A stretch of 64,000 nucleotides of DNA, taken from Methanocellales archaeon. GTDB lineage: Archaea > Halobacteriota > UBA148 > JAUWXC01. The translations under genes were made by a program, and so were the position numbers. The notes beneath the pieces are model-generated. The model saw nothing but the letters and a program-made list of their open reading frames with translations. It did not search any database and was not told the DNA's origin. Location: positions 83,641-147,640 of the forward strand of contig JASEEY010000001.1 of the NCBI GenBank assembly GCA_030018435.1, written 5' to 3'. This document shows, in pieces, positions 1-64,000 of this stretch; position 1 is the stretch's first letter, and each line of letters begins with the position of its first letter.

Positions 1-138
1 CTATGTTTTCGTCCCGCTGCAAAGGCAAATTCACGCCGGATATGGATGGAAAAACGTCGAGACCACGAAATTTAGCGACGCAAATCACTTTGAATTGGCG
101 TATGAAAACCAGGATGTCCAAATCTACAGGGTGATATA
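1..138 (+). CDS. 3' end of a polytopic membrane protein (partial; paralog of the 1146..2987 product)
   Basis: Frame 2 reads ...SDANHFELAYENQDVQIYRVIY*. This closely matches the C-terminus of the 1146..2987 product (RDANYFKNAYDYDDVQIYRVI*). Confidence 0.5.
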
Positions 139-1149
139 TTGAAGATAAAAGACAGGCAGATTCTGTTGTTCGCCGTTATATGCGCAGCACTATGGTTTAG
201 GTCTCCGATATTGGAGGGCTATATTATTCCGACATTCGGCAATACGATGTATCACGTCGGAATCATCAGAAAGACAATGGAAACGATGTACTATCCTTTG
301 TATGAATTATCGTATGGCGGAGGATTCAGACATTTTTACGTTCCAGCATACAGGCTGCTAATCGCCTCTATGGCAATAACCTCGGGTATTGATCCGATGC
401 CCCTTTCTGGCATGATGACCCTTGCCATTGCCCTTTTCATCGCCCTGATGCTCTACTCTCTTGGCCGTCGAATCTACGATAACCATTATGTTGGACTGTG
501 TGCAGCCCTCTTCTTCGTGATATCTCCTGAGCTGACGATTTTTTCATCAAGAGCGCTGCCCCAGTCGTTGGGTCTCTTCATGATCCCCTTAACGCTGTAC
601 TTTGTGCTCAGGGAGCAGAGGTTACTTAGCGTGTTAGCAGCGATGGCAACGGCTTTGACGCACCAGATGACATTGCTCGTTCTCGTGCTAACATTGCTGA
701 TATATTCTGTACTCCAGCTTAGGGATAAGAACAAATTTCTATCGGCATTTGTGCCATTACTCGCTGCCTGTGCCACGTATGGAATCTGGCAAATGTACAC
801 CATGCAAACGTTAGATATTTTCAGCATATCACAGGTCAAGTATCATGAAGGTACAGTCGTCGACTGGAAGTTATTTGCCAGGGCTGGACTCGTCGTCATT
901 CCGTTTTCCATAATCGGGTTTATTCGCACATTTCTTTCGGATCACATGCCGAGAGATCGCAAGCTTCTAATGCTATCTTGGTTCGCTGCAACTCTGTTGT
1001 TGACGAAGAACGAGTTGTTTGGCGTAAGCATATTCATGGACCGGTTCTTTACGTTCTGGGTGGAGTGTATGGTAATTTTTGCCGGTTTTGGTCTCTTTTA
1101 TTCCTTGAATTACCTCGATGGACTGTTGAATAAGGTGGGTACGAAATGA
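139..1149 (+). CDS. Polytopic integral membrane protein, GT-C-like (putative glycosyltransferase or oligosaccharyltransferase-related, family uncertain)
   Basis: 336 aa, about 9 predicted TM helices. The first-loop motif pattern resembles the downstream paralog. The stop overlaps the next start (ATGA). Confidence 0.45.
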   Translation: MKIKDRQILLFAVICAALWFRSPILEGYIIPTFGNTMYHVGIIRKTMETMYYPLYELSYGGGFRHFYVPAYRLLIASMAITSGIDPMPLSGMMTLAIALFIALMLYSLGRRIYDNHYVGLCAALFFVISPELTIFSSRALPQSLGLFMIPLTLYFVLREQRLLSVLAAMATALTHQMTLLVLVLTLLIYSVLQLRDKNKFLSAFVPLLAACATYGIWQMYTMQTLDIFSISQVKYHEGTVVDWKLFARAGLVVIPFSIIGFIRTFLSDHMPRDRKLLMLSWFAATLLLTKNELFGVSIFMDRFFTFWVECMVIFAGFGLFYSLNYLDGLLNKVGTK

Positions 1150-2987
1150 GAAAATTAGGGATGGCTGGTATTCTAGCTGGCATATTGGTGATGATGCCCC
1201 TTGGCTTCGTATCGCTACCTCTCCTAGTATTCTTCCCAGGGTTTTGCGTGTATGCGCATATGAAAAAGCGGTTTAGCATCATCGAGATGCTCGCAGCGTC
1301 CATCACGTTGTCTTTGGTGATGATTCCTCTTATCACTGTGCCCATGCGTTTTATCGGCCTAGATATGATGCAAGTAGTTCTGGGTCTATTCATTATTGGA
1401 TCGTCAGCTGGCTTGTTAAACAAAGAATTCGCAGTGCAATCCAGCAAACGTGACTACATCATCATTTTACTCGCGATAGTTGCAGCCCTGATCGTATTCT
1501 TCCCGCTTCTAAACTGCTTCACGTTCACCGCCGAAGGTCTCATGGCCAATCCAACCCATGCATCGGATTTGAATTACCATCTGTCCATCATACAGCGATA
1601 CATCAATGCGCCCCAAATACCTCCAGAAGATGCCTATCTTCCAGGATATCACATTCCATACAATTGGTTCGTGCACGTTTTTATGGGCGAGATGTGTAAG
1701 TTGACCGATATTCACCCATTCTCGATGGTTAAGATCATTTTTCCACTACTGCTATTCGCCTTGTTCCTGAACGTGTATCTTCTCGCAGAGTACATATTTG
1801 ATAAACAAGCAGCATTGTGTGCGTCTCTGATCTACATCTTCACTGGTGGTTTATCATGGCTGTACATAGCGCTATATTTTGGACGAACCGGCCTGTTCCA
1901 GGCGCTTATATACAATTTCAAGGACATGACCACGCTAAAATACGACCCGACCTTGTTATTCTATCTCATGCCTCAGACACAGGCATTTGCCCTGGTCATA
2001 ATGGCCTTTATTTTGTATATCTGGCTCGTTTCTACTACTGAAAACTCAAGAGGACTGGCTGTATTGGCAGGTGTATCCTTGGGCATTCTGGTATACTATC
2101 ATCTCATATCGGCGTTTCCGCTTTTCGTTTTAGTTGTCCTGTATATGTTATGGAGCTTAAGGGTGAGAGAAAAGTTGGAGATCAATGCGATTGTATTGAT
2201 GCTCGCCTCCTTCATTGCAGCATTCCAATTGATGCTGCTTCCACAAAACGCACCATCGCAACTTATGATTGCACACCACCCGAATGTCCTCCTTTCTACC
2301 ATCATGGCGCTAGGGGTGCTAGTGCCATTTGGCATTCTTGGAGCTTGGAAATCGCTGGGCAACAAAAAAGCGCGTGGCATATTGATTTTTGGCCTGGTGC
2401 TATTCATAATGCTGAACGTAATCACCCTGCCGCTCACCCAGAATACCTACCGCTTTCTCGTGTATCTGACCATGCCCGCTTCGATATTTTCAGGCTACTG
2501 GATACATGACCTGTACAACAGACTGTCGCCACCGAGGAGGTATCTCCCATTGCTGGCAGTACTTCTCATACTGCCTTCTACCATGATACTTGTCGGATTT
2601 TACGCAGTTGGCACATACACCCATGCAGATGCAAATGAGGTCCGAGCATTGAACTGGATTTGTGAGAATACACCAGATGATGCAGTATTCCTCGAGGAGC
2701 CATCTCACTTTCCGAGAATCCCTCTGGTGACGGGCAGGCGCATAGCATATGCAGGCCAGTTGTATATGACACAATATCACGGAGTTGATGATTGGTCAAA
2801 CGTAAATAGTCTCTTTTATGAAACAGATGCTTCCCAATTGAACAAAGACCTGCACTTAAGAGATGTTTCATATGTGTTCGTCGGGCACAGAGAGGCAAAA
2901 TATCCAATCAGCAATACCCTGCGCGATGCAAATTATTTCAAAAACGCATACGATTACGATGATGTCCAAATCTACAGGGTGATTTAA
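1146..2987 (+). CDS. Polytopic integral membrane protein with a C-terminal soluble domain, GT-C-like (DUF2206/PMT-like; function uncertain)
   Basis: 613 aa with about 12 TM helices followed by a ~130-aa hydrophilic C-terminal domain ending DVQIYRVI. This tail is shared with the upstream partial gene. Confidence 0.5.
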   Translation: MRKLGMAGILAGILVMMPLGFVSLPLLVFFPGFCVYAHMKKRFSIIEMLAASITLSLVMIPLITVPMRFIGLDMMQVVLGLFIIGSSAGLLNKEFAVQSSKRDYIIILLAIVAALIVFFPLLNCFTFTAEGLMANPTHASDLNYHLSIIQRYINAPQIPPEDAYLPGYHIPYNWFVHVFMGEMCKLTDIHPFSMVKIIFPLLLFALFLNVYLLAEYIFDKQAALCASLIYIFTGGLSWLYIALYFGRTGLFQALIYNFKDMTTLKYDPTLLFYLMPQTQAFALVIMAFILYIWLVSTTENSRGLAVLAGVSLGILVYYHLISAFPLFVLVVLYMLWSLRVREKLEINAIVLMLASFIAAFQLMLLPQNAPSQLMIAHHPNVLLSTIMALGVLVPFGILGAWKSLGNKKARGILIFGLVLFIMLNVITLPLTQNTYRFLVYLTMPASIFSGYWIHDLYNRLSPPRRYLPLLAVLLILPSTMILVGFYAVGTYTHADANEVRALNWICENTPDDAVFLEEPSHFPRIPLVTGRRIAYAGQLYMTQYHGVDDWSNVNSLFYETDASQLNKDLHLRDVSYVFVGHREAKYPISNTLRDANYFKNAYDYDDVQIYRVI

Positions 2988-3292
2988 TGGAAATAACGGC
3001 GCTCGATGCACTGAAATTCTCGATGTCGTTTGTGTACCTGCTCATACTTCCGGGCTTCAACCTATTGCGCACAGCGAATATGCTGAGCGATCTTGAAATC
3101 GAGGAAAAGATCATGGTGAGTTTTGGTCTCAGCGCCATTGTGCTGGTCTTTATATCCCTTCTTTTAAGTCTGCACCACAGCATAGGTCTGAACTTCCGCA
3201 CATTGGTCACATTTATGACTCTGTTCATCGTACTCTCAACCAAGGAAGTGATAGACTGCCCAAGGAAATTGCTGAACCGTTTGCGATACTGA
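2987..3292 (+). CDS. Small hypothetical membrane protein; may be spurious
   Basis: 101-aa hydrophobic ORF whose ATG overlaps the upstream stop. Its 3' half overlaps, in another frame, the conserved N-terminal region of the Taw1 gene. Confidence 0.25.
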   Translation: MEITALDALKFSMSFVYLLILPGFNLLRTANMLSDLEIEEKIMVSFGLSAIVLVFISLLLSLHHSIGLNFRTLVTFMTLFIVLSTKEVIDCPRKLLNRLRY

Positions 3293-3420
3293 AGAAACAA
3301 GGATATCACATCGTTGGCAGGCATAGCGCAGTCAAGCCCTGCCTCTGGCTTAAGAAATCACTCAGGAGTGAAGGTGCCTGCTATAAATCCAGGTTTTATG
3401 GCATCTCCTCTCATAGATGC

Positions 3421-4176
3421 GTGCAGATGACTCCTTCGCTGAGGTGCACGCATCGCTGCGTATTCTGCTGGCGTCCTATAGAGCTGCCCATTCCAGAACA
3501 TGGGTGGGATGCGCCTGCTCAAATCGTTGAAGGCTGCCTAGCAGAACACATGCGATTGCTGTCAGGATATGGTGGCGCTACTACGACTGACCTTCAAAAA
3601 CTGGATGAGGCGAAGAGACCAAAGCATGTAGCAATATCGCTTGCTGGCGAGCCGACGCTGTATCCCTTATTGCCAGAGTTGATAGAGGCATTTCACGAGC
3701 AGGGCATGACCACATTCGTCGTGACGAACGGAACAAATCCAGAGATGCTCACAAAGATAAAGCCAACACAACTTTACATCTCGCTTAATGCACCAGATGA
3801 AGAGATGCATAAAAAGGTGTGCAATCCCGTTGGAGATACGTGGAGTGACATCAATAAGTCGCTTGAACTCATGAATAATATAAACACTAGAACGGCAATC
3901 AGAGTCACGCTCGTCAACGGCTTGAATATGGTGAGTCCTGAGGGATACGCGAAATTGATAGAGAGGGCAGAGCCGGATTACGTGGAAGCGAAGTCCTACA
4001 TGCACCTGGGCTTTTCAAGACGAAGGCTTCCAAGAAGTGCGATGCCCTCCCATGAAATCGTGCGCTCATTTGCAGAGCGGTTGGCAGATGAACTGGGATA
4101 CAAAATCGCTGATGAAGCGGAGATAAGCAGGGTCGTGCTCTTATCTAAAAATGGCAAAGTTGAGAGGATAAAATAG
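3421..4176 (+). CDS. taw1: tRNA 4-demethylwyosine synthase Taw1/TYW1 (radical SAM)
   Basis: CTHRCVFCWR is a CxxxCxxC radical SAM motif. Upstream and in frame, the sequence QGYHIVGRHSAVKPCLWLKKSL...ACYKSRFYGISSHRC carries the conserved auxiliary-cluster cysteines. The real start is therefore upstream of 3421, around 3286, where no ATG, GTG or TTG is present. Confidence 0.8.
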   Translation: MQMTPSLRCTHRCVFCWRPIELPIPEHGWDAPAQIVEGCLAEHMRLLSGYGGATTTDLQKLDEAKRPKHVAISLAGEPTLYPLLPELIEAFHEQGMTTFVVTNGTNPEMLTKIKPTQLYISLNAPDEEMHKKVCNPVGDTWSDINKSLELMNNINTRTAIRVTLVNGLNMVSPEGYAKLIERAEPDYVEAKSYMHLGFSRRRLPRSAMPSHEIVRSFAERLADELGYKIADEAEISRVVLLSKNGKVERIK

Positions 4177-4183
4177 CAAGGCA

Positions 4184-5254
4184 TCAAGACTCTTTTTGCC
4201 CCTTCATATAGACCGTTCGTATCGGGAATGGTATCACGATGCCCTCTTTATTGTACCTCTTGTGCAACTCCTTCATGAACTCATGAGTCACCAGATACTT
4301 GTCCACGTATTCCCTTACCCTTAGAATGACGGTGAAGTTTATGCTGAAGTCGCCGAATTTGTTGTACCTTATGAACGGCTCAAACGTCTCCACACCCCCG
4401 CTCACTTTCTTCAAGACTTTCTTTGCCACATCAATCGTAACTTTCTCCACCTTCTCGAGATCGCTATCGTAACTCACACCCACATCTACAAGGCAAGACA
4501 TCTCCTTCTCCGGCAGATAATAATTCGTGACTATGGCTTGAGTAAGTCTTTTATTCGGTATGACGATGACGTTGTTTGGCAGACTTCTTATCCTGGAGGT
4601 CCTCCATCCAACGTCGACCACGTAGCCTTCCTCGCCGCTATCCAGTTTTATGTAGTCGCCAACCCTGACAGGACGGTCGGTCATGATGTAGAAGCCGGAA
4701 AAAAAGTTTGATAATGTCTCTTGCAGTGCCAGCGCGACCGCAACGCCTCCGATGCCCAGCGTTGTTAATAATGGTGTAATCGAAACACCTAAAACATCGA
4801 ATATGATCATCAAACCGATGAGATATATTACTACTTGCACAACCCTCTGAATGATGGGAGCAACGGGTTTCGTACCCTCGTGCTTCTTGGCATAGTGCTT
4901 GATGAATCCCATCAGAATCCTGGAAACGCAAAATACCGCCGCTAATACGATGAATACAAGCAGCAGGGGGTCAACGTAAACCTCAATTTCAGGGGGCAAC
5001 GCCATGTAATGAAGTACGGTCCCAACACCTATGACTACGAAAATAAATATTAAAGGCATCCTAACCGTCCTGACGATTATGTCATCCAATTTCGTCCTCG
5101 TCTTCTCAGCCAGTCTAGCGATATAGCGGTCGATTATGAGGACTAGTACATAGCCAAAAACGACGAACGATATTATAATCAGTAGGGGCACCATGTACGA
5201 TGCCAAAAGTGATGATATGGCTTCTTCCAAAACTCCTGCCATTTTATCGACCAT
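4184..5254 (-). CDS. mscS: Small-conductance mechanosensitive channel, MscS family
   Basis: N-terminal TM helices followed by the MscS beta-domain signature (…PVRVGDYIKLDSGEEGYVVDVGWRTSRIRSL...). Confidence 0.85.
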   Translation of the reverse strand: MVDKMAGVLEEAISSLLASYMVPLLIIISFVVFGYVLVLIIDRYIARLAEKTRTKLDDIIVRTVRMPLIFIFVVIGVGTVLHYMALPPEIEVYVDPLLLVFIVLAAVFCVSRILMGFIKHYAKKHEGTKPVAPIIQRVVQVVIYLIGLMIIFDVLGVSITPLLTTLGIGGVAVALALQETLSNFFSGFYIMTDRPVRVGDYIKLDSGEEGYVVDVGWRTSRIRSLPNNVIVIPNKRLTQAIVTNYYLPEKEMSCLVDVGVSYDSDLEKVEKVTIDVAKKVLKKVSGGVETFEPFIRYNKFGDFSINFTVILRVREYVDKYLVTHEFMKELHKRYNKEGIVIPFPIRTVYMKGQKES

Positions 5255-5352
5255 CTTTAATAATGTAGAGGTATTCTATGATATATCTTTCTTAATTTGA
5301 GAGCGCTATTAGAAAAAGCATATAAAACAAAACATCCAGATGGTTATTTACC

Positions 5353-6822
5353 ATGTATTCTCCAGAGAGCATTCAAAAATTGGTAAAATCCAAGCTGAGG
5401 GGGTACAAATTTTTCATCGTTTCTAACAGGGAGCCGTACATTCATATGCACACCCCCGAGGGCATAAAGTGCAAGACTCCCACTGGCGGTCTGACCGCAG
5501 CATTAGATCCGCTGATGCAGGCATGTAAGGGCACATGGATTGCAGGGGGTAGCGGAGATGCAGATCGGGAAAACGTCGATGAGCATGACAAAACGCTAGT
5601 TCCGCCCGATGATCCAAAGTATGTACTGAGAAGAGTATGGATGAGCAAAGACGAGGTGGATAAGTATTACTTTGGCTTCTCCAACCAAGTGCTCTGGCCC
5701 CTGTGTCACAATGTTTTCCATAAGCCGACCTTTGACAAATCGTTCTGGGATGGCTACAAACATTCAAACAAGTTGTTTGCGAGAGCGGTCCTGGATGAGG
5801 TAAAAGGGGAGAAGGCGTTTGTGTGGTTTCATGATTATCATCTCGCCTTAACGCCTCGAATGGTTAGAAGTAAGGCAAAAGGACAAATCGTATCTGCACA
5901 TTTCTGGCACATTCCCTGGCCTTCATGGGATGTGTTCATGACCTGCCCATGGGCAAAAGAAATATTAGAAGGGTTATTGGCAAATGACCTGATTGGATTT
6001 CATCTCAAAAGGTACTGTATAAACTTCATGGCAAGTGTCGAGAGGGCTCTTGGGGCATCAGTGGACTACAAGTCCTTTGCGATTCAATATGGCGGCAGGA
6101 CAATTCTCGTAAGACCTTTTCCAATTAGTATAGACTTTGATGCCATAGAAAAGTCCGCGAAAAAGCCCATCATAAAGAGGAAAATCAAGGAAATCAGATC
6201 TCCGCACTATATTCCATATGAATTCATCGGCGTTGGCGTTGACAGACTTGATTATACAAAGGGCATCATAGAGAGATTTCATGCCATAGACAGGTTTCTG
6301 GAGAAATATCCAAAATACCAGAACAACTTCGTGTACATCGAGGCCGGTGCACCGAGCAGGAGAAAAGTACCCGCATACATGAAACTGGGCGAGGATATAA
6401 CAAAGCTCGTCGAGGGTATCAACTGGAAGTATCAAAGGGGTTACTGGAAACCCATTATATACATAGAAGGAAAACTGGAATACAACAAACTTTTAGCACT
6501 GTATAGAACGGCAGATGTGTGTATAGTGAGTCCTCTCCAGGATGGAATGAATTTAGTGGCAAAGGAGTTTGTCGCCGCCAACGTTGATCGCAACGGTGTT
6601 TTAATCCTCAGTCAGTTTGCAGGAGCTACGGAGGAGCTAAAAGATGCGGTCGTCGTTAATCCGTATGATGTCGAGGGTTTCGCAGATGCGATAAAAAATG
6701 CTTTAGAAATGAGGGGCGAGGAAAAGCGAAAAAGGATGGAGAGATTGAGGGGGGTTGTGAGGGAGAATAACGTGTACAAGTGGCTGGGAGATTTTGTCTC
6801 CGAAGCCGCTAAACTCATTTAG
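5353..6822 (+). CDS. otsA: Alpha,alpha-trehalose-phosphate synthase (GT20)
   Basis: GT20 motifs GFSNQVLWPLCH, WFHDYHL and GFHL; 489 aa. Confidence 0.9.
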   Translation: MYSPESIQKLVKSKLRGYKFFIVSNREPYIHMHTPEGIKCKTPTGGLTAALDPLMQACKGTWIAGGSGDADRENVDEHDKTLVPPDDPKYVLRRVWMSKDEVDKYYFGFSNQVLWPLCHNVFHKPTFDKSFWDGYKHSNKLFARAVLDEVKGEKAFVWFHDYHLALTPRMVRSKAKGQIVSAHFWHIPWPSWDVFMTCPWAKEILEGLLANDLIGFHLKRYCINFMASVERALGASVDYKSFAIQYGGRTILVRPFPISIDFDAIEKSAKKPIIKRKIKEIRSPHYIPYEFIGVGVDRLDYTKGIIERFHAIDRFLEKYPKYQNNFVYIEAGAPSRRKVPAYMKLGEDITKLVEGINWKYQRGYWKPIIYIEGKLEYNKLLALYRTADVCIVSPLQDGMNLVAKEFVAANVDRNGVLILSQFAGATEELKDAVVVNPYDVEGFADAIKNALEMRGEEKRKRMERLRGVVRENNVYKWLGDFVSEAAKLI

Positions 6823-6829
6823 TGATCCT

Positions 6830-7627
6830 ATGGAATACCTATTTGATTGCTGGGCTTCGATCGAGTATACGCTCGGTCGTTGGAAAAGAGTGGGAGTGTT
6901 ACCGAAAATTTTGCTGTTAATGGATTATGATGGCACGCTGACGCCCATCGTTGACAGGCCCGAACTGGCGGTTTTATCAGATGATGTAAGGGATGTGCTA
7001 AAGCAGACATCAAAGCGCTATCCAACAGCCATCATAAGCGGAAGATCGCTGAAGGATATCAAAAATATGGTAAAGGTGAAAGAGATATACTATGCCGGAA
7101 ACCATGGCTTTGAGATCTCCGGACCCGAAATAGAGCTCATAAAAGATGAGGCAAAGTTAGCAAAACCAGTAATACTAAAAATATGCAACGAACTGCAAGA
7201 AAAATTATCCCATATGAACGGTGCTATCGTCGAGAACAAGGGGCTAACCGCAAGCGTTCATTACAGACTGGTTTCAAAAAATGATTTTCCGGAGTTGAAA
7301 AAGGTATTCGAGGAGTTGACAAAACCATACCTCGAGAGAGGAGACATCAAGATTACCAGTGGCAAAAAGGTGTTTGAGATCAGGCCAAACGTCGACTGGG
7401 ATAAGGGGCGAGCGGTGTTGTGGATAATGAATGCCCTCAACATTAAAGATGGCCTGGCAATCTATATGGGCGATGACAAAACAGATGAGGATGCATTTCT
7501 TGCCCTGAAAAATAAGGGGATAACCATTTTGATTTCAGAGAGGACAAAAAAATCGAATGCAAAATACTTTTTGAGAGATGTATCTGACGTCAAGGCGTTT
7601 CTGGGAAGGTTGATTTCGTTATCCTAA
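6830..7627 (+). CDS. otsB: Trehalose-6-phosphate phosphatase (HAD family)
   Basis: HAD motif LLMDYDGTL and T6PP-like C-terminal motifs (GDDKTDEDAF). An alternative upstream start at 6794 would overlap otsA. Confidence 0.85.
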   Translation: MEYLFDCWASIEYTLGRWKRVGVLPKILLLMDYDGTLTPIVDRPELAVLSDDVRDVLKQTSKRYPTAIISGRSLKDIKNMVKVKEIYYAGNHGFEISGPEIELIKDEAKLAKPVILKICNELQEKLSHMNGAIVENKGLTASVHYRLVSKNDFPELKKVFEELTKPYLERGDIKITSGKKVFEIRPNVDWDKGRAVLWIMNALNIKDGLAIYMGDDKTDEDAFLALKNKGITILISERTKKSNAKYFLRDVSDVKAFLGRLISLS

Positions 7628-8985
7628 TACTTCTGAAAATATATCCCATATTGGTTTTGTGCCCTCCGCATATTCTTTCGTTACCGTATCGAAGCCCATT
7701 TCTCCGATTGCCACCCCCTTCTCAGGATGTGAGAGCACACCAATGGCCTTCTCGGCAAGCTCTTCTGGATTTTTTGGGTCAAAAACATAGCCGTTCTCTC
7801 CTTCCACGATTAACTCTGAAACACCTGCGCCAGAGCTAATGACGGCGGGTTTCTTGTACAGCCAGGCTTCGATCACGACCAGCCCAAAGCCTTCTTGAAT
7901 CGATGGCAACACCACTACATCAGACCGCGCATATGCAGCCCTAAGCTCTTTATCGGGCAGATAACCCGTGAATATCACGTTTTCCTCTATACCGAGCCCT
8001 TTGACCAATTCTTCGAGCTTGCTCTGCCATATGGCCCCCTTATGATATCCGAGGCCCCCTCTTTTAGCACTTGTAAAGCTCCCATCACCGATCAGAAGCA
8101 GTTTCGTTTTCGGAAAACGCTTGAGAATGGCAGGCAAGGCCTTTATCGCAACATCCTGAGCCTTCATCGGCACGATTCTAGCTACGACGGATATGACGTT
8201 CTCATCTCCTATCCCGAACTCATCGCAGAATTTGTGGACCTCTGATTCTGATGGCGTGGTGAAGGCGCTCTGGTCGGTGTAGGGATATACCTGGTATGCT
8301 CTGCCTTTATAACCTGCTTTTTGGAGACTATCAAGATACTTCTTGCAACTGACGATTAGTGCATCATGATTTTGCATATGTCTGAGCACGAACTTGCGCA
8401 GATCGTCTGAGAACGATTCCACGTTCAAGGGGATGTGCCATCTGAATATCTTAGGAAATGGGGCAAGCATCGATCCCACGAGCAATTGCTGAAAGTCGTG
8501 TATATAAAACAAATCAAAGTCAATTCAAAGTCAATTTCACTATTCAGTTCCAGCATTTCCCATGCGCACAGCCAGTTGTAGAGAGAGAAATAACGGAAAT
8601 GGTCCATTTGCATCTGCTTTGGCTCGAGGTTATGCACAGCACGCCACAGTGACTCCTTGAACCTGGCAAAGCCGGAGAGCATGTGCGGATTTATCATAAC
8701 GTGATGCAGGGTTATTCCATCTGCCGTAATTGATCTCGGAGCCATCGGATTCAACACAACCCAATGGGGGTCTTTGATGATGCCCGCGGCAATGGAGTCC
8801 CTCAGAAACGGATAAACGATTCTCGACACGCCGCCAGGCGTATATTCATAATCCTCTCCCTCAGTGAACATGCTGAGCGGCGCGGGCTCGGAAAATTCAC
8901 CATACTTGCCGTACAAATCGTTAGAGTCCAGTTTGAATCTCACCAATGGCGTCTGGGAATTCACGCAGATTTTTAATTCGTGCAT
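7619..8985 (-). pseudogene. GT4 (group 1) glycosyltransferase, TreT/sucrose-synthase-like, split by an 11-bp tandem duplication
   Basis: Two minus-strand ORFs, 8425..8985 (N-terminal domain) and 7619..8512 (GT4 C-terminal domain, EGFGLVVIEA…), overlap. Deleting one copy of the perfect tandem repeat caaagtcaatt (8515..8536) joins them in frame as …NSEIDFDLFYIHDFQQLLVGS…. Confidence 0.75.
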
Positions 8986-9013
8986 GATTTAAAGGAGGAT
9001 TTGATATTTTAAA

Positions 9014-9142
9014 TCACCTTTTGCAAAACAGTTTCTTAATCTTCCCTACAATCCCCTCTGGCTTTCTGGTTTCTAATTTCTCCTCCGCCTTCACTGCCTT
9101 TGGTTTCGCGACTTTCTTCCTCTTGGTAGCTTTCTTTGCCAT
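9014..9142 (-). CDS. Small lysine-rich basic protein (42 aa), hypothetical
   Basis: MAKKATKRKKVAKPKAVKAEEKLETRKPEGIVGKIKKLFCKR. It is preceded by GGTGAGG four nucleotides before the ATG and by a TATATA element about 40 nt upstream. It is below the ORF-track size cut-off. Confidence 0.3.
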   Translation of the reverse strand: MAKKATKRKKVAKPKAVKAEEKLETRKPEGIVGKIKKLFCKR

Positions 9143-9250
9143 AAATCCTCACCCAATTTGCATTGTGTTGTTCTTGATATATAAAGACGTGAGTCAACGG
9201 CAATCAGCATAGATAAGTTAAATAAAGGCCTCAACATTCTTATGATAGGC

Positions 9251-10798
9251 ATGAAATTTAACCCAGCTGAAATTAAAGAGAGGGCAAGAAAGGATTTTGA
9301 GAGCACATGGAAAGAGACGGCCAGTTTTGTTGATAGAGAGGTCAGAAAATTCAACCTACCAAAGAAGAAGGGGAAGACGCATCCATTGACAACATATTCA
9401 GAGAAAGCACGTAACATACTTCTCGATATGGGCTTTGATGAAGTCATGCTGAAGCCTATCTGGGATGAGCAACATGTTAAGCTCCAGTATGGTCCTGAGG
9501 CGCCAGCTATCTTAGACAGACTTTATTATCTTGCAACGCTTCCTAGACCGGATATCGGTCTATCTGATGAGAAGAAGAAATTAATAGGGCGTAGAATCAA
9601 GGGCTTCAACAACTTCGAAAAACTCCAAGACATCTTGAAGGATTACAAAAGGGGCAAGATAGAATCTGGAGAGGATTTTACGGAAGCGCTGGTTACCGGA
9701 TTAAACATAAAGACCGAGGATGCGCACTTTTTGATTAACGATGTCTTTTCTGAACTAAAAGAGGTCAAACCAGAGCCGTCTACTCTAACACTGGTCTCGC
9801 ATTTGACCACGGCGTGGTTCCCAACGCTTCAAGCGATCCAAGGTAAAAGAGAATTGCCAATAATGTTATTCACTCTCGGATGGCGCTTCAGGAGGGAGCA
9901 GAGAGAGGACCCAACGCATATGAGGGCGCATTACAACCTGAGCACGGTCGTCATGGATGAAGATTTTACAATAGCAGACGGGAGATACATTACCGAGGAG
10001 TTTTTCAAAAGGATGGGATACGACAAAATAGAATTTCGGAAGAAGCCGAGCACGCCTGCCTACTATGCCCCTGGCACCAACTATGAGGTATTCGTAAAAC
10101 ATCCAGAGCAGGGATGGATTGAGGTTACCGAGATTGGCATGTATTCACCGGTTGCGCTTGCCAATTATGATATTACATACCCCGTCTTTAACTCTGGTCC
10201 TGGTTTAGGCAGAATAATCATGTTATCCGAAGGTATCGGGGATATCAGGGAGGTTCATTTCCCGGAATTCTATACAGAGCTGACCCTGAGCGATGAGAGA
10301 ATCGCTGCCATGATCAGTATTGACAAAAAGCCGGAGACGCCTGCAGGAAAGGAGATTATAGAGGCAATCATCAAGACGTGCGAGAAATACGGCAATGTAC
10401 TCTCTCCATGCAGATTCGAGGCATGGAAAGGCAATGTCGGGGGCAGACACATAGGAGTGTACGTAGTAGAGGAGGAGAAAAACACAAAACTCTGCGGACC
10501 GGCATTTCTCAATGAGATAGTGGTATATCGCGGCGATGTCATCGGTGTTCCGCCAACGAAAAGATTTGAGGAAATCCGCAACAAGGGTATTCGCACTGGC
10601 ATCAAGTTCATCGACGGATTTGCCGCACTGGCGGCGCATGAAATCGAGCGCGGAGAGAGGACCATCAAGATAAAGATAGCAGAGGCACTGAGCGATGTAA
10701 ATGTGAAGATAGATCCTGTCGCGATTAGGTATATCCAGAGCAATAACAAAAAACTCGACATAAGAGGTCCTGTGTTCACCACTGTCAAGGTTGAGTGA
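9251..10798 (+). CDS. sepS: O-phosphoseryl-tRNA(Cys) synthetase (SepRS)
   Basis: Strong match to recalled M. jannaschii SepRS blocks: GPEAPAILDRLYYLATLPRPDIGL, KPEPSTLTLVSHLTTAWFPTL, FRREQRED and GPVFTTVKVE. An alternative start lies at 9242. Confidence 0.9.
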   Translation: MKFNPAEIKERARKDFESTWKETASFVDREVRKFNLPKKKGKTHPLTTYSEKARNILLDMGFDEVMLKPIWDEQHVKLQYGPEAPAILDRLYYLATLPRPDIGLSDEKKKLIGRRIKGFNNFEKLQDILKDYKRGKIESGEDFTEALVTGLNIKTEDAHFLINDVFSELKEVKPEPSTLTLVSHLTTAWFPTLQAIQGKRELPIMLFTLGWRFRREQREDPTHMRAHYNLSTVVMDEDFTIADGRYITEEFFKRMGYDKIEFRKKPSTPAYYAPGTNYEVFVKHPEQGWIEVTEIGMYSPVALANYDITYPVFNSGPGLGRIIMLSEGIGDIREVHFPEFYTELTLSDERIAAMISIDKKPETPAGKEIIEAIIKTCEKYGNVLSPCRFEAWKGNVGGRHIGVYVVEEEKNTKLCGPAFLNEIVVYRGDVIGVPPTKRFEEIRNKGIRTGIKFIDGFAALAAHEIERGERTIKIKIAEALSDVNVKIDPVAIRYIQSNNKKLDIRGPVFTTVKVE

Positions 10799-10799
10799 G

Positions 10800-11513
10800 A
10801 TGAAGTTGCTCCTTTTGTTGCCAACTCTAAATGAAGAAGGAGCGCTAAAGGCGCTGGCAAATGAAATTCCCAATGAATTTGAAGTTCTGGTGGTGGATGG
10901 ATGCTCGACGGATGGAACGAAGGATGTTGTACTCAAGCACAATTGGCAATTCATCACCCAGAGGTATGGCAGGGGCAAGGGATGTGGCATCAGGACGGGC
11001 ATGGAAGAGTTTCTGAAGACAGATTGTGATTATCTTGGTATCATCGATGCGGATTACACATGCGACCCCAAGGAAGTGGCAAGAATACTGCAGGCGCTGA
11101 AGGATGATGACTTCGAGGTGATGCTGGGCAGTCGCGATAAGGCGAATCAACTGCAGTATTTAGGAGAGTTTTCAGTATTCGTCAACTGGCTCATATCTAG
11201 CATGGTATCACACGTATATAAGCAGAAACTATCCGACGTCCAGACTAGCTATTGGCTGTTTACCAGAGATGCAGTCGATAGAATCTTGCCATGCTTAGCG
11301 GCGAGTGGTTTTGAAATCGAATATGATTTGCTATACAATGCGTGGCGACTGGGATTAAAAATAGGGGAAACACCCGTAAGTATCAGAAGAAGGATAGGGA
11401 AGAGCAAATTTAGTACATATCACAGGTTCAAGCAGATAGTATATGGACTGAAATATCTATTTCTGAGCCTGGGGCACCTACATGGAAAGCGATATTTTTT
11501 GCAAAAAGCGTGA
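10800..11513 (+). CDS. GT2 glycosyltransferase, dolichyl-phosphate mannose/glucose synthase-like
   Basis: GT-A fold motifs (VLVVDGCSTDGT, IIDADYTCDP); about 238 aa. The ORF track begins at TTG 10791. Confidence 0.65.
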   Translation: MKLLLLLPTLNEEGALKALANEIPNEFEVLVVDGCSTDGTKDVVLKHNWQFITQRYGRGKGCGIRTGMEEFLKTDCDYLGIIDADYTCDPKEVARILQALKDDDFEVMLGSRDKANQLQYLGEFSVFVNWLISSMVSHVYKQKLSDVQTSYWLFTRDAVDRILPCLAASGFEIEYDLLYNAWRLGLKIGETPVSIRRRIGKSKFSTYHRFKQIVYGLKYLFLSLGHLHGKRYFLQKA

Positions 11514-12156
11514 TATTATATCACTGCTTGAGACTCAAAAAATCGTGGCCGATCAAGCAATCGTTGAAGATCGATTTGAAACGCTGAAAGGCGTTGCTGG
11601 CGTAGATCAGGCATTTTTTGATGACAAGGTCATCTCTGGAATTGTCGTTCTTGATTATGAGACGATGGATGCTCTGGAGAAGATACACTCAATTGAAGAA
11701 GTCGATTTTCCCTACATCCCCACTTTTCTGTCATTCAGAGAAGGACCTGCAATCGTATCTGCATTTCGCACCCTAAAAAACAAACCTGACCTACTGATGG
11801 TCGATGGATGTGGCATCAATCATCCCCGCAGGGCAGGGCTGGCAACCCATGTCGGCGTTGCGCTGGACACGCCAACGATAGGCGTCGCGAAGAGACTATT
11901 GTGCGGGGTCGTCAAGACGCCTACGAAAGTCGACGAGTGTAATCCTATACTCTTAGATGGCAAGCACGTAGGCGCATCCCTCCTCTCAAAGAGTGGTTGT
12001 AATCCCATCTACATCGCACCAGGGCATAGGGTTTCTCTGCGCACTACGATCAAGATTGTAAAACATTGCCTGCGCGGATACAAGCTTCCGGAGCCGATAC
12101 GAGTTGCGCATGAGTATGTTGGCAGGGTCTCGAAACGTTTAAACAGTGGGACGTAG
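11482..12156 (+). CDS. nfi: Endonuclease V (deoxyinosine 3' endonuclease)
   Basis: EndoV motifs FPYIPTFLSFRE and VDGCGINHPRRAGLATHVGV. Confidence 0.85.
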   Translation: MESDIFCKKRDIISLLETQKIVADQAIVEDRFETLKGVAGVDQAFFDDKVISGIVVLDYETMDALEKIHSIEEVDFPYIPTFLSFREGPAIVSAFRTLKNKPDLLMVDGCGINHPRRAGLATHVGVALDTPTIGVAKRLLCGVVKTPTKVDECNPILLDGKHVGASLLSKSGCNPIYIAPGHRVSLRTTIKIVKHCLRGYKLPEPIRVAHEYVGRVSKRLNSGT

Positions 12157-12175
12157 AGGGTAAGGTGGGTTTAAC

Positions 12176-12604
12176 GTGGATAAGAGAACAAAAGCCCCAC
12201 GGCAATGGACACTTCTCGCTGCAACAGCAGGTCCAGAGCCGGCATCCAGAAAAGTGAACTTGATAATTGATATCGCCAAACAGTTAAATGCAAGATTGGT
12301 GGTTTTGTATGTCATCTTAGCTCTGGGTTCAGTTCCTCCATCCTACTGGGTAGAAGATGGAAGAAAGGCCATTGAAATTTTTAAACAGGCGGGTAAGAGA
12401 GAGAGTGTTGATGTCAGAGGTGTGCTGGTGGAGAGTGAACATATTGATAGTGCGATTCTAAGCACTGCCGAAGATGTTGGTGCGAATATGATCATATTAG
12501 GTGTAGGGCGTCACAGCGTTTTGAGACATCTCTTAGGTGGTGATTTCATAGAACACATCATATATCGTTCCCAGCGGCCTGTAATAATAATCCCTACACT
12601 TTAG
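12176..12604 (+). CDS. Universal stress protein (UspA family)
   Basis: Usp alpha/beta fold signature; C-terminal GxGxHS-like GVGRHSVLRHLLGG. Confidence 0.6.
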   Translation: MDKRTKAPRQWTLLAATAGPEPASRKVNLIIDIAKQLNARLVVLYVILALGSVPPSYWVEDGRKAIEIFKQAGKRESVDVRGVLVESEHIDSAILSTAEDVGANMIILGVGRHSVLRHLLGGDFIEHIIYRSQRPVIIIPTL

Positions 12605-13862
12605 CAGTGTTGTAGATATACCATGCGATGCCTGTGCTCAATACGCCAAATCCTATGATTAAATCTTTCGCGCCAAACTGCGCTATTAAAATTAAGCAGG
12701 AAGCAGCACCAAGCATTGGAGTTACAGGATATCCAGGTGTTTTAAAGGCAGGCATTTTCTTCTTCACTTGCCTGTTGTATATCACCGCAAAGTCAACGAG
12801 CATAAACGCAAATAGAACCAGAACGTTAGCAGCCTTCGCAAGTTTTTCGATATCCGCGATTATGGCTCCTGCAATCACCACAATTCCAATGAGGAAGACG
12901 GATATGTGCGGCGTCTTAAACGTCGGGTGAACCCTAGAAAGGATGAAGGGCAGATTTCTGTCCCGCCCCATCGCCAAGGATATCCGAGATGCAGCTAGGA
13001 TGCACATGTTGATGGTGGATATCATCGCGAGAAATCCAATAATCGTTATCAAAATTATTCCAGCATCACCCATAACCACCTCAGCTACGTCAACTATGGC
13101 CTTTGTTGGGTGAAGCTCATCATAGGCTACAATGCCGGTCATAGCGAGCGCGACCAACATATACACGCAGGTCACCACCCCGATCGAAAGCACCATTGCG
13201 CGCGGGGCATTGCGCTCTGGTTCCTTCAACTCCTCCACCATGGTTGCGATTATAGCGAAACCTATGAAGGTCACGTAGAGAAGTCCGGCGGCTTTAAAGA
13301 CGTTGCTCCAGCCATAAGGCGCAAAGGGCCAGTATAAAGCTGGATTGATGCTTGGAATGCAAATCGCTGAAAAAATGCCCAACGTGACGAGTAGTATGAG
13401 CGTGATGATGTTCTGTAGTTTGGACGATATGCGTACACCAACGTAGTTGACGAACGTTATTGCAATGCCAATTGTGACTATGCCTAACGTTCTCGGTATG
13501 TGTTGAAAGAAAACGCTGGCAAACACGATCAACCCCAATAGGCTGAACCCAGATTTAACCACCAAGCTGAACCATTTTCCCCAACCGGCAAGGAATCCCC
13601 AGATGCCTCCTACAGTTTCGTTGACGAGGACGTATGCTCCGCCCGCCTTGGGTATTGCCGTAGCTAACTCGGCGTGACAAAGAGCAGTCAGCATAGAAGC
13701 GATACCAGCAATAAGGAAGGAGATGATGATAGCAGGTCCAGCCATATTTGCAGCGAGACCAGGTAGCACGAAGATACCTGCACCGACCATTGCCCCGATG
13801 CCAATCATCGATGCATCTAAAAACCCAAGGATGGGGGGTAGTTTATCATATTGTTTTACCAT
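12594..13862 (-). CDS. Amino acid permease (APC superfamily)
   Basis: Twelve TM helices and APC motifs (GIGAMVGAGIFVLPG…). The ORF track extends to 14162, but an in-frame MVKQYDKL start at 13862 fits the family length of about 423 aa. Confidence 0.8.
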   Translation of the reverse strand: MVKQYDKLPPILGFLDASMIGIGAMVGAGIFVLPGLAANMAGPAIIISFLIAGIASMLTALCHAELATAIPKAGGAYVLVNETVGGIWGFLAGWGKWFSLVVKSGFSLLGLIVFASVFFQHIPRTLGIVTIGIAITFVNYVGVRISSKLQNIITLILLVTLGIFSAICIPSINPALYWPFAPYGWSNVFKAAGLLYVTFIGFAIIATMVEELKEPERNAPRAMVLSIGVVTCVYMLVALAMTGIVAYDELHPTKAIVDVAEVVMGDAGIILITIIGFLAMISTINMCILAASRISLAMGRDRNLPFILSRVHPTFKTPHISVFLIGIVVIAGAIIADIEKLAKAANVLVLFAFMLVDFAVIYNRQVKKKMPAFKTPGYPVTPMLGAASCLILIAQFGAKDLIIGFGVLSTGIAWYIYNTAKV

Positions 13863-13961
13863 GTTTTGCACCTTACCCCAGCTTCTTGAGAACTTTGGTG
13901 TGTTTTGGTACAGACTCGTTATATATCTGTCGAACTTGGCTTGTGAGTTTATGTAACGTTT

Positions 13962-14900
13962 TTGTACGGAGCTGGCAATATACAAATCAAATGCATCCGC
14001 ACTGTGATACCAATGATCAAATATCAACTTATGCACGCAAAATCGATGTTGGTCGGCTCGCCAGACGAGTGGTTTAGGAGCGGATGGAATCTGAACACAT
14101 ATCGCGGGTGCGAGCACGCCTGCAATTACTGTTACGCGAGATCCCACAAATACCTGATACATTCAACCGAGGAGGCTTTTGATCGAACCATATTTGTTAA
14201 AATAAACGCGCCTCAGGTTCTGCGAAGAGAACTGGAAAAACTTTCGAAAAAAGGAAAGAAGGGCATCATTTGCTTTAATTCGGCATCTGACCCCTATCAG
14301 CCTTGCGAGGTGAAATACAAAATCTCGAGAAAAGTGTTAGGAGTCATAAAAGATTACCACTTCCCGTGTCACATAATGATGAAATCCGACCTAATCTTAA
14401 GAGACCTGGACCTGCTCAGAGAAGTCTCAGAAAGAGCTTGGTGCACCGTCTCCTTCACCATAACGACCTTTGAGCTAGCGGAGCTATTGGAGCCAAAAGC
14501 ACCAGAGCCAGAGAGGAGGTTGAACGCGATGAAGAAACTATCCGAGGAAGGGGTTTCAACTGGTATTCTCCTGATGCCCATCATTCCTTACCTAACTGAT
14601 AATAAAGAGAACATCGAGGAAATCGTCGAGAGGGGTGCTGAGAGCGGCGCCGAGTACGTGATCCCGGGAGAGATGACTTTGCGGGACGCGCAAAAGGAGA
14701 GATTTATGAAATTGCTGGAAGAGACATTTCCTGAACTAGTGGAGAAATATGAGGCCCTGTATAAAAACTCAATCCCCGGCGAGGAATATAGGTCGAAGGT
14801 CACTGAAATCATCAAGAGCGTCTGCCATAAGCATAAAATGCCCATGAGAATACCAGAGCCAAGGATTAAGAGATATGTGCAGAGCGAGCTGCTGCCCTAG
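13962..14900 (+). CDS. Radical SAM domain protein (SplB-like / DNA repair photolyase-like family)
   Basis: CEHACNYC is a CxxxCxxC motif. The protein is about 300 aa. The true start may be an internal Met (MIKYQL… or MHAKSML…). Confidence 0.6.
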   Translation: MYGAGNIQIKCIRTVIPMIKYQLMHAKSMLVGSPDEWFRSGWNLNTYRGCEHACNYCYARSHKYLIHSTEEAFDRTIFVKINAPQVLRRELEKLSKKGKKGIICFNSASDPYQPCEVKYKISRKVLGVIKDYHFPCHIMMKSDLILRDLDLLREVSERAWCTVSFTITTFELAELLEPKAPEPERRLNAMKKLSEEGVSTGILLMPIIPYLTDNKENIEEIVERGAESGAEYVIPGEMTLRDAQKERFMKLLEETFPELVEKYEALYKNSIPGEEYRSKVTEIIKSVCHKHKMPMRIPEPRIKRYVQSELLP

Positions 14901-14959
14901 CAAAAGCCTTAAAATACTATTATTCAATATTGAGAAGTATATCAATATTGAGGAGATAT

Positions 14960-15619
14960 ATGGCAGATATCAATGCGCTCAAAAAACTGGCATTATTGGG
15001 TGCCATCAAAGGTCCAATTCAACTATCGTCATCCAGCTTCGCCAAGCACATATCATCGAGCACCCAGACTGCATCACGGCGACTGCAAGCACTTGAGCGA
15101 GAGGGATTGATTTCCAGAAGCATTCTCCCGGCAGGAGGACAACATATTACGATCACCAAAAGCGGGAAGGATGCGTTGAGAAACGAATGCTATGAGTACC
15201 AAAAGATTTTCGAACCGATCAAGAACGAAGTTATGCTAAGGGGCGAGGTGATCACCGGTCTCGGAGAAGGACAATACTATATGTCGCTGGAAGGATACAG
15301 AACGCAATTCAAAGATAAATTAGGATTTATACCATATCCGGGCACGCTAAACCTCATACTGGATGATAAGAGTACTGTCCTCAGGAAGAAATTGGATGAA
15401 GATGAGGGCATCCCAATTCATGGTTTTAGCTCCCAGCAAAGGACGTTTGGTGGTGGCAAGTGCTTCAGGGCTGCGATTGAAGGAATAGAGGGTGCAGCCA
15501 TACTTCCGGACAGGTCACACTACCCTAATAATGTATTAGAGGTCATTGCACCAAAAAATCTTAGAAAAATGCTCAGGCTGAAGGATGGGGGTGAAATTAG
15601 CGTGAGGGTCGTCTTATGA
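14960..15619 (+). CDS. ribK: CTP-dependent riboflavin kinase fused to an N-terminal wHTH domain (RbkR-like regulator/kinase)
   Basis: An N-terminal HTH (…ASRRLQALEREGLISR) is followed by an archaeal RibK domain (GEVITGLGEGQYYMSLEGY…GFIPYPGTLNL). GGAG lies 4 nt before the ATG at 14960. Confidence 0.75.
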   Translation: MADINALKKLALLGAIKGPIQLSSSSFAKHISSSTQTASRRLQALEREGLISRSILPAGGQHITITKSGKDALRNECYEYQKIFEPIKNEVMLRGEVITGLGEGQYYMSLEGYRTQFKDKLGFIPYPGTLNLILDDKSTVLRKKLDEDEGIPIHGFSSQQRTFGGGKCFRAAIEGIEGAAILPDRSHYPNNVLEVIAPKNLRKMLRLKDGGEISVRVVL

Positions 15620-16314
15620 AACGTAAAATTGAGAACGTATGCAAAGCGATTGCATCCGTGAAAAGGGGCAATGTCGTCCTGATATACGACTCTGATAATA
15701 GGGAGGGAGAAACCGATATCGTGATGTCTGCGTGTGCGGTCACCCCGAAACACGTAGCACTGATGCGAAGGGATGCGGGTGGGCTGATATGCGTTGCGAT
15801 ACATCCCATCGCAGCGGAGCGACTTAGGCTACCATTCGTGTCAGACCTTTTGAGATATGCAAGCGGCAGTGGCCTTGATGTCGCGGAAGTAGTAGAGAGG
15901 CCGGGTGATGTTCCATATGACAGAAGTTCGTCATTCTCGCTCTGGGTCAATCACAGGAAGACCTTTACGGGAATAACAGACATCGATAGGGCGCTGACCA
16001 TCAACGAGATTGGCAAGGCCGTCCGCTTATCGATGAACGGTGCTGGGATCGATTTTGGCAAGGAGTTTCGCTCGCCGGGACATGTTCCGTTGCTGAGAGC
16101 AGCGAACAATCTGCTTCGCGAGAGAAGAGGTCAGACCGAGCTGTCGATTGCCCTAGCTGAGCTTGCAGGAATTACACCTGCAATGGTCATGTGTGAGATG
16201 TTAGATGAAGGGAGCGGAAGGGCGCTTTCTAAAGAAGGTGCCAAGCGCTACGCAGACGTCCGCGGACTCGTTTTCCTCGAGGGTGACGAGATCATAGATG
16301 CGTGCGACCGCTGA
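15616..16314 (+). CDS. ribB: 3,4-dihydroxy-2-butanone 4-phosphate synthase
   Basis: DHBP synthase motifs (DSDNREGETDIVMSA, GHVPLL). Confidence 0.85.
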   Translation: MKRKIENVCKAIASVKRGNVVLIYDSDNREGETDIVMSACAVTPKHVALMRRDAGGLICVAIHPIAAERLRLPFVSDLLRYASGSGLDVAEVVERPGDVPYDRSSSFSLWVNHRKTFTGITDIDRALTINEIGKAVRLSMNGAGIDFGKEFRSPGHVPLLRAANNLLRERRGQTELSIALAELAGITPAMVMCEMLDEGSGRALSKEGAKRYADVRGLVFLEGDEIIDACDR

Positions 16315-16371
16315 TTTAAAAATCATAACACATATATTCCTTTGAAGATAGTGTACAGAGGTGGCATTCAT

Positions 16372-17241
16372 ATGTCTGGGCTTATCTACATAAATGGTGA
16401 TTATGTTCCAACGGAGGAGGCCAAGATATCGATTTTCGATCACGGGTTCCTTTACGGCGATGGTGTGTTTGAGGGAATACGAGCATACAACGGCAAGGTC
16501 TTCAAATTGGATGAGCACATCGATCGCCTGTACAATTCTGCCAGCGCAATATGTCTGAAGATACCCCTATCAAAGGAGGAAATGAAGGCAACCATCCTAG
16601 AATGTCTCAGAAAGAACGATTTAAAAGATGCGTACATCAGGCCAATCGTGTCGAGGGGTATCGGCGATCTAGGACTTGATCCAAGAAAATGTCCAAAGCC
16701 GAACATAATCATTATCACCCAAGAGTGGGGTGCGTTGTATGGAGATTTGTATGAAAAGGGGCTAGCAGCGGTGACTGTGGGTGTGCGTCGCAACCCGCCA
16801 GAAGCCCTCCCGCCAAACATCAAGTCATTGAACTACCTCAACAACATTCTCGCGAAGCTCGAGGCGAATGAGAAGGGCGGAGACGAGGCGATCATGTTCG
16901 ATGTTCATGGTAATCTTTCGGAAGGTACTGGTGACAATATTTTTTTGGTCAATAACGAGCACATCGTAACGCCACCCACGATAAACAATCTTGAAGGAAT
17001 TACGAGGGCTACCGTAATCGATATCGCGAAGAAGTTGGGCTACGTCGTCGAGGAAAAGAACTGTGGATTGTACGACCTTTACACCGCTGACGAAGTATTC
17101 GTTACCGGTACGGCGGCAGAGGTGGCACCCATGACAAAAATCGATGGACGAGTTATAGGAGATGGTAAGCCCGGCAAGATAACAAAGCAACTCATGGCAG
17201 AGTTCAAGAAACTGACCGAAAGAGATGGGACACCTATATAA
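16372..17241 (+). CDS. ilvE: Branched-chain amino acid aminotransferase
   Basis: PLP fold type IV BCAT motifs ([35 protein letters not shown]). An RBS precedes the ATG at 16372; the track starts at TTG 16342. Confidence 0.85.
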
Positions 17242-18874
17242 AGCCGTGCATTCCATGCATCAGGTAAGGTCCTATAAACAGGAATATGAACGATGCGAGA
17301 ATTAATAATGCCAGTCCGTTAACTACGACATTCGATATTCTCTCTTGTTTATCTTTATTTTTCGTAATGTGGCTCACCGCGGATATGGCCATCTCCCTGA
17401 ACACATGTCCACCATCCAGGGGCACTGCAGGCAGGCAGTTGAACAATCCGACATAGAAATTGATCCACGCAACCCAAAGTACGAGATTCGCAATCCAGAA
17501 AATTCCATTTCCCAATGGCAATGCCCATCCAACTGGCTGGTAGAATTGAATAACCGGGAACGTAAATCCAACAAGCTTTGACCCCATCACTCCCATGAAA
17601 GGAAGCCCAACTAGAATCAACCATCCAGACAGCGTACCCAGCATCGAGGGTATCGACTGCAAGAATGAAAGAACATCGGCAGCTGGGTACTCGCTAAGTT
17701 TAGCTCCCAGGAGATCAACAGAAGGTGCGACGGTAACGCCAAGAAATCCTTTTTTCATGCCTTCATGTGGGGGCTCAGCCAGCGTCACGTTAAAGACTTT
17801 TTCTGTGCCATTGTCAATGACCCGAACATTAACGGTCTGAGCAGGATGGGTGGCGTTCATAGAAGTCATAAATAAATCCAAAGTAGGAGTGGGCATATTA
17901 TTTATTCTGACGATCCTCATACCTGGCGTTATACCTGCATCTTTGGCAGGATATCCATCGATCACATCCATGATCTCCACTCCAAAGATGATATTTTGCG
18001 GGGTCACATCTACATTGAACGTCTTTTTTATTCCATTATCCACGGCATGAACCGCGATAGGACCTCTTGGCTGGATGGAGTGCATGAAGGAGTAGACATC
18101 GTGGATGCTCGTTATTTCGACCTTGTCCAGCTGGGTTATGATTACTCCCTGTTGAATTCCAACTAAGTCAGCAGGCGATCCAGGTGTTACGCTGGCAACC
18201 ATCACGTTGCCGGTAGGCACAATCGCTCCCAGAATGGGGCCAAAGAATAGTATGAATGCGATAAGCGCTATGACAAAATTGGCCATGACGCCAGCGATAA
18301 GAATGCGAACTCTTTCATCTTTCGTGGCAAGCGGTTTGACCTTCTCGCCAGTTTCTTTTATCCCGAACAGTTGCTCATCATCAAGCTCGGTAAAAAATGC
18401 GACTGGTATCAGCGCCAGCACGATGCCCATGGATTTTACCCTGATGTTTTCCACCTTGCCCAAGATGGCATGAGAGAATTCGTGGACAACTATGGCAACG
18501 ATTAACCCAACCAAGCCCCATATGAGTGGAATGAACTCATTTATGCCCGGCAAAAGGAGGATGTTCCTGGGTTCGGTGAGCGCCGAAGGATAGATTGGGT
18601 GGACCAACATGAGATAATCTGCGTAAAGCAACACTGCAAACATAAAGCACATCGCAATCAACATCAGCGGTTGCCCCGCACCTGCGAACGTTCTCCAGAA
18701 CCGTCTGGGCTTAGCTAAGCGTTCTAGCAGTTTCTGCCCCTTTTTCGTGCCGATCATGAGTAGCGGACCGTGCGCGCGGATGTTATGCCGCTCCAGCACG
18801 CCTTTTTTGTCAAGGGCTGATATGATGGCCCAGTATATGCCGAAAATCGCCAGCACCAGCAGCGTAGAGTTCAA
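17234..18874 (-). CDS. Site-2 protease family (M50) membrane metalloprotease with PDZ domains
   Basis: HEFSHAILG is an HExxH motif sitting in a TM helix. Internal PDZ-like segments are present. Polytopic membrane protein. Confidence 0.8.
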
Positions 18875-18930
18875 TCAATGCCCCCATAAAGTTATTTTAG
18901 GTCCATCCATATTATAGGTGGTGACTGAAA

Positions 18931-19233
18931 TTGTTCTCGGTGGTATATATAACCGCGAACGATCTGGATGAGGCGAAGCGCATTTCGCGTGTTTTGGTAG
19001 AGGAAAGGCTGGCTGCATGTGTGAACGTGTTTCCGATAACCTCAATGTATCACTGGGATGGGCTACGAGAGGAAAAGGAGGTTGCGCTGATCGCAAAAAC
19101 GAAGACCGCGAATGTTAAAAAAGTGGAGAACAGGGTGAAGGAGTTGCACAGTTATGACGTTCCGTGCATCATTTCGTTCCAAATTGATGGTTCTGAGGAG
19201 TTTTTGAAATGGATAGGAGATGAGGTTAAATGA
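18931..19233 (+). CDS. cutA: Divalent-cation tolerance protein CutA
   Basis: CutA1 fold signature; 100 aa. Confidence 0.8.
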   Translation: MFSVVYITANDLDEAKRISRVLVEERLAACVNVFPITSMYHWDGLREEKEVALIAKTKTANVKKVENRVKELHSYDVPCIISFQIDGSEEFLKWIGDEVK

Positions 19234-19775
19234 AGATTGACACAGATGCGAAAGCGAATCGTTTGTACAGCCCGCAGCTGGTGGGTTTGATTACTACAAT
19301 AGACCCCAGCGGAAAGCCGAACGTTGCGACGTTTGCATGGATTACGAGTGTCTCATCCAATCCTGAGATGATTGCCGTTTGTCTCGCGCCAAAGAGGTAT
19401 ACATACGAGTGCATTGCTCAGAGCGGAGAGTTTGTGGTAAACCTGCCAACCGTCGATATCATCGATAGTGTCTGGTTCTGTGGAAAGCACTCTGGAAGAG
19501 ATGTCGACAAATTTAAAGAGACGGGGTTAACGCCTCTCGACTCAATAAAAGTCAAGCCCCCAAGAATTAAAGAGTGTGCCGCACATCTGGAGTGTAGGTT
19601 GGCAAATACGTTTGAGGTCGGTGATCACATCATCGTCATCGGCGAGGTTGTCGCCAAATCGTGTGACGAAAGTGCGATAGTAGATGAAACCCTAAATATT
19701 ACAAAAGTCAAGCCCCTGCTTCATGCAGGAGGCTCTAAATTCGTGGTTGCAAAGGAGATCATGGATGTGAAATGA
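19230..19775 (+). CDS. Flavin reductase-like (FMN-binding split-barrel) domain protein
   Basis: Motif pattern of flavin reductase-like proteins (…LITTIDPSGKPNVATFAW…); 181 aa. Confidence 0.55.
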   Translation: MKIDTDAKANRLYSPQLVGLITTIDPSGKPNVATFAWITSVSSNPEMIAVCLAPKRYTYECIAQSGEFVVNLPTVDIIDSVWFCGKHSGRDVDKFKETGLTPLDSIKVKPPRIKECAAHLECRLANTFEVGDHIIVIGEVVAKSCDESAIVDETLNITKVKPLLHAGGSKFVVAKEIMDVK

Positions 19776-21280
19776 GGATGAAGGAGAATATCACTCACTG
19801 GGCGGATGTCATCGCAGCAGGTGTGCTGGAAAGAGGAAAAAAGCACGTAGTTGCAACTGGCATCACGCCCTCTGGACACATACACATTGGAAACATGAGA
19901 GAGGTGGTCATAGCGGATGCGGTGCATAGAGCACTAAAGGATATGGGCGCGGATGCGCGTGTAATATACGTAGCAGATACCTATGATCCTCTTCGCAGGA
20001 TATATCCCTTCCTTCCAGACGAGTATGCATTACATGTTGGGAGGCCCATCTCAGAGATACCGGACCCAGAGGGGTGCTGTGCGAATTATGCAGAGCATTT
20101 TCTGCGTCCTTTCCTGGGTGCATTAGAAAGACTGGGCATTGCAACAGAAGTCTACAGAGCAGACCAAATGTATAAGAGGGGAGACTATGCTGACGTCATT
20201 AAAATAGCGCTGAAGAACAGGGATAAGATTGCGCAAATACTCGACGAGGTTACCGGAAAAACAACCTCCCCGACCTGGAGTCCCTTTAATCCATTGTGCA
20301 AAGGCTGCGGCAGAATAACGATGACCACAGTTACAGGATACAAGGAAAACGAGGTGTATTACAGATGTCAGTGCGGATACGTTGGCACTGCAGATATAAC
20401 CAAAGGAGAAGGGAAACTCACGTGGAGAGTGGATTGGCCTGCGAGGTGGAAGATGCTTGGCATCACTGTAGAGCCATTCGGCAAGGATCATGCCGTTGCA
20501 GGAGGGTCTTATGATACAGGTGTGCGCATTTCCAAGGAGGTTTACGATTACGAGCCCCCATATCCCATCCCATTTGAGCACATCTTCCTCAAAGGGAAGG
20601 GCAAGATGTCATCCTCCATGGGTGTTGCTATACCAATTCAAGACATGCTTGATGTGGTTCCTCCTGAGGTATTGCGCTACCTGGTTATCAGGACTAAACC
20701 TGAGAGGCACATCGATTTTGATCCTGGGCTGACACTCTTAAACCTCATAGATGAATACGACGGAATGGGGAAGGATGACAGGTCATATGAATTATCGCAA
20801 CTTCCAACCTCGGTGTCCACGAAGGTTCCATTCCGGCACATGGTCACAATCGTGCAAATCGCCAAGGAGTTCGATCAGGTCATAGAGGTGCTCAAACGCA
20901 GTGGATACGAAATTGATAACATAAATGCAATCAAGCAGAGGGTTCTTAACGCAAGAAACTGGCTAGACAAATTTGCCCCTCCCTCGGTCAAATTCAAGGT
21001 GCAGGAACGCCTTCCTTCTACAGTTAAGGGATTATCCTCTAAACAAAAAAAGGTGTTAGCCACTCTGGCGACGCAAATCGGGCGCAAATGGACTGCAGAA
21101 GCGCTGCATGAGGAGATTTACAGAATCGCCGGGGATGTCAGCATAGACCCAAAAGAGGCTTTCAGAGCCATTTATATTGCGCTGCTCGGCACATCCTCAG
21201 GACCGAGAGCGGGTTGGTTCCTGATATCGTTGGATCCTGCATTCGTCAAGGGGAGATTTGAGCGGGTTTCCCAAGTGTAA
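19772..21280 (+). CDS. lysK: Lysyl-tRNA synthetase, class I
   Basis: PSGHIHIGNMRE is the HIGH-region motif and KMSSSMG is the KMSKS-like motif. The protein is about 500 aa and has Zn-binding Cys clusters. Confidence 0.9.
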   Translation: MRMKENITHWADVIAAGVLERGKKHVVATGITPSGHIHIGNMREVVIADAVHRALKDMGADARVIYVADTYDPLRRIYPFLPDEYALHVGRPISEIPDPEGCCANYAEHFLRPFLGALERLGIATEVYRADQMYKRGDYADVIKIALKNRDKIAQILDEVTGKTTSPTWSPFNPLCKGCGRITMTTVTGYKENEVYYRCQCGYVGTADITKGEGKLTWRVDWPARWKMLGITVEPFGKDHAVAGGSYDTGVRISKEVYDYEPPYPIPFEHIFLKGKGKMSSSMGVAIPIQDMLDVVPPEVLRYLVIRTKPERHIDFDPGLTLLNLIDEYDGMGKDDRSYELSQLPTSVSTKVPFRHMVTIVQIAKEFDQVIEVLKRSGYEIDNINAIKQRVLNARNWLDKFAPPSVKFKVQERLPSTVKGLSSKQKKVLATLATQIGRKWTAEALHEEIYRIAGDVSIDPKEAFRAIYIALLGTSSGPRAGWFLISLDPAFVKGRFERVSQV

Positions 21281-21512
21281 ACTGTTGGCTGAGATACAAT
21301 AAAGCGAATAGCGCTACTCTGGAAAAGAATAGTTTTATAATCGTTGTAATATGATACAGGTGTGCAAGGGTGGTGTAGGACCTGTATAATCCAGACGACA
21401 TAATTAAAGAAAGACTAAGAAAGTATCTGGAGAGGGATGAGACTGGGATACGAAAAGCAGTCCTCAAACTTTTCCTGCAAGACGAAGGCTACACCACAGA
21501 AAATATATACAA

Positions 21513-21684
21513 TAGGCTGATGGAGCTGGGATTTGACGTGAGTTATAGGGGCATCTCTGCCATGGTGGGTTTGATGAACACCAGATTGGGCATCCTTTCA
21601 ATCGATGTAACTGGAGACCACAATATATATTCTCTAAAAGAAGGGTACAAGCAACTCGTCAAATCCATTTTGGAAAACTATTAG
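21513..21684 (+). CDS. Small wHTH-like protein (3' part; conserved-looking reading frame extends upstream to 21379 without a canonical start)
   Basis: The frame is open from 21379 (DLYNPDDIIKERLRKYLERDETGIRKAVLKLF…ENY*). The first in-frame ATG is at 21513. It lies between lysK and uppS. Confidence 0.3.
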
Positions 21685-21687
21685 GTT

Positions 21688-22644
21688 GTGTATGCGTTGA
21701 AGCAGATCATACACTCTATCTATGATGGATACGAACGCCTACTTGCCAAGGAGGTTATGGAAGGTCCTATTCCGTCGCATATCGCAATTATTCAGGATGG
21801 AAATAGGAGATATGCCGCAAAACTTGGTGAACCTCTACATCATGGTCATATATCTGGGGCTCACACTACTGAGAAGGTCTTGGAGTGGTGCATAGAGATT
21901 GGAGTTAGGCAACTGACCGTTTATACTTTTTCCACCGAAAATTTTCACAGGTCGTATACCGAGAAGGTACAACTCTACAAACTGTTTAAACAGAAATTTG
22001 AAGAAATGTGCACCGATGATAGAGTCCATAATCACAGGGCAAGGGTAAGAGCTGTGGGCAATGTAGAACTATTTCCATGGTGGGTGAGAAAGGCGATCAA
22101 AAAGGTTGAAGAGGTTACTAAGGATTATGATGAATTTTACCTTAACGTAGCGCTGGCGTATGGTGGGCGGCAGGAGATTGTGGACGTGGCAAGGGTAATA
22201 GCCAGAAAAGTTGCTGCTGGAGAATTGAAGGCTGAGAACATCGATGAGAAAACCATATCTGCCCACCTATACCAGGGCAATCCCATCAACGTAGATTTAA
22301 TCATACGCACGGGCGGAGAAAGACGCATGTCTAATTTCCTTCCCTGGCAGGCGAGCGGCAATGAATGCGCTGCCTATTTCTGCGCACCGTACTGGCCGGA
22401 GTTCAGGAAAATCGATTTCCTCAGGGCCATCAGGACATACCAGATGAGAGAACAGGAAAGGCGGCACAACACCGTGCTGAGGGTCGTCAAACTGTTAAGC
22501 GAATGCGGACGTGCTGAGGTTGGAGAGGTAATTGCCATTTCCAAGCGCATACTGAATACGACGAGAGACGATATAATGATGATTTTAAGGTCACTTCCCA
22601 AATCTTCTCTGCCGCCTCTGGAAGTCCCTGATCGCCCTCAATAA
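21688..22644 (+). CDS. uppS: cis-prenyltransferase catalytic subunit (UppS/DHDDS-like) with a C-terminal extension
   Basis: Catalytic motifs IIQDGNRRYA and ERRMSNFLPWQ are present. The C-terminal RxG motif is absent. A ~70-aa extension follows. GTG start. Confidence 0.8.
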   Translation: MYALKQIIHSIYDGYERLLAKEVMEGPIPSHIAIIQDGNRRYAAKLGEPLHHGHISGAHTTEKVLEWCIEIGVRQLTVYTFSTENFHRSYTEKVQLYKLFKQKFEEMCTDDRVHNHRARVRAVGNVELFPWWVRKAIKKVEEVTKDYDEFYLNVALAYGGRQEIVDVARVIARKVAAGELKAENIDEKTISAHLYQGNPINVDLIIRTGGERRMSNFLPWQASGNECAAYFCAPYWPEFRKIDFLRAIRTYQMREQERRHNTVLRVVKLLSECGRAEVGEVIAISKRILNTTRDDIMMILRSLPKSSLPPLEVPDRPQ

Positions 22645-23244
22645 GTCCACTTTTCTAAAACCAGACCAGTTAACGTCTGTGAAATAGAGCTCTGAGTAGA
22701 CGGATTGCCATATCAGGAAATCCGTTAGTCGAACTCCTCCGGTTTTGATGATCAGATCCGGCGCCGATTTAAATATTAAATGTGATTCTATCAGCGCTTC
22801 ATTGATGTCGTCGGGTGTCATCTCGCCGCTTTCAACCTCTTGCGCAATTTTCTTTATCGCTTGCGTAAGTTCATATCTCCCGCCATAGCCAATTGAGATT
22901 TCAAGCGATGCACCTGGTTTATCGTGCCTCATTCTCACTTTTTCATTCCCGGTATAAATCGTGATTTCGGCTGGTAGACCGTCCATCATCTTAATCAATC
23001 GTTCCCTCAATTTTGAGCAGAACTGCCTGCCAATTTCCCCAGCATCAATAACGCTGACGTGCATCGTGATCCGCATAATTCCCATCTCGGCACACCAGGA
23101 GGTGATTGCCCTGAGCTTTTTAATATCATCATCCGTTTGCAAATCGTCATCTGCGATAACAAGAAGTATGTGTTGTGGAAGCTCTTCTTTCTTAATCTGG
23201 CTGATAATTCTCCGTTCGTATGGGTCTAGAATAGCACCACTCAT
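22591..23244 (-). CDS. cis-prenyltransferase family, non-catalytic NgBR/Nus1-like subunit
   Basis: UppS fold in which the DGNRR catalytic motif is replaced (LLVIADDDLQTDD). It ends in RRFGK, an RxG motif. It is convergent with uppS and overlaps its 3' end. The track ORF extends to 23346; MSGAIL is the likely start. Confidence 0.65.
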   Translation of the reverse strand: MSGAILDPYERRIISQIKKEELPQHILLVIADDDLQTDDDIKKLRAITSWCAEMGIMRITMHVSVIDAGEIGRQFCSKLRERLIKMMDGLPAEITIYTGNEKVRMRHDKPGASLEISIGYGGRYELTQAIKKIAQEVESGEMTPDDINEALIESHLIFKSAPDLIIKTGGVRLTDFLIWQSVYSELYFTDVNWSGFRKVDLLRAIRDFQRRQRRFGK

Positions 23245-23284
23245 CTTGACTAAATATAAGTAAGTAAAGAGATAAAGTGTTTTT

Positions 23285-24550
23285 GTGGGAGGATACTTGG
23301 AAAAAGAAAAACACGAGGGGTTGCTACTAGTCTTATTTGGTTGCATAGCCCTAATGCTGCCCTTTTTTAGGGAATATCAGTTAACGCTCATCGTTTTAGC
23401 CCTGACTGTTGGTGTACTCATCAAACGCAAACGTCCATCAAGATCATTACATCTCTGTTTTGCCGTTTTGACGTTGGCAATACTATCATGGGTGTTGCAC
23501 CTGCCAATGTATATCGTTGGCGCATCGATTGCCATCAGCGTTTTCGGCTCTTTCGCATCCAGCACCGTTGAACAGGCACATCACATAAAGACGATTCCGG
23601 GCAGCATCTTGTTTCTCATTTTCGGCATCATATCTGCATTTCTCGTTGGCAGTTGGACCGCCGCATTCTCAGATCCCGGAGAGACGTTCTACCAATTCAT
23701 GTTCTTCTTGGCAACAATAGGCGCAGTGACAGGAGCACTACTCAAATCCATTCAACATACAACTGACAATTTAACCATACCCTTTGGATCAGCGATGGCG
23801 ATGTGGTTATTTGCAGGATTTGAATACTGGGTTTCTCCCCCCCAGGTCATGCTTGCGCTTGCGCTCACACTCACGATCGGATATATATCATACATGGTAA
23901 ACACGGCAGATATCACAGGAGTACTAAGTGGAACGTTGCTCGGCGTCCTGATCATCATTTTCGGAAGCGTTAAATGGTTCACAATCCTTCTGGCATTTTT
24001 CGTGCTAGGAGGGGTGTTCACAAGATATAAGTACGGATATAAGGAGTCGTTGGGAATTGCGCAGGCAGAAGGCGGGGCGCGTGGGTATAAAAACGTGTTC
24101 GGCAACGGGCTGGTTGCCCTGATTTTGGCCGTCGCTGAGGGTGTGTGGGGCTGGCACGTGCTGTTAATCGCTTATCTGGGAGCTGTGGCCACTACTACAG
24201 GAGACACGCTTGCCAGTGAGATCGGCGAAACGTCAAAGACGCAACCAAGGATGATCACGTCCTTTGAGAGGGTCAAGCCTGGCACCAGCGGCGCCATATC
24301 GCCTCTTGGCGAGGTCTCCGCGCTGGTAGGCACAATCCTCATAGGAGCGCTCGCCGTATTGTTGGGGATGACGAAATTGCAGATGATCGTCATCGCCCCC
24401 ATTCTCGGGGGGTTCATAGGCGTTCACGTTGATAGCCTGCTTGGCGCAACCCTAGAAAACAAAGGATATCTGACGAATCACTCCGTCAATCTTCTTGCAA
24501 CGGCGTCTGGGGCGATTGTATCTATGGGTTTGTATTATGCGCTTGTTTGA
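23285..24550 (+). CDS. DUF92/TMEM19/VTE6-like integral membrane protein (putative polyprenyl-phosphate kinase family)
   Basis: Polytopic, with conserved DUF92 (COG1836) blocks (GGARGYKNVFGNGL, ATTTGDTLASEIG). Confidence 0.6.
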   Translation: MGGYLEKEKHEGLLLVLFGCIALMLPFFREYQLTLIVLALTVGVLIKRKRPSRSLHLCFAVLTLAILSWVLHLPMYIVGASIAISVFGSFASSTVEQAHHIKTIPGSILFLIFGIISAFLVGSWTAAFSDPGETFYQFMFFLATIGAVTGALLKSIQHTTDNLTIPFGSAMAMWLFAGFEYWVSPPQVMLALALTLTIGYISYMVNTADITGVLSGTLLGVLIIIFGSVKWFTILLAFFVLGGVFTRYKYGYKESLGIAQAEGGARGYKNVFGNGLVALILAVAEGVWGWHVLLIAYLGAVATTTGDTLASEIGETSKTQPRMITSFERVKPGTSGAISPLGEVSALVGTILIGALAVLLGMTKLQMIVIAPILGGFIGVHVDSLLGATLENKGYLTNHSVNLLATASGAIVSMGLYYALV

Positions 24551-24568
24551 TTGTAGTTACCTTCATAG

Positions 24569-26320
24569 CTACTGATAATAATACTCTCCTTTCGCCTTCT
24601 GCTCCCTATCTAGGCGCGAATCGGGTTTGTTCACCCTGGGTCTCTTCGTATCCTCGTCTCTCCTGAATGTTATGTCTGCGCTTTTGAGAAACCTATTCAT
24701 GCCATCGCGCATATCGAACGGTCCTAAGGCTTCTCCTCTTTTCCCCGGCTCGCCCTCAAAAACCATCAACCTATCGCTGAGTAAATCGATCATGTAAATA
24801 TCATGGTCCACCACAAGGATGCTCACTTCATTGTTCTCGGCAAATCGCCGCATCATTCTCGTCGCCAGCGTTCTCTGCTCCACATCTAAATGAGCAGAAG
24901 GCTCATCTAATATATACAGATCTGCCTCCCTGCTCAGGCATGTAGCAATCGCAACCCTCTGCAGCTCACCACCGCTAAGTTCTGCAACACTTTGATCTAA
25001 TAGGCGCTCCAGTTGCAATGGCACGATTACCTCTGTATTGTAATGACTTGTGCCAAGCTCCTTTGTAGCAGAACGCAACAACGTTTCAACCGTTACATCT
25101 ACACCTCTGAGATACTGCGGCTTATAGGAGATTTTCACCTTGAGATCGATGCTACCAACATCCGGCATTATGACACCAGCCAATACCTTTGCAAACGTGC
25201 TTTTCCCGATTGCATTTGGGCCCACAATGCCCAAAACCTCACCTTTCAAAATCTCACCGCCTTTCGCATCGAGCACAAAACCGGGGTATTTTTTCGTGAA
25301 CGCATCAAATTTTACAAGAGGGGGAATGCCCTTCTGCACCCTGGGTGCATGTACCTCGAATTTTATCTCTCTTGGGCGAATCCTGATGTTCTCCTCTGGC
25401 AGAAAACCTCGGAGATATTCATTTATGCCTACTCTGATGCCTTTTGGATGGGTAATGACACCATACGCTCCTGGAGTGCCGTATGCGATGTGCACCGCAT
25501 CCGCCAGCAAATCCAGAATGGCGAGATCGTGCTCCACGATTACTATGGTGCGCTTCTCAGCAAGCTCTTGAATGAGCCTAGCTGCCTTAATGCGCTGGTG
25601 GATGTCCAGATAGGGCGTGATCTCGTCAAAGAAGTAGAAGTCAGCATCCCTCGCAGCGCATGCTACAATGGCAAGCCTCTGCAATTCTCCGCCACTTAAC
25701 TCACTGAGACGTCTGTCCAACACATGCTCTATATCAAGTCTGGTGAGCAATTCGTTCAGCATACCACGTTCATCGACGCCCTTAAGAAATTCGCTGACCT
25801 TGCTGCTCCTGCTCGCAAGCAAATCTATATCTTGCGGTTTTTGTACCGCCAGGAGTTTGTCCTTAGAGAGTTTTCGCATGTATTCCTGCAACTCTGAACC
25901 CCTGTAGCGCCCTATAATCTCATCCCAGGATGGGTTTTCTTCGCCAAGATTTGGTTTGAGCGCACCAGCCAGTATTCTGACGGCAGTACTTTTTCCAATG
26001 CCATTTGGACCCAGTATGCCAGTGACTTTTCCTTTTTGCGGAATTGGCAAGCCGTATAGCGCAAAGCCATTTGCGCCATATCTGTGCGTTTCCATTTCTC
26101 TAAGCTCTTCTGGCAATCCGATGATCGTTATCGCGCCGAATGGGCACTTCTTGATGCAAATGCCGCACCCAACACATAGTTCCTCGGATATGATGGGTTT
26201 TCCGTCATCCCCGATAATTACGGTCGCGTCTCCTGTCCTCACCCTGGGACAGAATCGCTGGCATTCATATGTGCATTTCTTAGGCTGGCACCTGTCCCGG
26301 TTCAAAACAGCAATTCTCAT
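24569..26320 (-). CDS. abcE1: ABCE1 ribosome recycling factor (RNase L inhibitor homolog)
   Basis: An N-terminal 4Fe-4S ferredoxin domain (CxxCxxC…CP) is followed by two ABC ATPase cassettes; 583 aa. Confidence 0.9.
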   Translation of the reverse strand: MRIAVLNRDRCQPKKCTYECQRFCPRVRTGDATVIIGDDGKPIISEELCVGCGICIKKCPFGAITIIGLPEELREMETHRYGANGFALYGLPIPQKGKVTGILGPNGIGKSTAVRILAGALKPNLGEENPSWDEIIGRYRGSELQEYMRKLSKDKLLAVQKPQDIDLLASRSSKVSEFLKGVDERGMLNELLTRLDIEHVLDRRLSELSGGELQRLAIVACAARDADFYFFDEITPYLDIHQRIKAARLIQELAEKRTIVIVEHDLAILDLLADAVHIAYGTPGAYGVITHPKGIRVGINEYLRGFLPEENIRIRPREIKFEVHAPRVQKGIPPLVKFDAFTKKYPGFVLDAKGGEILKGEVLGIVGPNAIGKSTFAKVLAGVIMPDVGSIDLKVKISYKPQYLRGVDVTVETLLRSATKELGTSHYNTEVIVPLQLERLLDQSVAELSGGELQRVAIATCLSREADLYILDEPSAHLDVEQRTLATRMMRRFAENNEVSILVVDHDIYMIDLLSDRLMVFEGEPGKRGEALGPFDMRDGMNRFLKSADITFRRDEDTKRPRVNKPDSRLDREQKAKGEYYYQ

Positions 26321-26326
26321 AGTCGT

Positions 26327-26680
26327 TCACTTCAGATATTTGCAGGTAAGGAGAAAAGTCCAGCTTACAAACCAAAAAGCCAGGGTCATAAACCCAATAT
26401 AGAGCCAATCCTTCGCCCCCAGCTCTTCCGCGCGTACGCTAACCAGCGGAAATACGTATTTTTGTATGAATATGACGAAAACAAGTATTATCAGTCCAAA
26501 ACCGGCCCTGGGCTGCACTCCACCAATGCCATTGCCAGCGAGATAAAACGATATGAAACCTCCGATAATACCGAAGATTCCAGGTATGATCGTCTTCTTG
26601 ATGCCATCCACATATTCCTTTTTTCGCTCTTCCCCGCTCTTCTCTGGGATTCTCATACTTGGGTTCATGCTTGGCAACAT
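26327..26680 (-). CDS. Small hypothetical membrane protein
   Basis: 117 aa with three hydrophobic helices. Co-oriented and immediately upstream of abcE1. Confidence 0.4.
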   Translation of the reverse strand: MLPSMNPSMRIPEKSGEERKKEYVDGIKKTIIPGIFGIIGGFISFYLAGNGIGGVQPRAGFGLIILVFVIFIQKYVFPLVSVRAEELGAKDWLYIGFMTLAFWFVSWTFLLTCKYLK

Positions 26681-26727
26681 ATATCACCAACACTTATGTT
26701 AATGTTTGCGCTATTTATACAGTGCAC

Positions 26728-28683
26728 ATGAAAGAGCAGATGACAAGCGTGGATGTGGCAGCCGTCGTGGCGGAATTGCAACGCCTCATCGACGCAAAGC
26801 TGAACAAGGCATATCAGCATGGAGATGAGATACGATTGAGGTTACACTCCAAGAGCGAACGCTATGACCTCGTCATAGAGGCGGGCAAGCGAATTCATCT
26901 GACAAAATACCCTCGCTCTGGTCCAAAGATCGCTTCTAGTTTCTCGATGCTGCTGAGAAAGCATCTGACGGGCGGACGAGTTGCGGCGATAGAGCAATAC
27001 GATTTTGATAGAATCGTCGAGATTCACATCCAACGCGGTGATGCAAAGAGGGTACTCGTAGCCGAATTGTTCTCAAAAGGAAACGTCGTGCTGCTGGATG
27101 AAAACAGGAAGATAATCCTGCCGCTAAAATCGATGAGTTTTCGCGATAGGAAAATCAAGCGGGGCGAGCAGTACGAGTATCCACCATCCCAGATGAATCC
27201 GATGGAGATCAATAAAGAAGAGCTGCGCACCTTATTCGATAAATCTGAAAAGGACGTCGTCAGGACGCTTGCCTCTGGACTGAATATGGGCGGAATATAT
27301 GCAGAGGAAGTATGCACCAGGACCGGTATTGAAAAGAGCGTTCCGGCGAAGAGCCTGGATCGCAAGCAGTTTGAATCGGTTTATACCACGTTGCATACGC
27401 TATTCGAGCCGATTAAATCTGGTGCACTGAAACCGCACATAGTCGTTGCGGAAGAAATGGTTGACGTGCTCCCGTTTGAGTTAAGGCCATACGAGACGTA
27501 TGAAAGAAGATATTTTGACACGTTTAACGACGCATTGGACGAATTTTTCTCGGTAAAGGAGATAAAGAAGGTAGAAGAGGAGGGGCGGGAGATCAAAGAG
27601 GTGCAACTGGACACCATAAAGCGGACGCTGAAACAGCAGGAAGAAGCACTACAACGTTTTAGACAGAAAGAGAGGGAGTGCATTCAGAAGGCCGAACGCC
27701 TTTATGCCCTGTACCAGCGCATCGACAAAGTTCTCCGCAACATTAAAGAAGCGAGAGAGAAGGACGTTTCATGGGACCAGATTGCCGCCATGAAAGGAGT
27801 CCTGAGCGTTGACCCCAGCAAAGGAGAAGTGGTGGTAGATGCTAATGGAATCCTAATCGCATTGGATGTTAATTTGAATATCTCGCAGAATGCTGAGAGG
27901 TATTATCAGCGCGCTAAGGAATATAAGAAGAAGTTGGAGGGAGCGCAAAAAGCGCTGGAGAAGAGCAAAAAGAGACTCGAAGAGGTTGAAGCCCTGAGAG
28001 TCGAGGTCGCATACGAAAAAGCGCCGCAGCGGAGGGTTAGGCAGAGAAAGCACTGGTATGACAAATTCAGATGGTTCTTTTCGTCCGATGGTCTTCTTGT
28101 GGTGGGCGGGCGAGATGCCGACACGAATGAGGAAATTGTCAAGAAATACATGACGTCTGGAGACGTATTTTTCCATGCAGACGTGCATGGTGCCCCCGTC
28201 CTAATCGTCAAAGCTGAAGGCAAAGACGTACCAGAAACTACACTTAAAGAGACAGCACAGTTCGCAATTTCATATTCAAGTATCTGGAAGGCCAGAGCTT
28301 ATGAAGGAAAATGCTACTGGGTTAGGCCGGAACAAGTTTCAAAGACCCCTCCGTCGGGGGAATATCTGCCAAAGGGGAGTTTTGTGATCAGGGGCAGGCG
28401 AAATTATATGGATGCTTTCGTAGGGATAACAATTGGTATAGAGATAAATGATGAGACCAGAGTCGTTAGCGGACCTCCCAGCGCAATCGAGAAAAGGGCA
28501 AAATATCTTGTGGAGATAGAACCGGGTGACAAAACGCAGAACGAGGTGGCAAAGGAGATGTTGAAGATGTTTCTTTTAAGGGCATCAGCAGAGGATAGGC
28601 GCTTGATCAAGCAGATCGCCTCGCCAGACAAAATTATGCCATTTCTGCCTCCAGGCAAGTCAAGGATGAAGGTGAGATCGTGA
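26728..28683 (+). CDS. NFACT-family protein (archaeal Rqc2/FbpA homolog, ribosome quality control)
   Basis: NFACT-N, a coiled-coil region and NFACT-R/C domains (…WFFSSDGLLVVGGRDADTNEEIV…). Start chosen at MKEQMTSVDV; the track ORF begins at 26659. Confidence 0.75.
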   Translation: MKEQMTSVDVAAVVAELQRLIDAKLNKAYQHGDEIRLRLHSKSERYDLVIEAGKRIHLTKYPRSGPKIASSFSMLLRKHLTGGRVAAIEQYDFDRIVEIHIQRGDAKRVLVAELFSKGNVVLLDENRKIILPLKSMSFRDRKIKRGEQYEYPPSQMNPMEINKEELRTLFDKSEKDVVRTLASGLNMGGIYAEEVCTRTGIEKSVPAKSLDRKQFESVYTTLHTLFEPIKSGALKPHIVVAEEMVDVLPFELRPYETYERRYFDTFNDALDEFFSVKEIKKVEEEGREIKEVQLDTIKRTLKQQEEALQRFRQKERECIQKAERLYALYQRIDKVLRNIKEAREKDVSWDQIAAMKGVLSVDPSKGEVVVDANGILIALDVNLNISQNAERYYQRAKEYKKKLEGAQKALEKSKKRLEEVEALRVEVAYEKAPQRRVRQRKHWYDKFRWFFSSDGLLVVGGRDADTNEEIVKKYMTSGDVFFHADVHGAPVLIVKAEGKDVPETTLKETAQFAISYSSIWKARAYEGKCYWVRPEQVSKTPPSGEYLPKGSFVIRGRRNYMDAFVGITIGIEINDETRVVSGPPSAIEKRAKYLVEIEPGDKTQNEVAKEMLKMFLLRASAEDRRLIKQIASPDKIMPFLPPGKSRMKVRS

Positions 28684-29720
28684 GGGTCGTAAAACAAAAA
28701 TTGAGGAGGCAAGAGGGCGAGATAACACTCGTTCCTGATTCGTTGGATGACCTGTGGCATCTCAAGTACATCATAGAACCTAATGATTTGGTGTTCGCGT
28801 TCACGAAGAGGCAGGCCGAGGTCCCGAAAGACAAACTTCGTCCTGAAAAGGTGGAGAAGAAGCCCGTGCGATTGGGCATAAGGGTTGAAGAGGCTACGTT
28901 TCACAGATTTTCCAACCGTTTAAGAGTGAAGGGTGTCATCGAGCACGGCATAGACATAGGAACGCATCATACGCTTAACGTAGCACCTAGCGTAGAGGTT
29001 TCAATCATCAAGCGCTGGAGAGGTGATCAGCTGCAAAGGATCAAAGAGGCCGTTCGAGCTTCTATGCACCCAAAGGTGGCAATCGTCACCATCGAGGAGG
29101 GTGAAGCCTGCATCGGTGTTGTTCGGCAATATGGCGTGGAGACGCTGGCTACTATCAGGGGAACTTCCCTAAAAAGGACAGGTGAAAAAAGCGAGTTCTT
29201 CAGCAGTATCGCTCGCCAGCTTGGGCACATGGAGGATGTGCGGTTCATCATTGCAGGCCCGGGCTTCATCAAGGAGGATTTTTTGGGATTTCTCAAGCAG
29301 CATCATTCTGAAATTGCAAAAAGAGCAGGGTTAGAGACCACCTCATCCATAGGCATGTCCGGTTTTCAGGAGGTGCTCCGCAGGGGCGCTGTGGATAGAA
29401 TAATAGAGGAGGCGCATATCGCTAAAGAGGCGAAACTGATGGAGATGTTACTTGTGGAAATTGCCAAAGATGGAAAAGCAACGTATGGCATGGATGATGT
29501 GAGAAAAGCAATGGAGTACGGTGCAATAGAGACGTTGTTAATTGCAGATGAGATGTTGAGGAGCGCAAAGGAACGTGACTATCTTGATACGTTTCTAAAG
29601 GATGTGGAGAAGGCTAGGGGCAAAATCGTGGTCTTCAGCACGGAATTTGAGCCTGGAAAAAAACTGCAATCGCTGGGAGGTATTGCAGCGCTGCTGCGCT
29701 TTTCAATCGAGTACGCGTAG
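28680..29720 (+). CDS. pelA: Pelota/Dom34 (mRNA surveillance, ribosome rescue)
   Basis: eRF1-like three-domain architecture, 346 aa, with conserved Pelota motifs (…FIIAGPGF…). Confidence 0.85.
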   Translation: MRVVKQKLRRQEGEITLVPDSLDDLWHLKYIIEPNDLVFAFTKRQAEVPKDKLRPEKVEKKPVRLGIRVEEATFHRFSNRLRVKGVIEHGIDIGTHHTLNVAPSVEVSIIKRWRGDQLQRIKEAVRASMHPKVAIVTIEEGEACIGVVRQYGVETLATIRGTSLKRTGEKSEFFSSIARQLGHMEDVRFIIAGPGFIKEDFLGFLKQHHSEIAKRAGLETTSSIGMSGFQEVLRRGAVDRIIEEAHIAKEAKLMEMLLVEIAKDGKATYGMDDVRKAMEYGAIETLLIADEMLRSAKERDYLDTFLKDVEKARGKIVVFSTEFEPGKKLQSLGGIAALLRFSIEYA

Positions 29721-29762
29721 CTTAAACTAACGTGTACGCGTAGCTTAAACTAACGTGTACGC
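29711..29762. repeat. 23-bp tandem direct repeat (2.2 copies), gtacgcgtagcttaaactaacgt, overlapping the pelA stop codon
   Basis: Two perfect copies plus a partial third. The repeat contains the TACGCGTAGCTTAAAC motif that recurs at about 57.0 kb and 59.42 kb. Confidence 0.8.
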
Positions 29763-29823
29763 CGATGAATTTATGAAAACTTACATCATTATTCCCTAAC
29801 AGATAACATCGCGAGGGATGTGA

Positions 29824-30837
29824 ATGGTTAACGTGGCAATAAATGGTTATGGTACCATAGGCAAAAGGGTAGCGGACGCTGTAGCAGCGCAGGATGACAT
29901 GCACGTTGTGGGCGTCACAAAGACAAAGCCCGACTTCGAGGCAAAATTGGCAATCGAAAAGGGATATGACTTATATGCTGCGATTCCTGAAAAGCAAGAC
30001 GATTTTAAGAGCGCTGGTGTCAACATAGTTGGAACGATTCACGATTTGTTGAAACGTGCGGACATCGTTGTGGACTGCTCGCCTGGTGGCATCGGTGCGG
30101 AGAACAAGCCGATGTATGAAAAAGCAGGAGTAAAAGCAATTTTTGAGGGCGGCGAAAAGCACGATGTCGCAGGATTCTCATTCAATGCAATGTGTAATTA
30201 TGACAAGGCCATAGGGCGGGATTTTGTCAGGGTGGTGTCCTGTAACACCACCGGCATTTGCAGGGTTCTTCACCCCTTGGACAAGGCGTTTGGTGTGGAG
30301 AAGGCAAGAGTAGTTCTGGCCAGGCGTGCAACCGATCCTGCTGACATCAAGAAAGGTCCTATTAATGCAATCGTTCCAGACCCTGTGAAATTGCCATCGC
30401 ATCACGGGCCTGATGTGCAGACAGTTCTACCGCGCATAAACATCACGACGCTTGCCATAAAAGTGCCGACAACGATCATGCATCTGCACATGCTGAATAT
30501 GAAGCTTAAGAACACCCCAGAGCCAGATGACGTTCGAGATATCTTGGGGAAGGCGCCCAGGATACGATTTGTAAGGGCATCAGATGGGATAACATCAACC
30601 GCATCCGTCATCGAGTTGGGCAGAGACTTATGCCGCCCTAGATACGATTTGTGGGAGAACTGCATCTGGGAAGATTCGATCAGCATAAACGATGGCGAGC
30701 TGTACTTCTTCCAGGCGATTCACCAGGAATCGATTGTGATACCAGAGAACGTTGATGCCATCAGGGCGATGATGACGCTGGAGAAAGATGCGCAGAAATC
30801 GATTCAAAAAACGAACAAAGCGATGGGCATCGCATGA
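29824..30837 (+). CDS. gap: Glyceraldehyde-3-phosphate dehydrogenase, archaeal type
   Basis: INGYGTIGKRVA Rossmann motif and SCNTTG active-site region; 337 aa. Confidence 0.9.
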   Translation: MVNVAINGYGTIGKRVADAVAAQDDMHVVGVTKTKPDFEAKLAIEKGYDLYAAIPEKQDDFKSAGVNIVGTIHDLLKRADIVVDCSPGGIGAENKPMYEKAGVKAIFEGGEKHDVAGFSFNAMCNYDKAIGRDFVRVVSCNTTGICRVLHPLDKAFGVEKARVVLARRATDPADIKKGPINAIVPDPVKLPSHHGPDVQTVLPRINITTLAIKVPTTIMHLHMLNMKLKNTPEPDDVRDILGKAPRIRFVRASDGITSTASVIELGRDLCRPRYDLWENCIWEDSISINDGELYFFQAIHQESIVIPENVDAIRAMMTLEKDAQKSIQKTNKAMGIA

Positions 30838-31262
30838 AGACATTGGTGGTCGCGCACTGCTTGCTCAATCCAACGGTGCGAATTGGTGAGGGTGCTAAGC
30901 TCAAGGTTAGTGGGCCAGTAATACAGTTACCGTGCCCGGAAACGATATATCTCGGGCTGAGCCGCTGGGAGGTGACGAAAAATCAGCTGGACATCCCAGA
31001 GTACAGGGAGTTCTGTCGCAAGTTGTTCAAACCATATGCGGATATGATACAGCAACTGGTCGAAAGAGGTGCAGACGTTGAACTCATCGGAGTGGCAAAA
31101 AGCCCTTCTTGTGGCGCCGAGCTAACAAGCACAGGATATCCTGGTGGGAAAATTGCGATCCACAAACACGAGCATGTGAGCGGTAAAGGCATCTTTTTCG
31201 AAGAGATAGAGGCGGAGCTGAACAGGAGAGGCATCGAACTAAAGTTCAGGGATTTTAAATGA
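30834..31262 (+). CDS. DUF523 family protein
   Basis: HCLLN…LPCPE Cys pattern typical of DUF523; 142 aa. Confidence 0.45.
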   Translation: MKTLVVAHCLLNPTVRIGEGAKLKVSGPVIQLPCPETIYLGLSRWEVTKNQLDIPEYREFCRKLFKPYADMIQQLVERGADVELIGVAKSPSCGAELTSTGYPGGKIAIHKHEHVSGKGIFFEEIEAELNRRGIELKFRDFK

Positions 31263-31537
31263 CCAAAATACGCGCTGAGATTCTCATCTCAGGAGCGGTT
31301 CAAATGGTGGGTTTTCGCTCCTTCACAGCACGACACGCGTCTGCTTTGGGCCTGACGGGATATGTCAGAAATCTGAATGATGGATGTGTTGAAGTCATTG
31401 TGGAGGGAGATGAAGGTAGGGTTGACGACTTAATCTCATTGTTGCGGGAGGGGCCACCGATGGCGCGTGTTACGGATGTGAAAGCCATAAAGAGGGCATA
31501 TACTGGCGAATTTCATCGTTTTGATATCAAGTTTTAA
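31259..31537 (+). CDS. acyP: Acylphosphatase
   Basis: VQMVGFRSF…GYVRNLNDGCVEV acylphosphatase signatures; 92 aa. Confidence 0.85.
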   Translation: MTKIRAEILISGAVQMVGFRSFTARHASALGLTGYVRNLNDGCVEVIVEGDEGRVDDLISLLREGPPMARVTDVKAIKRAYTGEFHRFDIKF

Positions 31538-31570
31538 TATGTGCGCTGGATAGAATATGATGAGCACATC

Positions 31571-32410
31571 ATGAAAACAAAGGTATATACCATCGCTTCT
31601 GGCAAGGGTGGCACAGGAAAAACGACGACCGTGATAAATCTCGGTGTTGCCCTTGCAGCATTGTATTCTCGTTATTTTGAGAGGGCAAAAGTCATCATGG
31701 TAGACGCCGATGTCGGCATGGCTAATATGGGACTGGCACTTGGGTTGGAGGAGTGCCTGCCTACGTTGCACGAAGTGTTAGCTGGAAAGGCGAATGTAAA
31801 AGGTGCGATATATGATGGACCTAGTGGGGTAAAAGTCGTGCCAAGCGGCATCTCATTGCAGGGGTCTCAAATATCGTTCAAGAGATTCCCAGATGTTGTC
31901 AAGCAACTTCGCAAGGTGGCTGATTTTGTACTGATTGATGCGCCGCCAGGAATGAGCAAGGAGTGCATGGCGCCGTTAAGGGTGGCAGACGGTATATTCT
32001 TGGTCGTGAATCCAGACCTGGCATCCGTTGTGGACGCCCTGAAAATCAAAACGTTGGCAGAGAGGTATGATAGGGGGGTAGAAGGCGCAATCATCAATAG
32101 GGTTGGCAACAGGAGCGAACTGTCGGTCGAGAAGGTAGAAGAACTGCTGGATCTTGATATTTTACAGGTGGTTCCCGAGGATTCAAAGGTCAGAAAGGCA
32201 TCCATGCTCAGGGTGCCTGTGGTGAGCGATGCACCGAATTCGCCCGCAGCTAAAGCATTTAAGAGATTAGCCACATCTTTGTTTGAAGAGAGATTTGGCA
32301 ATGTTGAAACCCCTTCGGGATTACAACTCTTCCAGTTCTTTAAACTGGAACAGTTGGAGGAAAAGAGTTTTGTCGAAAAACTCAAAGATTTGTTCGTGCG
32401 ACGCTCATAG
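31571..32410 (+). CDS. MinD/ParA-family P-loop ATPase (TadZ/CpaE-like)
   Basis: Deviant Walker A SGKGGTGKTT; about 280 aa; directly upstream of the secretion ATPase. The track ORF starts at 31541. Confidence 0.75.
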   Translation: MKTKVYTIASGKGGTGKTTTVINLGVALAALYSRYFERAKVIMVDADVGMANMGLALGLEECLPTLHEVLAGKANVKGAIYDGPSGVKVVPSGISLQGSQISFKRFPDVVKQLRKVADFVLIDAPPGMSKECMAPLRVADGIFLVVNPDLASVVDALKIKTLAERYDRGVEGAIINRVGNRSELSVEKVEELLDLDILQVVPEDSKVRKASMLRVPVVSDAPNSPAAKAFKRLATSLFEERFGNVETPSGLQLFQFFKLEQLEEKSFVEKLKDLFVRRS

Positions 32411-32413
32411 TAT

Positions 32414-34228
32414 GTGGTGGTGAAGGTGGCAAAGAAAAAAAAGAAAGGACGCAAAAAGGCAGCGGAGATCTCGCGGGAGACGTTGGAGAGGTTGATAGCG
32501 CCGAAGGTCGAGGTTTCAAAAAGGGCTAAGGTGAGCGAAGAGATTGAGACTATATGGAAAAAGGCGTTGAAAGAAGGCAAAATGGCCAAAAAAGGACCGA
32601 TCGCGCCCCATGCCAAAGTGGCAAGGGTCAAGACAGTAGAGCGCAAACCGTGGCTGTGGCGCATACGCGAGCGCATATCCAGAAGACCGGTGGAGGAGAC
32701 GTACGATTCAAAAAAACACGGTCCACTGGTCGACTTGGGTATGCCAAAAGATGTTTCGTATGAAGCGATTGATGTGTACCCTGTTAACGAGCCCTATGCC
32801 TATATAAGGGTCGCATGTGAGCCGGCTACACATGAACATCATTACCAAGTTCTTGAGCCAAAGTTGAGCAGGAGCGAGCAAAAATTGCTCGAGGATATAC
32901 GAACCAAGTTAGTCGAGGCGTTGGACGTTGATCTAAGAACGCTCGAAGAAGAAGGTGCTCGCTTATACCTGAAAAATAGCACGAACAAGACCCTGGATGA
33001 GTATCGCATAGAGCTCGGCCCAGTCTCAAGGGAGAAGATCATGTATTACATAATGCGCGAGTTCCTGGGTTATGGTAAAATCGATGCCATAATGAGAGAC
33101 CCCGGGATAGAGGATATCTCCTGCGATGGTCCGGGCATCCCCATTTTCGTGTATCATAAAAAGTACGAGTCCGTCAAAACCAATGTGATATTTGAGGACG
33201 AGGATGAATTGGATTCCTTCATCATCAAGGTAGCCCAGGTCTGCGGGAGACACATATCCATCGCCGATCCGCTGATGGAAGGAACGCTGCCAGGCGGCTC
33301 ACGGGTACAGTTAACGCTGGGCAAAGAAATCACCACTAAAGGAAGCACGTTTACCGTCAGGAAATTCAGGGAAAGTCCTTTTACACCGCCAGACCTCATC
33401 GATTTCAATACTTTTCCAGTTGGAGCGATTGCATATCTCTGGCTGGCTGTGGAAAACAATAAAAGCATCATCTTCGCTGGCGGCACCGCCTCAGGCAAAA
33501 CATCTACGCTCAATGCTGTAGCGTTGTTCATTCCTCCTGAGATGAAGATCGTCTCGATTGAAGATACCAGGGAATTAAATTTACCACATCCGAACTGGAT
33601 TCCAGGCGTTACGAGGGAGACAGCAGGGGAGGTGGTTGGTGCAATCGATATGTATGAACTACTTCGCTCTGCATTGCGACAGAGACCGGAGTTCTTGATC
33701 CTTGGCGAGGTCAGAGGCAAGGAGGCATACGTGCTATTTCAGGCGATGGCCACCGGCCATACCACATTCTCGACGATGCACGCAGATTCTGTATCCTCGG
33801 TAGTACATAGGCTGGAGAATCCACCGATCAATATTCCACGGATACTGCTCAAATCGCTGGACATAATCAGCGTTCAGGCTCAGGCTAGAGTAGGTGGCAA
33901 GAGGGTGCGGAGAATGAAAACGCTAACTGAGATCATTGGCGTGGACGCAAGAACCGGCGAGTTGCTAACCAACGAAGTCTTCCGATGGATTCCTTCATCT
34001 GATGAGTTCGAATATACTGGTCGCTCCTATGTTTTGGAGGACATAATGAAGGAGCACTCCTGGGATGAAAAAGAGTTGATGGAGGAGTTAAAAAGGCGCC
34101 AAGACATATTGGAATGGATAAGGAAAAAGGGCATAACGCACTATGAAGATGTGGCGAAGATAGTGGTCACGTATTACGGGGAGCCCGAAAAACTGATGAA
34201 AACGATCAGGCGGGATGTGCGTGGTTAA
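32414..34228 (+). CDS. Type IV filament assembly ATPase (TadA/CpaF/FlaI-like, GspE superfamily) with a Lys-rich N-terminal extension
   Basis: Walker A FAGGTASGKTSTLNA, an Asp box and a His box (ATGHTTFSTMHAD). GTG start. The N-terminal ~100 aa are Lys/Arg-rich. Confidence 0.8.
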   Translation: MVVKVAKKKKKGRKKAAEISRETLERLIAPKVEVSKRAKVSEEIETIWKKALKEGKMAKKGPIAPHAKVARVKTVERKPWLWRIRERISRRPVEETYDSKKHGPLVDLGMPKDVSYEAIDVYPVNEPYAYIRVACEPATHEHHYQVLEPKLSRSEQKLLEDIRTKLVEALDVDLRTLEEEGARLYLKNSTNKTLDEYRIELGPVSREKIMYYIMREFLGYGKIDAIMRDPGIEDISCDGPGIPIFVYHKKYESVKTNVIFEDEDELDSFIIKVAQVCGRHISIADPLMEGTLPGGSRVQLTLGKEITTKGSTFTVRKFRESPFTPPDLIDFNTFPVGAIAYLWLAVENNKSIIFAGGTASGKTSTLNAVALFIPPEMKIVSIEDTRELNLPHPNWIPGVTRETAGEVVGAIDMYELLRSALRQRPEFLILGEVRGKEAYVLFQAMATGHTTFSTMHADSVSSVVHRLENPPINIPRILLKSLDIISVQAQARVGGKRVRRMKTLTEIIGVDARTGELLTNEVFRWIPSSDEFEYTGRSYVLEDIMKEHSWDEKELMEELKRRQDILEWIRKKGITHYEDVAKIVVTYYGEPEKLMKTIRRDVRG

Positions 34229-35081
34229 TGTCCTTCAAACGTTTGCATATGGTATATTGGGCGACCGGCTCAAGTCGCATAGGGAAAAGTACTACGGACT
34301 TCGGCTGGACATATTAAAAGCAAGGATGAAAACCACGTTCGAAATGTATCTCGCCACCACTTTAGTATGCGCCGTTCTGATTGGAGCTGTGAGCACCGTC
34401 ATCACAATTACAATTGTATACGGCTTCGCCTCCCTCAACATAATTACTGCCAGCCTCTCCATCCTCGTCGGCATCGGATTTTCCATGTTAACATATCTCG
34501 GCTTTTTGATATATCCTTCTTTAGTGGCCGCTAGACGTGGAAGACATATTGATGCAACGCTGCCATACGCCATCAACTACATCGCCGCCATGGCAGGGGC
34601 AAAGGTCATACCTGCAGATGTCTTTCGCTCGCTGGCAAGGGCAGACATATATGGGGACATCGCCGTCGAAGCGAGATATATCGTCAGGGACATCGACCTG
34701 TTCGGGCGTGATTTGAATACCGCTATAAAGAACATCGCTGCGACCACACCATCTCTACGCTTACAGGAGTTTTTGTATGGTGTGATCACGACGAGTACGT
34801 CTGGCGGCGAGCTTGAGCCATATTTTAGGATCAAGGCTGAGGTGTATACCAGCGAGAACAGGCGGGCACAGAAGGAGTTCATCGAAACCCTGGGCTTCAT
34901 CGGCGAGATGTATGTGGCAGCATTCGTAGCCGGACCCCTACTTCTCATCATCATGTTGTCCGTCATTTTGATGTTGAGTGGTGCCCCCCCTACGCTTTTA
35001 TATCTAATCGCATATCTCCTCATCCCATTGGGGGCGCTCATTACAATATTTGCGACCAAGATGGCCGCTCCGAGTGCGTGA
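34215..35081 (+). CDS. Type IV filament membrane platform protein, T2SSF domain (TadB-like)
   Basis: Single T2SSF-like domain with 3 TM segments, immediately downstream of the ATPase. Confidence 0.6.
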   Translation: MCVVNVLQTFAYGILGDRLKSHREKYYGLRLDILKARMKTTFEMYLATTLVCAVLIGAVSTVITITIVYGFASLNIITASLSILVGIGFSMLTYLGFLIYPSLVAARRGRHIDATLPYAINYIAAMAGAKVIPADVFRSLARADIYGDIAVEARYIVRDIDLFGRDLNTAIKNIAATTPSLRLQEFLYGVITTSTSGGELEPYFRIKAEVYTSENRRAQKEFIETLGFIGEMYVAAFVAGPLLLIIMLSVILMLSGAPPTLLYLIAYLLIPLGALITIFATKMAAPSA

Positions 35082-35952
35082 TAAGATGAACTTCAATCTT
35101 GTTAAAAAGATCAAGGCGATTCCTACGGAAAATCCCCTCTATGCGATGATTCTCAGCATACCCGCTGCCATAATATTCCTTCTCTCTGGCTTGCACGCGT
35201 ACTGGAATACGCCTCTCGTCGACGATGTGGTCATTTTTACCGTGCTCATTGCAGTTACGCCGCCCGGTTTTGCGCAATATTATCGATATGTGCGCATAGG
35301 GAGAATCGAAGAATGCTTCCCGGATTTCATAAGAGATCTAGCTGAGATCAAGCGATCCGGAACGATGCTTCCCAGGGGCTTGAGGGCTGTGGCAAAGGGC
35401 GAATATGGTGCTCTAACCCCCGAGATAAAGAAAATGGATGCGATGGTGTCATGGGGCATCCCGTTTGAAGAGGCGCTGAAGGACTTTGCCAAAAGGGTAA
35501 AAACGCCGTTGGTCACGCGAACCGTTTCGCTAATCATCCAAGCCGAGAGAGCAGGGGCAAACGTTCCAGACATACTGGAGGTGGCTGCGAAAGATGCCAG
35601 GGAGATCAAGGCATTGGAAGATGAACGGCGCGGTAGTATGGCCATATACGTTGCGATATGTTATCTAGCGTCTTTCGTCTTTCTTTTTGTCATCATGATT
35701 CTATCGGCTTTTTTCTTGCCAGTAATGTCCGAAGCAGGGGCATCTATCGGGGGGGCCGGGGGAATTTTCCTCAGGGAGTTTGATCCAATGGTGTATACGA
35801 GGCTGTTCTTCCACACAGCAATCATTCAAGCGTTCGCATCAGGACTCGTTGCTGGCCAGATGGGCGAGGGCGAGATCACTGCTGGGTTAAAACATTCTGT
35901 AATTCTCATACTTATCGTATATGGAGCATTTGTGTTCATGCAATACGTTTGA
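35050..35952 (+). CDS. Type IV filament membrane platform protein, T2SSF domain (TadC-like)
   Basis: Second T2SSF-like domain protein. It overlaps the previous gene by 32 nt in another frame. Confidence 0.6.
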   Translation: MRPRWPLRVRDKMNFNLVKKIKAIPTENPLYAMILSIPAAIIFLLSGLHAYWNTPLVDDVVIFTVLIAVTPPGFAQYYRYVRIGRIEECFPDFIRDLAEIKRSGTMLPRGLRAVAKGEYGALTPEIKKMDAMVSWGIPFEEALKDFAKRVKTPLVTRTVSLIIQAERAGANVPDILEVAAKDAREIKALEDERRGSMAIYVAICYLASFVFLFVIMILSAFFLPVMSEAGASIGGAGGIFLREFDPMVYTRLFFHTAIIQAFASGLVAGQMGEGEITAGLKHSVILILIVYGAFVFMQYV

Positions 35953-37150
35953 TGACCTCGCTCAGTGTCAATAACTCCTGTTCGCCCGTCTTCATGTCTT
36001 TGAGCGTTACCCTTCCCGCTTGCAGTTCTTTTGGTCCCACGATGACTGCATGCGAAGCTCCAATTGCGTTGGCATATGATAGCTGGGCGGTGATGCTCCG
36101 CCCCATCACATCGACGTATGTCGGTATATGCTCTCTCAGGGAAAGTGCAATCTTGAGCGCATCCTTTCTCGTCTCATCTCTTGTTATGACGACGACTCTC
36201 TTTTGAGCCCCCATCTTTACATCCAGCGCCTCGACGACCCTGTCAAAACCGAAGGCGAAGCCCGTAGCGGGTACATCCTCTCCATCCAGCAGATGCGCCA
36301 GGCGATACGCCCCTCCACCGCATATCTGATTCTGCGCACCCAGATTTTTCGCGTATATTTCGAACACCATGCCGGTATAATATTCCAGACCTCTGGCGAT
36401 GCCAAAATCGGTCTTGTATCTGACACCGAGCGCATTCAGTATCTCCAACACATTTTCAAACTGTCGCAACTCAGAAACATCTCCGACGATCTCGCGCGCC
36501 TCATCGACATTCTTGCTCTTTATCAGAGCTAGAAGCGCATCCTTTAATGTGGCATCCCTGTCTTTCAAGAGTTTCACAAGCCCCTGCCTATCCTTTTTAT
36601 CGATGCACCTCATGGCTGCGCGTTGCACTTCCGGCGCTAACGAGCGCATGAGTCCTCTGAGCACGCCCAAGTGCCCAATGTGCAAATCTCCCTTGAGCCC
36701 TATTTCATCCAGCATGGTGGACGCAAGTGCGATGACCTCGGCATCTGCCTCCGGCCTATCGCTGCCTATGAGCTCAACCCCGAAATGCCAGAACTCCCTG
36801 AAGCGGGCCTTCTGGGGTCGCTCGTATCTGAAGCAGTTTCCAAAATAATAAAATCTGAGCGGCTTTGGCTTTTTCTGAAGCTTGTTTACATACATTCTAA
36901 TTACGGGCGCGGTCAATTCCGGGCGGAGCGCCAGCGCCCTTCCGCCTTTATCCTTGAACTCGTAAATCTCCTCCACGATTGCCTCGCCGGACTTGATGGT
37001 GAACAATTTCAGGTCCTCAAAGGTCGGCGTTTGAATCTCCTGGTACCCCCAGCGTTCTGCAATCTCTCGCATTTTGCATTCAATCAAACGCCTCTTTGCC
37101 ATGTCCAGGGGTAAAAAATCGCGTGTCCCTCTCGGTCTCTGGACCTTCAT
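35936..37150 (-). CDS. hisS: Histidyl-tRNA synthetase
   Basis: Class II motifs (…RGTRDFLP…, [20 protein letters not shown]). Start taken at MKVQRPRG, in an ATGA overlap with the upstream gene; the track ORF runs to 37243. Confidence 0.9.
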
Positions 37151-37830
37151 TTCTTGCCCTCTCGAACCCGCCTCAGGTACTCGTTTATCATCGCCGGAAA
37201 TGATGTTGCATCGACGTATCTCAGTCCCAGCCGCTCGGCCCATTTTCTGATGCCGTGGTCGGCTGCCACCACGGCTGCATCCAGTTCTTTTGCCAGAAGC
37301 AGAACGTCGATGTCAGGTGTGCTGTCCAGGATTCCATAGCGCAGCGCGTTCCTGTACTTGTTCCTGAACTTGGAAATGTTACCGCCGATGACCTCGCGCT
37401 CGATTTTTTCTTCTATATCCTTTTTGCTCTTGGCCTTCGTTTTCGCGAGCAGGCATTCTCTGGCTGCGTCCCTTATCGCCTCTTCGGCGACGACCATGCC
37501 CTTGTTAATCCTGCTCCGCATGTAGTCGACATAATCGTGAAATATCTCGGCGGGAATCTTCACCTCAAAACGGTCAGGGGTCTTCTTGACCAGCCAGGTA
37601 TCGATCTTCGACAATAACTCTTCTCCCGCATCCTGCCGCCTGGCGATGTCCCTTATCTCGCTGTACACGGTGGGATATGGCACGTAGCAGCTTATCTCCA
37701 GGTGCAGCCTGGCCTCGGCGATGATATCCAGAATGGCGCTCATGCCATCATACAGGGAGGCGTAACCTTCTTTCTTTCGCGTCTGAACATCGGTCAGCGC
37801 TGTCGTGTCCAGCACAAATCGCTGTCGCAT
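37147..37830 (-). CDS. PIN-domain-containing conserved archaeal protein (COG1458-like)
   Basis: An N-terminal [17 protein letters not shown]-like acidic motif; about 228 aa from MRQRF. The track ORF starts at 37914. Confidence 0.4.
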
Positions 37831-37925
37831 GTTTGTTACCCCTATGACGTTATTTATAACTACGCGTATATCATTTAATACTTCTTCCAAAGAAGATATT
37901 AGTGAGTCGAACATAGTAGGTAGCG

Positions 37926-38684
37926 ATGTGTCTAAGGGACATACTCAGCAGGGTAAAAAACGGCGACATGGACCTCATCGAGGCAGAGAAACAGATAAGG
38001 CTCTATGGGTATCAGAGCGTTGGCAAAATCGCCAAACTTGACGCGTGTAGAATGGCAAGGATTGGCGTACCAGAGGTAATTTTGGCAGAGGGGAAGAACG
38101 CAGAAGACCTCATGGACATAGCCATGGCTCAATTGAAGTCAGAGGGAAGGGCTATCATCACGAGGGTATCGGACGAGCAGCTGGGCGCGCTACGAAAAGC
38201 ATCCAAGGTGGAATGGCATCCACATGCAAGGGTAGCAATTCTTCGGAAAAAGAAGAAGTCCTCTACAGACGGGGTTGTAGGCATCATCGCTGCGGGAACC
38301 GCCGACATCCCGGTCGCCGAAGAAGCCAGGATCATCGCGGAAGAGATGGGCTGTAAAGTCATCACCGCATACGATGTGGGTGTTGCGGGCATTCATCGAC
38401 TCTTTTCAGAGTTGAGTAAAATGATCGACGCCGGTGTGGACGCGCTCGTGGTCGCGGCCGGCAGGGAAGGGGCGCTGCCGGCGGTGGTGGCAGGTCTTGT
38501 GGACGTGCCGGTTATCGGTCTTCCTGTATCTACGGGATATGGCGCTGGCGGTAGTGGCGAAGCCGCTTTACTATCAATGCTCCAGTCGTGCTCGGTACTT
38601 TCAGTGGTGAACATCGACGCTGGCTTTGTCGCAGGAGCGTTCGCCGCGAAAATCGCCAACAAGGCAAGAGAGGACAAAAAATGA
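37926..38684 (+). CDS. PurE-like (AIR carboxylase family) protein, LarB-like
   Basis: PurE fold ([16 protein letters not shown]…) with a ~100-aa N-terminal extension typical of LarB-type proteins. Confidence 0.55.
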
Positions 38685-39121
38685 GGCCTACTGTGGATGA
38701 ATACTTCATGGAGATAGCATCTGTGGTGGCAAAAAGGTCCACATGTTTAAGAAATCAGGTTGGGGCGGTGATCGTAAGAGACAAACGAATCCTTGCAACC
38801 GGCTACAATGGCGCTCCCAGAGGACTGGCACACTGCCTCGACATTGGATGCATCAGGGAGCTGAACGAGATTCCGTCCGGAGAGCGCCATGAATTGTGCA
38901 GGGCGGTCCACGCAGAGCAGAACGCGATACTGCAGGCGGCCATCCACGGCGTGAGCACGGAGGATGCAACCATCTACTGCACCCACCAGCCGTGCATCCT
39001 GTGCGCCAAGATGATGATAAACGCGGGAATAAAGAAGGTCGTCTTCGCAAACCAGTATCCAGACACGGAGGCGCTTGAATTTTTAAAACAGGCCCATGTT
39101 GATGTTGTGAGGTTTGGGTAG
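38681..39121 (+). CDS. dcd: dCMP deaminase (cytidine/deoxycytidylate deaminase family)
   Basis: HAEQNAI and [13 protein letters not shown] zinc motifs. ATGA overlap with the upstream gene. Its last ~85 bp is repeated twice downstream. Confidence 0.85.
39037..39121. repeat. Direct repeat copy 1 (native 3' end of dcd, 85 bp)
   Basis: ggtcgtcttcgcaaaccagtatccagacacggaggcgcttgaatttttaaaacaggcccatgttgatgttgtgaggtttgggtagg. Confidence 0.9.
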
Positions 39122-39215
39122 GTCAGCTGTCCGGCTGTCCTTTACGACAAGGTTTTTATGCTCCCGGACACACATAATCATGTCTGCAGGAACGTGGGTG
39201 CTGCAAGGTGATGAC

Positions 39216-39416
39216 ATGAAGTTCAAGGTTGTGATCAGAGAAGGGGAGGATGGCTGGTATGTCGTTGAGTGTCCATCTCTACCCGGCTGTATTTCTCAAG
39301 GAAAAACTAAGAAAGAAGCCCTGGAGAACATCAAAGAGGCCATCGAGCTTTATCTGGAGCCAGAAGAAGTTCAGGTGACGCAGAAAGGAGAGCGAATAGT
39401 AGAGGTAACAGTGTGA
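39216..39416 (+). CDS. hicB: HicB-family antitoxin (UPF0150)
   Basis: MKFKVVIREGEDGWYVVECPSLPGCISQGKTKKEALENIKEAIELYLE. AGGTGA RBS 8 nt upstream. The track ORF starts at 39114. Confidence 0.75.
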   Translation: MKFKVVIREGEDGWYVVECPSLPGCISQGKTKKEALENIKEAIELYLEPEEVQVTQKGERIVEVTV

Positions 39417-39640
39417 CAAGACTGCCGGTTATCTCTGGGGAAGAAGCGATTAAGGTGTTGAATAAGGCTGGTTTTGTTTTCGTTAGGCAGAAAGGAAGTC
39501 ATGTCAGGATGAAGAAGGTCACATCTGAGCGGACCATTAATGTGACCATACCACTTCATGATGTTTTAGATAGGGGCACGCTGAGGAGCATTATTAGAAG
39601 TGCTGGCTTGACCGTTGAAGAGTTCGTTGAATTGTTGTAA
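39413..39640 (+). CDS. hicA: HicA-family toxin (mRNA interferase)
   Basis: …KVLNKAGFVFVRQKGSHVRM… HicA signature. GTG start inside a GTGTGA overlap with hicB. Confidence 0.7.
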   Translation: MTRLPVISGEEAIKVLNKAGFVFVRQKGSHVRMKKVTSERTINVTIPLHDVLDRGTLRSIIRSAGLTVEEFVELL

Positions 39641-39664
39641 GAAACAGGTTGCGGGTATCAAAAG

Positions 39665-39749
39665 GGTCGTCTTCGCAAACCAGTATCCAGACACGGAGGC
39701 GCTTGAATTTTTAAAGCAGGCCCATGTTGATGTTGTGAGGTTTGGGTAG
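39665..39749. repeat. Direct repeat copy 2 (85 bp, one mismatch relative to copy 1)
   Basis: Identical to 39037..39121 except for an A to G change (aaaacagg becomes aaagcagg). Confidence 0.9.
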
Positions 39750-39786
39750 GATGAAGCGTTGTAAAGATGAAGATTAGTCAAATACC

Positions 39787-40089
39787 TCACGCTTCGGGCT
39801 GGACGATCATCTTCTTGTTTTCGACCATTATCCTTACATCTTCGCCCTTCTCTAAATTTAGTGCCTCTTCCACAGACCGGGGTATTCGAAGTACCAGACT
39901 GCCGCCTACCTGCCCGATTTTTCTCGTCACAGCGATTTTCAAGAGTTTTTCTTTTTGTGCCAGCATTTTTCTCATCTGTTTCTCTGTAAACTCGACCTCT
40001 CCACATTTTGGGCATTTATAGCCCTCGCTGATTATGCCTGCCACTTCAACCTTCTTTTTCTCCATAATTTCTCCACATTCGCACTTCAT
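39787..40089 (-). CDS. Putative antitoxin: N-terminal zinc ribbon plus a C-terminal AbrB/MazE/SpoVT (swapped-hairpin) domain
   Basis: CECGE…CPKCGE Zn ribbon. The segment VTRKIGQVGGSLVLRIPRSVEEALNLEKGEDVRIMVE is an AbrB-like fold. Confidence 0.55.
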   Translation of the reverse strand: MKCECGEIMEKKKVEVAGIISEGYKCPKCGEVEFTEKQMRKMLAQKEKLLKIAVTRKIGQVGGSLVLRIPRSVEEALNLEKGEDVRIMVENKKMIVQPEA

Positions 40090-40090
40090 T

Positions 40091-40312
40091 TTAATCTCCT
40101 ATCGTTATGACCCTGAATCTGTCCGGGAGCTCCTTTACGACAAGGGTTATCTTCCTTTTCTTAAACTTTTTTGAGACTTTGTACATGTTCTTGCCAAACG
40201 GTTTCCATTTGCCTGTTAACAACACCTCGTTGACCATGTCCAGATCTGTTACGCGAAACAATCTGTCGAACATGTGTTTCGTATAGGTGACTTTCTTCCC
40301 TCTGACAATCAT
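40091..40312 (-). CDS. Small basic protein, putative toxin partner (family unidentified)
   Basis: 73 aa, immediately upstream of and co-oriented with the Zn-ribbon/AbrB protein, separated by 1 nt. Confidence 0.35.
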   Translation of the reverse strand: MIVRGKKVTYTKHMFDRLFRVTDLDMVNEVLLTGKWKPFGKNMYKVSKKFKKRKITLVVKELPDRFRVITIGD

Positions 40313-40377
40313 TCATATCTTCTTGATATCATTTTAATATCTTTTTGTATTTAAGAGTTTGGTGTGCGTCAGAATAA

Positions 40378-40445
40378 ATATCCAGACACGGAGGCGCTTG
40401 AATTTTTAAAACAGGCCCATGTTGATGTTGTGAGGTTTGGGTAGG
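40378..40445. repeat. Direct repeat copy 3 (5'-truncated, 68 bp)
   Basis: tatccagacacggaggcgcttgaatttttaaaacaggcccatgttgatgttgtgaggtttgggtaggtca. It shares the extension GGTCA with copy 1. Confidence 0.9.
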
Positions 40446-40593
40446 TCAAAGCCGTTGGTATAGGAAAAGAGAATGTAGAAAAGATAAGACAAGTTACATC
40501 CGAACTTGAGAATAAATACTCCAATATGACAAAAAATCGATGAAGAGAGAAGCGTTTATATCTGCTAAACTACCTTTTTATCGTCCTCAATTT

Positions 40594-41421
40594 TCAGACC
40601 ACCAACTTATCCCTGACCTTTGCATAGAACCCCCTGTCGGTTTTGACGAAGAGCGCCGGCGTCTTTGCCTTGGTGAATCTGATGACGTCCTTCTTCGTGA
40701 TTTTTTGAGTGTACTGCCCGTCTACGACGAGTAGCGCCTCCTTGCCGGCTTTCAGCAGCTCCACCCTTATCTCGCTGTCCGCCGGCACGACCCAGGGGCG
40801 GGCTGAAAGCTTGAATGGTGCCAGAGGAACGACGACGAATGCATCTATCTTGCGGTCAACGATTGGGCCACCCGCGCTCATGGCATATGCAGTCGAGCCG
40901 GTGGGCGTTGCCAATACCAAACCGTCTGCTCTCGTGGTCTCGAGCTCCTTTTCGTCGACCAAAACCCTGAAATGAAGCATCTTCGCGGGTCTGGATGTTA
41001 CTATTACCGCTTCGTTGGTCGCAGGAGGAAGTTCTTCTTCATTGACAGATACGGCAAGTCGCGTTCTCTGCTCCACTTCAAATCCATCAAGCACTTTTTT
41101 GATGATGTCTTTCGCACTCTTCGCGCTTACATCTGCAAGAAATCCTATCTTGCCCATATCGATGCCCAGGATGGGAGTTGGCTTGCTCAATAGCTGAAGG
41201 GCTCTCAATATGGTGCCGTCCCCTCCCACGGTGATGAGTACATCCACATCCATATTGGCGATAGGAGTTGATTCACGCTTGCCGACCTTTGTAGCGGTCC
41301 TCGGGTCCAGGACGATTTTAACGGCATCCCCGATCTCATCCATGATCTCCTTCACCATTTGCACATCGCCCGCCTCGCACCTCGAGACGATTCCAACCTT
41401 CTTCGGTCTCATTTGTTCCAC
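40594..41421 (-). CDS. nadK: NAD kinase
   Basis: GGDGTILRA and NEAVI…T motifs; 275 aa. Confidence 0.85.
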   Translation of the reverse strand: MEQMRPKKVGIVSRCEAGDVQMVKEIMDEIGDAVKIVLDPRTATKVGKRESTPIANMDVDVLITVGGDGTILRALQLLSKPTPILGIDMGKIGFLADVSAKSAKDIIKKVLDGFEVEQRTRLAVSVNEEELPPATNEAVIVTSRPAKMLHFRVLVDEKELETTRADGLVLATPTGSTAYAMSAGGPIVDRKIDAFVVVPLAPFKLSARPWVVPADSEIRVELLKAGKEALLVVDGQYTQKITKKDVIRFTKAKTPALFVKTDRGFYAKVRDKLVV

Positions 41422-42191
41422 TCTCTCAGCCTAGCAAGCAGGTCATCGTGGATGCGCCCATTGGATGCCATGATATTGACCCTTTCTTTGATCGTGAGCG
41501 GATTGTTTAATTGTACGCCAAAATCGTCCGTCACCACTCCCCCCGCCTCTTCAACGATGAGTTTTCCAGCCGCTACGTCTGTCACCCTTAGGCGGCTTCG
41601 CACATCTAAGAACGCATCCAGTTTTTGAGATGCCACATAGCATAATTCCAGTGCCGCGCTGCCCAGAAGCCTGACCTTCTTGCCGTTTTGATTCAAAAAA
41701 TCCCGTGCAAACGCACACCCATATATAGAGGCGCAATACGCGTCTGTGTCTTTTCTAGTAGACACGCGAATCTTCTCTCCGTTTAAAAATGCGCCCCTGT
41801 CCCTTTCTGCCGCATATACATCGCCCGTTACGAGGTTTTTCACATAGCCATAGTATATCTGAGAAAGATCATTCTTGCCAATTGCAATCGATACTGAGTA
41901 GAACGGTATACCTCTGAGGGCGTTATACGTACCGTCCAAAGGGTCGAGCACGATGTCGAATTCAGGATTGGTTCCAAGGATGACATCACCCATCTCTTCG
42001 CTCACCAGCCTGAGAGATCGTCCATCGTTCTTCAAAACATGAAGGGCAGCCCTCTCGGCCACATCGTCTATCATGGCGGTGGGTGTGCCATCCGCCCCCA
42101 TATAAAGAATCCTTTCGCCCCCATCGGCGCCGATGTATCCACGAATAGCGTTGCCGATTGCGTTTGCGATATCCTCGCACAGCTTCTTCAT
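41409..42191 (-). CDS. suhB: Inositol monophosphatase / fructose-1,6-bisphosphatase family (archaeal IMPase/FBPase)
   Basis: DPLDGT and WDxAAG-like (TDVAAG) motifs. Adjacent to nadK, the usual archaeal pairing. Confidence 0.8.
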   Translation of the reverse strand: MKKLCEDIANAIGNAIRGYIGADGGERILYMGADGTPTAMIDDVAERAALHVLKNDGRSLRLVSEEMGDVILGTNPEFDIVLDPLDGTYNALRGIPFYSVSIAIGKNDLSQIYYGYVKNLVTGDVYAAERDRGAFLNGEKIRVSTRKDTDAYCASIYGCAFARDFLNQNGKKVRLLGSAALELCYVASQKLDAFLDVRSRLRVTDVAAGKLIVEEAGGVVTDDFGVQLNNPLTIKERVNIMASNGRIHDDLLARLREWNK

Positions 42192-42271
42192 CGTATCATC
42201 TTATGTTATCGAAATACATTTAAATTGTGGTGATATGTATCTCAAGGTATCATACAAATGGAGGCTTTTTG

Positions 42272-42655
42272 ATGAAAGAACAAACCGAAGTTAGGGCTCT
42301 CAAAGAAGGGCGTTATGTCGTTATAGATGATGAGCCGTGTACGATCATCAGCATTGCCACATCCAAACCAGGCAAACACGGTTCCGCTAAAGCCAGAATA
42401 GATGCCATCGGCGTATTTGACGGGCAGAAAAGGTCGATTGTGCAGCCCGTTAGCGCAAAGATATACGTGCCCATTCTAGAGCGGAAGACTGCGCAGGTGC
42501 TCTCCTTCTCTGGAAAAAACGTCGTGCAACTGATGTCCATGGACGATTATTCTACGTTTGAACTCGTCATTCCAAACGAGCTGAGGACTAAACTAAAAGA
42601 AGGGCAAACTATCACCTATGTCGAGAGCATGGGGAAGAGGAAAATAATGCGGTGA
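42272..42655 (+). CDS. eif5a: Translation initiation factor 5A (aIF-5A)
   Basis: Hypusination loop SKPGKHGSAKAR; 127 aa from MKEQTEV. The track ORF starts at 42227. Confidence 0.85.
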   Translation: MKEQTEVRALKEGRYVVIDDEPCTIISIATSKPGKHGSAKARIDAIGVFDGQKRSIVQPVSAKIYVPILERKTAQVLSFSGKNVVQLMSMDDYSTFELVIPNELRTKLKEGQTITYVESMGKRKIMR

Positions 42656-42661
42656 TGCTAT

Positions 42662-43519
42662 TTGTTCATCAAACCCACTTTTGCAGATGCCAATGCCGGC
42701 TATGAGGACGCAGAGTTTGTGATATTTGGAGTGCCATTTGACGGGACCTCGTGCTTCAGGTCTGGCTCAAGAAGGGCCCCTTCAGCGGTAAGAGGCGCAT
42801 CTTACAATTTTGAGTCATACGATCCCGAGCACGATGTCGACCTGTGTGATGTGCCATTTTGCGATATGGGAGATGTCGAGGTGAGCGTTTCAGTGGATGA
42901 AACGCTTGCTGACGTACAATCCAAAACGAAGCGCATCATCGATGATAACAAGATACCAATCATGATTGGCGGTGAACACTCTCTTACGTATGCATGTATC
43001 AGGGCATTTGGCGATGTGGGCGCAATCATCTTGGATGCGCATCTTGACCTGAGAGATGAGTATGCTGGCAGCAGGCAGAGTCATGCCTGTGTTTCGCGGC
43101 GAATACTCGAGGAAGTAGGCATCAAGAATTACGTTTCTATTGGCGTCAGGAGCGGTGCCAGGGAAGAATACGACTTTGCGAGACAAAACGGGGTTCGATT
43201 CTATGGTGTGGATCAAATTCAATCGAAAGGCGTTGTTAGCATCACGCAGGATAGCATCAAATATCTAGGCACAGGCAAAATCTATTTATCGATAGATATG
43301 GACGTAATCGACCCTGGATATGCGCCCGCCGTGGGAACGCCGGAGCCGTTTGGGTTGGCTCCGGCTGATATTGCGTGCGTCATCAAGGCACTTGCACCAC
43401 GTGTTGTTGGATTTGACCTGGTTGAGATTTCACCGGATTACGACCATGGGCAAACGTCTTTATTAGGGGCAAAACTGATTAGGGAGTTTATCGCAGCAAA
43501 GAAGGGTGTCGGAAAATGA
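42662..43519 (+). CDS. speB: Agmatinase (arginase family)
   Basis: Mn-binding motifs GGEHS, DAHLD and SIDMDVIDP. Confidence 0.85.
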   Translation: MFIKPTFADANAGYEDAEFVIFGVPFDGTSCFRSGSRRAPSAVRGASYNFESYDPEHDVDLCDVPFCDMGDVEVSVSVDETLADVQSKTKRIIDDNKIPIMIGGEHSLTYACIRAFGDVGAIILDAHLDLRDEYAGSRQSHACVSRRILEEVGIKNYVSIGVRSGAREEYDFARQNGVRFYGVDQIQSKGVVSITQDSIKYLGTGKIYLSIDMDVIDPGYAPAVGTPEPFGLAPADIACVIKALAPRVVGFDLVEISPDYDHGQTSLLGAKLIREFIAAKKGVGK

Positions 43520-44448
43520 GCGAACTGCGGCGACCGATCAAACAGATGCGTATTAAAGACGGGATGACCGCTGGCGAGTTGATTGAAGAGATGAGCGACG
43601 CAGCTTTTGGCGCGGGAAGATTAGCGGAAGCGGTGGACATTTACGAGGAGATGTTGCGCAATGATACGACGAAGTTTTTTGGGCTTGCTGGAGCCATGGT
43701 GCCTGCAGGAATGCGCCTAATCGTCAAGGATTTAATCGAGGACGGTTACATCGACGTGCTCGTCACCACCGGCGCGAATCTCGTGCACGATTTAATAGAG
43801 GTATGGGGAGGCTATCATTACAGAGGCACGAGTTGTGCAGATGACATAGAATTGCATCATCAACAAATTAACAGGATATTTGACGTGTTCTTGCCAGAGG
43901 ACCATTTCACCGCCTTTGAAAAGAAGCTCTTGGACCTTTTTGTTGAGTTGAATAAAAAAGACATGAGCATCAGGGAATTGCTGATGGAGATCGGGCGCAG
44001 GGTAGATGCAGATTCGATTATGGGCGTTGCAGCGAGAAAGGACGTCCCCATTTTTTGCCCAGCCATAGCAGACTCTGCCATCGGACTGCAGGCATGGCTG
44101 CACACCCAGACCCAGAAGCTGAATGTTGACACCTTTAAGGACATGCATGAATTCATGGATATTTGTTATAAAGCCAAGAAGACCGGGGCGGTGTTCATTG
44201 GCGGTGGCGTTCCCAAGAATTTCATACTCCAGTCCATGATCGTAACGCCAAAAGGCGGGTTTGACTATGCAATACAGCTCACCATGGACAGGCCTGAAAC
44301 CGGCGGTCTTTCTGGAGCGACGTTGGATGAGGCGAAGTCATGGGGCAAGGTTGGTGCAGGCGCTAGGGCGGTCACCGTCTATGCTGACGCGACGATAACG
44401 TTGCCAATTCTAGTTGCGGCTGTGCGTGAACGCCTGGAGAGGAAATGA
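43516..44448 (+). CDS. dys: Deoxyhypusine synthase
   Basis: DHS family signature (…TGANLVHD…, GGGVPKNF); 310 aa. It sits in the aIF5A-agmatinase cluster. Confidence 0.85.
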   Translation: MSELRRPIKQMRIKDGMTAGELIEEMSDAAFGAGRLAEAVDIYEEMLRNDTTKFFGLAGAMVPAGMRLIVKDLIEDGYIDVLVTTGANLVHDLIEVWGGYHYRGTSCADDIELHHQQINRIFDVFLPEDHFTAFEKKLLDLFVELNKKDMSIRELLMEIGRRVDADSIMGVAARKDVPIFCPAIADSAIGLQAWLHTQTQKLNVDTFKDMHEFMDICYKAKKTGAVFIGGGVPKNFILQSMIVTPKGGFDYAIQLTMDRPETGGLSGATLDEAKSWGKVGAGARAVTVYADATITLPILVAAVRERLERK

Positions 44449-44852
44449 AGATCAAAGGGATAGCAAGGGATACACTGCATTTTATACTGGGAGCCAGCAG
44501 GTCTTCATATCCAAAAGAATTTGCTGCTTTGCTGAGGGCTAACGAGGATATTATCACGGATGTGCTCCTGCTGCCGGGTACGGAGTCATCTGAGGTCAGC
44601 GCAGTTATGCGATTGTATATGATGCCCATGAGCGTGGACAGTGCTGGCTCCGTTCACAGCCATCCTTCCTCGGACATAACTCCATCAAAGGAGGATTTGA
44701 TGATGTTTGGACGCACCGGCGATTATCACGTGATTGTAGGACATCCCTACACGGAGCAGAGCTGGGCATGCTATGACGCTGCTGGGAAAAGAAGAAACTT
44801 GCCGGTGTTAGATGTGCAGATTGAGGACGATTTAGATGCATGGGATGATTAG
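44445..44852 (+). CDS. JAMM/MPN+ metalloprotease domain protein
   Basis: JAMM motif HSHPSSDITPSKEDL (HxHx7Sx2D); 135 aa. Confidence 0.7.
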   Translation: MKIKGIARDTLHFILGASRSSYPKEFAALLRANEDIITDVLLLPGTESSEVSAVMRLYMMPMSVDSAGSVHSHPSSDITPSKEDLMMFGRTGDYHVIVGHPYTEQSWACYDAAGKRRNLPVLDVQIEDDLDAWDD

Positions 44853-45275
44853 ATGACAAAGGTGCTTGCCACAGGAACCTTTGAGATACTGCATCCTGGG
44901 CACCTTACGTACTTGCAAAAGGCAAAGGAGTTGGGTGACGAGCTCATCGTAATCGTTGCTCGGGATAAGATGATCAAGCACAAGCGAAAGCCGCTCATCC
45001 CTGAAAAGCAGCGATTGGAGATGGTGCGGGCACTTAAAATTGTGGATAAGGCCATTCTTGGTAGCGAGAAGGACATTTTTGAGCCCTTACAGGAGATTGA
45101 GCCCGACATCATCACATTGGGGTATGACCAGCGGTTTGATGAAGAGACGTTAATGAAAGAGTTGCGCAAGAGGGGGCTAATGGCAGAAGTGGTGCGCATA
45201 GAGTCCATCAACCCTGGTCAACTGTGTGGCAGTGGTAAGATTATAAAAAAGATCGTGGATGAATTTAGGGACTAA
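44853..45275 (+). CDS. ribL: FAD synthase RibL (CTP-dependent FMN adenylyl/cytidylyltransferase family)
   Basis: GTFEILHPGH nucleotidyltransferase motif; 140 aa. Confidence 0.6.
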   Translation: MTKVLATGTFEILHPGHLTYLQKAKELGDELIVIVARDKMIKHKRKPLIPEKQRLEMVRALKIVDKAILGSEKDIFEPLQEIEPDIITLGYDQRFDEETLMKELRKRGLMAEVVRIESINPGQLCGSGKIIKKIVDEFRD

Positions 45276-45700
45276 GCTCTACGAGTCTTCTCCTCAACTT
45301 CTCCTTCGGTGACCACCAAAACGGGGCAGGTTGCTAGGTTGATTACATCCTGGGCCGTACTCTGGTGAATGAACCTGTACATCTTGTCAAATCCATAATG
45401 TCCCATGATGATCATATCATATCCCTTGGCTACGTCAACGATTTTTGGGGGCAATTCATCCGCTCCGCCACCGAAATCTATCAACTCACAAGTAGTTTTT
45501 ATGCCCCTTTTGCGATGCTTTTCAGCATATTCGTCCAACGCTCTTCGTTTCGCGTCTTTGGTTTCTTTGGTATCATCCTTCAGGGTGCAAACGACGAGAT
45601 GTACGCTTGCATCTAATTGCTTTGCAATCCCAATTGACGTTTCGATGAGCCCCCCACTCTCCTTTAAAGGATTTATTGGAACCAGTACTTTCTTCACCAT
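45272..45700 (-). CDS. Universal stress protein (UspA family)
   Basis: Usp fold with a C-terminal ATP-binding G-rich motif (IMGHYGF…). Confidence 0.65.
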   Translation of the reverse strand: MVKKVLVPINPLKESGGLIETSIGIAKQLDASVHLVVCTLKDDTKETKDAKRRALDEYAEKHRKRGIKTTCELIDFGGGADELPPKIVDVAKGYDMIIMGHYGFDKMYRFIHQSTAQDVINLATCPVLVVTEGEVEEKTRRA

Positions 45701-46068
45701 TACAATAACCCCTTGATCTTGTCGGCTGCCTTCTCCATGTTCACGAGGATCAATCCCAATCCCGCCTCAGGAGGCGTCATGACCACCAATAATGCCTTAG
45801 GACCAGCACCAATGGTGATGACCTTTCCCTTCCTTGATTCAACGATGACCCTGTCCGGGATGCCCTTCTTCAACTCCAGTATCGCAGTCTCTGCGGCGCC
45901 AAGCATGGTAGCAGACATCGCGGCAAACGTATCGGCATGAACGCTCTTGGGAATATCAGATGCCATCAGCAGCCCGTCTCGTGATACTATAGCGGAGGCC
46001 TCTATGTCGCCGGTGCGTCCTAGGTCAGTTAGCACTTTTTCCAGCATCTCTACGGTTGTCATGCCCAC
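45700..46068 (-). CDS. Roadblock/LC7 domain protein
   Basis: 122 aa; Roadblock/LC7 (MglB-like) fold pattern. Confidence 0.5.
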   Translation of the reverse strand: MGMTTVEMLEKVLTDLGRTGDIEASAIVSRDGLLMASDIPKSVHADTFAAMSATMLGAAETAILELKKGIPDRVIVESRKGKVITIGAGPKALLVVMTPPEAGLGLILVNMEKAADKIKGLL

Positions 46069-46106
46069 TCTGCCTATTAATGTGATGATACTTAAATTGT
46101 ATTATT

Positions 46107-47339
46107 TTATGTTCCATGCTTCCATCCAGACATATATCTCTCTTGCTCTTCGCTCATTCTATCGATATAAACGTTCATAAATTTCAACTTTAGGCGTGCA
46201 ACCAGCTCATCAACCTCTTGCGGGACGCTATACACTTCGTTCTCAAGCTCTCCTTCATGCTCAATGATGTGCTTAACGCATAGCGCTTGATTGGCAAAGC
46301 TCATATCCATGACTTCGACGGGATGACCGTCGCCTGTTACAAGATTGACCAATCTCCCTTTACCGAGAACATAGAGTTTCTTATCTCGTAGCACATATTC
46401 ATCGACATTTGTTCTGATCTTTCTGATATCAGCTGCCATCTCCTTGAGCTGGTTCAGATTGATTTCCACGTCAAAATGGCCTGCGTTGGCCAATACGGCT
46501 CCGCCTTTCATGAGCTTGAAATGCTCTTTTGTGATGACGTCTATATCACCAGTGGTGGTGATGAAAATATCGCCGATTTTTGCGGCTTCTTTCATCGGCA
46601 TCACCCTGTATCCATCCATTCTTGCTTCCAGTGCCCTGATTGGGTCGACCTCGGTCACTATCACATTTGCGCCATGCCCCTTAGCCCTCATTGCAACACC
46701 TCTACCGCACCACCCATATCCTGCTATGACGATGTTTTTCCCGGCGATCAACAAATTCGTCGTCCTGATGATTCCATCCCACGTTGACTGGCCAGTGCCA
46801 TACCGGTTATCAAACAGGTACTTCGTCCTGGCATCGTTTACTGCAATTACTGGAAATTTCAGCGCACCCTCAGCCTGCATTGCCCTCAGGCGACGTACCC
46901 CAGTCGTCGTTTCTTCGCATGCACCGATTATGTCTGGGATTAATTCTTTGCGATTGCTATGAATCTTGAAGATGAGATCAGCGCCATCATCGATGGTGAT
47001 ATCCGGCCTGTGATTCAGCACCGCATCAATGGCATGGTAATATTCCTTCGTAGAACAGTCGTGTTTTGCATAGCATGGTATACCCCTCTTGCGCAGCGAT
47101 AGCGATACATCATCCTGCGTGCTCAGAGGATTGCAACCTGTGATGGCGACTTTCGCGCCACCCGCTATTAGGGTTTCAACCAGCACGGCGGTCTTAGCCT
47201 CAACGTGAAGCGCCATTCCAATGGTATGTCCTATAAGGGGTTTGTCTTTATCAAACTGCTTACGTATCTCTCCGAGAACGGGCATGTGCTCTCTTGCCCA
47301 CTCTATTTTTAGGTCGCCTTGTCTGGCTTCACTTTTCAT
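46107..47339 (-). CDS. ahcY: Adenosylhomocysteinase family (SAH hydrolase; possibly S-inosyl-L-homocysteine hydrolase)
   Basis: AhcY NAD-binding motif (GYGWCGRGVAMRAKGHGANVIVTEVDP); 410 aa. Confidence 0.85.
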   Translation of the reverse strand: MKSEARQGDLKIEWAREHMPVLGEIRKQFDKDKPLIGHTIGMALHVEAKTAVLVETLIAGGAKVAITGCNPLSTQDDVSLSLRKRGIPCYAKHDCSTKEYYHAIDAVLNHRPDITIDDGADLIFKIHSNRKELIPDIIGACEETTTGVRRLRAMQAEGALKFPVIAVNDARTKYLFDNRYGTGQSTWDGIIRTTNLLIAGKNIVIAGYGWCGRGVAMRAKGHGANVIVTEVDPIRALEARMDGYRVMPMKEAAKIGDIFITTTGDIDVITKEHFKLMKGGAVLANAGHFDVEINLNQLKEMAADIRKIRTNVDEYVLRDKKLYVLGKGRLVNLVTGDGHPVEVMDMSFANQALCVKHIIEHEGELENEVYSVPQEVDELVARLKLKFMNVYIDRMSEEQERYMSGWKHGT

Positions 47340-47481
47340 GTTTCGTCTCTTCCTTTGCAGATTGGATTGCCTCGATTAGTTTTAACACCGCAACTATCAC
47401 AGCCAAAGCCGAGATTATGATTGAAACCAACGAACTCACCCTTTTGCACAATATGATTGTGCGTTCAAGGAACGTTAACAT
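47329..47481 (-). CDS. Small single-TM ORF (50 aa) translationally coupled to ahcY
   Basis: MLTFLERTIILCKRVSSLVSIIISALAVIVAVLKLIEAIQSAKEETKHEK. GGTGG lies 5 nt before the ATG and TTTATATA about 30 nt further upstream. Its stop overlaps the ahcY ATG. Confidence 0.35.
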   Translation of the reverse strand: MLTFLERTIILCKRVSSLVSIIISALAVIVAVLKLIEAIQSAKEETKHEK

Positions 47482-47528
47482 CTAACCACCTTTAGGAAGT
47501 ATGGTGACAGTATATAAAACCTAAGCGA

Positions 47529-48800
47529 TCAGCGACCCATCAAGTCTTTTGCTCTTTCTTCTGCTCTGGCCATTATCTCCGCCTCATCGAACATCTTGAC
47601 CTCGTAGTCCTCCATCAATATTTTTCCATCGACGATGGTTGTAGACACATCGCTGCCTTTAGCGCAGTAGACCAAGTGCGAAATCAAATCATGCTTTGGC
47701 GTTAAATGGGGCTTGTTTATATCCACGATGATGACATCGGCTTTTCTACCCTCTGCGATGATGCCCGTATCGAGTCCCATAGAGATGGCACCGTCAACCG
47801 TTGCCATCTCCAGTGCTTTTTGCGCTGGTATTGCAGTAGGCTCGAGTTTGTGAACCTTATGGAGCAGTGCCACCATCTTCATTTCATGAAACATGTCGAG
47901 GGTATTATTCGATGCGCATCCATCTGTCCCCAATCCTACGGTAATCCCTGCATTGTGGAGCTCAGGAACCGGCGCAACCCCGGACGCGAGTTTCATATTG
48001 CTGGTCGGATTGTGCGCCACCTTGACATCGTTCTCCTTCAGAATGCGGATATCCTCTGGCGAGAGCCAGACGCAGTGCGCAGCCAGAACATCGGGTCCCA
48101 GGAAACCCAGGACATCCAGCAATTTAACCGGACTCATGTCGTACTGCACCTCTATCTGATCCACTTCTGCCTTTGTCTCAGATACATGGATGTGAATTCC
48201 CACATCACCTTTGTCGGCCTGTTTCCTTACGCGCACCAAGAATTCTGAAGAGCATGTGTTAGGCGCATGCGGACCATACATAGCAGTTATCCTGCCATTA
48301 GAAGCGCCGTTCCACTTCTTGACGAACTCCTTGCCGATCTTGAGTTCCTTCTCACCTTTTTCTTCATCCCCCAGTTCGATCATGCCATAGGATAGTACGC
48401 CTCTAAGCCCAGACGCCTCTACTGCCTTGGCAGTTCCATCCATTCTGATGTACATGTCTGCAAAGGCAGCTGTGCCTGATTTGATCATTTCAAGGCAACC
48501 TAGCAACGTTCCAACATGTACGTCATCCTCTGTCAGCTTGGCCTCGATCGGCCATATGTGTTCATTGAGCCACTCTTTCAGCGGAAGATCATCCGCATAG
48601 CCCCTGAACAATGTCATGCCAAGATGTGTGTGCGCATTGATCAATCCGGGCATCACGATATTGCCATTCGCATCTATTACGTGCTCTGCAGCATCTTTTC
48701 CACCAATGTTCGTGATAATTTCGTCTTCGATTAATAGCGACTTTTCAACAAAACCCTTCGGCGTTAGGATGCGTCCATTCTTGATCAGTATGTCTGCCAT
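47529..48800 (-). CDS. mtaD: 5-methylthioadenosine/S-adenosylhomocysteine deaminase (amidohydrolase superfamily, MtaD/DadD)
   Basis: Amidohydrolase metal-binding motifs (GLINAHTHL, HVSET, …GTDGC); 423 aa. Confidence 0.8.
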   Translation of the reverse strand: MADILIKNGRILTPKGFVEKSLLIEDEIITNIGGKDAAEHVIDANGNIVMPGLINAHTHLGMTLFRGYADDLPLKEWLNEHIWPIEAKLTEDDVHVGTLLGCLEMIKSGTAAFADMYIRMDGTAKAVEASGLRGVLSYGMIELGDEEKGEKELKIGKEFVKKWNGASNGRITAMYGPHAPNTCSSEFLVRVRKQADKGDVGIHIHVSETKAEVDQIEVQYDMSPVKLLDVLGFLGPDVLAAHCVWLSPEDIRILKENDVKVAHNPTSNMKLASGVAPVPELHNAGITVGLGTDGCASNNTLDMFHEMKMVALLHKVHKLEPTAIPAQKALEMATVDGAISMGLDTGIIAEGRKADVIIVDINKPHLTPKHDLISHLVYCAKGSDVSTTIVDGKILMEDYEVKMFDEAEIMARAEERAKDLMGR

Positions 48801-48882
48801 GCGAACCCTACTTAGCTATAGTGTAGGATTATATAAAGATAACAAAACTTCATATGTGATTAAAGGTTACATTGAGGATAAT

Positions 48883-49737
48883 ATGAAAATCGCACTGCCC
48901 AATAAAGGACGGCTGTATGAGCCATGCATCCAGCTATTCGAACGGGCTGGATTGCGTGCCATCGATGCAGGCATGAGAAGGTTATTTGCGAAGACGCCCG
49001 ACTCAGAGGTGGACATACTGTTTGCGAGGGCGCAGGACATTCCTGAATATGTGCAGGACGGCGCTGCAGACATGGGCGTGACTGGTTATGATTTGATAAT
49101 GGAAACGCGTGCCAACGTGGAGGTGCTGCTCGACCTCAAATTTGGGGTAGCGGAGCTGGTGCTGGCTGTGCCAAGTGCCTCCAAAATAAAAGCGGCGGGC
49201 GATTTAAGAGGCAAGAGAGTTGCAACCGAATTCCCCAATCTTGCCAGTCAATTTTTCAAGGAGAAAGGGATCGATGTCAAGATTGTGGAAGTATCCGGCG
49301 CTGCCGAGATGACACCTTATGTCGGCATTGCGGAGGCCATTGTCGATTTAACGAGTTCCGGCACGACCTTAGCGGTCAATCGACTAACGATAGTTGAGCG
49401 CATACTGTCGACTTCAGCCAGACTGATTGCCAACAAGGAGAGTATGAAGCAAAATAGGAAGAAAATAGAGGAGATTCGAACGGCTCTGGAAAGCGTGATT
49501 CAGGCGGAAGGTAAACGATATATCATGATGAACCTGCCAAAAGAAGCGCTCAAAAAAGTGAAGGAGGTAATGCCTGGACTGGCAGGACCGACCGTGATGG
49601 ATGTAGTGGCGAGTACACCGACAGTGGCAGTGCATGCGGTCGTCGATGAGGAGGACGTATTCACCATCATAAATGAGCTTAAGAGGGTTGGCGCAAAGGA
49701 CATTCTAGTTGTGCCAATAGAGAGGATGGTGCGGTGA
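48883..49737 (+). CDS. hisG: ATP phosphoribosyltransferase
   Basis: MKIALPNKGRL… and the C-terminal regulatory domain of long-form HisG. The track ORF (48616) includes a spurious N-terminal extension. Confidence 0.85.
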   Translation: MKIALPNKGRLYEPCIQLFERAGLRAIDAGMRRLFAKTPDSEVDILFARAQDIPEYVQDGAADMGVTGYDLIMETRANVEVLLDLKFGVAELVLAVPSASKIKAAGDLRGKRVATEFPNLASQFFKEKGIDVKIVEVSGAAEMTPYVGIAEAIVDLTSSGTTLAVNRLTIVERILSTSARLIANKESMKQNRKKIEEIRTALESVIQAEGKRYIMMNLPKEALKKVKEVMPGLAGPTVMDVVASTPTVAVHAVVDEEDVFTIINELKRVGAKDILVVPIERMVR

Positions 49738-50456
49738 GTTTCGAGGTGATCCCCGCTGTTGACATAAAGGGTGGCAAATGCGTGCAACTCGTTCAGGGCG
49801 TGCCCGGTACGGAGACGGTTTCCTTGGAGGATCCAGTGGGGGTGGCGATGCGCTGGGCTGAAGAGGGTGCCAAACGTCTGCACCTGGTGGATTTGGATGG
49901 CGCATTTGAAGGGACGCGAAAAAATGCACATCTGATCGAACAAATCGTGGAAACATGTCCTTTGGCGATACAGGTTGGAGGGGGCATACGCTCCTATGAG
50001 GAGGCGGTAGCCCTTCTTAATCTGGGCGTTGACAGAATCATCATGGGAACTGCAGCAGTGAGAGACGCGATGCTTGTCAAAAGATTGGTAGATGAGCATG
50101 GAAGCAAACGCATCATGACCGCTCTGGATGTAAAAGGTGGGCATGTCATGATCGAGGGTTGGAAAAGAAGTGCTGGCAAGGATCCAGTGGAGTTAGGTGT
50201 AAAACTGGAAAAATTGGGCGCTGGCTTCATACTCTTCACCAATGTGAACGTCGAGGGATTGTTGCGCGGAATAGACCCAGAGCCAATCAGGGCGCTAGTT
50301 CAGGCGGTGCACATCCCTGTGATCGCATCTGGTGGTGTCACATCCCTGGACGATTTGATTGCCATCAGAGATGCTGGTGCGGCTGGTGCGGTCGTAGGAA
50401 CGGCACTATATAAAGGCAATTTTACGCTGAGAGAAGCGATGAAGGTGGTGGGATGA
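49734..50456 (+). CDS. hisA: 1-(5-phosphoribosyl)-5-[(5-phosphoribosylamino)methylideneamino]imidazole-4-carboxamide isomerase
   Basis: IPAVDIKGGKCVQL, VGGGIRS and ASGGV motifs of the HisA/HisF fold, with length and context fitting HisA. GTG start. Confidence 0.85.
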   Translation: MSFEVIPAVDIKGGKCVQLVQGVPGTETVSLEDPVGVAMRWAEEGAKRLHLVDLDGAFEGTRKNAHLIEQIVETCPLAIQVGGGIRSYEEAVALLNLGVDRIIMGTAAVRDAMLVKRLVDEHGSKRIMTALDVKGGHVMIEGWKRSAGKDPVELGVKLEKLGAGFILFTNVNVEGLLRGIDPEPIRALVQAVHIPVIASGGVTSLDDLIAIRDAGAAGAVVGTALYKGNFTLREAMKVVG

Positions 50457-51028
50457 GAACTGCTGAGGTGGAAAGAAGGACAAAGGAAACCGGCATCAAA
50501 ATCTCTTTGAACGTAGATGGAAAAGGGGATTACGACATAAACACGGGCATAAAATTCTTTGACCATCTACTTTCAAGTTTTGCCAAGCACGGATTGTTTG
50601 ATTTGAACATAAAAGCGTCTGGAGACAATGAGCACCACATAGTGGAAGACGTTGCTCTTTCGCTTGGAAAGGCTTTTAAGGATGCTCTGGGGGATAAAGC
50701 GGGCATAAGGCGGTTTGGATTTGCCATGACTCCCATGGATGACGCGCTCGTATTGGTTTCAGTTGACATCAGCGGCAGAAGTCATTGCGCTCTGGACATG
50801 GATTTCAAGAGAAAGAACATTGAAGGTCTGAGCGTTGAGATGATCCCTCACTTCATTGAAACGTTTGTTTCCGAGTTCAAGATAAATCTCCATGCAAAAC
50901 TGCTGGATGGAAAGAACGACCATCATAAGAGCGAGGCGTTATTCAAGGCGCTGGCGATAGCCTTGGATAATGCCACCCAGATAGACCCACGAAGAAAAGG
51001 TGTGCCCAGTATAAAAGGGATGTTGTGA
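50453..51028 (+). CDS. hisB: Imidazoleglycerol-phosphate dehydratase
   Basis: IGPD motifs (DxHHxxE: DNEHHIVEDV; HAKLLDGKNDHH). Confidence 0.85.
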   Translation: MRTAEVERRTKETGIKISLNVDGKGDYDINTGIKFFDHLLSSFAKHGLFDLNIKASGDNEHHIVEDVALSLGKAFKDALGDKAGIRRFGFAMTPMDDALVLVSVDISGRSHCALDMDFKRKNIEGLSVEMIPHFIETFVSEFKINLHAKLLDGKNDHHKSEALFKALAIALDNATQIDPRRKGVPSIKGML

Positions 51029-51052
51029 GGTCCAGGATTTTCCAAAAGGGTT

Positions 51053-51418
51053 TCACATCTGCGATTTCACTATCTCTTTTGTCCCTCTAATGGCCTCTTT
51101 TGCATCCTCTATCGCAAGCTCTGCATCCTTCATGGTTATCGCAAGGGGATCGTCGTAGGTATCTCTATGGATTCTCCTTAGGTCATTATAAATACCCAGA
51201 AGTACTGTCTCAGATGGATAATAGCGTAGTAGTAATTCACCAATTCGCTTATGGTCAAAAATCTTTTGTATTCCTTTCTCTTCTGGCAGGGCTTGGATGC
51301 ATTCTGATACTGCAAGCCAGCATTGGGAGATCATACCGGCAGGCCATCCTCCATGCTGGCGAAGTCTAATGGCATCGTCTAAGTACGCATCGGCCGCTCT
51401 GATATATCTATTCTCCAT
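51053..51418 (-). CDS. HEPN domain protein
   Basis: 121 aa, alpha-helical with an Rx4-6H-like region. Overlaps and is downstream of the MNT gene. Confidence 0.55.
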   Translation of the reverse strand: MENRYIRAADAYLDDAIRLRQHGGWPAGMISQCWLAVSECIQALPEEKGIQKIFDHKRIGELLLRYYPSETVLLGIYNDLRRIHRDTYDDPLAITMKDAELAIEDAKEAIRGTKEIVKSQM

Positions 51419-51947
51419 ACAATATCTTCCCCTTCAGCAGAAACCTCCTAGAACGGTCAACATCCTTCTTGGGAATCACCTCTAGGTGGATATCTCTGTT
51501 TATCATTTTCTCAAGTTCAGACAAAATATTGATAATTTTCTTGTAAGTAGCATATTTTGATAATTTCGATATAACAGAAATGTCTATATCGCTGTTTGGC
51601 CTGGCCGTTCCTTTGTAAGTACTTCCAAACCAGATGATCTTTTCGATATACTCCTTGGGCAATCTTTCTGCAATGAACCTCGCTGTTATTTCCTCCTCCT
51701 TCTTCATAGTAGAGGTGATGAGAGCAGCTGCTGGGTGCTTCCTGTTTATCCTTATCCTCCAGTTTTTCATACTTTTATCAATTGAAACAACACCAAGTTT
51801 TTCTAATTCAAGCAACCCTTCATAAATCACTTTTTTAGACATGCCACATAGCTCAGCTAACCTTGAAAGTGACTCGACATCATTTTCAGCTAAAGATTTG
51901 AGTATTCTAATCCTAGATTTATTGCCTAAGACATTTTCTAATATCAT
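51408..51947 (-). CDS. wHTH plus minimal nucleotidyltransferase (MNT) domain protein
   Basis: N-terminal wHTH (…ILKSLAENDVESLSRLAELCGMS…) and an NTase motif GSTYKGTARPNSDIDIS. Confidence 0.6.
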   Translation of the reverse strand: MILENVLGNKSRIRILKSLAENDVESLSRLAELCGMSKKVIYEGLLELEKLGVVSIDKSMKNWRIRINRKHPAAALITSTMKKEEEITARFIAERLPKEYIEKIIWFGSTYKGTARPNSDIDISVISKLSKYATYKKIINILSELEKMINRDIHLEVIPKKDVDRSRRFLLKGKILYGE

Positions 51948-52032
51948 CGTTTACTTTAGTAAACAAAATAGTATAAATAAGTTTTGAAACAAAGTTATAT
52001 GTCAAACCGCACCTACTAAGAAGTGAGTTCCA

Positions 52033-53700
52033 ATGAACAAAAAAGTTCTCGTAACGACTGCATGGCCCTATGCCAACGGACCTTTACATTTAGGACATTT
52101 GGCCGGCTCTTATCTACCGGCAGACATCTTTGCCAGATATAACAGGATGATCGGAAACGAGACGCTGATGGTGTCGGGAACGGATGAACATGGAACGCCA
52201 ATATCGGTGCAGGCGGATAAGGAGGGATGCGCACCCAAAGAAATTGTCGACAAATATCACAAGGTCATCAAGCGCTCATTGGAAGACATTGGCTGCTCCT
52301 ATGATTTGTTCACACGGACTACGACGGATAACCACCGCAAAACGGTACAGGAGTTCTTTCTGACGTTATTCGAGAACGGCTACATCTATGAAAAAGATAT
52401 GGAGTTATACTACTGCCCTAAGTGCAGGAGATTTTTGCCAGACAGGTATGTAGAAGGCACATGTCCAAAATGTGGCGCTGAAGAGGCAAGAGGTGATCAG
52501 TGCGATGCATGCGGCAGGACGCTTGAATCTACAGAGCTTATAAACCCGCGCTGTAAACATTGCGGGTCTGCTCCAGAAATACGAGAGAGAACACATTACT
52601 TCTTTAAACTCTCCGCGTTTCAAGATAGACTCATAAAATGGATAGAATCAAAGAGGGATGTGTGGCGTCCTAACGTATATCAATTCACCATCAACTGGCT
52701 AAAAGAGGGGTTGCGAGATCGGCCTATAACACGTGACCTAGAGTGGGGCATCCCTATGCCGATTAAGGGGGCCGAAGACAAGGTTATATATGTGTGGTTC
52801 GAAGCGGTCATCGGTTATCTCTCTGCGACGAAGGAATATTTCATCAACAAAGGCTGTCCAGATGGATGGATTGATTGGTGGAAAACTCCTGATACCGAGA
52901 CATACTACTTCATCGGAAAGGACAACATTCCTTTTCATACGATCATATGGCCAGCGATGTTGTTAGCTCATGGTGGACTAAATCTCCCGACAAATGTGCC
53001 CGCAAACGAATTCTTAAACCTTGAAGGGGAAAAGTTCTCTACCAGCAAGGGCTATGCAGTCTGGCTTGATGAATATCTAGAACATTTTGCTCCAGACCCG
53101 CTGCGATATTGTTTGTCGATCAACATGCCAGAGTCCAAGGATGCAGACTTCTCTTGGGATGAGTTTCAACGAAGAAATAATGAAGAGCTCGTGTCGACAT
53201 TGGGCAACTTCGTGCACAGGGTGCTGACGTTTATCGACCGCTTCTATGATGGCATCATACCAAGACCAAGTACTCTGGACCCAAGGGATAAATCCGTACT
53301 AAGGGACATCAGCAAAACGGTGGACGTCGTTGGAAAGCACATCCAAAACTGTGAGTTCAAGAAGGCCATGGCAAGTGTGATGAGTTTGGCATCGCTTGGC
53401 AACCAGTACTTCAACGAGAAGGAGCCCTGGAAAACTGATAAAAAAGCTGGTGCGAGCACGCTTTACGTGAGTGCATGCGTCGTGAGGTCTTTATCCATCC
53501 TGATGGTACCATTCCTGCCTTTTTCAGCGCAAAAACTTTGGAACATGCTGGGCTACGGCGACTCTGTTCACGAACAGCAGTGGAGCTCTGCAAAAGAACC
53601 TGTTACATCGCAACCCATAAAAGATGTAGCGCCGCTGTTCAAAATGCTTGGAGACGAAGATATCGCAGAACAAAAAGCCAAGTTAGAAGCCATAAAATGA
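52033..53700 (+). CDS. metG: Methionyl-tRNA synthetase
   Basis: HLGHL (HIGH motif), KFSTSKG (KMSKS motif) and a Zn knuckle (CPKC…CDAC); 555 aa. A T-rich stretch follows the stop. Confidence 0.9.
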   Translation: MNKKVLVTTAWPYANGPLHLGHLAGSYLPADIFARYNRMIGNETLMVSGTDEHGTPISVQADKEGCAPKEIVDKYHKVIKRSLEDIGCSYDLFTRTTTDNHRKTVQEFFLTLFENGYIYEKDMELYYCPKCRRFLPDRYVEGTCPKCGAEEARGDQCDACGRTLESTELINPRCKHCGSAPEIRERTHYFFKLSAFQDRLIKWIESKRDVWRPNVYQFTINWLKEGLRDRPITRDLEWGIPMPIKGAEDKVIYVWFEAVIGYLSATKEYFINKGCPDGWIDWWKTPDTETYYFIGKDNIPFHTIIWPAMLLAHGGLNLPTNVPANEFLNLEGEKFSTSKGYAVWLDEYLEHFAPDPLRYCLSINMPESKDADFSWDEFQRRNNEELVSTLGNFVHRVLTFIDRFYDGIIPRPSTLDPRDKSVLRDISKTVDVVGKHIQNCEFKKAMASVMSLASLGNQYFNEKEPWKTDKKAGASTLYVSACVVRSLSILMVPFLPFSAQKLWNMLGYGDSVHEQQWSSAKEPVTSQPIKDVAPLFKMLGDEDIAEQKAKLEAIK

Positions 53701-54015
53701 AGTGGCAAGACTCGGCCCTGGGAGTACTCATCGAGTAGATACGAGATCTGTCGGTTTTCGTCCTTTGGGTCTTTTTCCTGCGTGTTTCGCCTCAACGCCT
53801 TACTGCCAAAGTGTTTAGTTGTGCCCTCCCTTGGTTGTTAACCCAAGTTTCTGCACGACAGCTGCCATCCGTAGATGACAGGTTAGCTTTCTTCGCAGGC
53901 TTCATCTCGCCAATCATCCATAGTCTTATCCCATTAAAAAAATTTTGGTAAAGATTCTGGTATAGAATCTGATAACAAAAGAATTAGATATGTTTTATTA
54001 CACACTCAATACAAG

Positions 54016-54558
54016 ATGTTGATTATGTTGGTGTCCATAGAGTTCGGTGACAGCTATCCAGATATCGCCAAGTTTGATATCTCCAAGGCCGACCAAGTGG
54101 TATCCTCGATAGAGATGGGCACAGATGACATCACCATGACCTGTACCCAAGGCAAAATCGCGATATGGTTTGGGAAAAAGACACCAGAGAATTTGATCAA
54201 GCACATTTTAACTGGAATCTCCAACGTCGACTCTTCTGTGACGCATGAAATGGAGGTCATCTGCGATTTTAACGATATTGAGAAATACGAAGGCAAAGAA
54301 TACATCCTGGTCTCATATGCAAAGACCAGGGGGGGATATAGGGCGATATTTAACATACCGTTCTCAAAAAGAGAGGCATTAGACCATCTTGCTGACGCCA
54401 TCTTGGAGCAGCTTCAGCAGAGGCCCGTTCATAAGGATTTATTCTGGAATAGCGGTGCCGCAAAGATCATGCTGCTCTTCGACGAGTTAAGCGATATAGA
54501 TGGTTGGCGAATCAAAAAGGTCGATTTCAGAAAAGACATAATGGCATCTGACGAGTGA
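54016..54558 (+). CDS. Hypothetical protein
   Basis: 180 aa, no recognisable motif. An AT-rich promoter-like region lies upstream. Confidence 0.4.
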   Translation: MLIMLVSIEFGDSYPDIAKFDISKADQVVSSIEMGTDDITMTCTQGKIAIWFGKKTPENLIKHILTGISNVDSSVTHEMEVICDFNDIEKYEGKEYILVSYAKTRGGYRAIFNIPFSKREALDHLADAILEQLQQRPVHKDLFWNSGAAKIMLLFDELSDIDGWRIKKVDFRKDIMASDE

Positions 54559-55349
54559 TGGGTTTGATCAGGATAGGCATAGCGGGGATTCCATTGGCAA
54601 AGAAGGGAAAAGGAGTGGAAGCTGGAATCCAGTACTTATCTGACGTTGGACTGGATGCAATGGAAGTTCAGTTTGTCAGGGGCATTTTTATGGATAGCGT
54701 TTCTGCGAAGAAGGCCGGTCAGCTGGCGAAGAAGGTGGGAATCGAGTTATCGGTGCATGCTCCCTACTACATAAATCTCGCATCCAAGAAAAAAGAAACG
54801 ATCGAAAAGAGCAAGAGATTTATCATTAATTCGGCAAAAATAGCAAGTGAGATGGGCGCAACCATCGTCGTATTCCATGCTGCTTATTACTTGAACGATA
54901 CATTTGCATTGGTTAGAGATGCCTGTGCAGAGATACGGAATGAGGTAAGCGACGACGTCTATCTTGGTATTGAGACGACAGGCAGACAAAACCAGTTTGG
55001 CACCCTTGATGAGATTGCAAGAATCATAACTGAGGTGGACAGAGTTGTTCCTGTGCTTGATTTTGCCCACATCCATGCCAGAGGTAACGGCTCATTGAGG
55101 CGGAAGGGAGACTTTGGTGCTATATTTGACAATTTTGGTCAAGCGAGGTTCCATATCCATTTCACCGGGGTGGAGTATTCAAAAGGCAATGAGAAAAAAC
55201 ACGCACCGTTAAACGACGAACCAAACTTTAGGCATCTGGCCGAGGTATTGGTCGATAGAGGATATGATGCCACGGTAATCTGTGAATCACCTTTATTAGA
55301 GAGAGATGCATTAAAGATGAAGGAGATCGTTACCGATGTCCGAGGATGA
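54555..55349 (+). CDS. nfo: Endonuclease IV (AP endonuclease family 2)
   Basis: HAPYYINLAS, IETTG and DFAHIHARG motifs in a TIM barrel. Confidence 0.7.
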   Translation: MMGLIRIGIAGIPLAKKGKGVEAGIQYLSDVGLDAMEVQFVRGIFMDSVSAKKAGQLAKKVGIELSVHAPYYINLASKKKETIEKSKRFIINSAKIASEMGATIVVFHAAYYLNDTFALVRDACAEIRNEVSDDVYLGIETTGRQNQFGTLDEIARIITEVDRVVPVLDFAHIHARGNGSLRRKGDFGAIFDNFGQARFHIHFTGVEYSKGNEKKHAPLNDEPNFRHLAEVLVDRGYDATVICESPLLERDALKMKEIVTDVRG

Positions 55350-55944
55350 GAGCAAGGCGACGAGAAGCGTCAGATTGGCGATGAAGATGATAGGGACGCA
55401 TATCATCAAGACAGCAGAAACCGTCCAGGATGCCAAGGTAGATGAGATGATCGACCAGATTCTTCATGCTAAAAAGATCTTTGTGATGGGCGCCGGCAGA
55501 TCTGGTCTGGTTGGCAGGGCGTTTGCCATGCGATTGATGCATCTCGACCTGCCGGTATTTGTGGTCGGTGAGACTGTAACACCGGCTATAGAGGACGGTG
55601 ACGTTCTGATCACGATCTCTGGATCTGGAGAGACAAAATCCGTTGTTGAGCTTGCCATGGTTGGTAAGCAGTGCGGAGCCAAATTGATTTCGATTGTATC
55701 GAACCCAAGCTCTTCGCTGGCTAAAGTGTCCGATATAGTGGTCGAAGTGAAGGGACGGAGCAAAGCAGAGAAGATCGATTATTTGGAGCGCCAGGTGAGA
55801 GGTGAGCATTATACCCTGGCACCTTTAGGAACGCTCTTTGAAACCACGAGCTTGGTATTTCTGGACGGAGTGATCTCAGAGCTGATGAAGGTTACCAAAA
55901 GGGATGAGACATATCTCAGATTGCGGCACACCAGTTTGGAGTGA
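55336..55944 (+). CDS. SIS-domain sugar-phosphate isomerase (6-phospho-3-hexuloisomerase-like)
   Basis: SIS motifs (VMGAGRSGLVGRAFAMRL, ISGSGET); about 200 aa. Confidence 0.55.
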   Translation: MSEDESKATRSVRLAMKMIGTHIIKTAETVQDAKVDEMIDQILHAKKIFVMGAGRSGLVGRAFAMRLMHLDLPVFVVGETVTPAIEDGDVLITISGSGETKSVVELAMVGKQCGAKLISIVSNPSSSLAKVSDIVVEVKGRSKAEKIDYLERQVRGEHYTLAPLGTLFETTSLVFLDGVISELMKVTKRDETYLRLRHTSLE

Positions 55945-57002
55945 GTACTATGAAAGAAATGAGAAATTTGCTGGAAAAGTTGTCAAATGCCCATGGGATC
56001 TCAGGATATGAGGGTGACATTAGCGCGCTGGTTAGGGATGAATTGAAATCGTACGTCGATGAGGTGAGGGTAGATTCGCTCGGGAATCTCATCGCCGCGA
56101 AAAAGGGATCGCGCCCCTCAGTCATGCTCGCTGCCCATATGGATGAGATTGGTCTAATGGTCAAGTGTGTTGAAGACTCTGGTTTTATCAGGTTTGCCAA
56201 GGTTGGCGGATGGTTTGACCAGACGTTGCTTAATCAGAGGGTAATTCTGCATGCGGAGAAGGGACCTTTGATTGGCGTCATCGGGTCCAAGCCGCCACAC
56301 AGAATGGAAGAAGAAGAGAGGAAGAAGGTGGTAAAAGCAGATGACATGTTTATCGATGTTGGCGCCTCCAGTAAAAAAGATGCCGAGAAACTGGGTATCA
56401 TCCCAGGAGTGCCAATAACCATCGATAGGGAGTTCCGCCCTTTGGCAAATGATTTAGTTACAGGCAAGGCATTCGACAACAGGGCAGGATTGGTCATGAT
56501 GATAGGGGCACTAAAGCGGACGAAGACGAAGTCAACGATATATGCTGTTGGTACCGTTCAAGAAGAGGTTGGGCTAAAAGGTGCAAAGACGTCTGCATTC
56601 GAGCTGAGCCCGGATGTGGCGCTGGCAGCGGAAATTACGATCGCTGGCAATCACCCGGGCATCGAGAAGAAGGATTCTGCCATCGAGATCGGCAAGGGGC
56701 CTTCGCTAACGGTGATGGATGCTGCCGGACGAGGCATCATCACACCAGCGCCCGTTTTGAGATGGTTGGAAGAGACGGCAAAGAGGCACGAGATTCCTTA
56801 CCAATTAGACGTTTCCGAAGGAGGCACGACGGACGCGACCGCGATTCAGCTTACGAAGGCAGGTATCCCCTCTGGAACGGTGAGCCTGCCGATGAGGTAT
56901 GCACACTCTCCGGTCGAGGTGCTCAGTCTGAAGGACCTGGACAGGTGTGCAGAACTGATAGCGCGTGCACTTGAGACCGTGGGCGGGTACTTTACGCGTT
57001 AG
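55941..57002 (+). CDS. M42 family aminopeptidase (TET/FrvX-like)
   Basis: Metal-binding pattern of M42 peptidases (HMDEIG, …QEEVGLKGA…); 353 aa. The stop codon lies inside the TACGCGTTAGCTTAAAC motif. Confidence 0.8.
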   Translation: MSTMKEMRNLLEKLSNAHGISGYEGDISALVRDELKSYVDEVRVDSLGNLIAAKKGSRPSVMLAAHMDEIGLMVKCVEDSGFIRFAKVGGWFDQTLLNQRVILHAEKGPLIGVIGSKPPHRMEEEERKKVVKADDMFIDVGASSKKDAEKLGIIPGVPITIDREFRPLANDLVTGKAFDNRAGLVMMIGALKRTKTKSTIYAVGTVQEEVGLKGAKTSAFELSPDVALAAEITIAGNHPGIEKKDSAIEIGKGPSLTVMDAAGRGIITPAPVLRWLEETAKRHEIPYQLDVSEGGTTDATAIQLTKAGIPSGTVSLPMRYAHSPVEVLSLKDLDRCAELIARALETVGGYFTR

Positions 57003-57075
57003 CTTAAACGGAGTGCAAGGCTTAAAGATAAATGTTATAAACGAACAGCGTGGAATGAGGTAAGGAGGTGGCAAC

Positions 57076-57336
57076 TTGGCTAAAATTTCAGTCGTAAAGA
57101 GGGACGGGCGCTTAGAGGACTTCCAATTGAAGAAAATCATAAATGGATGTGTGCGTGCTGGTGCCCCTAAAGAGGTTGCCGAGAAGATCGCTGGCGAAAT
57201 CCAACAGAAGGCATACGATAGAATTCCCGCATCTGAAATAGGAAGGATGGTAGTGGACAAACTCAGGGCGAGGAGTCCAGCGGCGGCAAAAGCCTTTGAA
57301 AAGTACACGAAAGCGAAACACAAGAAAGCGAGATAA
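57076..57336 (+). CDS. ATP-cone domain protein
   Basis: VVKRDGRLEDFQLKKI ATP-cone signature; 86 aa. TTG start with GGAGG 5 nt upstream. Confidence 0.55.
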   Translation: MAKISVVKRDGRLEDFQLKKIINGCVRAGAPKEVAEKIAGEIQQKAYDRIPASEIGRMVVDKLRARSPAAAKAFEKYTKAKHKKAR

Positions 57337-57363
57337 TCTTTTAACCTTTAAGAGGAACACATC

Positions 57364-59334
57364 ATGCAACTAACGTTATTCGCACCCATTATTAGCATAG
57401 CTGGCCTGATATTCGCTGCATTGTTAGCGCTGCGCGTTCTTAAAGAAGACATAGGAACGCCCAAGATGAAGGAGATTTCTGAAGCGATCCAGGAAGGGGC
57501 GATGGCGTTTTTAAACAGAGAGTACAAGACCATAGCGATCTTTGTCGTTGTGGTGGTAGCGGCAATCTTTGCAATAATAGATGCCAAGACGGCACTGGCG
57601 TTCGCCATTGGTGCACTCCTCTCGGCGTTGGCGGGAAACGTAGGCATGAGAGTCGCCACCAAGTCTAATGCGAGAACTGTCAATGCATGCAAGAAGAGTC
57701 TGAACGACGGGTTGAGGGTTGCATTTTCAAGTGGTGCGGTAATGGGACTATCGGTTGTGGGCCTTGGGCTACTGGGTGTCAGCGTTTTATATTACGTTTT
57801 CAGGGACCCTGGCATACTTTTCGGCTTCGGTTTTGGTGCCAGCTCCATTGCGCTTTTCGCCAGGGTAGGGGGCGGGATATACACCAAGGCCGCCGACGTA
57901 GGAGCGGATTTGGTTGGAAAAATCGAAGTGGGTATTCCCGAGGACGATCCTAGGAACCCAGCAGTCATTGCGGATAACGTTGGAGATAACGTCGGCGACG
58001 TAGCCGGCATGGGTGCAGATCTGTTCGAATCATACGTGGATTCCATCATCGCGGCGATGGCGATAGGCATCGTCGCGTACACTTCGTTTAAGCCTATGGC
58101 GTACACTGCAGAACTTCCGCTAGTGTTAGCAGCTGTGGGAATTTTTGCATCGATTGTTGGAACGTTCTTCGTGGGGGTTGGCAAGAGAGCGAACCTGCAC
58201 GCTGCACTTAACAAGGGCATATTTGCGAGCACCATTCTAATGGCGATCATGGCATACTTTGTGATCAAGATCATCATTGGCGACGTTGGCGTATTTTATG
58301 CAACGCTTGCCGGTTTGATTACAGGGATTTTAATCGGGCTAATCACGGAGTACTACACCTCCTCCGAAAACGCGCCGACGAGAGCAATTGCACACTCCTC
58401 GCAAACGGGTGCTGCAACTAACATCATCAGCGGACTGTCGATCGGCATGCAGAGTACAGTGGTGCCAATTGTTGCTGTATGCGTTGCCATCTTGCTTGCG
58501 CACCACTTCGCTGGATTGTATGGAATTGCGATTGCTGCTGTGGGAATGCTCTCCACATTGGGAATAACGCTCGCTGCCGATACATACGGGCCGGTGGCGG
58601 ACAATGCCGCAGGAATTGCAGAGATGGCGCATATGGGAAAAGAGATAAGGGAGAGGGCTGAAGCACTGGATGCGGTGGGAAATACAACCGCTGCTATTGG
58701 AAAGGGCTTTGCCATTGGCTCTGCTGCTCTTACTGCTCTAGCGCTATTTGTGACGTATTGTGCTGCCACCAATCTTCGGGGCATCGACATAATGAATCCA
58801 AGGGTTATAGTGGGCCTGTTCATAGGAGGTCTGCTGCCATTTTTGTTCTCCTCCATTACGATGAGGGCCGTCGGGAGAGCGGCATTTCAAATCGTTAACG
58901 AGGTGCGCAGGCAATTTAATGAAATCCCCGGTCTGATGGAGGGAAGGGCAAAACCAGATTATGCGAGATGTGTTGATATAAGTACGAGTGCGGCGCTGAA
59001 GGAAATGGTTGCTCCTGGCATATTGGCTGTTATAGCACCGATTGCCATAGGATTGACGCTTGGTGCAGAAGCGCTTGGCGGTCTGTTGACTGGCGCGATA
59101 GTCACGGGGTTTTTGCTTGCAGTCACGATGGCTAATGCTGGTGGCGCCTGGGATAACGCGAAAAAATACATTGAGGCTGGAAATTTGGGCGGCAAGGGCT
59201 CTCAGACGCATAAAGCTGCGGTAGTAGGTGATACGGTGGGCGATCCATTCAAAGACACATCCGGTCCATCACTGAACATCTTAATCAAGCTGATGTCTAT
59301 TGTCGCATTAGTCTTCGCTCCGTTGTTCATCTGA
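57364..59334 (+). CDS. hppA: Membrane-bound proton/sodium-translocating pyrophosphatase
   Basis: 16-TM H+-PPase with motifs [26 protein letters not shown] and …[16 protein letters not shown]…. Confidence 0.9.
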
Positions 59335-59446
59335 GTACCCAAAACTTGATATTTAGTAAAATCGATTTAGGTGCGGGTACGCATTCGCTTTGCGAATGCT
59401 TAAGCCAAAGGCGTATGCGCAGCTTAAACGGAGTGTGTGAATAGAG

Positions 59447-60928
59447 ATGGTCGCCTTATTCAAGGGTATAAGGTTTTTTGACACCACACTCAGGGATGGA
59501 GAGCAGACACCCGGTGTTTCGCTGACAGCAGAGGAGAAGCTCTGGATTGCCAGGAAACTCGATGAGTTAGGAGTTCATGTCATCGAAGCCGGCTCTGCGA
59601 TTACATCTGAGGGTGAGAGGGCATCGATCAAAGCCATTGCAAATGAAGGTCTGCATGCAGAGATATGCAGTTTTACTAGAGTCTTGAAAAACGATATAGA
59701 CCTAGCCCTGGAATGTGACGTGGATTCCGTGCACCTTGTCGTGCCGGTTTCGGACCTGCACATCAAGCGAAAGCTGAAGAAGGACAGGAAAACGGTAAAA
59801 CAAATGGCTGTTGATGTTACGGAATATGCCAAGGATCATGGTTTGATCGTTGAGTTAAGCGGAGAGGATGCATCGAGGGCGGATTTGGACTACCTCATGT
59901 CATTATACAAAGAGGGAATATCTGCTGGCGCAGATAGGATATGCTTCTGTGATACTGTCGGCGTACTGATCCCGGAGCAGACTGAAAAGATATTTACCAG
60001 GCTGAAAACTTTGTCTGTACCAACAGGCATACACTGTCATGATGATTTCGGGCTGGCGACGGCAAATTCGATTGCGGCGTTGCGTGCCGGAGCGCAACAA
60101 GTGCATGTAACCATCAACGGCCTTGGCGAACGCGCAGGAAATGCTTCCCTAGAAGAGGTTGTGATGACGTTGGAAGCGCTGTACAACTATAAAACGGGCA
60201 TAAGTACCAAAGCCCTATATACCACCTCCAGGTTAGTAAGCAGACTGACCGGTGTGCCGGTTGCGCGTAACAAAGCCATCGTTGGAGATTATGCATTCAC
60301 GCATGAATCCGGCATTCACACACACGGGATATTGGCATCTCCAAAGACATACGAGCCCATAGCACCGGAAAAAGTTGGCAGAACGAGGAAGATCATACTC
60401 GGTAAGCATACAGGAAAAAGCTCTGTTAGGATGGCGTTAAAGGAACTTGGACTAGGGGCGAGCGAAGAGCAGGTAAGCGAGATCGCAAACAGAATCAAAG
60501 AACTGGGCGACAAAGGGAAAAGGGTTACGGATACAGACTTACAAGCAATCGCTGAAGCGGTGTTGGGAATCTATAGAGAGGCCAAGGTGAAACTGGACGA
60601 GCTGACCGTCGTATCTGGAAACAAGGTCACGCCAACTGCATCGGTTAAGTTGGTGGTGAATAATAAGGATGTGACGGAGTCTGGCACCGGTGTCGGTCCC
60701 GTTGATGCGGCGATAAATGCGCTGCGTAGAGCGATAGCTGGCATAGCGGATATACAATTGGAGGAGTATAGGGTCGAAGCCATCACTGGTGGCACAGATG
60801 CATTGGTGGAGGTGTGGGTCAAACTGAGCAAGGATGGGAAGATGATCACTGCAAGGGGGGCAAGAGAGGACATCATCATGGCATCTGTGGAAGCCGTACT
60901 CGAAGGAATTAATCGATTGATGGAGTGA
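59447..60928 (+). CDS. leuA: 2-isopropylmalate synthase / (R)-citramalate synthase family
   Basis: [24 protein letters not shown] and the LeuA-dimer C-terminal regulatory domain; 493 aa. Confidence 0.85.
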
Positions 60929-61330
60929 AATTCGATGGAAGTGATTAAGTTATGAGCCTATGTAATCGATGCAATCTAAAAGACAGTTCATGTACTTTAC
61001 ATAAGGATATAATCGTTGTAACATGCGGTCGGTTCGTTCAAAATCCTCAAGATATTGTAGCTGTTACAGATGTCAGTGAACCACACAAGATAGTAGAAGA
61101 AAGTGAAGAATCCTCACAATACCTCGTTACAGGTGTCAAACCAATCGGCTTAATACAAATACCCAAAATCGACGAGTCTGAACTTCGAAAAAGAGAGAAA
61201 AAAGAATATTAGATGACATCGAAAAAGGACGAGGAGGTCCAGATATCGTAGGGCTTAAAAAGATGTATGGTCAGGAAGATTCTCAATTGATAAAAGATGC
61301 AAAGAAAGAGTTAATGAAGGGGTAAAAGCA

Positions 61331-63015
61331 GTGGCAAAGAAGCAAAAAATGAGCGGTGCAGAGGCGTTCATCGAGTGTCTGCATGAGGAGCGCGTTGAGG
61401 TGATCTTTGGATTGCCAGGAGGGGCGATACTGCCGATATACGATGAGCTGTATGATTCGGACATAAGGCACATCCTCGTGAGACATGAACAGGCGGCGGC
61501 ACATGCTGCGGATGGATATGCAAGGGCGACGGGACGAGTTGGGGTATGCATGGCAACCTCTGGCCCAGGTGCTACGAATCTGGTTACGGGGATAGCGAAT
61601 GCGTACATGGATTCCGTGCCCATAGTCGCATTCACAGGACAGGTTCCCACAAGTATGGTAGGTAATGACGCGTTTCAAGAGGCCAACATCACAGGCATCA
61701 CACTTCCAATCACCAAACACAATTATCTCGTGAAAGATGCTAAGATGCTGCCTGATATCATAAAGGAGGCATTCTATATCGCCTCAACAGGGCGGCCAGG
61801 TCCTGTGCTGGTGGATTTGCCAAAGAACGTTCAAACAGAGGAAACTGAATTCGAATACCCCAAGAGCATCCAGTTGAGAGGGTATAAGCCAACATCAAAA
61901 GGACATCCACTGCAGATTAAGAGAGCTGCCAAGGCTATAACGGAGGCCGAACGACCGATCATCTACGCAGGAGGAGGAGTTGTGATTTCTGGAGCCCACG
62001 CGGAGCTTCGCTCCTTGGCGGAGACTCTCATGGCTCCGGTGACTACAACGTTGCTAGGCATCGGTACATTTCCAGGTACACATCCCCTGTCGCTTGGAAT
62101 GGTTGGAATGCACGGCACGAAATATGCAAATTACGCGATGATGGAATCGGATTTGATCATAGCTATCGGAGCAAGATTTGATGACAGGGTGACTGGCCGA
62201 TTAGATAGCTTCGCGCCTAATGCGAAGGTCATTCACATCGATATAGACCCAGCCGAGATCAGCAAGAACGTTGCTGCACACATACCGATCGTCGGAGATG
62301 CCCAGAACATCCTAAAGGAGCTGATTAAAGAGCTAAAGCCGAAGCCTAAATCAAAGTGGAGCGAAAAAATCGAAAAATGGAAAAAGGAGTTTCCGTTGGA
62401 GTATGACAGGAAGAGCAAGGAGCTTAAGCCCCAATATGTGGTCGAGCAAATTTATGATCTCTGTCCGGACGCCATCATCACCACCGAAGTAGGTCAGAAT
62501 CAGATGTGGGCAGCTCAGTACTTCAAATTTACCAAGCCGCGCACGCTCATATCATCGGGCGGATTGGGCACGATGGGGTATGGATTCCCAGCCGCCATAG
62601 GCGCAAAAGTGGGCTGTCCAGATAAGACGGTCATTGACATCGCAGGGGATGGTAGCTTCTTGATGAATTCCCAGGAACTAGCGACCGCAGTCATCAATGA
62701 CATTCCGGTCAAGGTGGCAATTCTGAACAACAAGTTTTTGGGAATGGTCAGACAGTGGCAGGAATTGTTCTATGATAAGCGATATTCTGCCACACGTTTG
62801 GATACGAGCCCGAACTTCACGAAGTTGGCAGAAGCATATGGAGCACTTGGCATAGAGGTCACCAAGCCAGGTGAAGTGAGGTCTGCGATTGAAGATGCAA
62901 TCGATTCTGACAAGCCCGCAGTGATCGACTTCCAGATTACTCCAGAGGAGAACGTATTTCCCATGGTGCCTGCAGGGGCAGCTATAAATGAGATCATAGA
63001 TTATGGGGAGAAGAC

Positions 63016-63019
<4 letters not shown>
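61331..63019 (+). CDS. ilvB: Acetolactate synthase large subunit
   Basis: ThDP enzyme motifs (GAEAFIECL…GLPGGAILP; [14 protein letters not shown]). GTG start with an RBS; an alternative ATG lies at 61349. Confidence 0.9.

Positions 63020-64000
<981 letters not shown>

Follow-up and report, generated by a model that had tools for sequence, protein, structure and literature searches.

Saci_1249 of Sulfolobus acidocaldarius, a 444-aa protein of glycosyltransferase family 4 (GT4), is a distant TreT homologue (E 3e-15) that has TPS activity and is without TreT activity; its type was reported as narrow in distribution, found mainly in Sulfolobales, with Saci_0016, a HAD phosphatase of non-canonical type, as its partner (Stracke et al. 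2020, PMC7688234). In Thermoproteus tenax, the msc-gt-tpsp operon encodes a trehalose synthase complex in which the GT (TTX_1305) activates TPS, and by the authors' account this operon is confined to Thermoproteus and Pyrobaculum (Zaparty et al. 2013, PMC3634074). Like that operon, the window (the whole 64,000-nt stretch of Methanocellales DNA analysed here) clustered a GT4 glycosyltransferase, trehalose-6-phosphate (T6P) synthase and phosphatase genes and a mechanosensitive channel, at positions 4184-8985 (Table 1). TPS and TPP are separate genes in the window, whereas they are fused in T. tenax. The glycosyltransferases differed too: TTX_1305 is a PimA-like protein of 387 aa with the N-terminus MNVAVVAPQ (known from published primers), whereas the window GT has 451 aa and an OtsA-like N-terminus (CVNSQTP). 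Compared by length and first nine residues alone, TTX_1305 looks unlike the window family.

Table 1. Features of the trehalose cluster and of the broken GT4 gene in the window.
Feature	Position	Strand	Remarks
MscS-type mechanosensitive channel	4184..5254	-	Flanks the trehalose genes
otsA, GT20 trehalose-6-phosphate synthase, intact	5353..6822	+	PF00982 full-length, E 1e-133; 489 aa
otsB, trehalose-6-phosphate phosphatase, intact	6794..7627	+	PF02358, E 3e-51
Rest of GT4 gene, codons 151-451 plus stop, shifted frame	7619..8524	-	tblastn 8524-7622
Out-of-frame tail of the N-terminal ORF	8425..8526	-	33 aberrant codons (ELTLICFIYTTFSNCSWDRCLPHFLRYSDGTSP) plus stop
Perfect tandem duplication	8514..8536		Extra matching base at 8514 gives a 23-nt period-11 tract
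GT4-type T6P synthase gene, native codons 1-153	8527..8985	-	N-terminal part, acceptor-side Rossmann domain

As the preliminary description of this locus had noted, the GT4 gene adjoins otsA and otsB; otsB is convergent with it and overlaps its 3' end. The mechanical ORF of OtsB (TTG at 6794) shares 29 nt with the end of OtsA, and the gene calls of the Logan collection point to an OtsB start near 6890 (245 aa) and an OtsA start near 5380 (480 aa).

The GT4 gene was interrupted by a perfect 11-bp tandem duplication, the central observation of the preliminary description, with CAAAGTCAATT at window positions 8515-8525 and again at 8526-8536 with zero mismatches (AATTGACTTTG in its coding-strand form; TRF lists the repeat at 8510-8536 with period 11). 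In 100 first-order Markov simulations of the window, the chance expectation for perfect tandem duplications with a unit of at least 11 nt was 0.02 per 64 kb, so the 11-mer repeat is no chance match; two such duplications were observed, the 11-mer at 8515 and a 23-mer at 29711. The 23-mer, GTACGCGTAGCTTAAACTAACGT, was present in 2.3 perfect copies (29711-29762) that started at the last codons and stop codon of the ORF 28680-29720, left its protein unaltered and were otherwise intergenic, which suggests that tandem duplication makes up a visible share of the indel spectrum in the window's lineage. A third, shorter repeat, the perfect 9-bp tandem duplication GCTGGTGCG (2.1 copies, 50373-50391), has a unit that is a multiple of three and would be in frame if it lay inside a gene.

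Two minus-strand ORFs, 8425-8985 (186 aa) and 7619-8512 (297 aa, with a mechanical TTG start), share 88 nt of overlap across the duplication. Removing one 11-mer yielded an ORF of 1356 nt that encodes 451 aa plus stop, contains ...LELNSEIDFDLFYIHDFQQLLVGS... and is colinear with the orthologue, which bears out the earlier view of the two ORFs as frameshifted halves of a single GT4 enzyme. With 11 nt inserted after codon 153 of the 451-codon gene, translation would run through 33 wrong codons to a stop, and the downstream remainder of the gene would have no native start. In GenBank, MDI6888185.1 is the whole 186-aa ORF, annotated 'hypothetical protein QMC78_00610', and MDI6888184.1 (283 aa, 'glycosyltransferase family 4') begins at an internal ATG, calculated to lie at 8470. 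The native codons 1-153 contain 12 of the 43 family-invariant residues, and the catalytic HD motif (H159, D160), R266, K271 and E361-x7-E369 all fall in the shifted part. The 186-aa product, composed of 153 native and 33 aberrant residues, is accordingly without all of these motifs and without the entire donor-binding domain. An AlphaFold model of the colinear orthologue showed a GT-B fold with two Rossmann domains (pLDDT 90.1, pTM 0.89), which puts the break in the segment joining helix 127-151 to strand 155-159, within the N-terminal Rossmann domain. The break site immediately precedes DLFYIHDFQQL, the most conserved N-domain motif of the family in a 16-sequence alignment. From this we infer that the broken gene is a null allele.

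In a search covering 5.8 billion protein clusters, the best match to the repaired protein (P0001, 451 aa) aligned without a gap at 86% identity and 100% coverage, and full-length archaeal homologues of 448-485 aa numbered in the hundreds. The sole 100%-identical match was a 283-aa C-terminal fragment, 'MAG: glycosyltransferase family 4 protein [Methanocellales archaeon]'. At the DNA level, the P0001 locus (L002, in GCA_030626965.1), whose OtsA shares 92% amino acid identity with that of the window, aligned with a gap of 11 nt precisely where the duplication lies, and it carried a single AATTGACTTTG. In the 16-sequence alignment the repaired protein was gapless through the junction, and a single tblastn HSP spanned residues 130-180 at each of the 161 other related loci (80 species-representative genomes, 80 JGI metagenome contigs and L002), the split occurring in the window's own organism only. 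A comparison of orthologues had been proposed earlier as a check, and its outcome was clear: the nearest orthologue was intact with one 11-mer, and with every one of the 161 relatives uninterrupted and no two-ORF layout lacking the duplicated 11-mer among them, a genuine two-gene architecture was ruled out.

The repaired protein matched PF00534 (Glycos_transf_1, the GT4 C-terminal domain) at E 9e-38 over residues 256-425, and kept both glutamates of the E-x7-E motif, of which E361 is nearly invariant and E369 invariant across the family. BLASTP against Saci_1249, of which residues 19-443 were rebuilt with reading errors from a machine-read supplementary alignment figure, gave about 39% identity over 422 aa (E 1e-68). 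Against a family HMM built from 71 members, Saci_1249 reached 323 bits, whereas two TreTs reached 54-74 bits and the window OtsA 38 bits. Saci_1249 and the window protein are of similar size (444 and 451 aa), have in common the GT-B fold and the GT4 C-terminal domain, lie at a similar distance from P. horikoshii TreT (E 3e-15 vs 2.5e-14) and share the motifs GGVP, YNW, DFQ-LLVG, HIP, VAR-DP-K-QDVAI, KLLL-G-GSFTS and SSGAGVSEL.

The enzyme had earlier been labelled TreT-like, which holds in a distant sense only. TreT (P. horikoshii 2x6q; T. uzoniensis 6zj4) is likewise a GT4 enzyme of trehalose metabolism with a GT-B fold (TM 0.70-0.73), and the nearest solved structures by sequence were generic GT4 enzymes and TreT (E 2.5e-14). 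However, the repaired protein stayed below the curated cut-offs of both TreT models (PF21269, TreT_GT1, 19.3 bits against 27; NCBIfam NF041139, 60.7 bits against 775), the family motif reads HDFQQ where TreT has HDPQP, and bona fide TreT is found as a separate gene beside family members, as at the ANME-2c locus described below. These cut-offs, the motif and the family HMM comparison rule out a TreT assignment, and the closest characterised relative is Saci_1249 instead. The highest-ranking Foldseek matches were T6P synthases (E. coli OtsA 1gz5 and mycobacterial and fungal Tps1, TM about 0.75), with sucrose-phosphate synthase and TreT next. The GT4 protein gave no match to PF00982, its resemblance to 1gz5 being at fold level only (TM about 0.75, 17% identity), and a GT20 OtsA identity was rejected, the true GT20 OtsA being the adjacent gene. 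Given its homology to Saci_1249 and its genomic context, we file the gene as a GT4-type T6P synthase: it is most likely a second T6P synthase, of the Saci_1249 family, and the intact enzyme would be predicted to have T6P-synthase activity. In place of the second trehalose route such as TreT that had been suggested, the locus would probably have held a second T6P synthase feeding the same OtsB.

Unlike Saci_1249, members of the window sub-family often stand beside a canonical OtsB-type phosphatase and an MscS channel, and the window copy is broken. Of 160 loci, 53 had an OtsB-type phosphatase close to the family gene, 43 of these being without a GT20 OtsA in the flanks fetched; MscS was close to it in 39 of the 160 and DUF5752 in 29. 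The count of TreT neighbours was left out because it may contain cross-hits to the family itself. At an ANME-2c locus (L039), the family gene is flanked by a GH65 phosphorylase, another GT4, DUF5752 and a bona fide TreT. DUF5752, a domain-of-unknown-function family, recurs beside the family gene in trehalose clusters of ANME-2 and Methanocellales (for example, L039 7365-8015 and L046 3911-4561) in which GH65, TreT or OtsB is also encoded, and it may be an unrecognised part of the trehalose machinery. The window itself gave no match to DUF5752. The family is widespread, occurring in Hadarchaeota, ANME-2/Methanosarcinales, Bathyarchaeia, Nitrososphaeria and Thermoplasmatota (loci L003-L163, for example L019, L035, L045, L049, L050, L062 and L068). 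Judged from sequence, the distribution of the family is therefore broader than the 'mainly Sulfolobales' reported in 2020.

The repaired gene had a dN/dS of 0.14 against L002 (0.15 in the N part, 0.13 in the C part) at a dS of about 0.5, the values for its neighbours being 0.08 for OtsA and 0.19 for OtsB. It kept 43 of 43 family-invariant and 51 of 57 nearly invariant residues, and no second stop or frameshift was found in it. By these estimates, the gene is one that has been under purifying selection for essentially the whole of its divergence from L002. A long-standing pseudogene was ruled out by the dN/dS and the intact invariant residues. Since dN/dS is low, the invariant residues are kept, there is no second lesion and the two copies are identical, we regard the duplication as recent. 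As in a frameshift pseudogene, there is an identifiable lesion, and its removal brings back colinearity with full-length orthologues. We consider the locus to be a young pseudogene or a polymorphic loss-of-function allele that stems from a recent, genuine 11-bp duplication, with a probability of roughly 0.77. The preliminary description had offered three options, and of these a recent inactivating mutation has the best support. Replication slippage or misalignment would be the likely origin of the repeat. Short tandem duplications (>3 bp) recur as spontaneous loss-of-function mutations in S. acidocaldarius pyrE spectra, where 'large indels' make up about 10-15% (PMC7785828, PMC3139894); those duplications were laboratory-selected, whereas the one in the window comes from an environmental genome.

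Sister copies of the gene were taken from the 90% cluster of P0001. In L002 and L166 the gene was intact and adjoined otsB. In L164 (JGI 3300033388, Ga0370355_1003690) we found a perfect 14-bp tandem duplication, CGCCAGAATCGTGC twice at L164 4792-4819, which falls at codons ~266-269 and splits the gene into ORFs of 274 aa and 183 aa; taking out one 14-mer restored a 452-aa ORF. L165 (JGI 3300033144, Ga0366838_1034549) carried a 77-nt deletion near codons 48-73 (L165 near 4005). Between L164 and L165 the gene had zero mismatches, and 5.1 kb of flanking sequence showed 7 mismatches but no indel. A 56-nt indel directly after the GT4 stop codon (L164 5373 / L165 5147-5202) was the only other difference in length between these two contigs in 6.3 kb. 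Downstream of the gene, otsB and otsA were absent from both L164 and L165. Pairwise omega within the clade was 0.10-0.16 for all pairs. Three of the five clade assemblies therefore carry independent, recent frameshifting indels (the 11-bp duplication, the 14-bp duplication and the 77-nt deletion). Recurrent loss of a gene under relaxed or negative selection is the simplest reading of these lesions, although three of them could mean something more than neutral decay. A stronger version, in which recent switching-off has repeatedly targeted the GT4-type T6P synthase gene within this Methanocellales clade, is a tentative idea that we hold to be unlikely. Switching-off might then follow from selection against a redundant synthase, from selection against T6P accumulation in lineages without otsB, or from a reversible duplication polymorphism. 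T6P accumulation is toxic in other organisms. In the window lineage the gene would have been lost through redundancy with OtsA, and in the sister lineage perhaps for want of a phosphatase partner.

A reversible on/off polymorphism is improbable as an account of the lesion in the window. Under it, slippage would precisely remove the 11-mer, and ON (one-copy) and OFF (two-copy) cells would coexist, the synthase being either toggled or, time and again, selected off. A perfect repeat of two copies does lend itself to precise reversion; the L164 duplication arose independently, the near-identical L165 having its 77-nt deletion instead; and three recent lesions have accumulated in five assemblies despite strong purifying selection (omega 0.10-0.16). 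The contingency loci Neisseria lgt and Haemophilus lic resemble the window in having a direct repeat within a glycosyltransferase ORF, the copy number of which sets the frame. In those loci, however, units of 1-7 nt form long tracts whose presence is conserved and whose copy number differs from strain to strain, whereas the window has only two copies of a long unit with no repeat tract in the ON state, and the orthologue in L002 has one. Among the 161 relatives, no repeat tract or other copy number was found at the site. The sequences compared thus show neither the conserved multi-copy tract nor the copy-number variation that define a phase-variable contingency locus, which makes the slipped-strand switch considered in the preliminary description improbable. 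Each of the three lesions also has a site of its own and the 77-nt deletion is irreversible, so that general loss of function fits better than a dedicated switch. In addition, the collection of 5.8 billion protein clusters held no intact allele of the window's species, and an exact-pattern scan of JGI metagenome contigs detected none of its alleles, whether with one, two or three copies. Scanning those contigs with the protein as guide returned only relatives at ≤51% identity, all uninterrupted.

An error of sequencing or assembly, with a true genome of one copy and an intact gene, we regard as very improbable. The source is a metagenome-assembled genome, and the 23-mer at 29711-29762, as a second perfect duplication, brings the number to two per 64 kb, which could hint at systematic error. 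Yet a different pipeline gave the identical two-copy sequence: a Logan contig (SRR23186780, 15.9 kb) was 100% identical to the window over the 6852 nt fetched, both copies included, and its gene calls were the same, at 186 aa and 283 aa. Exact look-ups of both fragments led to this one Logan contig only. The NCBI MAG and the Logan contig are independent assemblies, perhaps of one run, and so perhaps not independent samples. Because the Logan assembly reproduces the duplication, an assembler artefact is unlikely. The 22-nt structure is also shorter than the k-mers typical of de Bruijn assemblers, which means that the junction k-mers must exist in the reads. An 11-nt tandem duplication is, moreover, atypical of short-read or homopolymer errors, and comparable lesions occur in the separately assembled JGI samples.

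Residual activity, in which the two polypeptides act as a split enzyme or in which -1 frameshifting or an 11-nt hop yields a full-length product, is hardly credible: the ORFs do overlap by 88 nt, the identical copies would supply equivalent codons for take-off and landing and leaky low-efficiency recoding is known in bacteria, but the two-gene layout occurs in no related locus, the break interrupts the beta-sheet of a single Rossmann domain and gives the N fragment 33 foreign residues, and the lesion is too young to have evolved recoding signals. By eye, no X XXY YYZ slippery heptamer was found in the short stretch where a -1 shift keeps D154, and programmed -1 frameshifting was rejected as a designed mechanism for want of such a heptamer.

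With a recent inactivating duplication as the preferred reading, MDI6888185.1 and MDI6888184.1 are fragments of one broken gene, and in metabolic reconstructions OtsA and OtsB alone should be credited with trehalose synthesis. The organism probably still makes trehalose via these two enzymes. What it lost is most likely a redundant T6P synthase, and we infer redundancy with OtsA to be the reason why the loss is tolerated. The 11-bp duplication taken alone is an ordinary young loss-of-function mutation; three lesions in one clade hint at changing selection on trehalose-phosphate synthesis. Beyond this organism, the comparison places a large archaeal family beside the only characterised GT4-type T6P synthase, a type thought to be largely confined to Sulfolobales, and links that family habitually to canonical OtsB, MscS channels and DUF5752, often without a GT20 OtsA. 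Hundreds of entries named 'glycosyltransferase family 4' from Hadarchaeota, ANME-2, Bathyarchaeia and others thereby gain an annotation that can be tested.

Follow-up and report, generated by a model that had tools for sequence, protein, structure and literature searches.

Layout of the dcd locus

Behind the dCMP deaminase gene (dcd) of a Methanocellales archaeon lie two small toxin-antitoxin pairs in succession, each edged by copies of the dcd 3' end, and the question raised by this locus is how such an array was assembled. The locus was investigated in a window of 64 kb, meaning the whole stretch of DNA that was analysed, which is part of a Methanocellales MAG from a short-read assembly. The target gene dcd (38681..39121, + strand) matched PF00383 (E 4.9e-28) and encodes a protein identical to MDI6888218.1 from a Methanocellales archaeon MAG. 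The convergent NAD kinase gene (40594..41421, - strand; PF20143 and PF01513) forms the conserved right border of the proposed hotspot, and its synteny with dcd was also present in loci L004 and L102 of related genomes.

The original prediction placed one two-gene toxin-antitoxin module in each interval between repeats, and this was borne out by Pfam matches for hicB-hicA and for the AbrB/MazE protein, and by predicted fold for the partner of the latter, p73. Cassette 1 (0.63 kb) is carried on the + strand and cassette 2 (0.70 kb) on the - strand, each with its own upstream region of 67-94 nt. All four cassette genes are intact and stand alone between the repeats; integration and transfer genes are absent, and no remnants of other element genes were found there. 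The window contains no tRNA genes, and a search of 38500-41000 against Rfam families returned sub-threshold noise only. One other toxin-antitoxin-like pair, MNT/HEPN, is located at 51053-51947 and lacks gene-end repeats of this kind.

Three copies of the dcd 3' end

A 66-nt string (ATCCAGAC...GGGTAGG) was located with no mismatches at 39057-39122 and 40380-40445, and with one mismatch at 39685-39750, and is otherwise absent from the 64 kb. The repeat is far beyond chance, as none of 100 shuffles matched it. Copy 1 (39057..39122, + strand), the attL-like junction, is the dcd 3' end itself with the stop codon and one further base; dcd reads through it to the stop codon and has its last 21 codons inside it. 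Copy 2 (39651..39750, + strand) consists of the 66-nt core and a diverged dcd-like arm of 34 nt (39651-39684), which encodes GIKRVVF where dcd itself encodes GIKKVVF. The homology of copy 2 with dcd thereby extends left to 39023, with 95% identity between 39651-39750 and 39023-39122. Four of the five mismatches are clustered at 39028-39036, and the 85 bp with one mismatch reported previously (39037-39121 against 39665-39749) is therefore exact. This cluster to the left of 39037 is the signature of a recombination junction. The core of copy 2 has a single A-to-G change, at 39715, which is common to L085 and L086.

Copy 3 (40379..40445, + strand), the attR-like junction, comprises 67 nt of the dcd 3' end, truncated on the 5' side and identical to copy 1, and the same junction was found in L085 and L086. 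A truncated third copy had been anticipated at 40378..40445 (68 bp); the copy is present, but identity begins at 40379, one nucleotide later. The left edges of copies 2 and 3 differ, the arm of copy 2 being longer. Pairwise identity among the three window copies is 98.5-100%, and identity this high implies that the events were very recent or that gene conversion took place.

No hairpin was evident in the 66-nt or the 108-nt repeat on either strand, both folding worse than shuffled sequences (z +1.0 to +1.7). Between 39031 and 39140 no dif-like palindrome was detected (an arm pair with at least 8/11 matches and a spacer of 4-9 nt), a level of pairing that shuffled sequence reached in 33% of trials. 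Inverted repeats bounding the units were not found. A transposon or casposon with target-site duplication was rejected, as terminal inverted repeats are lacking and a duplication of 66-100 nt far exceeds the known ones.

Gene content of the two cassettes

Cassette 1 starts with 24 nt (39127..39150, + strand) that resemble 40119-40145 and represent what remains of the 3' end of a reverse-strand toxin gene of the p73 type. Nucleotides 8447-8471 of L102 match 40119-40143 of the window at 96%, and a longer p73-gene remnant of 68 nt is present in L088 and L089 (95.6% against 40078-40145). The 24-nt remnant is the scar of an earlier inter-cassette rearrangement and, because cassette 1 opens with it, the cassettes are not clean units. 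The hicB gene (39216..39416, + strand) encodes a short UPF0150-type antitoxin of 66 aa (PF15919, E 4e-10) and overlaps by 4 nt with hicA (39413..39640, + strand), which encodes a toxin of 75 aa (PF07927, E 6e-19). The adjacent HicA (a dsRBD-like toxin) and HicB are assigned by their sequences to the HicAB type II toxin-antitoxin pairs, with predicted toxicity. The nucleotide sequences are 96.5% (hicB) and 96.0% (hicA) identical to those of L102, where hicA has a 1-nt deletion.

The first gene of cassette 2 (40091..40312, - strand) encodes p73, a basic putative toxin of 73 aa whose predicted fold matches BrnT/RelE toxins. The second (39787..40089, - strand) encodes an antitoxin-like protein of 100 aa. 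This protein has a zinc ribbon of four cysteines (CxC...CxxC), which can be read off the translation, at its N-terminus and an AbrB/MazE (SpoVT) domain (PF04014, E 1e-7, residues 60-99) at its C-terminus. The p73 sequence matched nothing in Pfam, BrnT_toxin included, or in PADLOC, and a profile search against PDB sequences returned nothing relevant; p73 is a putative BrnT/RelE-fold toxin candidate on the strength of its predicted fold. In other genomes the AbrB gene is always next after p73 homologues, and this strict pairing, seen in 13 clusters, suggests that p73 and the zinc-ribbon-AbrB protein are a putative toxin-antitoxin pair. The pair differs from the BrnT-BrnA/RelE superfamily (BrnT structure 3u97) in that p73 has no sequence-level family match and in that the antitoxin is a zinc ribbon joined to AbrB/SpoVT, not a ribbon-helix-helix protein like BrnA. 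The locus would also add a rare toxin family of predicted BrnT/RelE fold, paired with a zinc-ribbon-AbrB antitoxin.

Upstream of p73 (40313..40379, - strand) is a region with an A/T-rich TTAAATA-like element, which forms the element-side arm adjoining copy 3. L086 and L085 match this region at 98.5-100%, and precisely where copy 3 begins on its left side identity falls to 88-90%, a drop that a host origin of the distal copy would predict. Homology of the upstream region with L081 and L087 stops at 40362. Flanking direct repeats were not found at the p73 loci L081, L087, L090, L094, L095 and L099, so the same AbrB-p73 module can spread without a dcd-end att.

The dcd site in related genomes

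Mobility had been expected to show in relatives as empty sites or different cassette sets behind dcd, and comparison of the flanks revealed both: empty sites in L004 and L103, and other sets in L102, L085 and L105. In L004 the stop codons of dcd and the NAD kinase gene are 6 nt apart. In L103 the flank found beyond the distal copy in L105 comes immediately after the dcd stop, and as the two flanks are identical L103 represents the empty site for the L105 insertion. In L105, 65 nt of the dcd end recur 1.65 kb downstream with 88% identity, and the independent assembly L106 agrees. The cargo of L105 is an unrelated mix, comprising an 87-aa gene, a 119-aa gene, a HicB fragment and a VapB-like gene with a PIN gene.

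The order in L102 is dcd, copy 1, hicB, the frameshifted hicA, a remnant of copy 2 (30 nt, from a foreign allele), a truncated AbrB gene, SatD and NAD kinase. L086 has AbrB, p73, a repeat copy, ~22 nt and NAD kinase, and L085 is arranged in the same manner with a five-gene island of 4.4 kb ahead of NAD kinase. Despite unrelated cargo, the repeat starts with AT[C/T]CAGAC in copy 3 of the window, in L085, in L086 and in copy 2 of L105, copy 2 of the window being the exception. The content of the dcd 3' site therefore varies between related genomes. No second dcd-end copy was detected within 6 kb in 80 dcd loci of GTDB species representatives, and the feature is therefore confined to close relatives of the window.

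Exchange of modules between lineages

In genomes with only 81-87% identity in the core genes HisRS, LarB, dcd, NAD kinase, IMPase and eIF5A, the toxin-antitoxin modules agree at 96-99%. This disparity indicates horizontal exchange of the modules. At 79-88%, identity in the cassette leaders and tails is lower than in the toxin-antitoxin genes, which fits gene-sized conversion or replacement as well as transfer of whole cassettes.

Search for a recombinase or mobile partner

An integrase had been said to be missing from the array and its surroundings, and no recombinase family was found in the window among ORFs of at least 180 aa. An SSV-type split integrase was rejected from the ORF list, as no long ORF would span the att of a circularised cassette. 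Exact att patterns of 34-55 nt had no match in viral contigs or JGI metagenome contigs, and cassette DNA had none in phage and plasmid records. Searches of viral contigs with the p73, AbrB and HicA proteins gave nothing, or only HicA relatives at 44-48%. No integrase-bearing element with the same att was identified in the window, the viral contigs, the phage and plasmid records or the 111 fetched loci, and neither a free attP-bearing element nor a circular form was found in the viral contigs, phage or plasmid records.

Origin of the array

The best reading of these data, and probably the correct one, is that mini-elements without an integrase accumulated in tandem at an attB within the 3' end of dcd. 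In this Methanocellales lineage that gene end would be a hotspot for site-specific integration, with an attB of about 65-67 bp reaching from TATCCAGAC to just beyond the stop codon. Small elements bearing a look-alike of the dcd end would insert here as circles in a Campbell-type event, and insertion through the look-alike segment would leave the cargo between two direct copies and keep dcd intact. Two insertions stacked in tandem would give the three copies in the window. The proposal that the repeats are att sites of serial insertions, each regenerating the dcd C-terminus, is upheld by their behaviour. The cargo would consist of self-contained type II modules, namely hicBA and the predicted BrnT/RelE-fold toxin with its zinc-ribbon-AbrB antitoxin. 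As the units have no recombinase gene, they may be minimal elements that are moved in trans, or else what is left, stabilised by addiction, of larger elements after loss of the integrase. A tyrosine-type recombinase presumably acted in trans on circular intermediates, with a crossover that would be close to the left edge of the repeat. The array would later decay and be reshuffled by deletion and inter-cassette recombination.

Host homologous recombination, inserting circular or linear DNA with a piece of the dcd 3' end by a single Campbell-type crossover, is an improbable source of the array. The repeats would in that case be homology arms that were later homogenised by gene conversion. The non-uniform length of homology to dcd (100 nt in copy 2 but only 67 nt in copy 3) and the 98.5-100% identity of the window copies, as gene conversion would give, accord with such a process, as does the finding of neither a recombinase nor a binding-site palindrome. 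The better conservation of the toxin-antitoxin genes than of the cassette leaders similarly suggests gene-sized recombination tracts, and one archaeal integrase is known whose action on segments of ~100 bp has an outcome like that of homologous recombination (PMC8371274). However, the repeats of two unrelated cargos (window, L085 and L086 on the one hand and L105 on the other) start within 1-2 nt of each other, which is unexpected for homology-driven crossovers. In addition, a stretch of 65 nt with 88% identity is poorly suited to homologous recombination, and the copies in L102 and L105 are still diverged, which indicates that no conversion took place there.

It is likewise doubtful that the cassettes are inert scars of one or two large integrase-bearing elements at dcd, from which all but the toxin-antitoxin genes were deleted, followed by vertical inheritance with patching by recombination. 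Identities of 96-99% between cassettes whose hosts differ by 13-19% in the flanking genes point to arrival or exchange after host divergence, and the intact state of the four window genes, together with the lack of any other element gene remnant between the repeats, also argues against scars. Decay is nevertheless visible in the p73 remnant of cassette 1, in the truncated copy 2, truncated AbrB gene and frameshifted hicA of L102, and in the mosaic insert of L105 with its HicB fragment. The toxin-antitoxin genes would have been retained because addiction modules resist loss, and integrase loss after integration is documented for archaea (PMC8371274).

There is also a small chance that the units of 0.6-0.7 kb are active cassettes of a dedicated archaeal capture system, in which the 66-bp dcd-end site is the target of a recombinase whose gene lies elsewhere, either in the genome or on an unseen plasmid or virus. 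If so, single-module cassettes would be shuttled in and out and between lineages, an integron-like function on a gene-end att without attC hairpins. Secondary sites would then be marked by the GAGGTTTGG(TGTG) motif, which recurs at other cassette borders (L088, L089 and the p73 upstream end). As a universal crossover core GAGGTTTGG was not adopted, the dcd-end copy of L085 being without the motif.

The original prediction compared the array with integron cassettes, and an integron-like platform, with a dedicated integrase that acts on folded attC-type sites to capture promoterless cassettes, is very unlikely. The layout is array-like, with one small module per interval, and chromosomal integrons commonly carry toxin-antitoxin cassettes. 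Archaea do have integrons (PMC9668308). Integrons in general are likewise arrays of small single-function cassettes, with frequent toxin-antitoxin cassettes and a mobilising enzyme encoded outside the cassette. The dcd array differs in having no attI and neither IntI nor any other recombinase in 64 kb. Its repeats are all the same sequence, a fixed copy of the coding end of the target gene without a hairpin, unlike the variable and folded attC sites, and its cassettes carry their own upstream regions in opposite orientations.

An assembly artefact, in which the MAG assembler concatenated strain variants with different cassettes at one site, is the least credible account: the short-read origin of the MAG and its short, nearly identical repeats speak for it, but assemblies from other samples reproduce the junctions piecewise (cassette 1 to the start of cassette 2 in L102; cassette 2 to a dcd-end copy in L086 and L085), L105 and L106 agree with each other, and even a chimera would imply cassette polymorphism at a dcd-end att.

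Relation to known systems

The absence of precedent suggested earlier did not hold. Integrase-less att-flanked elements with tandem accretion (CIMEs) have been described (PMC5704250), including CIME accretion at the fda 3' end with ICESt1/ICESt3 of Streptococcus thermophilus (Pavlovic 2004; Bellanger 2011; reviewed in PMC5704250). The dcd units resemble CIMEs in lying without an integrase between attL/attR direct repeats, in an att that includes the 3' end of a protein-coding gene, in the formation of tandem arrays by successive integration into a resident att and in element decay as part of the process. They differ in being archaeal, in measuring only 0.63 and 0.70 kb with nothing beyond one toxin-antitoxin pair, and in having no mobilising integrase-bearing relative found and no known conjugation context.

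Archaeal elements that integrate in the 3' ends of protein genes and in tandem are also described (PMC6563490, PMC8371274). There, att identity is given as 40-60 bp and up to >100 bp, a range that includes the dcd att, and integrase loss after integration, integrase-less elements and tandem reuse of a site are documented. The target in a protein-gene 3' end and the replacement end supplied by the element are shared with the Thaumarchaeota iMGEs (PMC6563490) and with the elements treated in a review of archaeal tyrosine recombinases (PMC8371274). The elements in those accounts are at least 5 kb with replication, viral or integrase genes, whereas the dcd cargo is a single toxin-antitoxin module, and the consulted parts of these papers do not name dcd as a target. 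IMEX (Xer/dif; for example CTX phage arrays at dif) are similarly integrase-less, tandem at one site, dependent on a host recombinase and bordered by direct repeats. In contrast to IMEX, the dcd site is in coding sequence, lacks a dif-like 11-6-11 imperfect palindrome and has nothing suggesting a replication terminus.

The array is thus an archaeal, integrase-less, miniature version of a known process and not an integron; the process mirrors bacterial CIME accretion and known archaeal tandem integration and requires no new principle. Single toxin-antitoxin modules in methanogen-related archaea can evidently act as att-flanked units that stack at the end of a housekeeping gene and are exchanged between lineages. 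As the locus is comparable across genomes (empty sites, alternative cargo and a 66-bp site), it can be used to seek the responsible archaeal recombinase, and also to study the assembly of small defence and addiction islets.

The spacer before the NAD kinase gene

An A-rich spacer of 148 nt (40446..40593, unstranded) separates copy 3 from the NAD kinase stop codon, and it had been regarded as a possible remnant of a further cassette. The spacer had no match in any fetched locus and, beyond its first nucleotides, shows no homology. Its counterpart is ~22 nt in L086 and 6 nt in L004, making the window spacer ~120 nt longer. This excess, together with the first 13 nt, which match the flank after the proximal copy (attL) of L105 at 10 of 13 positions, weakly favours a third-element remnant.

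The 3' end of dcd is repeated around two predicted toxin-antitoxin pairs

The 64-kb window contains three copies of a 66-nt string (ATCCAGAC...GTGAGGTTTGGGTAGG) and no others, all of them on the plus strand. The string consists of the final 21 codons of dcd, the dCMP deaminase gene (38681-39121, plus strand), its stop codon and one extra base; shuffled versions of the window gave no match. Copy 1 (39057-39122) and copy 3 (40380-40445, identity beginning at 40379) are exact, while copy 2 (39685-39750) carries one A-to-G change. Copy 2 has a further 34 nt of dcd-like sequence on its left, such that 39651-39750 is 95% identical to 39023-39122, with four of the five mismatches grouped at 39028-39036. 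The layout given in the original prediction is confirmed, with repeat coordinates right to within one base.

Copies 1 and 2 enclose hicB (39216-39416) and hicA (39413-39640) on the plus strand (cassette 1). Copies 2 and 3 enclose a minus-strand pair (cassette 2), consisting of a 73-aa ORF, p73 (40091-40312), and a gene for a 100-aa AbrB/MazE protein (39787-40089) with four N-terminal cysteines (CxC...CxxC) and a Pfam domain formed by the C-terminal 40 residues. The NAD kinase gene (40594-41421, minus strand) is the right-hand limit of the region. The predicted genes dcd, hicB, hicA and abrB were all recognized by Pfam, the exception being p73, for which the search returned no match. Exact protein matches (MDI6888216-25) tied the window to a 156-kb contig of the Methanocellales archaeon MAG.

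All window ORFs of at least 180 aa, and smaller ORFs close to the array, were scanned against Pfam. The identifiable products were housekeeping or membrane proteins throughout and included no integrase, resolvase, transposase or Cas1, so the predicted lack of an integrase in or near the array holds across the 64 kb. There were no tRNA genes within the window and no Rfam families at the array locus. Neither the putative att sequence nor the cassettes had a match among phage and plasmid records or viral contigs, and no recombinase, free attP-bearing form or circle was found. A palindrome scan for Xer/dif-type sites with a 4-9-nt spacer detected none of 8/11 or better, a score reached by shuffled sequences in 33% of trials.

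The dcd flank is variable among relatives

No second dcd-end copy was present within 6 kb at 80 dcd loci from GTDB species representatives (protein identity at most 81%). A Methanocellaceae MAG (L004) has the gene order HisRS, dcd, NAD kinase, IMPase, eIF5A, agmatinase; only 6 nt separate the dcd and NAD kinase stop codons, and this locus is therefore an empty site.

Closer relatives were taken from the protein database by dcd (90-97% identical). Of these, L102 (dcd 97%) shares the synteny of the window and carries after dcd the same cassette-1 leader, hicB, and hicA with a 1-nt deletion. About 30 terminal nt of copy 2 are left, from a different dcd allele. Behind them the AbrB gene is reduced to its C-terminal 47 codons, and SatD and NAD kinase genes come next; the locus has no p73 and no copy 3. 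Contig L086 contains AbrB, p73, a 65-nt dcd-end copy, ∼22 nt and the NAD kinase stop codon. In contig L085, p73 and a dcd-end copy are followed by a 4.4-kb five-gene block (227-4627) and NAD kinase; among its products are a HATPase_c_3 protein and another that matches both DUF1016_N and the candidate defence family PDC-S02. As no second dcd-end copy lies at its border, the block came into the hotspot by another route or its distal repeat was lost.

Two independent assemblies (L105 and L106, dcd 92%) repeat the last 65 nt of dcd 1.65 kb downstream (88% identical). The intervening 87-aa gene, 119-aa gene, HicB fragment and VapB-like and PIN genes are an unrelated mix. In L103 (dcd 92%), GGCAAAACTAGATTTAG... 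and a DUF1699 gene lie directly behind the dcd stop, exactly the L105 flank beyond the distal copy; L103 is thus the empty site for the L105 insertion. The distal copies of the window, L085, L086 and L105 have a common start, AT[C/T]CAGAC, despite different cargo. Empty sites and other cassette sets at the same repeat, both of which had been proposed as signs of mobility, were therefore present among relatives, and the outcome proposed as refuting, one arrangement fixed in all of them, was not seen.

In the L105 assembly (GCA_030610945.1), dcd is followed by a long islet with many toxin-antitoxin genes (8442-16100). It contains three PIN (VapC-like) pairs and a weak match to BrnT_toxin, besides DUF1699 and pilin genes; dcd-end copies bound only its first 1.65 kb.

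Cassettes are more conserved than host genes

Between the window and L102, nucleotide identity was 82.5% for HisRS, 80.8% for LarB, 86.7% for the 5' part of dcd, 82.3% for NAD kinase, 82.1% for IMPase and 83.7% for eIF5A, and 96.5% for hicB, 96.0% for hicA and 97.4% for the AbrB remnant. Comparison with L086 and L085 respectively gave 98.0% and 99.3% for AbrB, 95.9% and 97.3% for p73, 98.5% and 100% for the 67 nt upstream of p73, 87.7% and 89.7% for the dcd-end copy and 87.3% and 87.4% for NAD kinase. These identities place the movement of the cassettes after the divergence of the hosts. Within the cassettes, conservation of the short leaders and tails (79-88%) is below that of the toxin-antitoxin genes.

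A PIN_5 ('RNA ligase partner') gene between HisRS and LarB (37147-37914, minus strand) is present in the window and L102 (92% nucleotide identity; neighbours 81-83%) and missing from L103, L105 and L004. It may be a further recent acquisition beside the hotspot.

Probable serial insertion at a dcd-end att site

The comparative data support the original interpretation, in which toxin-antitoxin units inserted serially and site-specifically at an att in the dcd end without a local integrase. The layout matches what Campbell-type insertion classically yields at an attB in a gene's 3' end, here that of dcd, with the site reused in tandem; the distal copy would be the host's own gene end, displaced, and the new dcd end would come from the element. 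Gene-restoring direct repeats, empty sites and one repeat edge shared by different cargos fit this mechanism, as does the diverged element-side arm of copy 2. Between the window and L085 or L086, identity drops from the cassette level to the host level precisely at the left boundary of copy 3, as expected of a crossover near this boundary. The L105 distal copy is likewise closer to the L103 gene end (83%) than the other L105 copy is (77%), a small difference.

A real alternative is that homologous recombination made the crossover itself, which would suit the unequal repeat lengths and the near-identity of the window copies but not the common repeat edge. The integron analogy failed on all defining features tested, there being no IntI, no attC hairpin (z +1.0 to +1.7) and mixed cassette orientation.

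Accretion at a gene end has precedents, and the suggestion of none in the original prediction is not supported. [quoted passage not shown] The best-fitting bacterial concept is the cis-mobilizable element (CIME), which keeps attL and attR, has lost its integrase and accretes with newcomers at an att holding the target gene end (PMC5704250). The dcd-end array would represent an archaeal, miniature, toxin-antitoxin-only form of att-site accretion; dcd is not among the targets named in the excerpted text of PMC6563490 and PMC8371274.

Cassette 2 and a rare predicted toxin family

The array also brings in a rare toxin family with a predicted BrnT fold. The p73 family is very small (13 clusters among 5.8 billion proteins), and a 91-100-aa AbrB/MazE protein directly follows p73 in every context recovered, comprising Methanocellales and Methanosarcinales relatives and one Aenigmarchaeota MAG. 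Cassette 2 thus most likely encodes a putative toxin of RelE/BrnT fold and a zinc-ribbon-AbrB antitoxin. The toxin gene leads in brnTA, and also comes first in cassette 2. The pair in the DPANN-type archaeon (L095-L098; Aenigmarchaeota MAG GCA_016180925.1 and Logan contigs) lies between DUF1622 and MgtE genes with 72% protein identity, so this very small family spans phyla.

Modules outside dcd and decay of the array

The AbrB-p73 module (39774-40362) was found 93-94% identical in other genomic contexts without a flanking repeat: between metallo-beta-lactamase and DUF2179 genes in L081 (the same genome as L105), adjoining a ParE gene in L087, next to other toxin-antitoxin pairs in L090 and L099, and also in L094 and L095. 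On the p73 side, L081 (∼9895-9950) and L087 (∼340-395) share a conserved element of AATCGAAAAATC, a hairpin and GGAAAAATCGAT; the 7-bp stem shows compensatory changes (CCGATA/TATCGG vs CTGGCA/TGCCGG).

Two contigs carry hicBA behind a DUF7847 gene, between 26-nt direct repeats TTAACCAKATGAGGTTTGGTGTGYTT (L088, 1376-1401 and 1962-1987; L089, 1190-1215 and 1776-1801), with a HicB protein identical to that of the window. This repeat and the end of the dcd repeat have TGAGGTTTGG in common, and upstream of p73 the window has a related GAGTTTGGTGTGCG (40355-40372); these occurrences may mark a secondary site or the scar of an older att. Cassette 1 is not a clean unit: 24 nt left over from the 3' end of p73 lie directly after copy 1, and L088 and L089 have a 68-nt version of this remnant. 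Together these features indicate that the modules were rearranged along several routes, and that the array is a site of accretion and decay rather than an orderly store of cassettes.

The 148-nt spacer after copy 3 had been proposed as the remnant of a further cassette. It exceeds the corresponding interval of L086 and L004 by ∼120 nt, and its first 13 nt match the L105 flank after the proximal copy at 10 of 13 positions in a fixed register; it had no homologue in any fetched locus, and a remnant is weakly supported.

Other loci in the window

A second toxin-antitoxin-like pair (51053-51947, minus strand), between hisB and metG, consists of a nucleotidyltransferase (MNT; PF18765, PF01909, N-terminal HTH) and a 121-aa protein with a weak HEPN match (E 0.03), and has no gene-end direct repeats at its flanks. 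Two consecutive long ORFs of 336 and 613 aa (139-2987, plus strand) had no significant Pfam match, the latter giving only weak hints of a DUF2298-type membrane protein. Two convergent, slightly overlapping ORFs (21688-22644, plus strand; 22591-23346, minus strand) both match the undecaprenyl diphosphate synthase family (Prenyltransf), the match in the second being confined to its C-terminal half.
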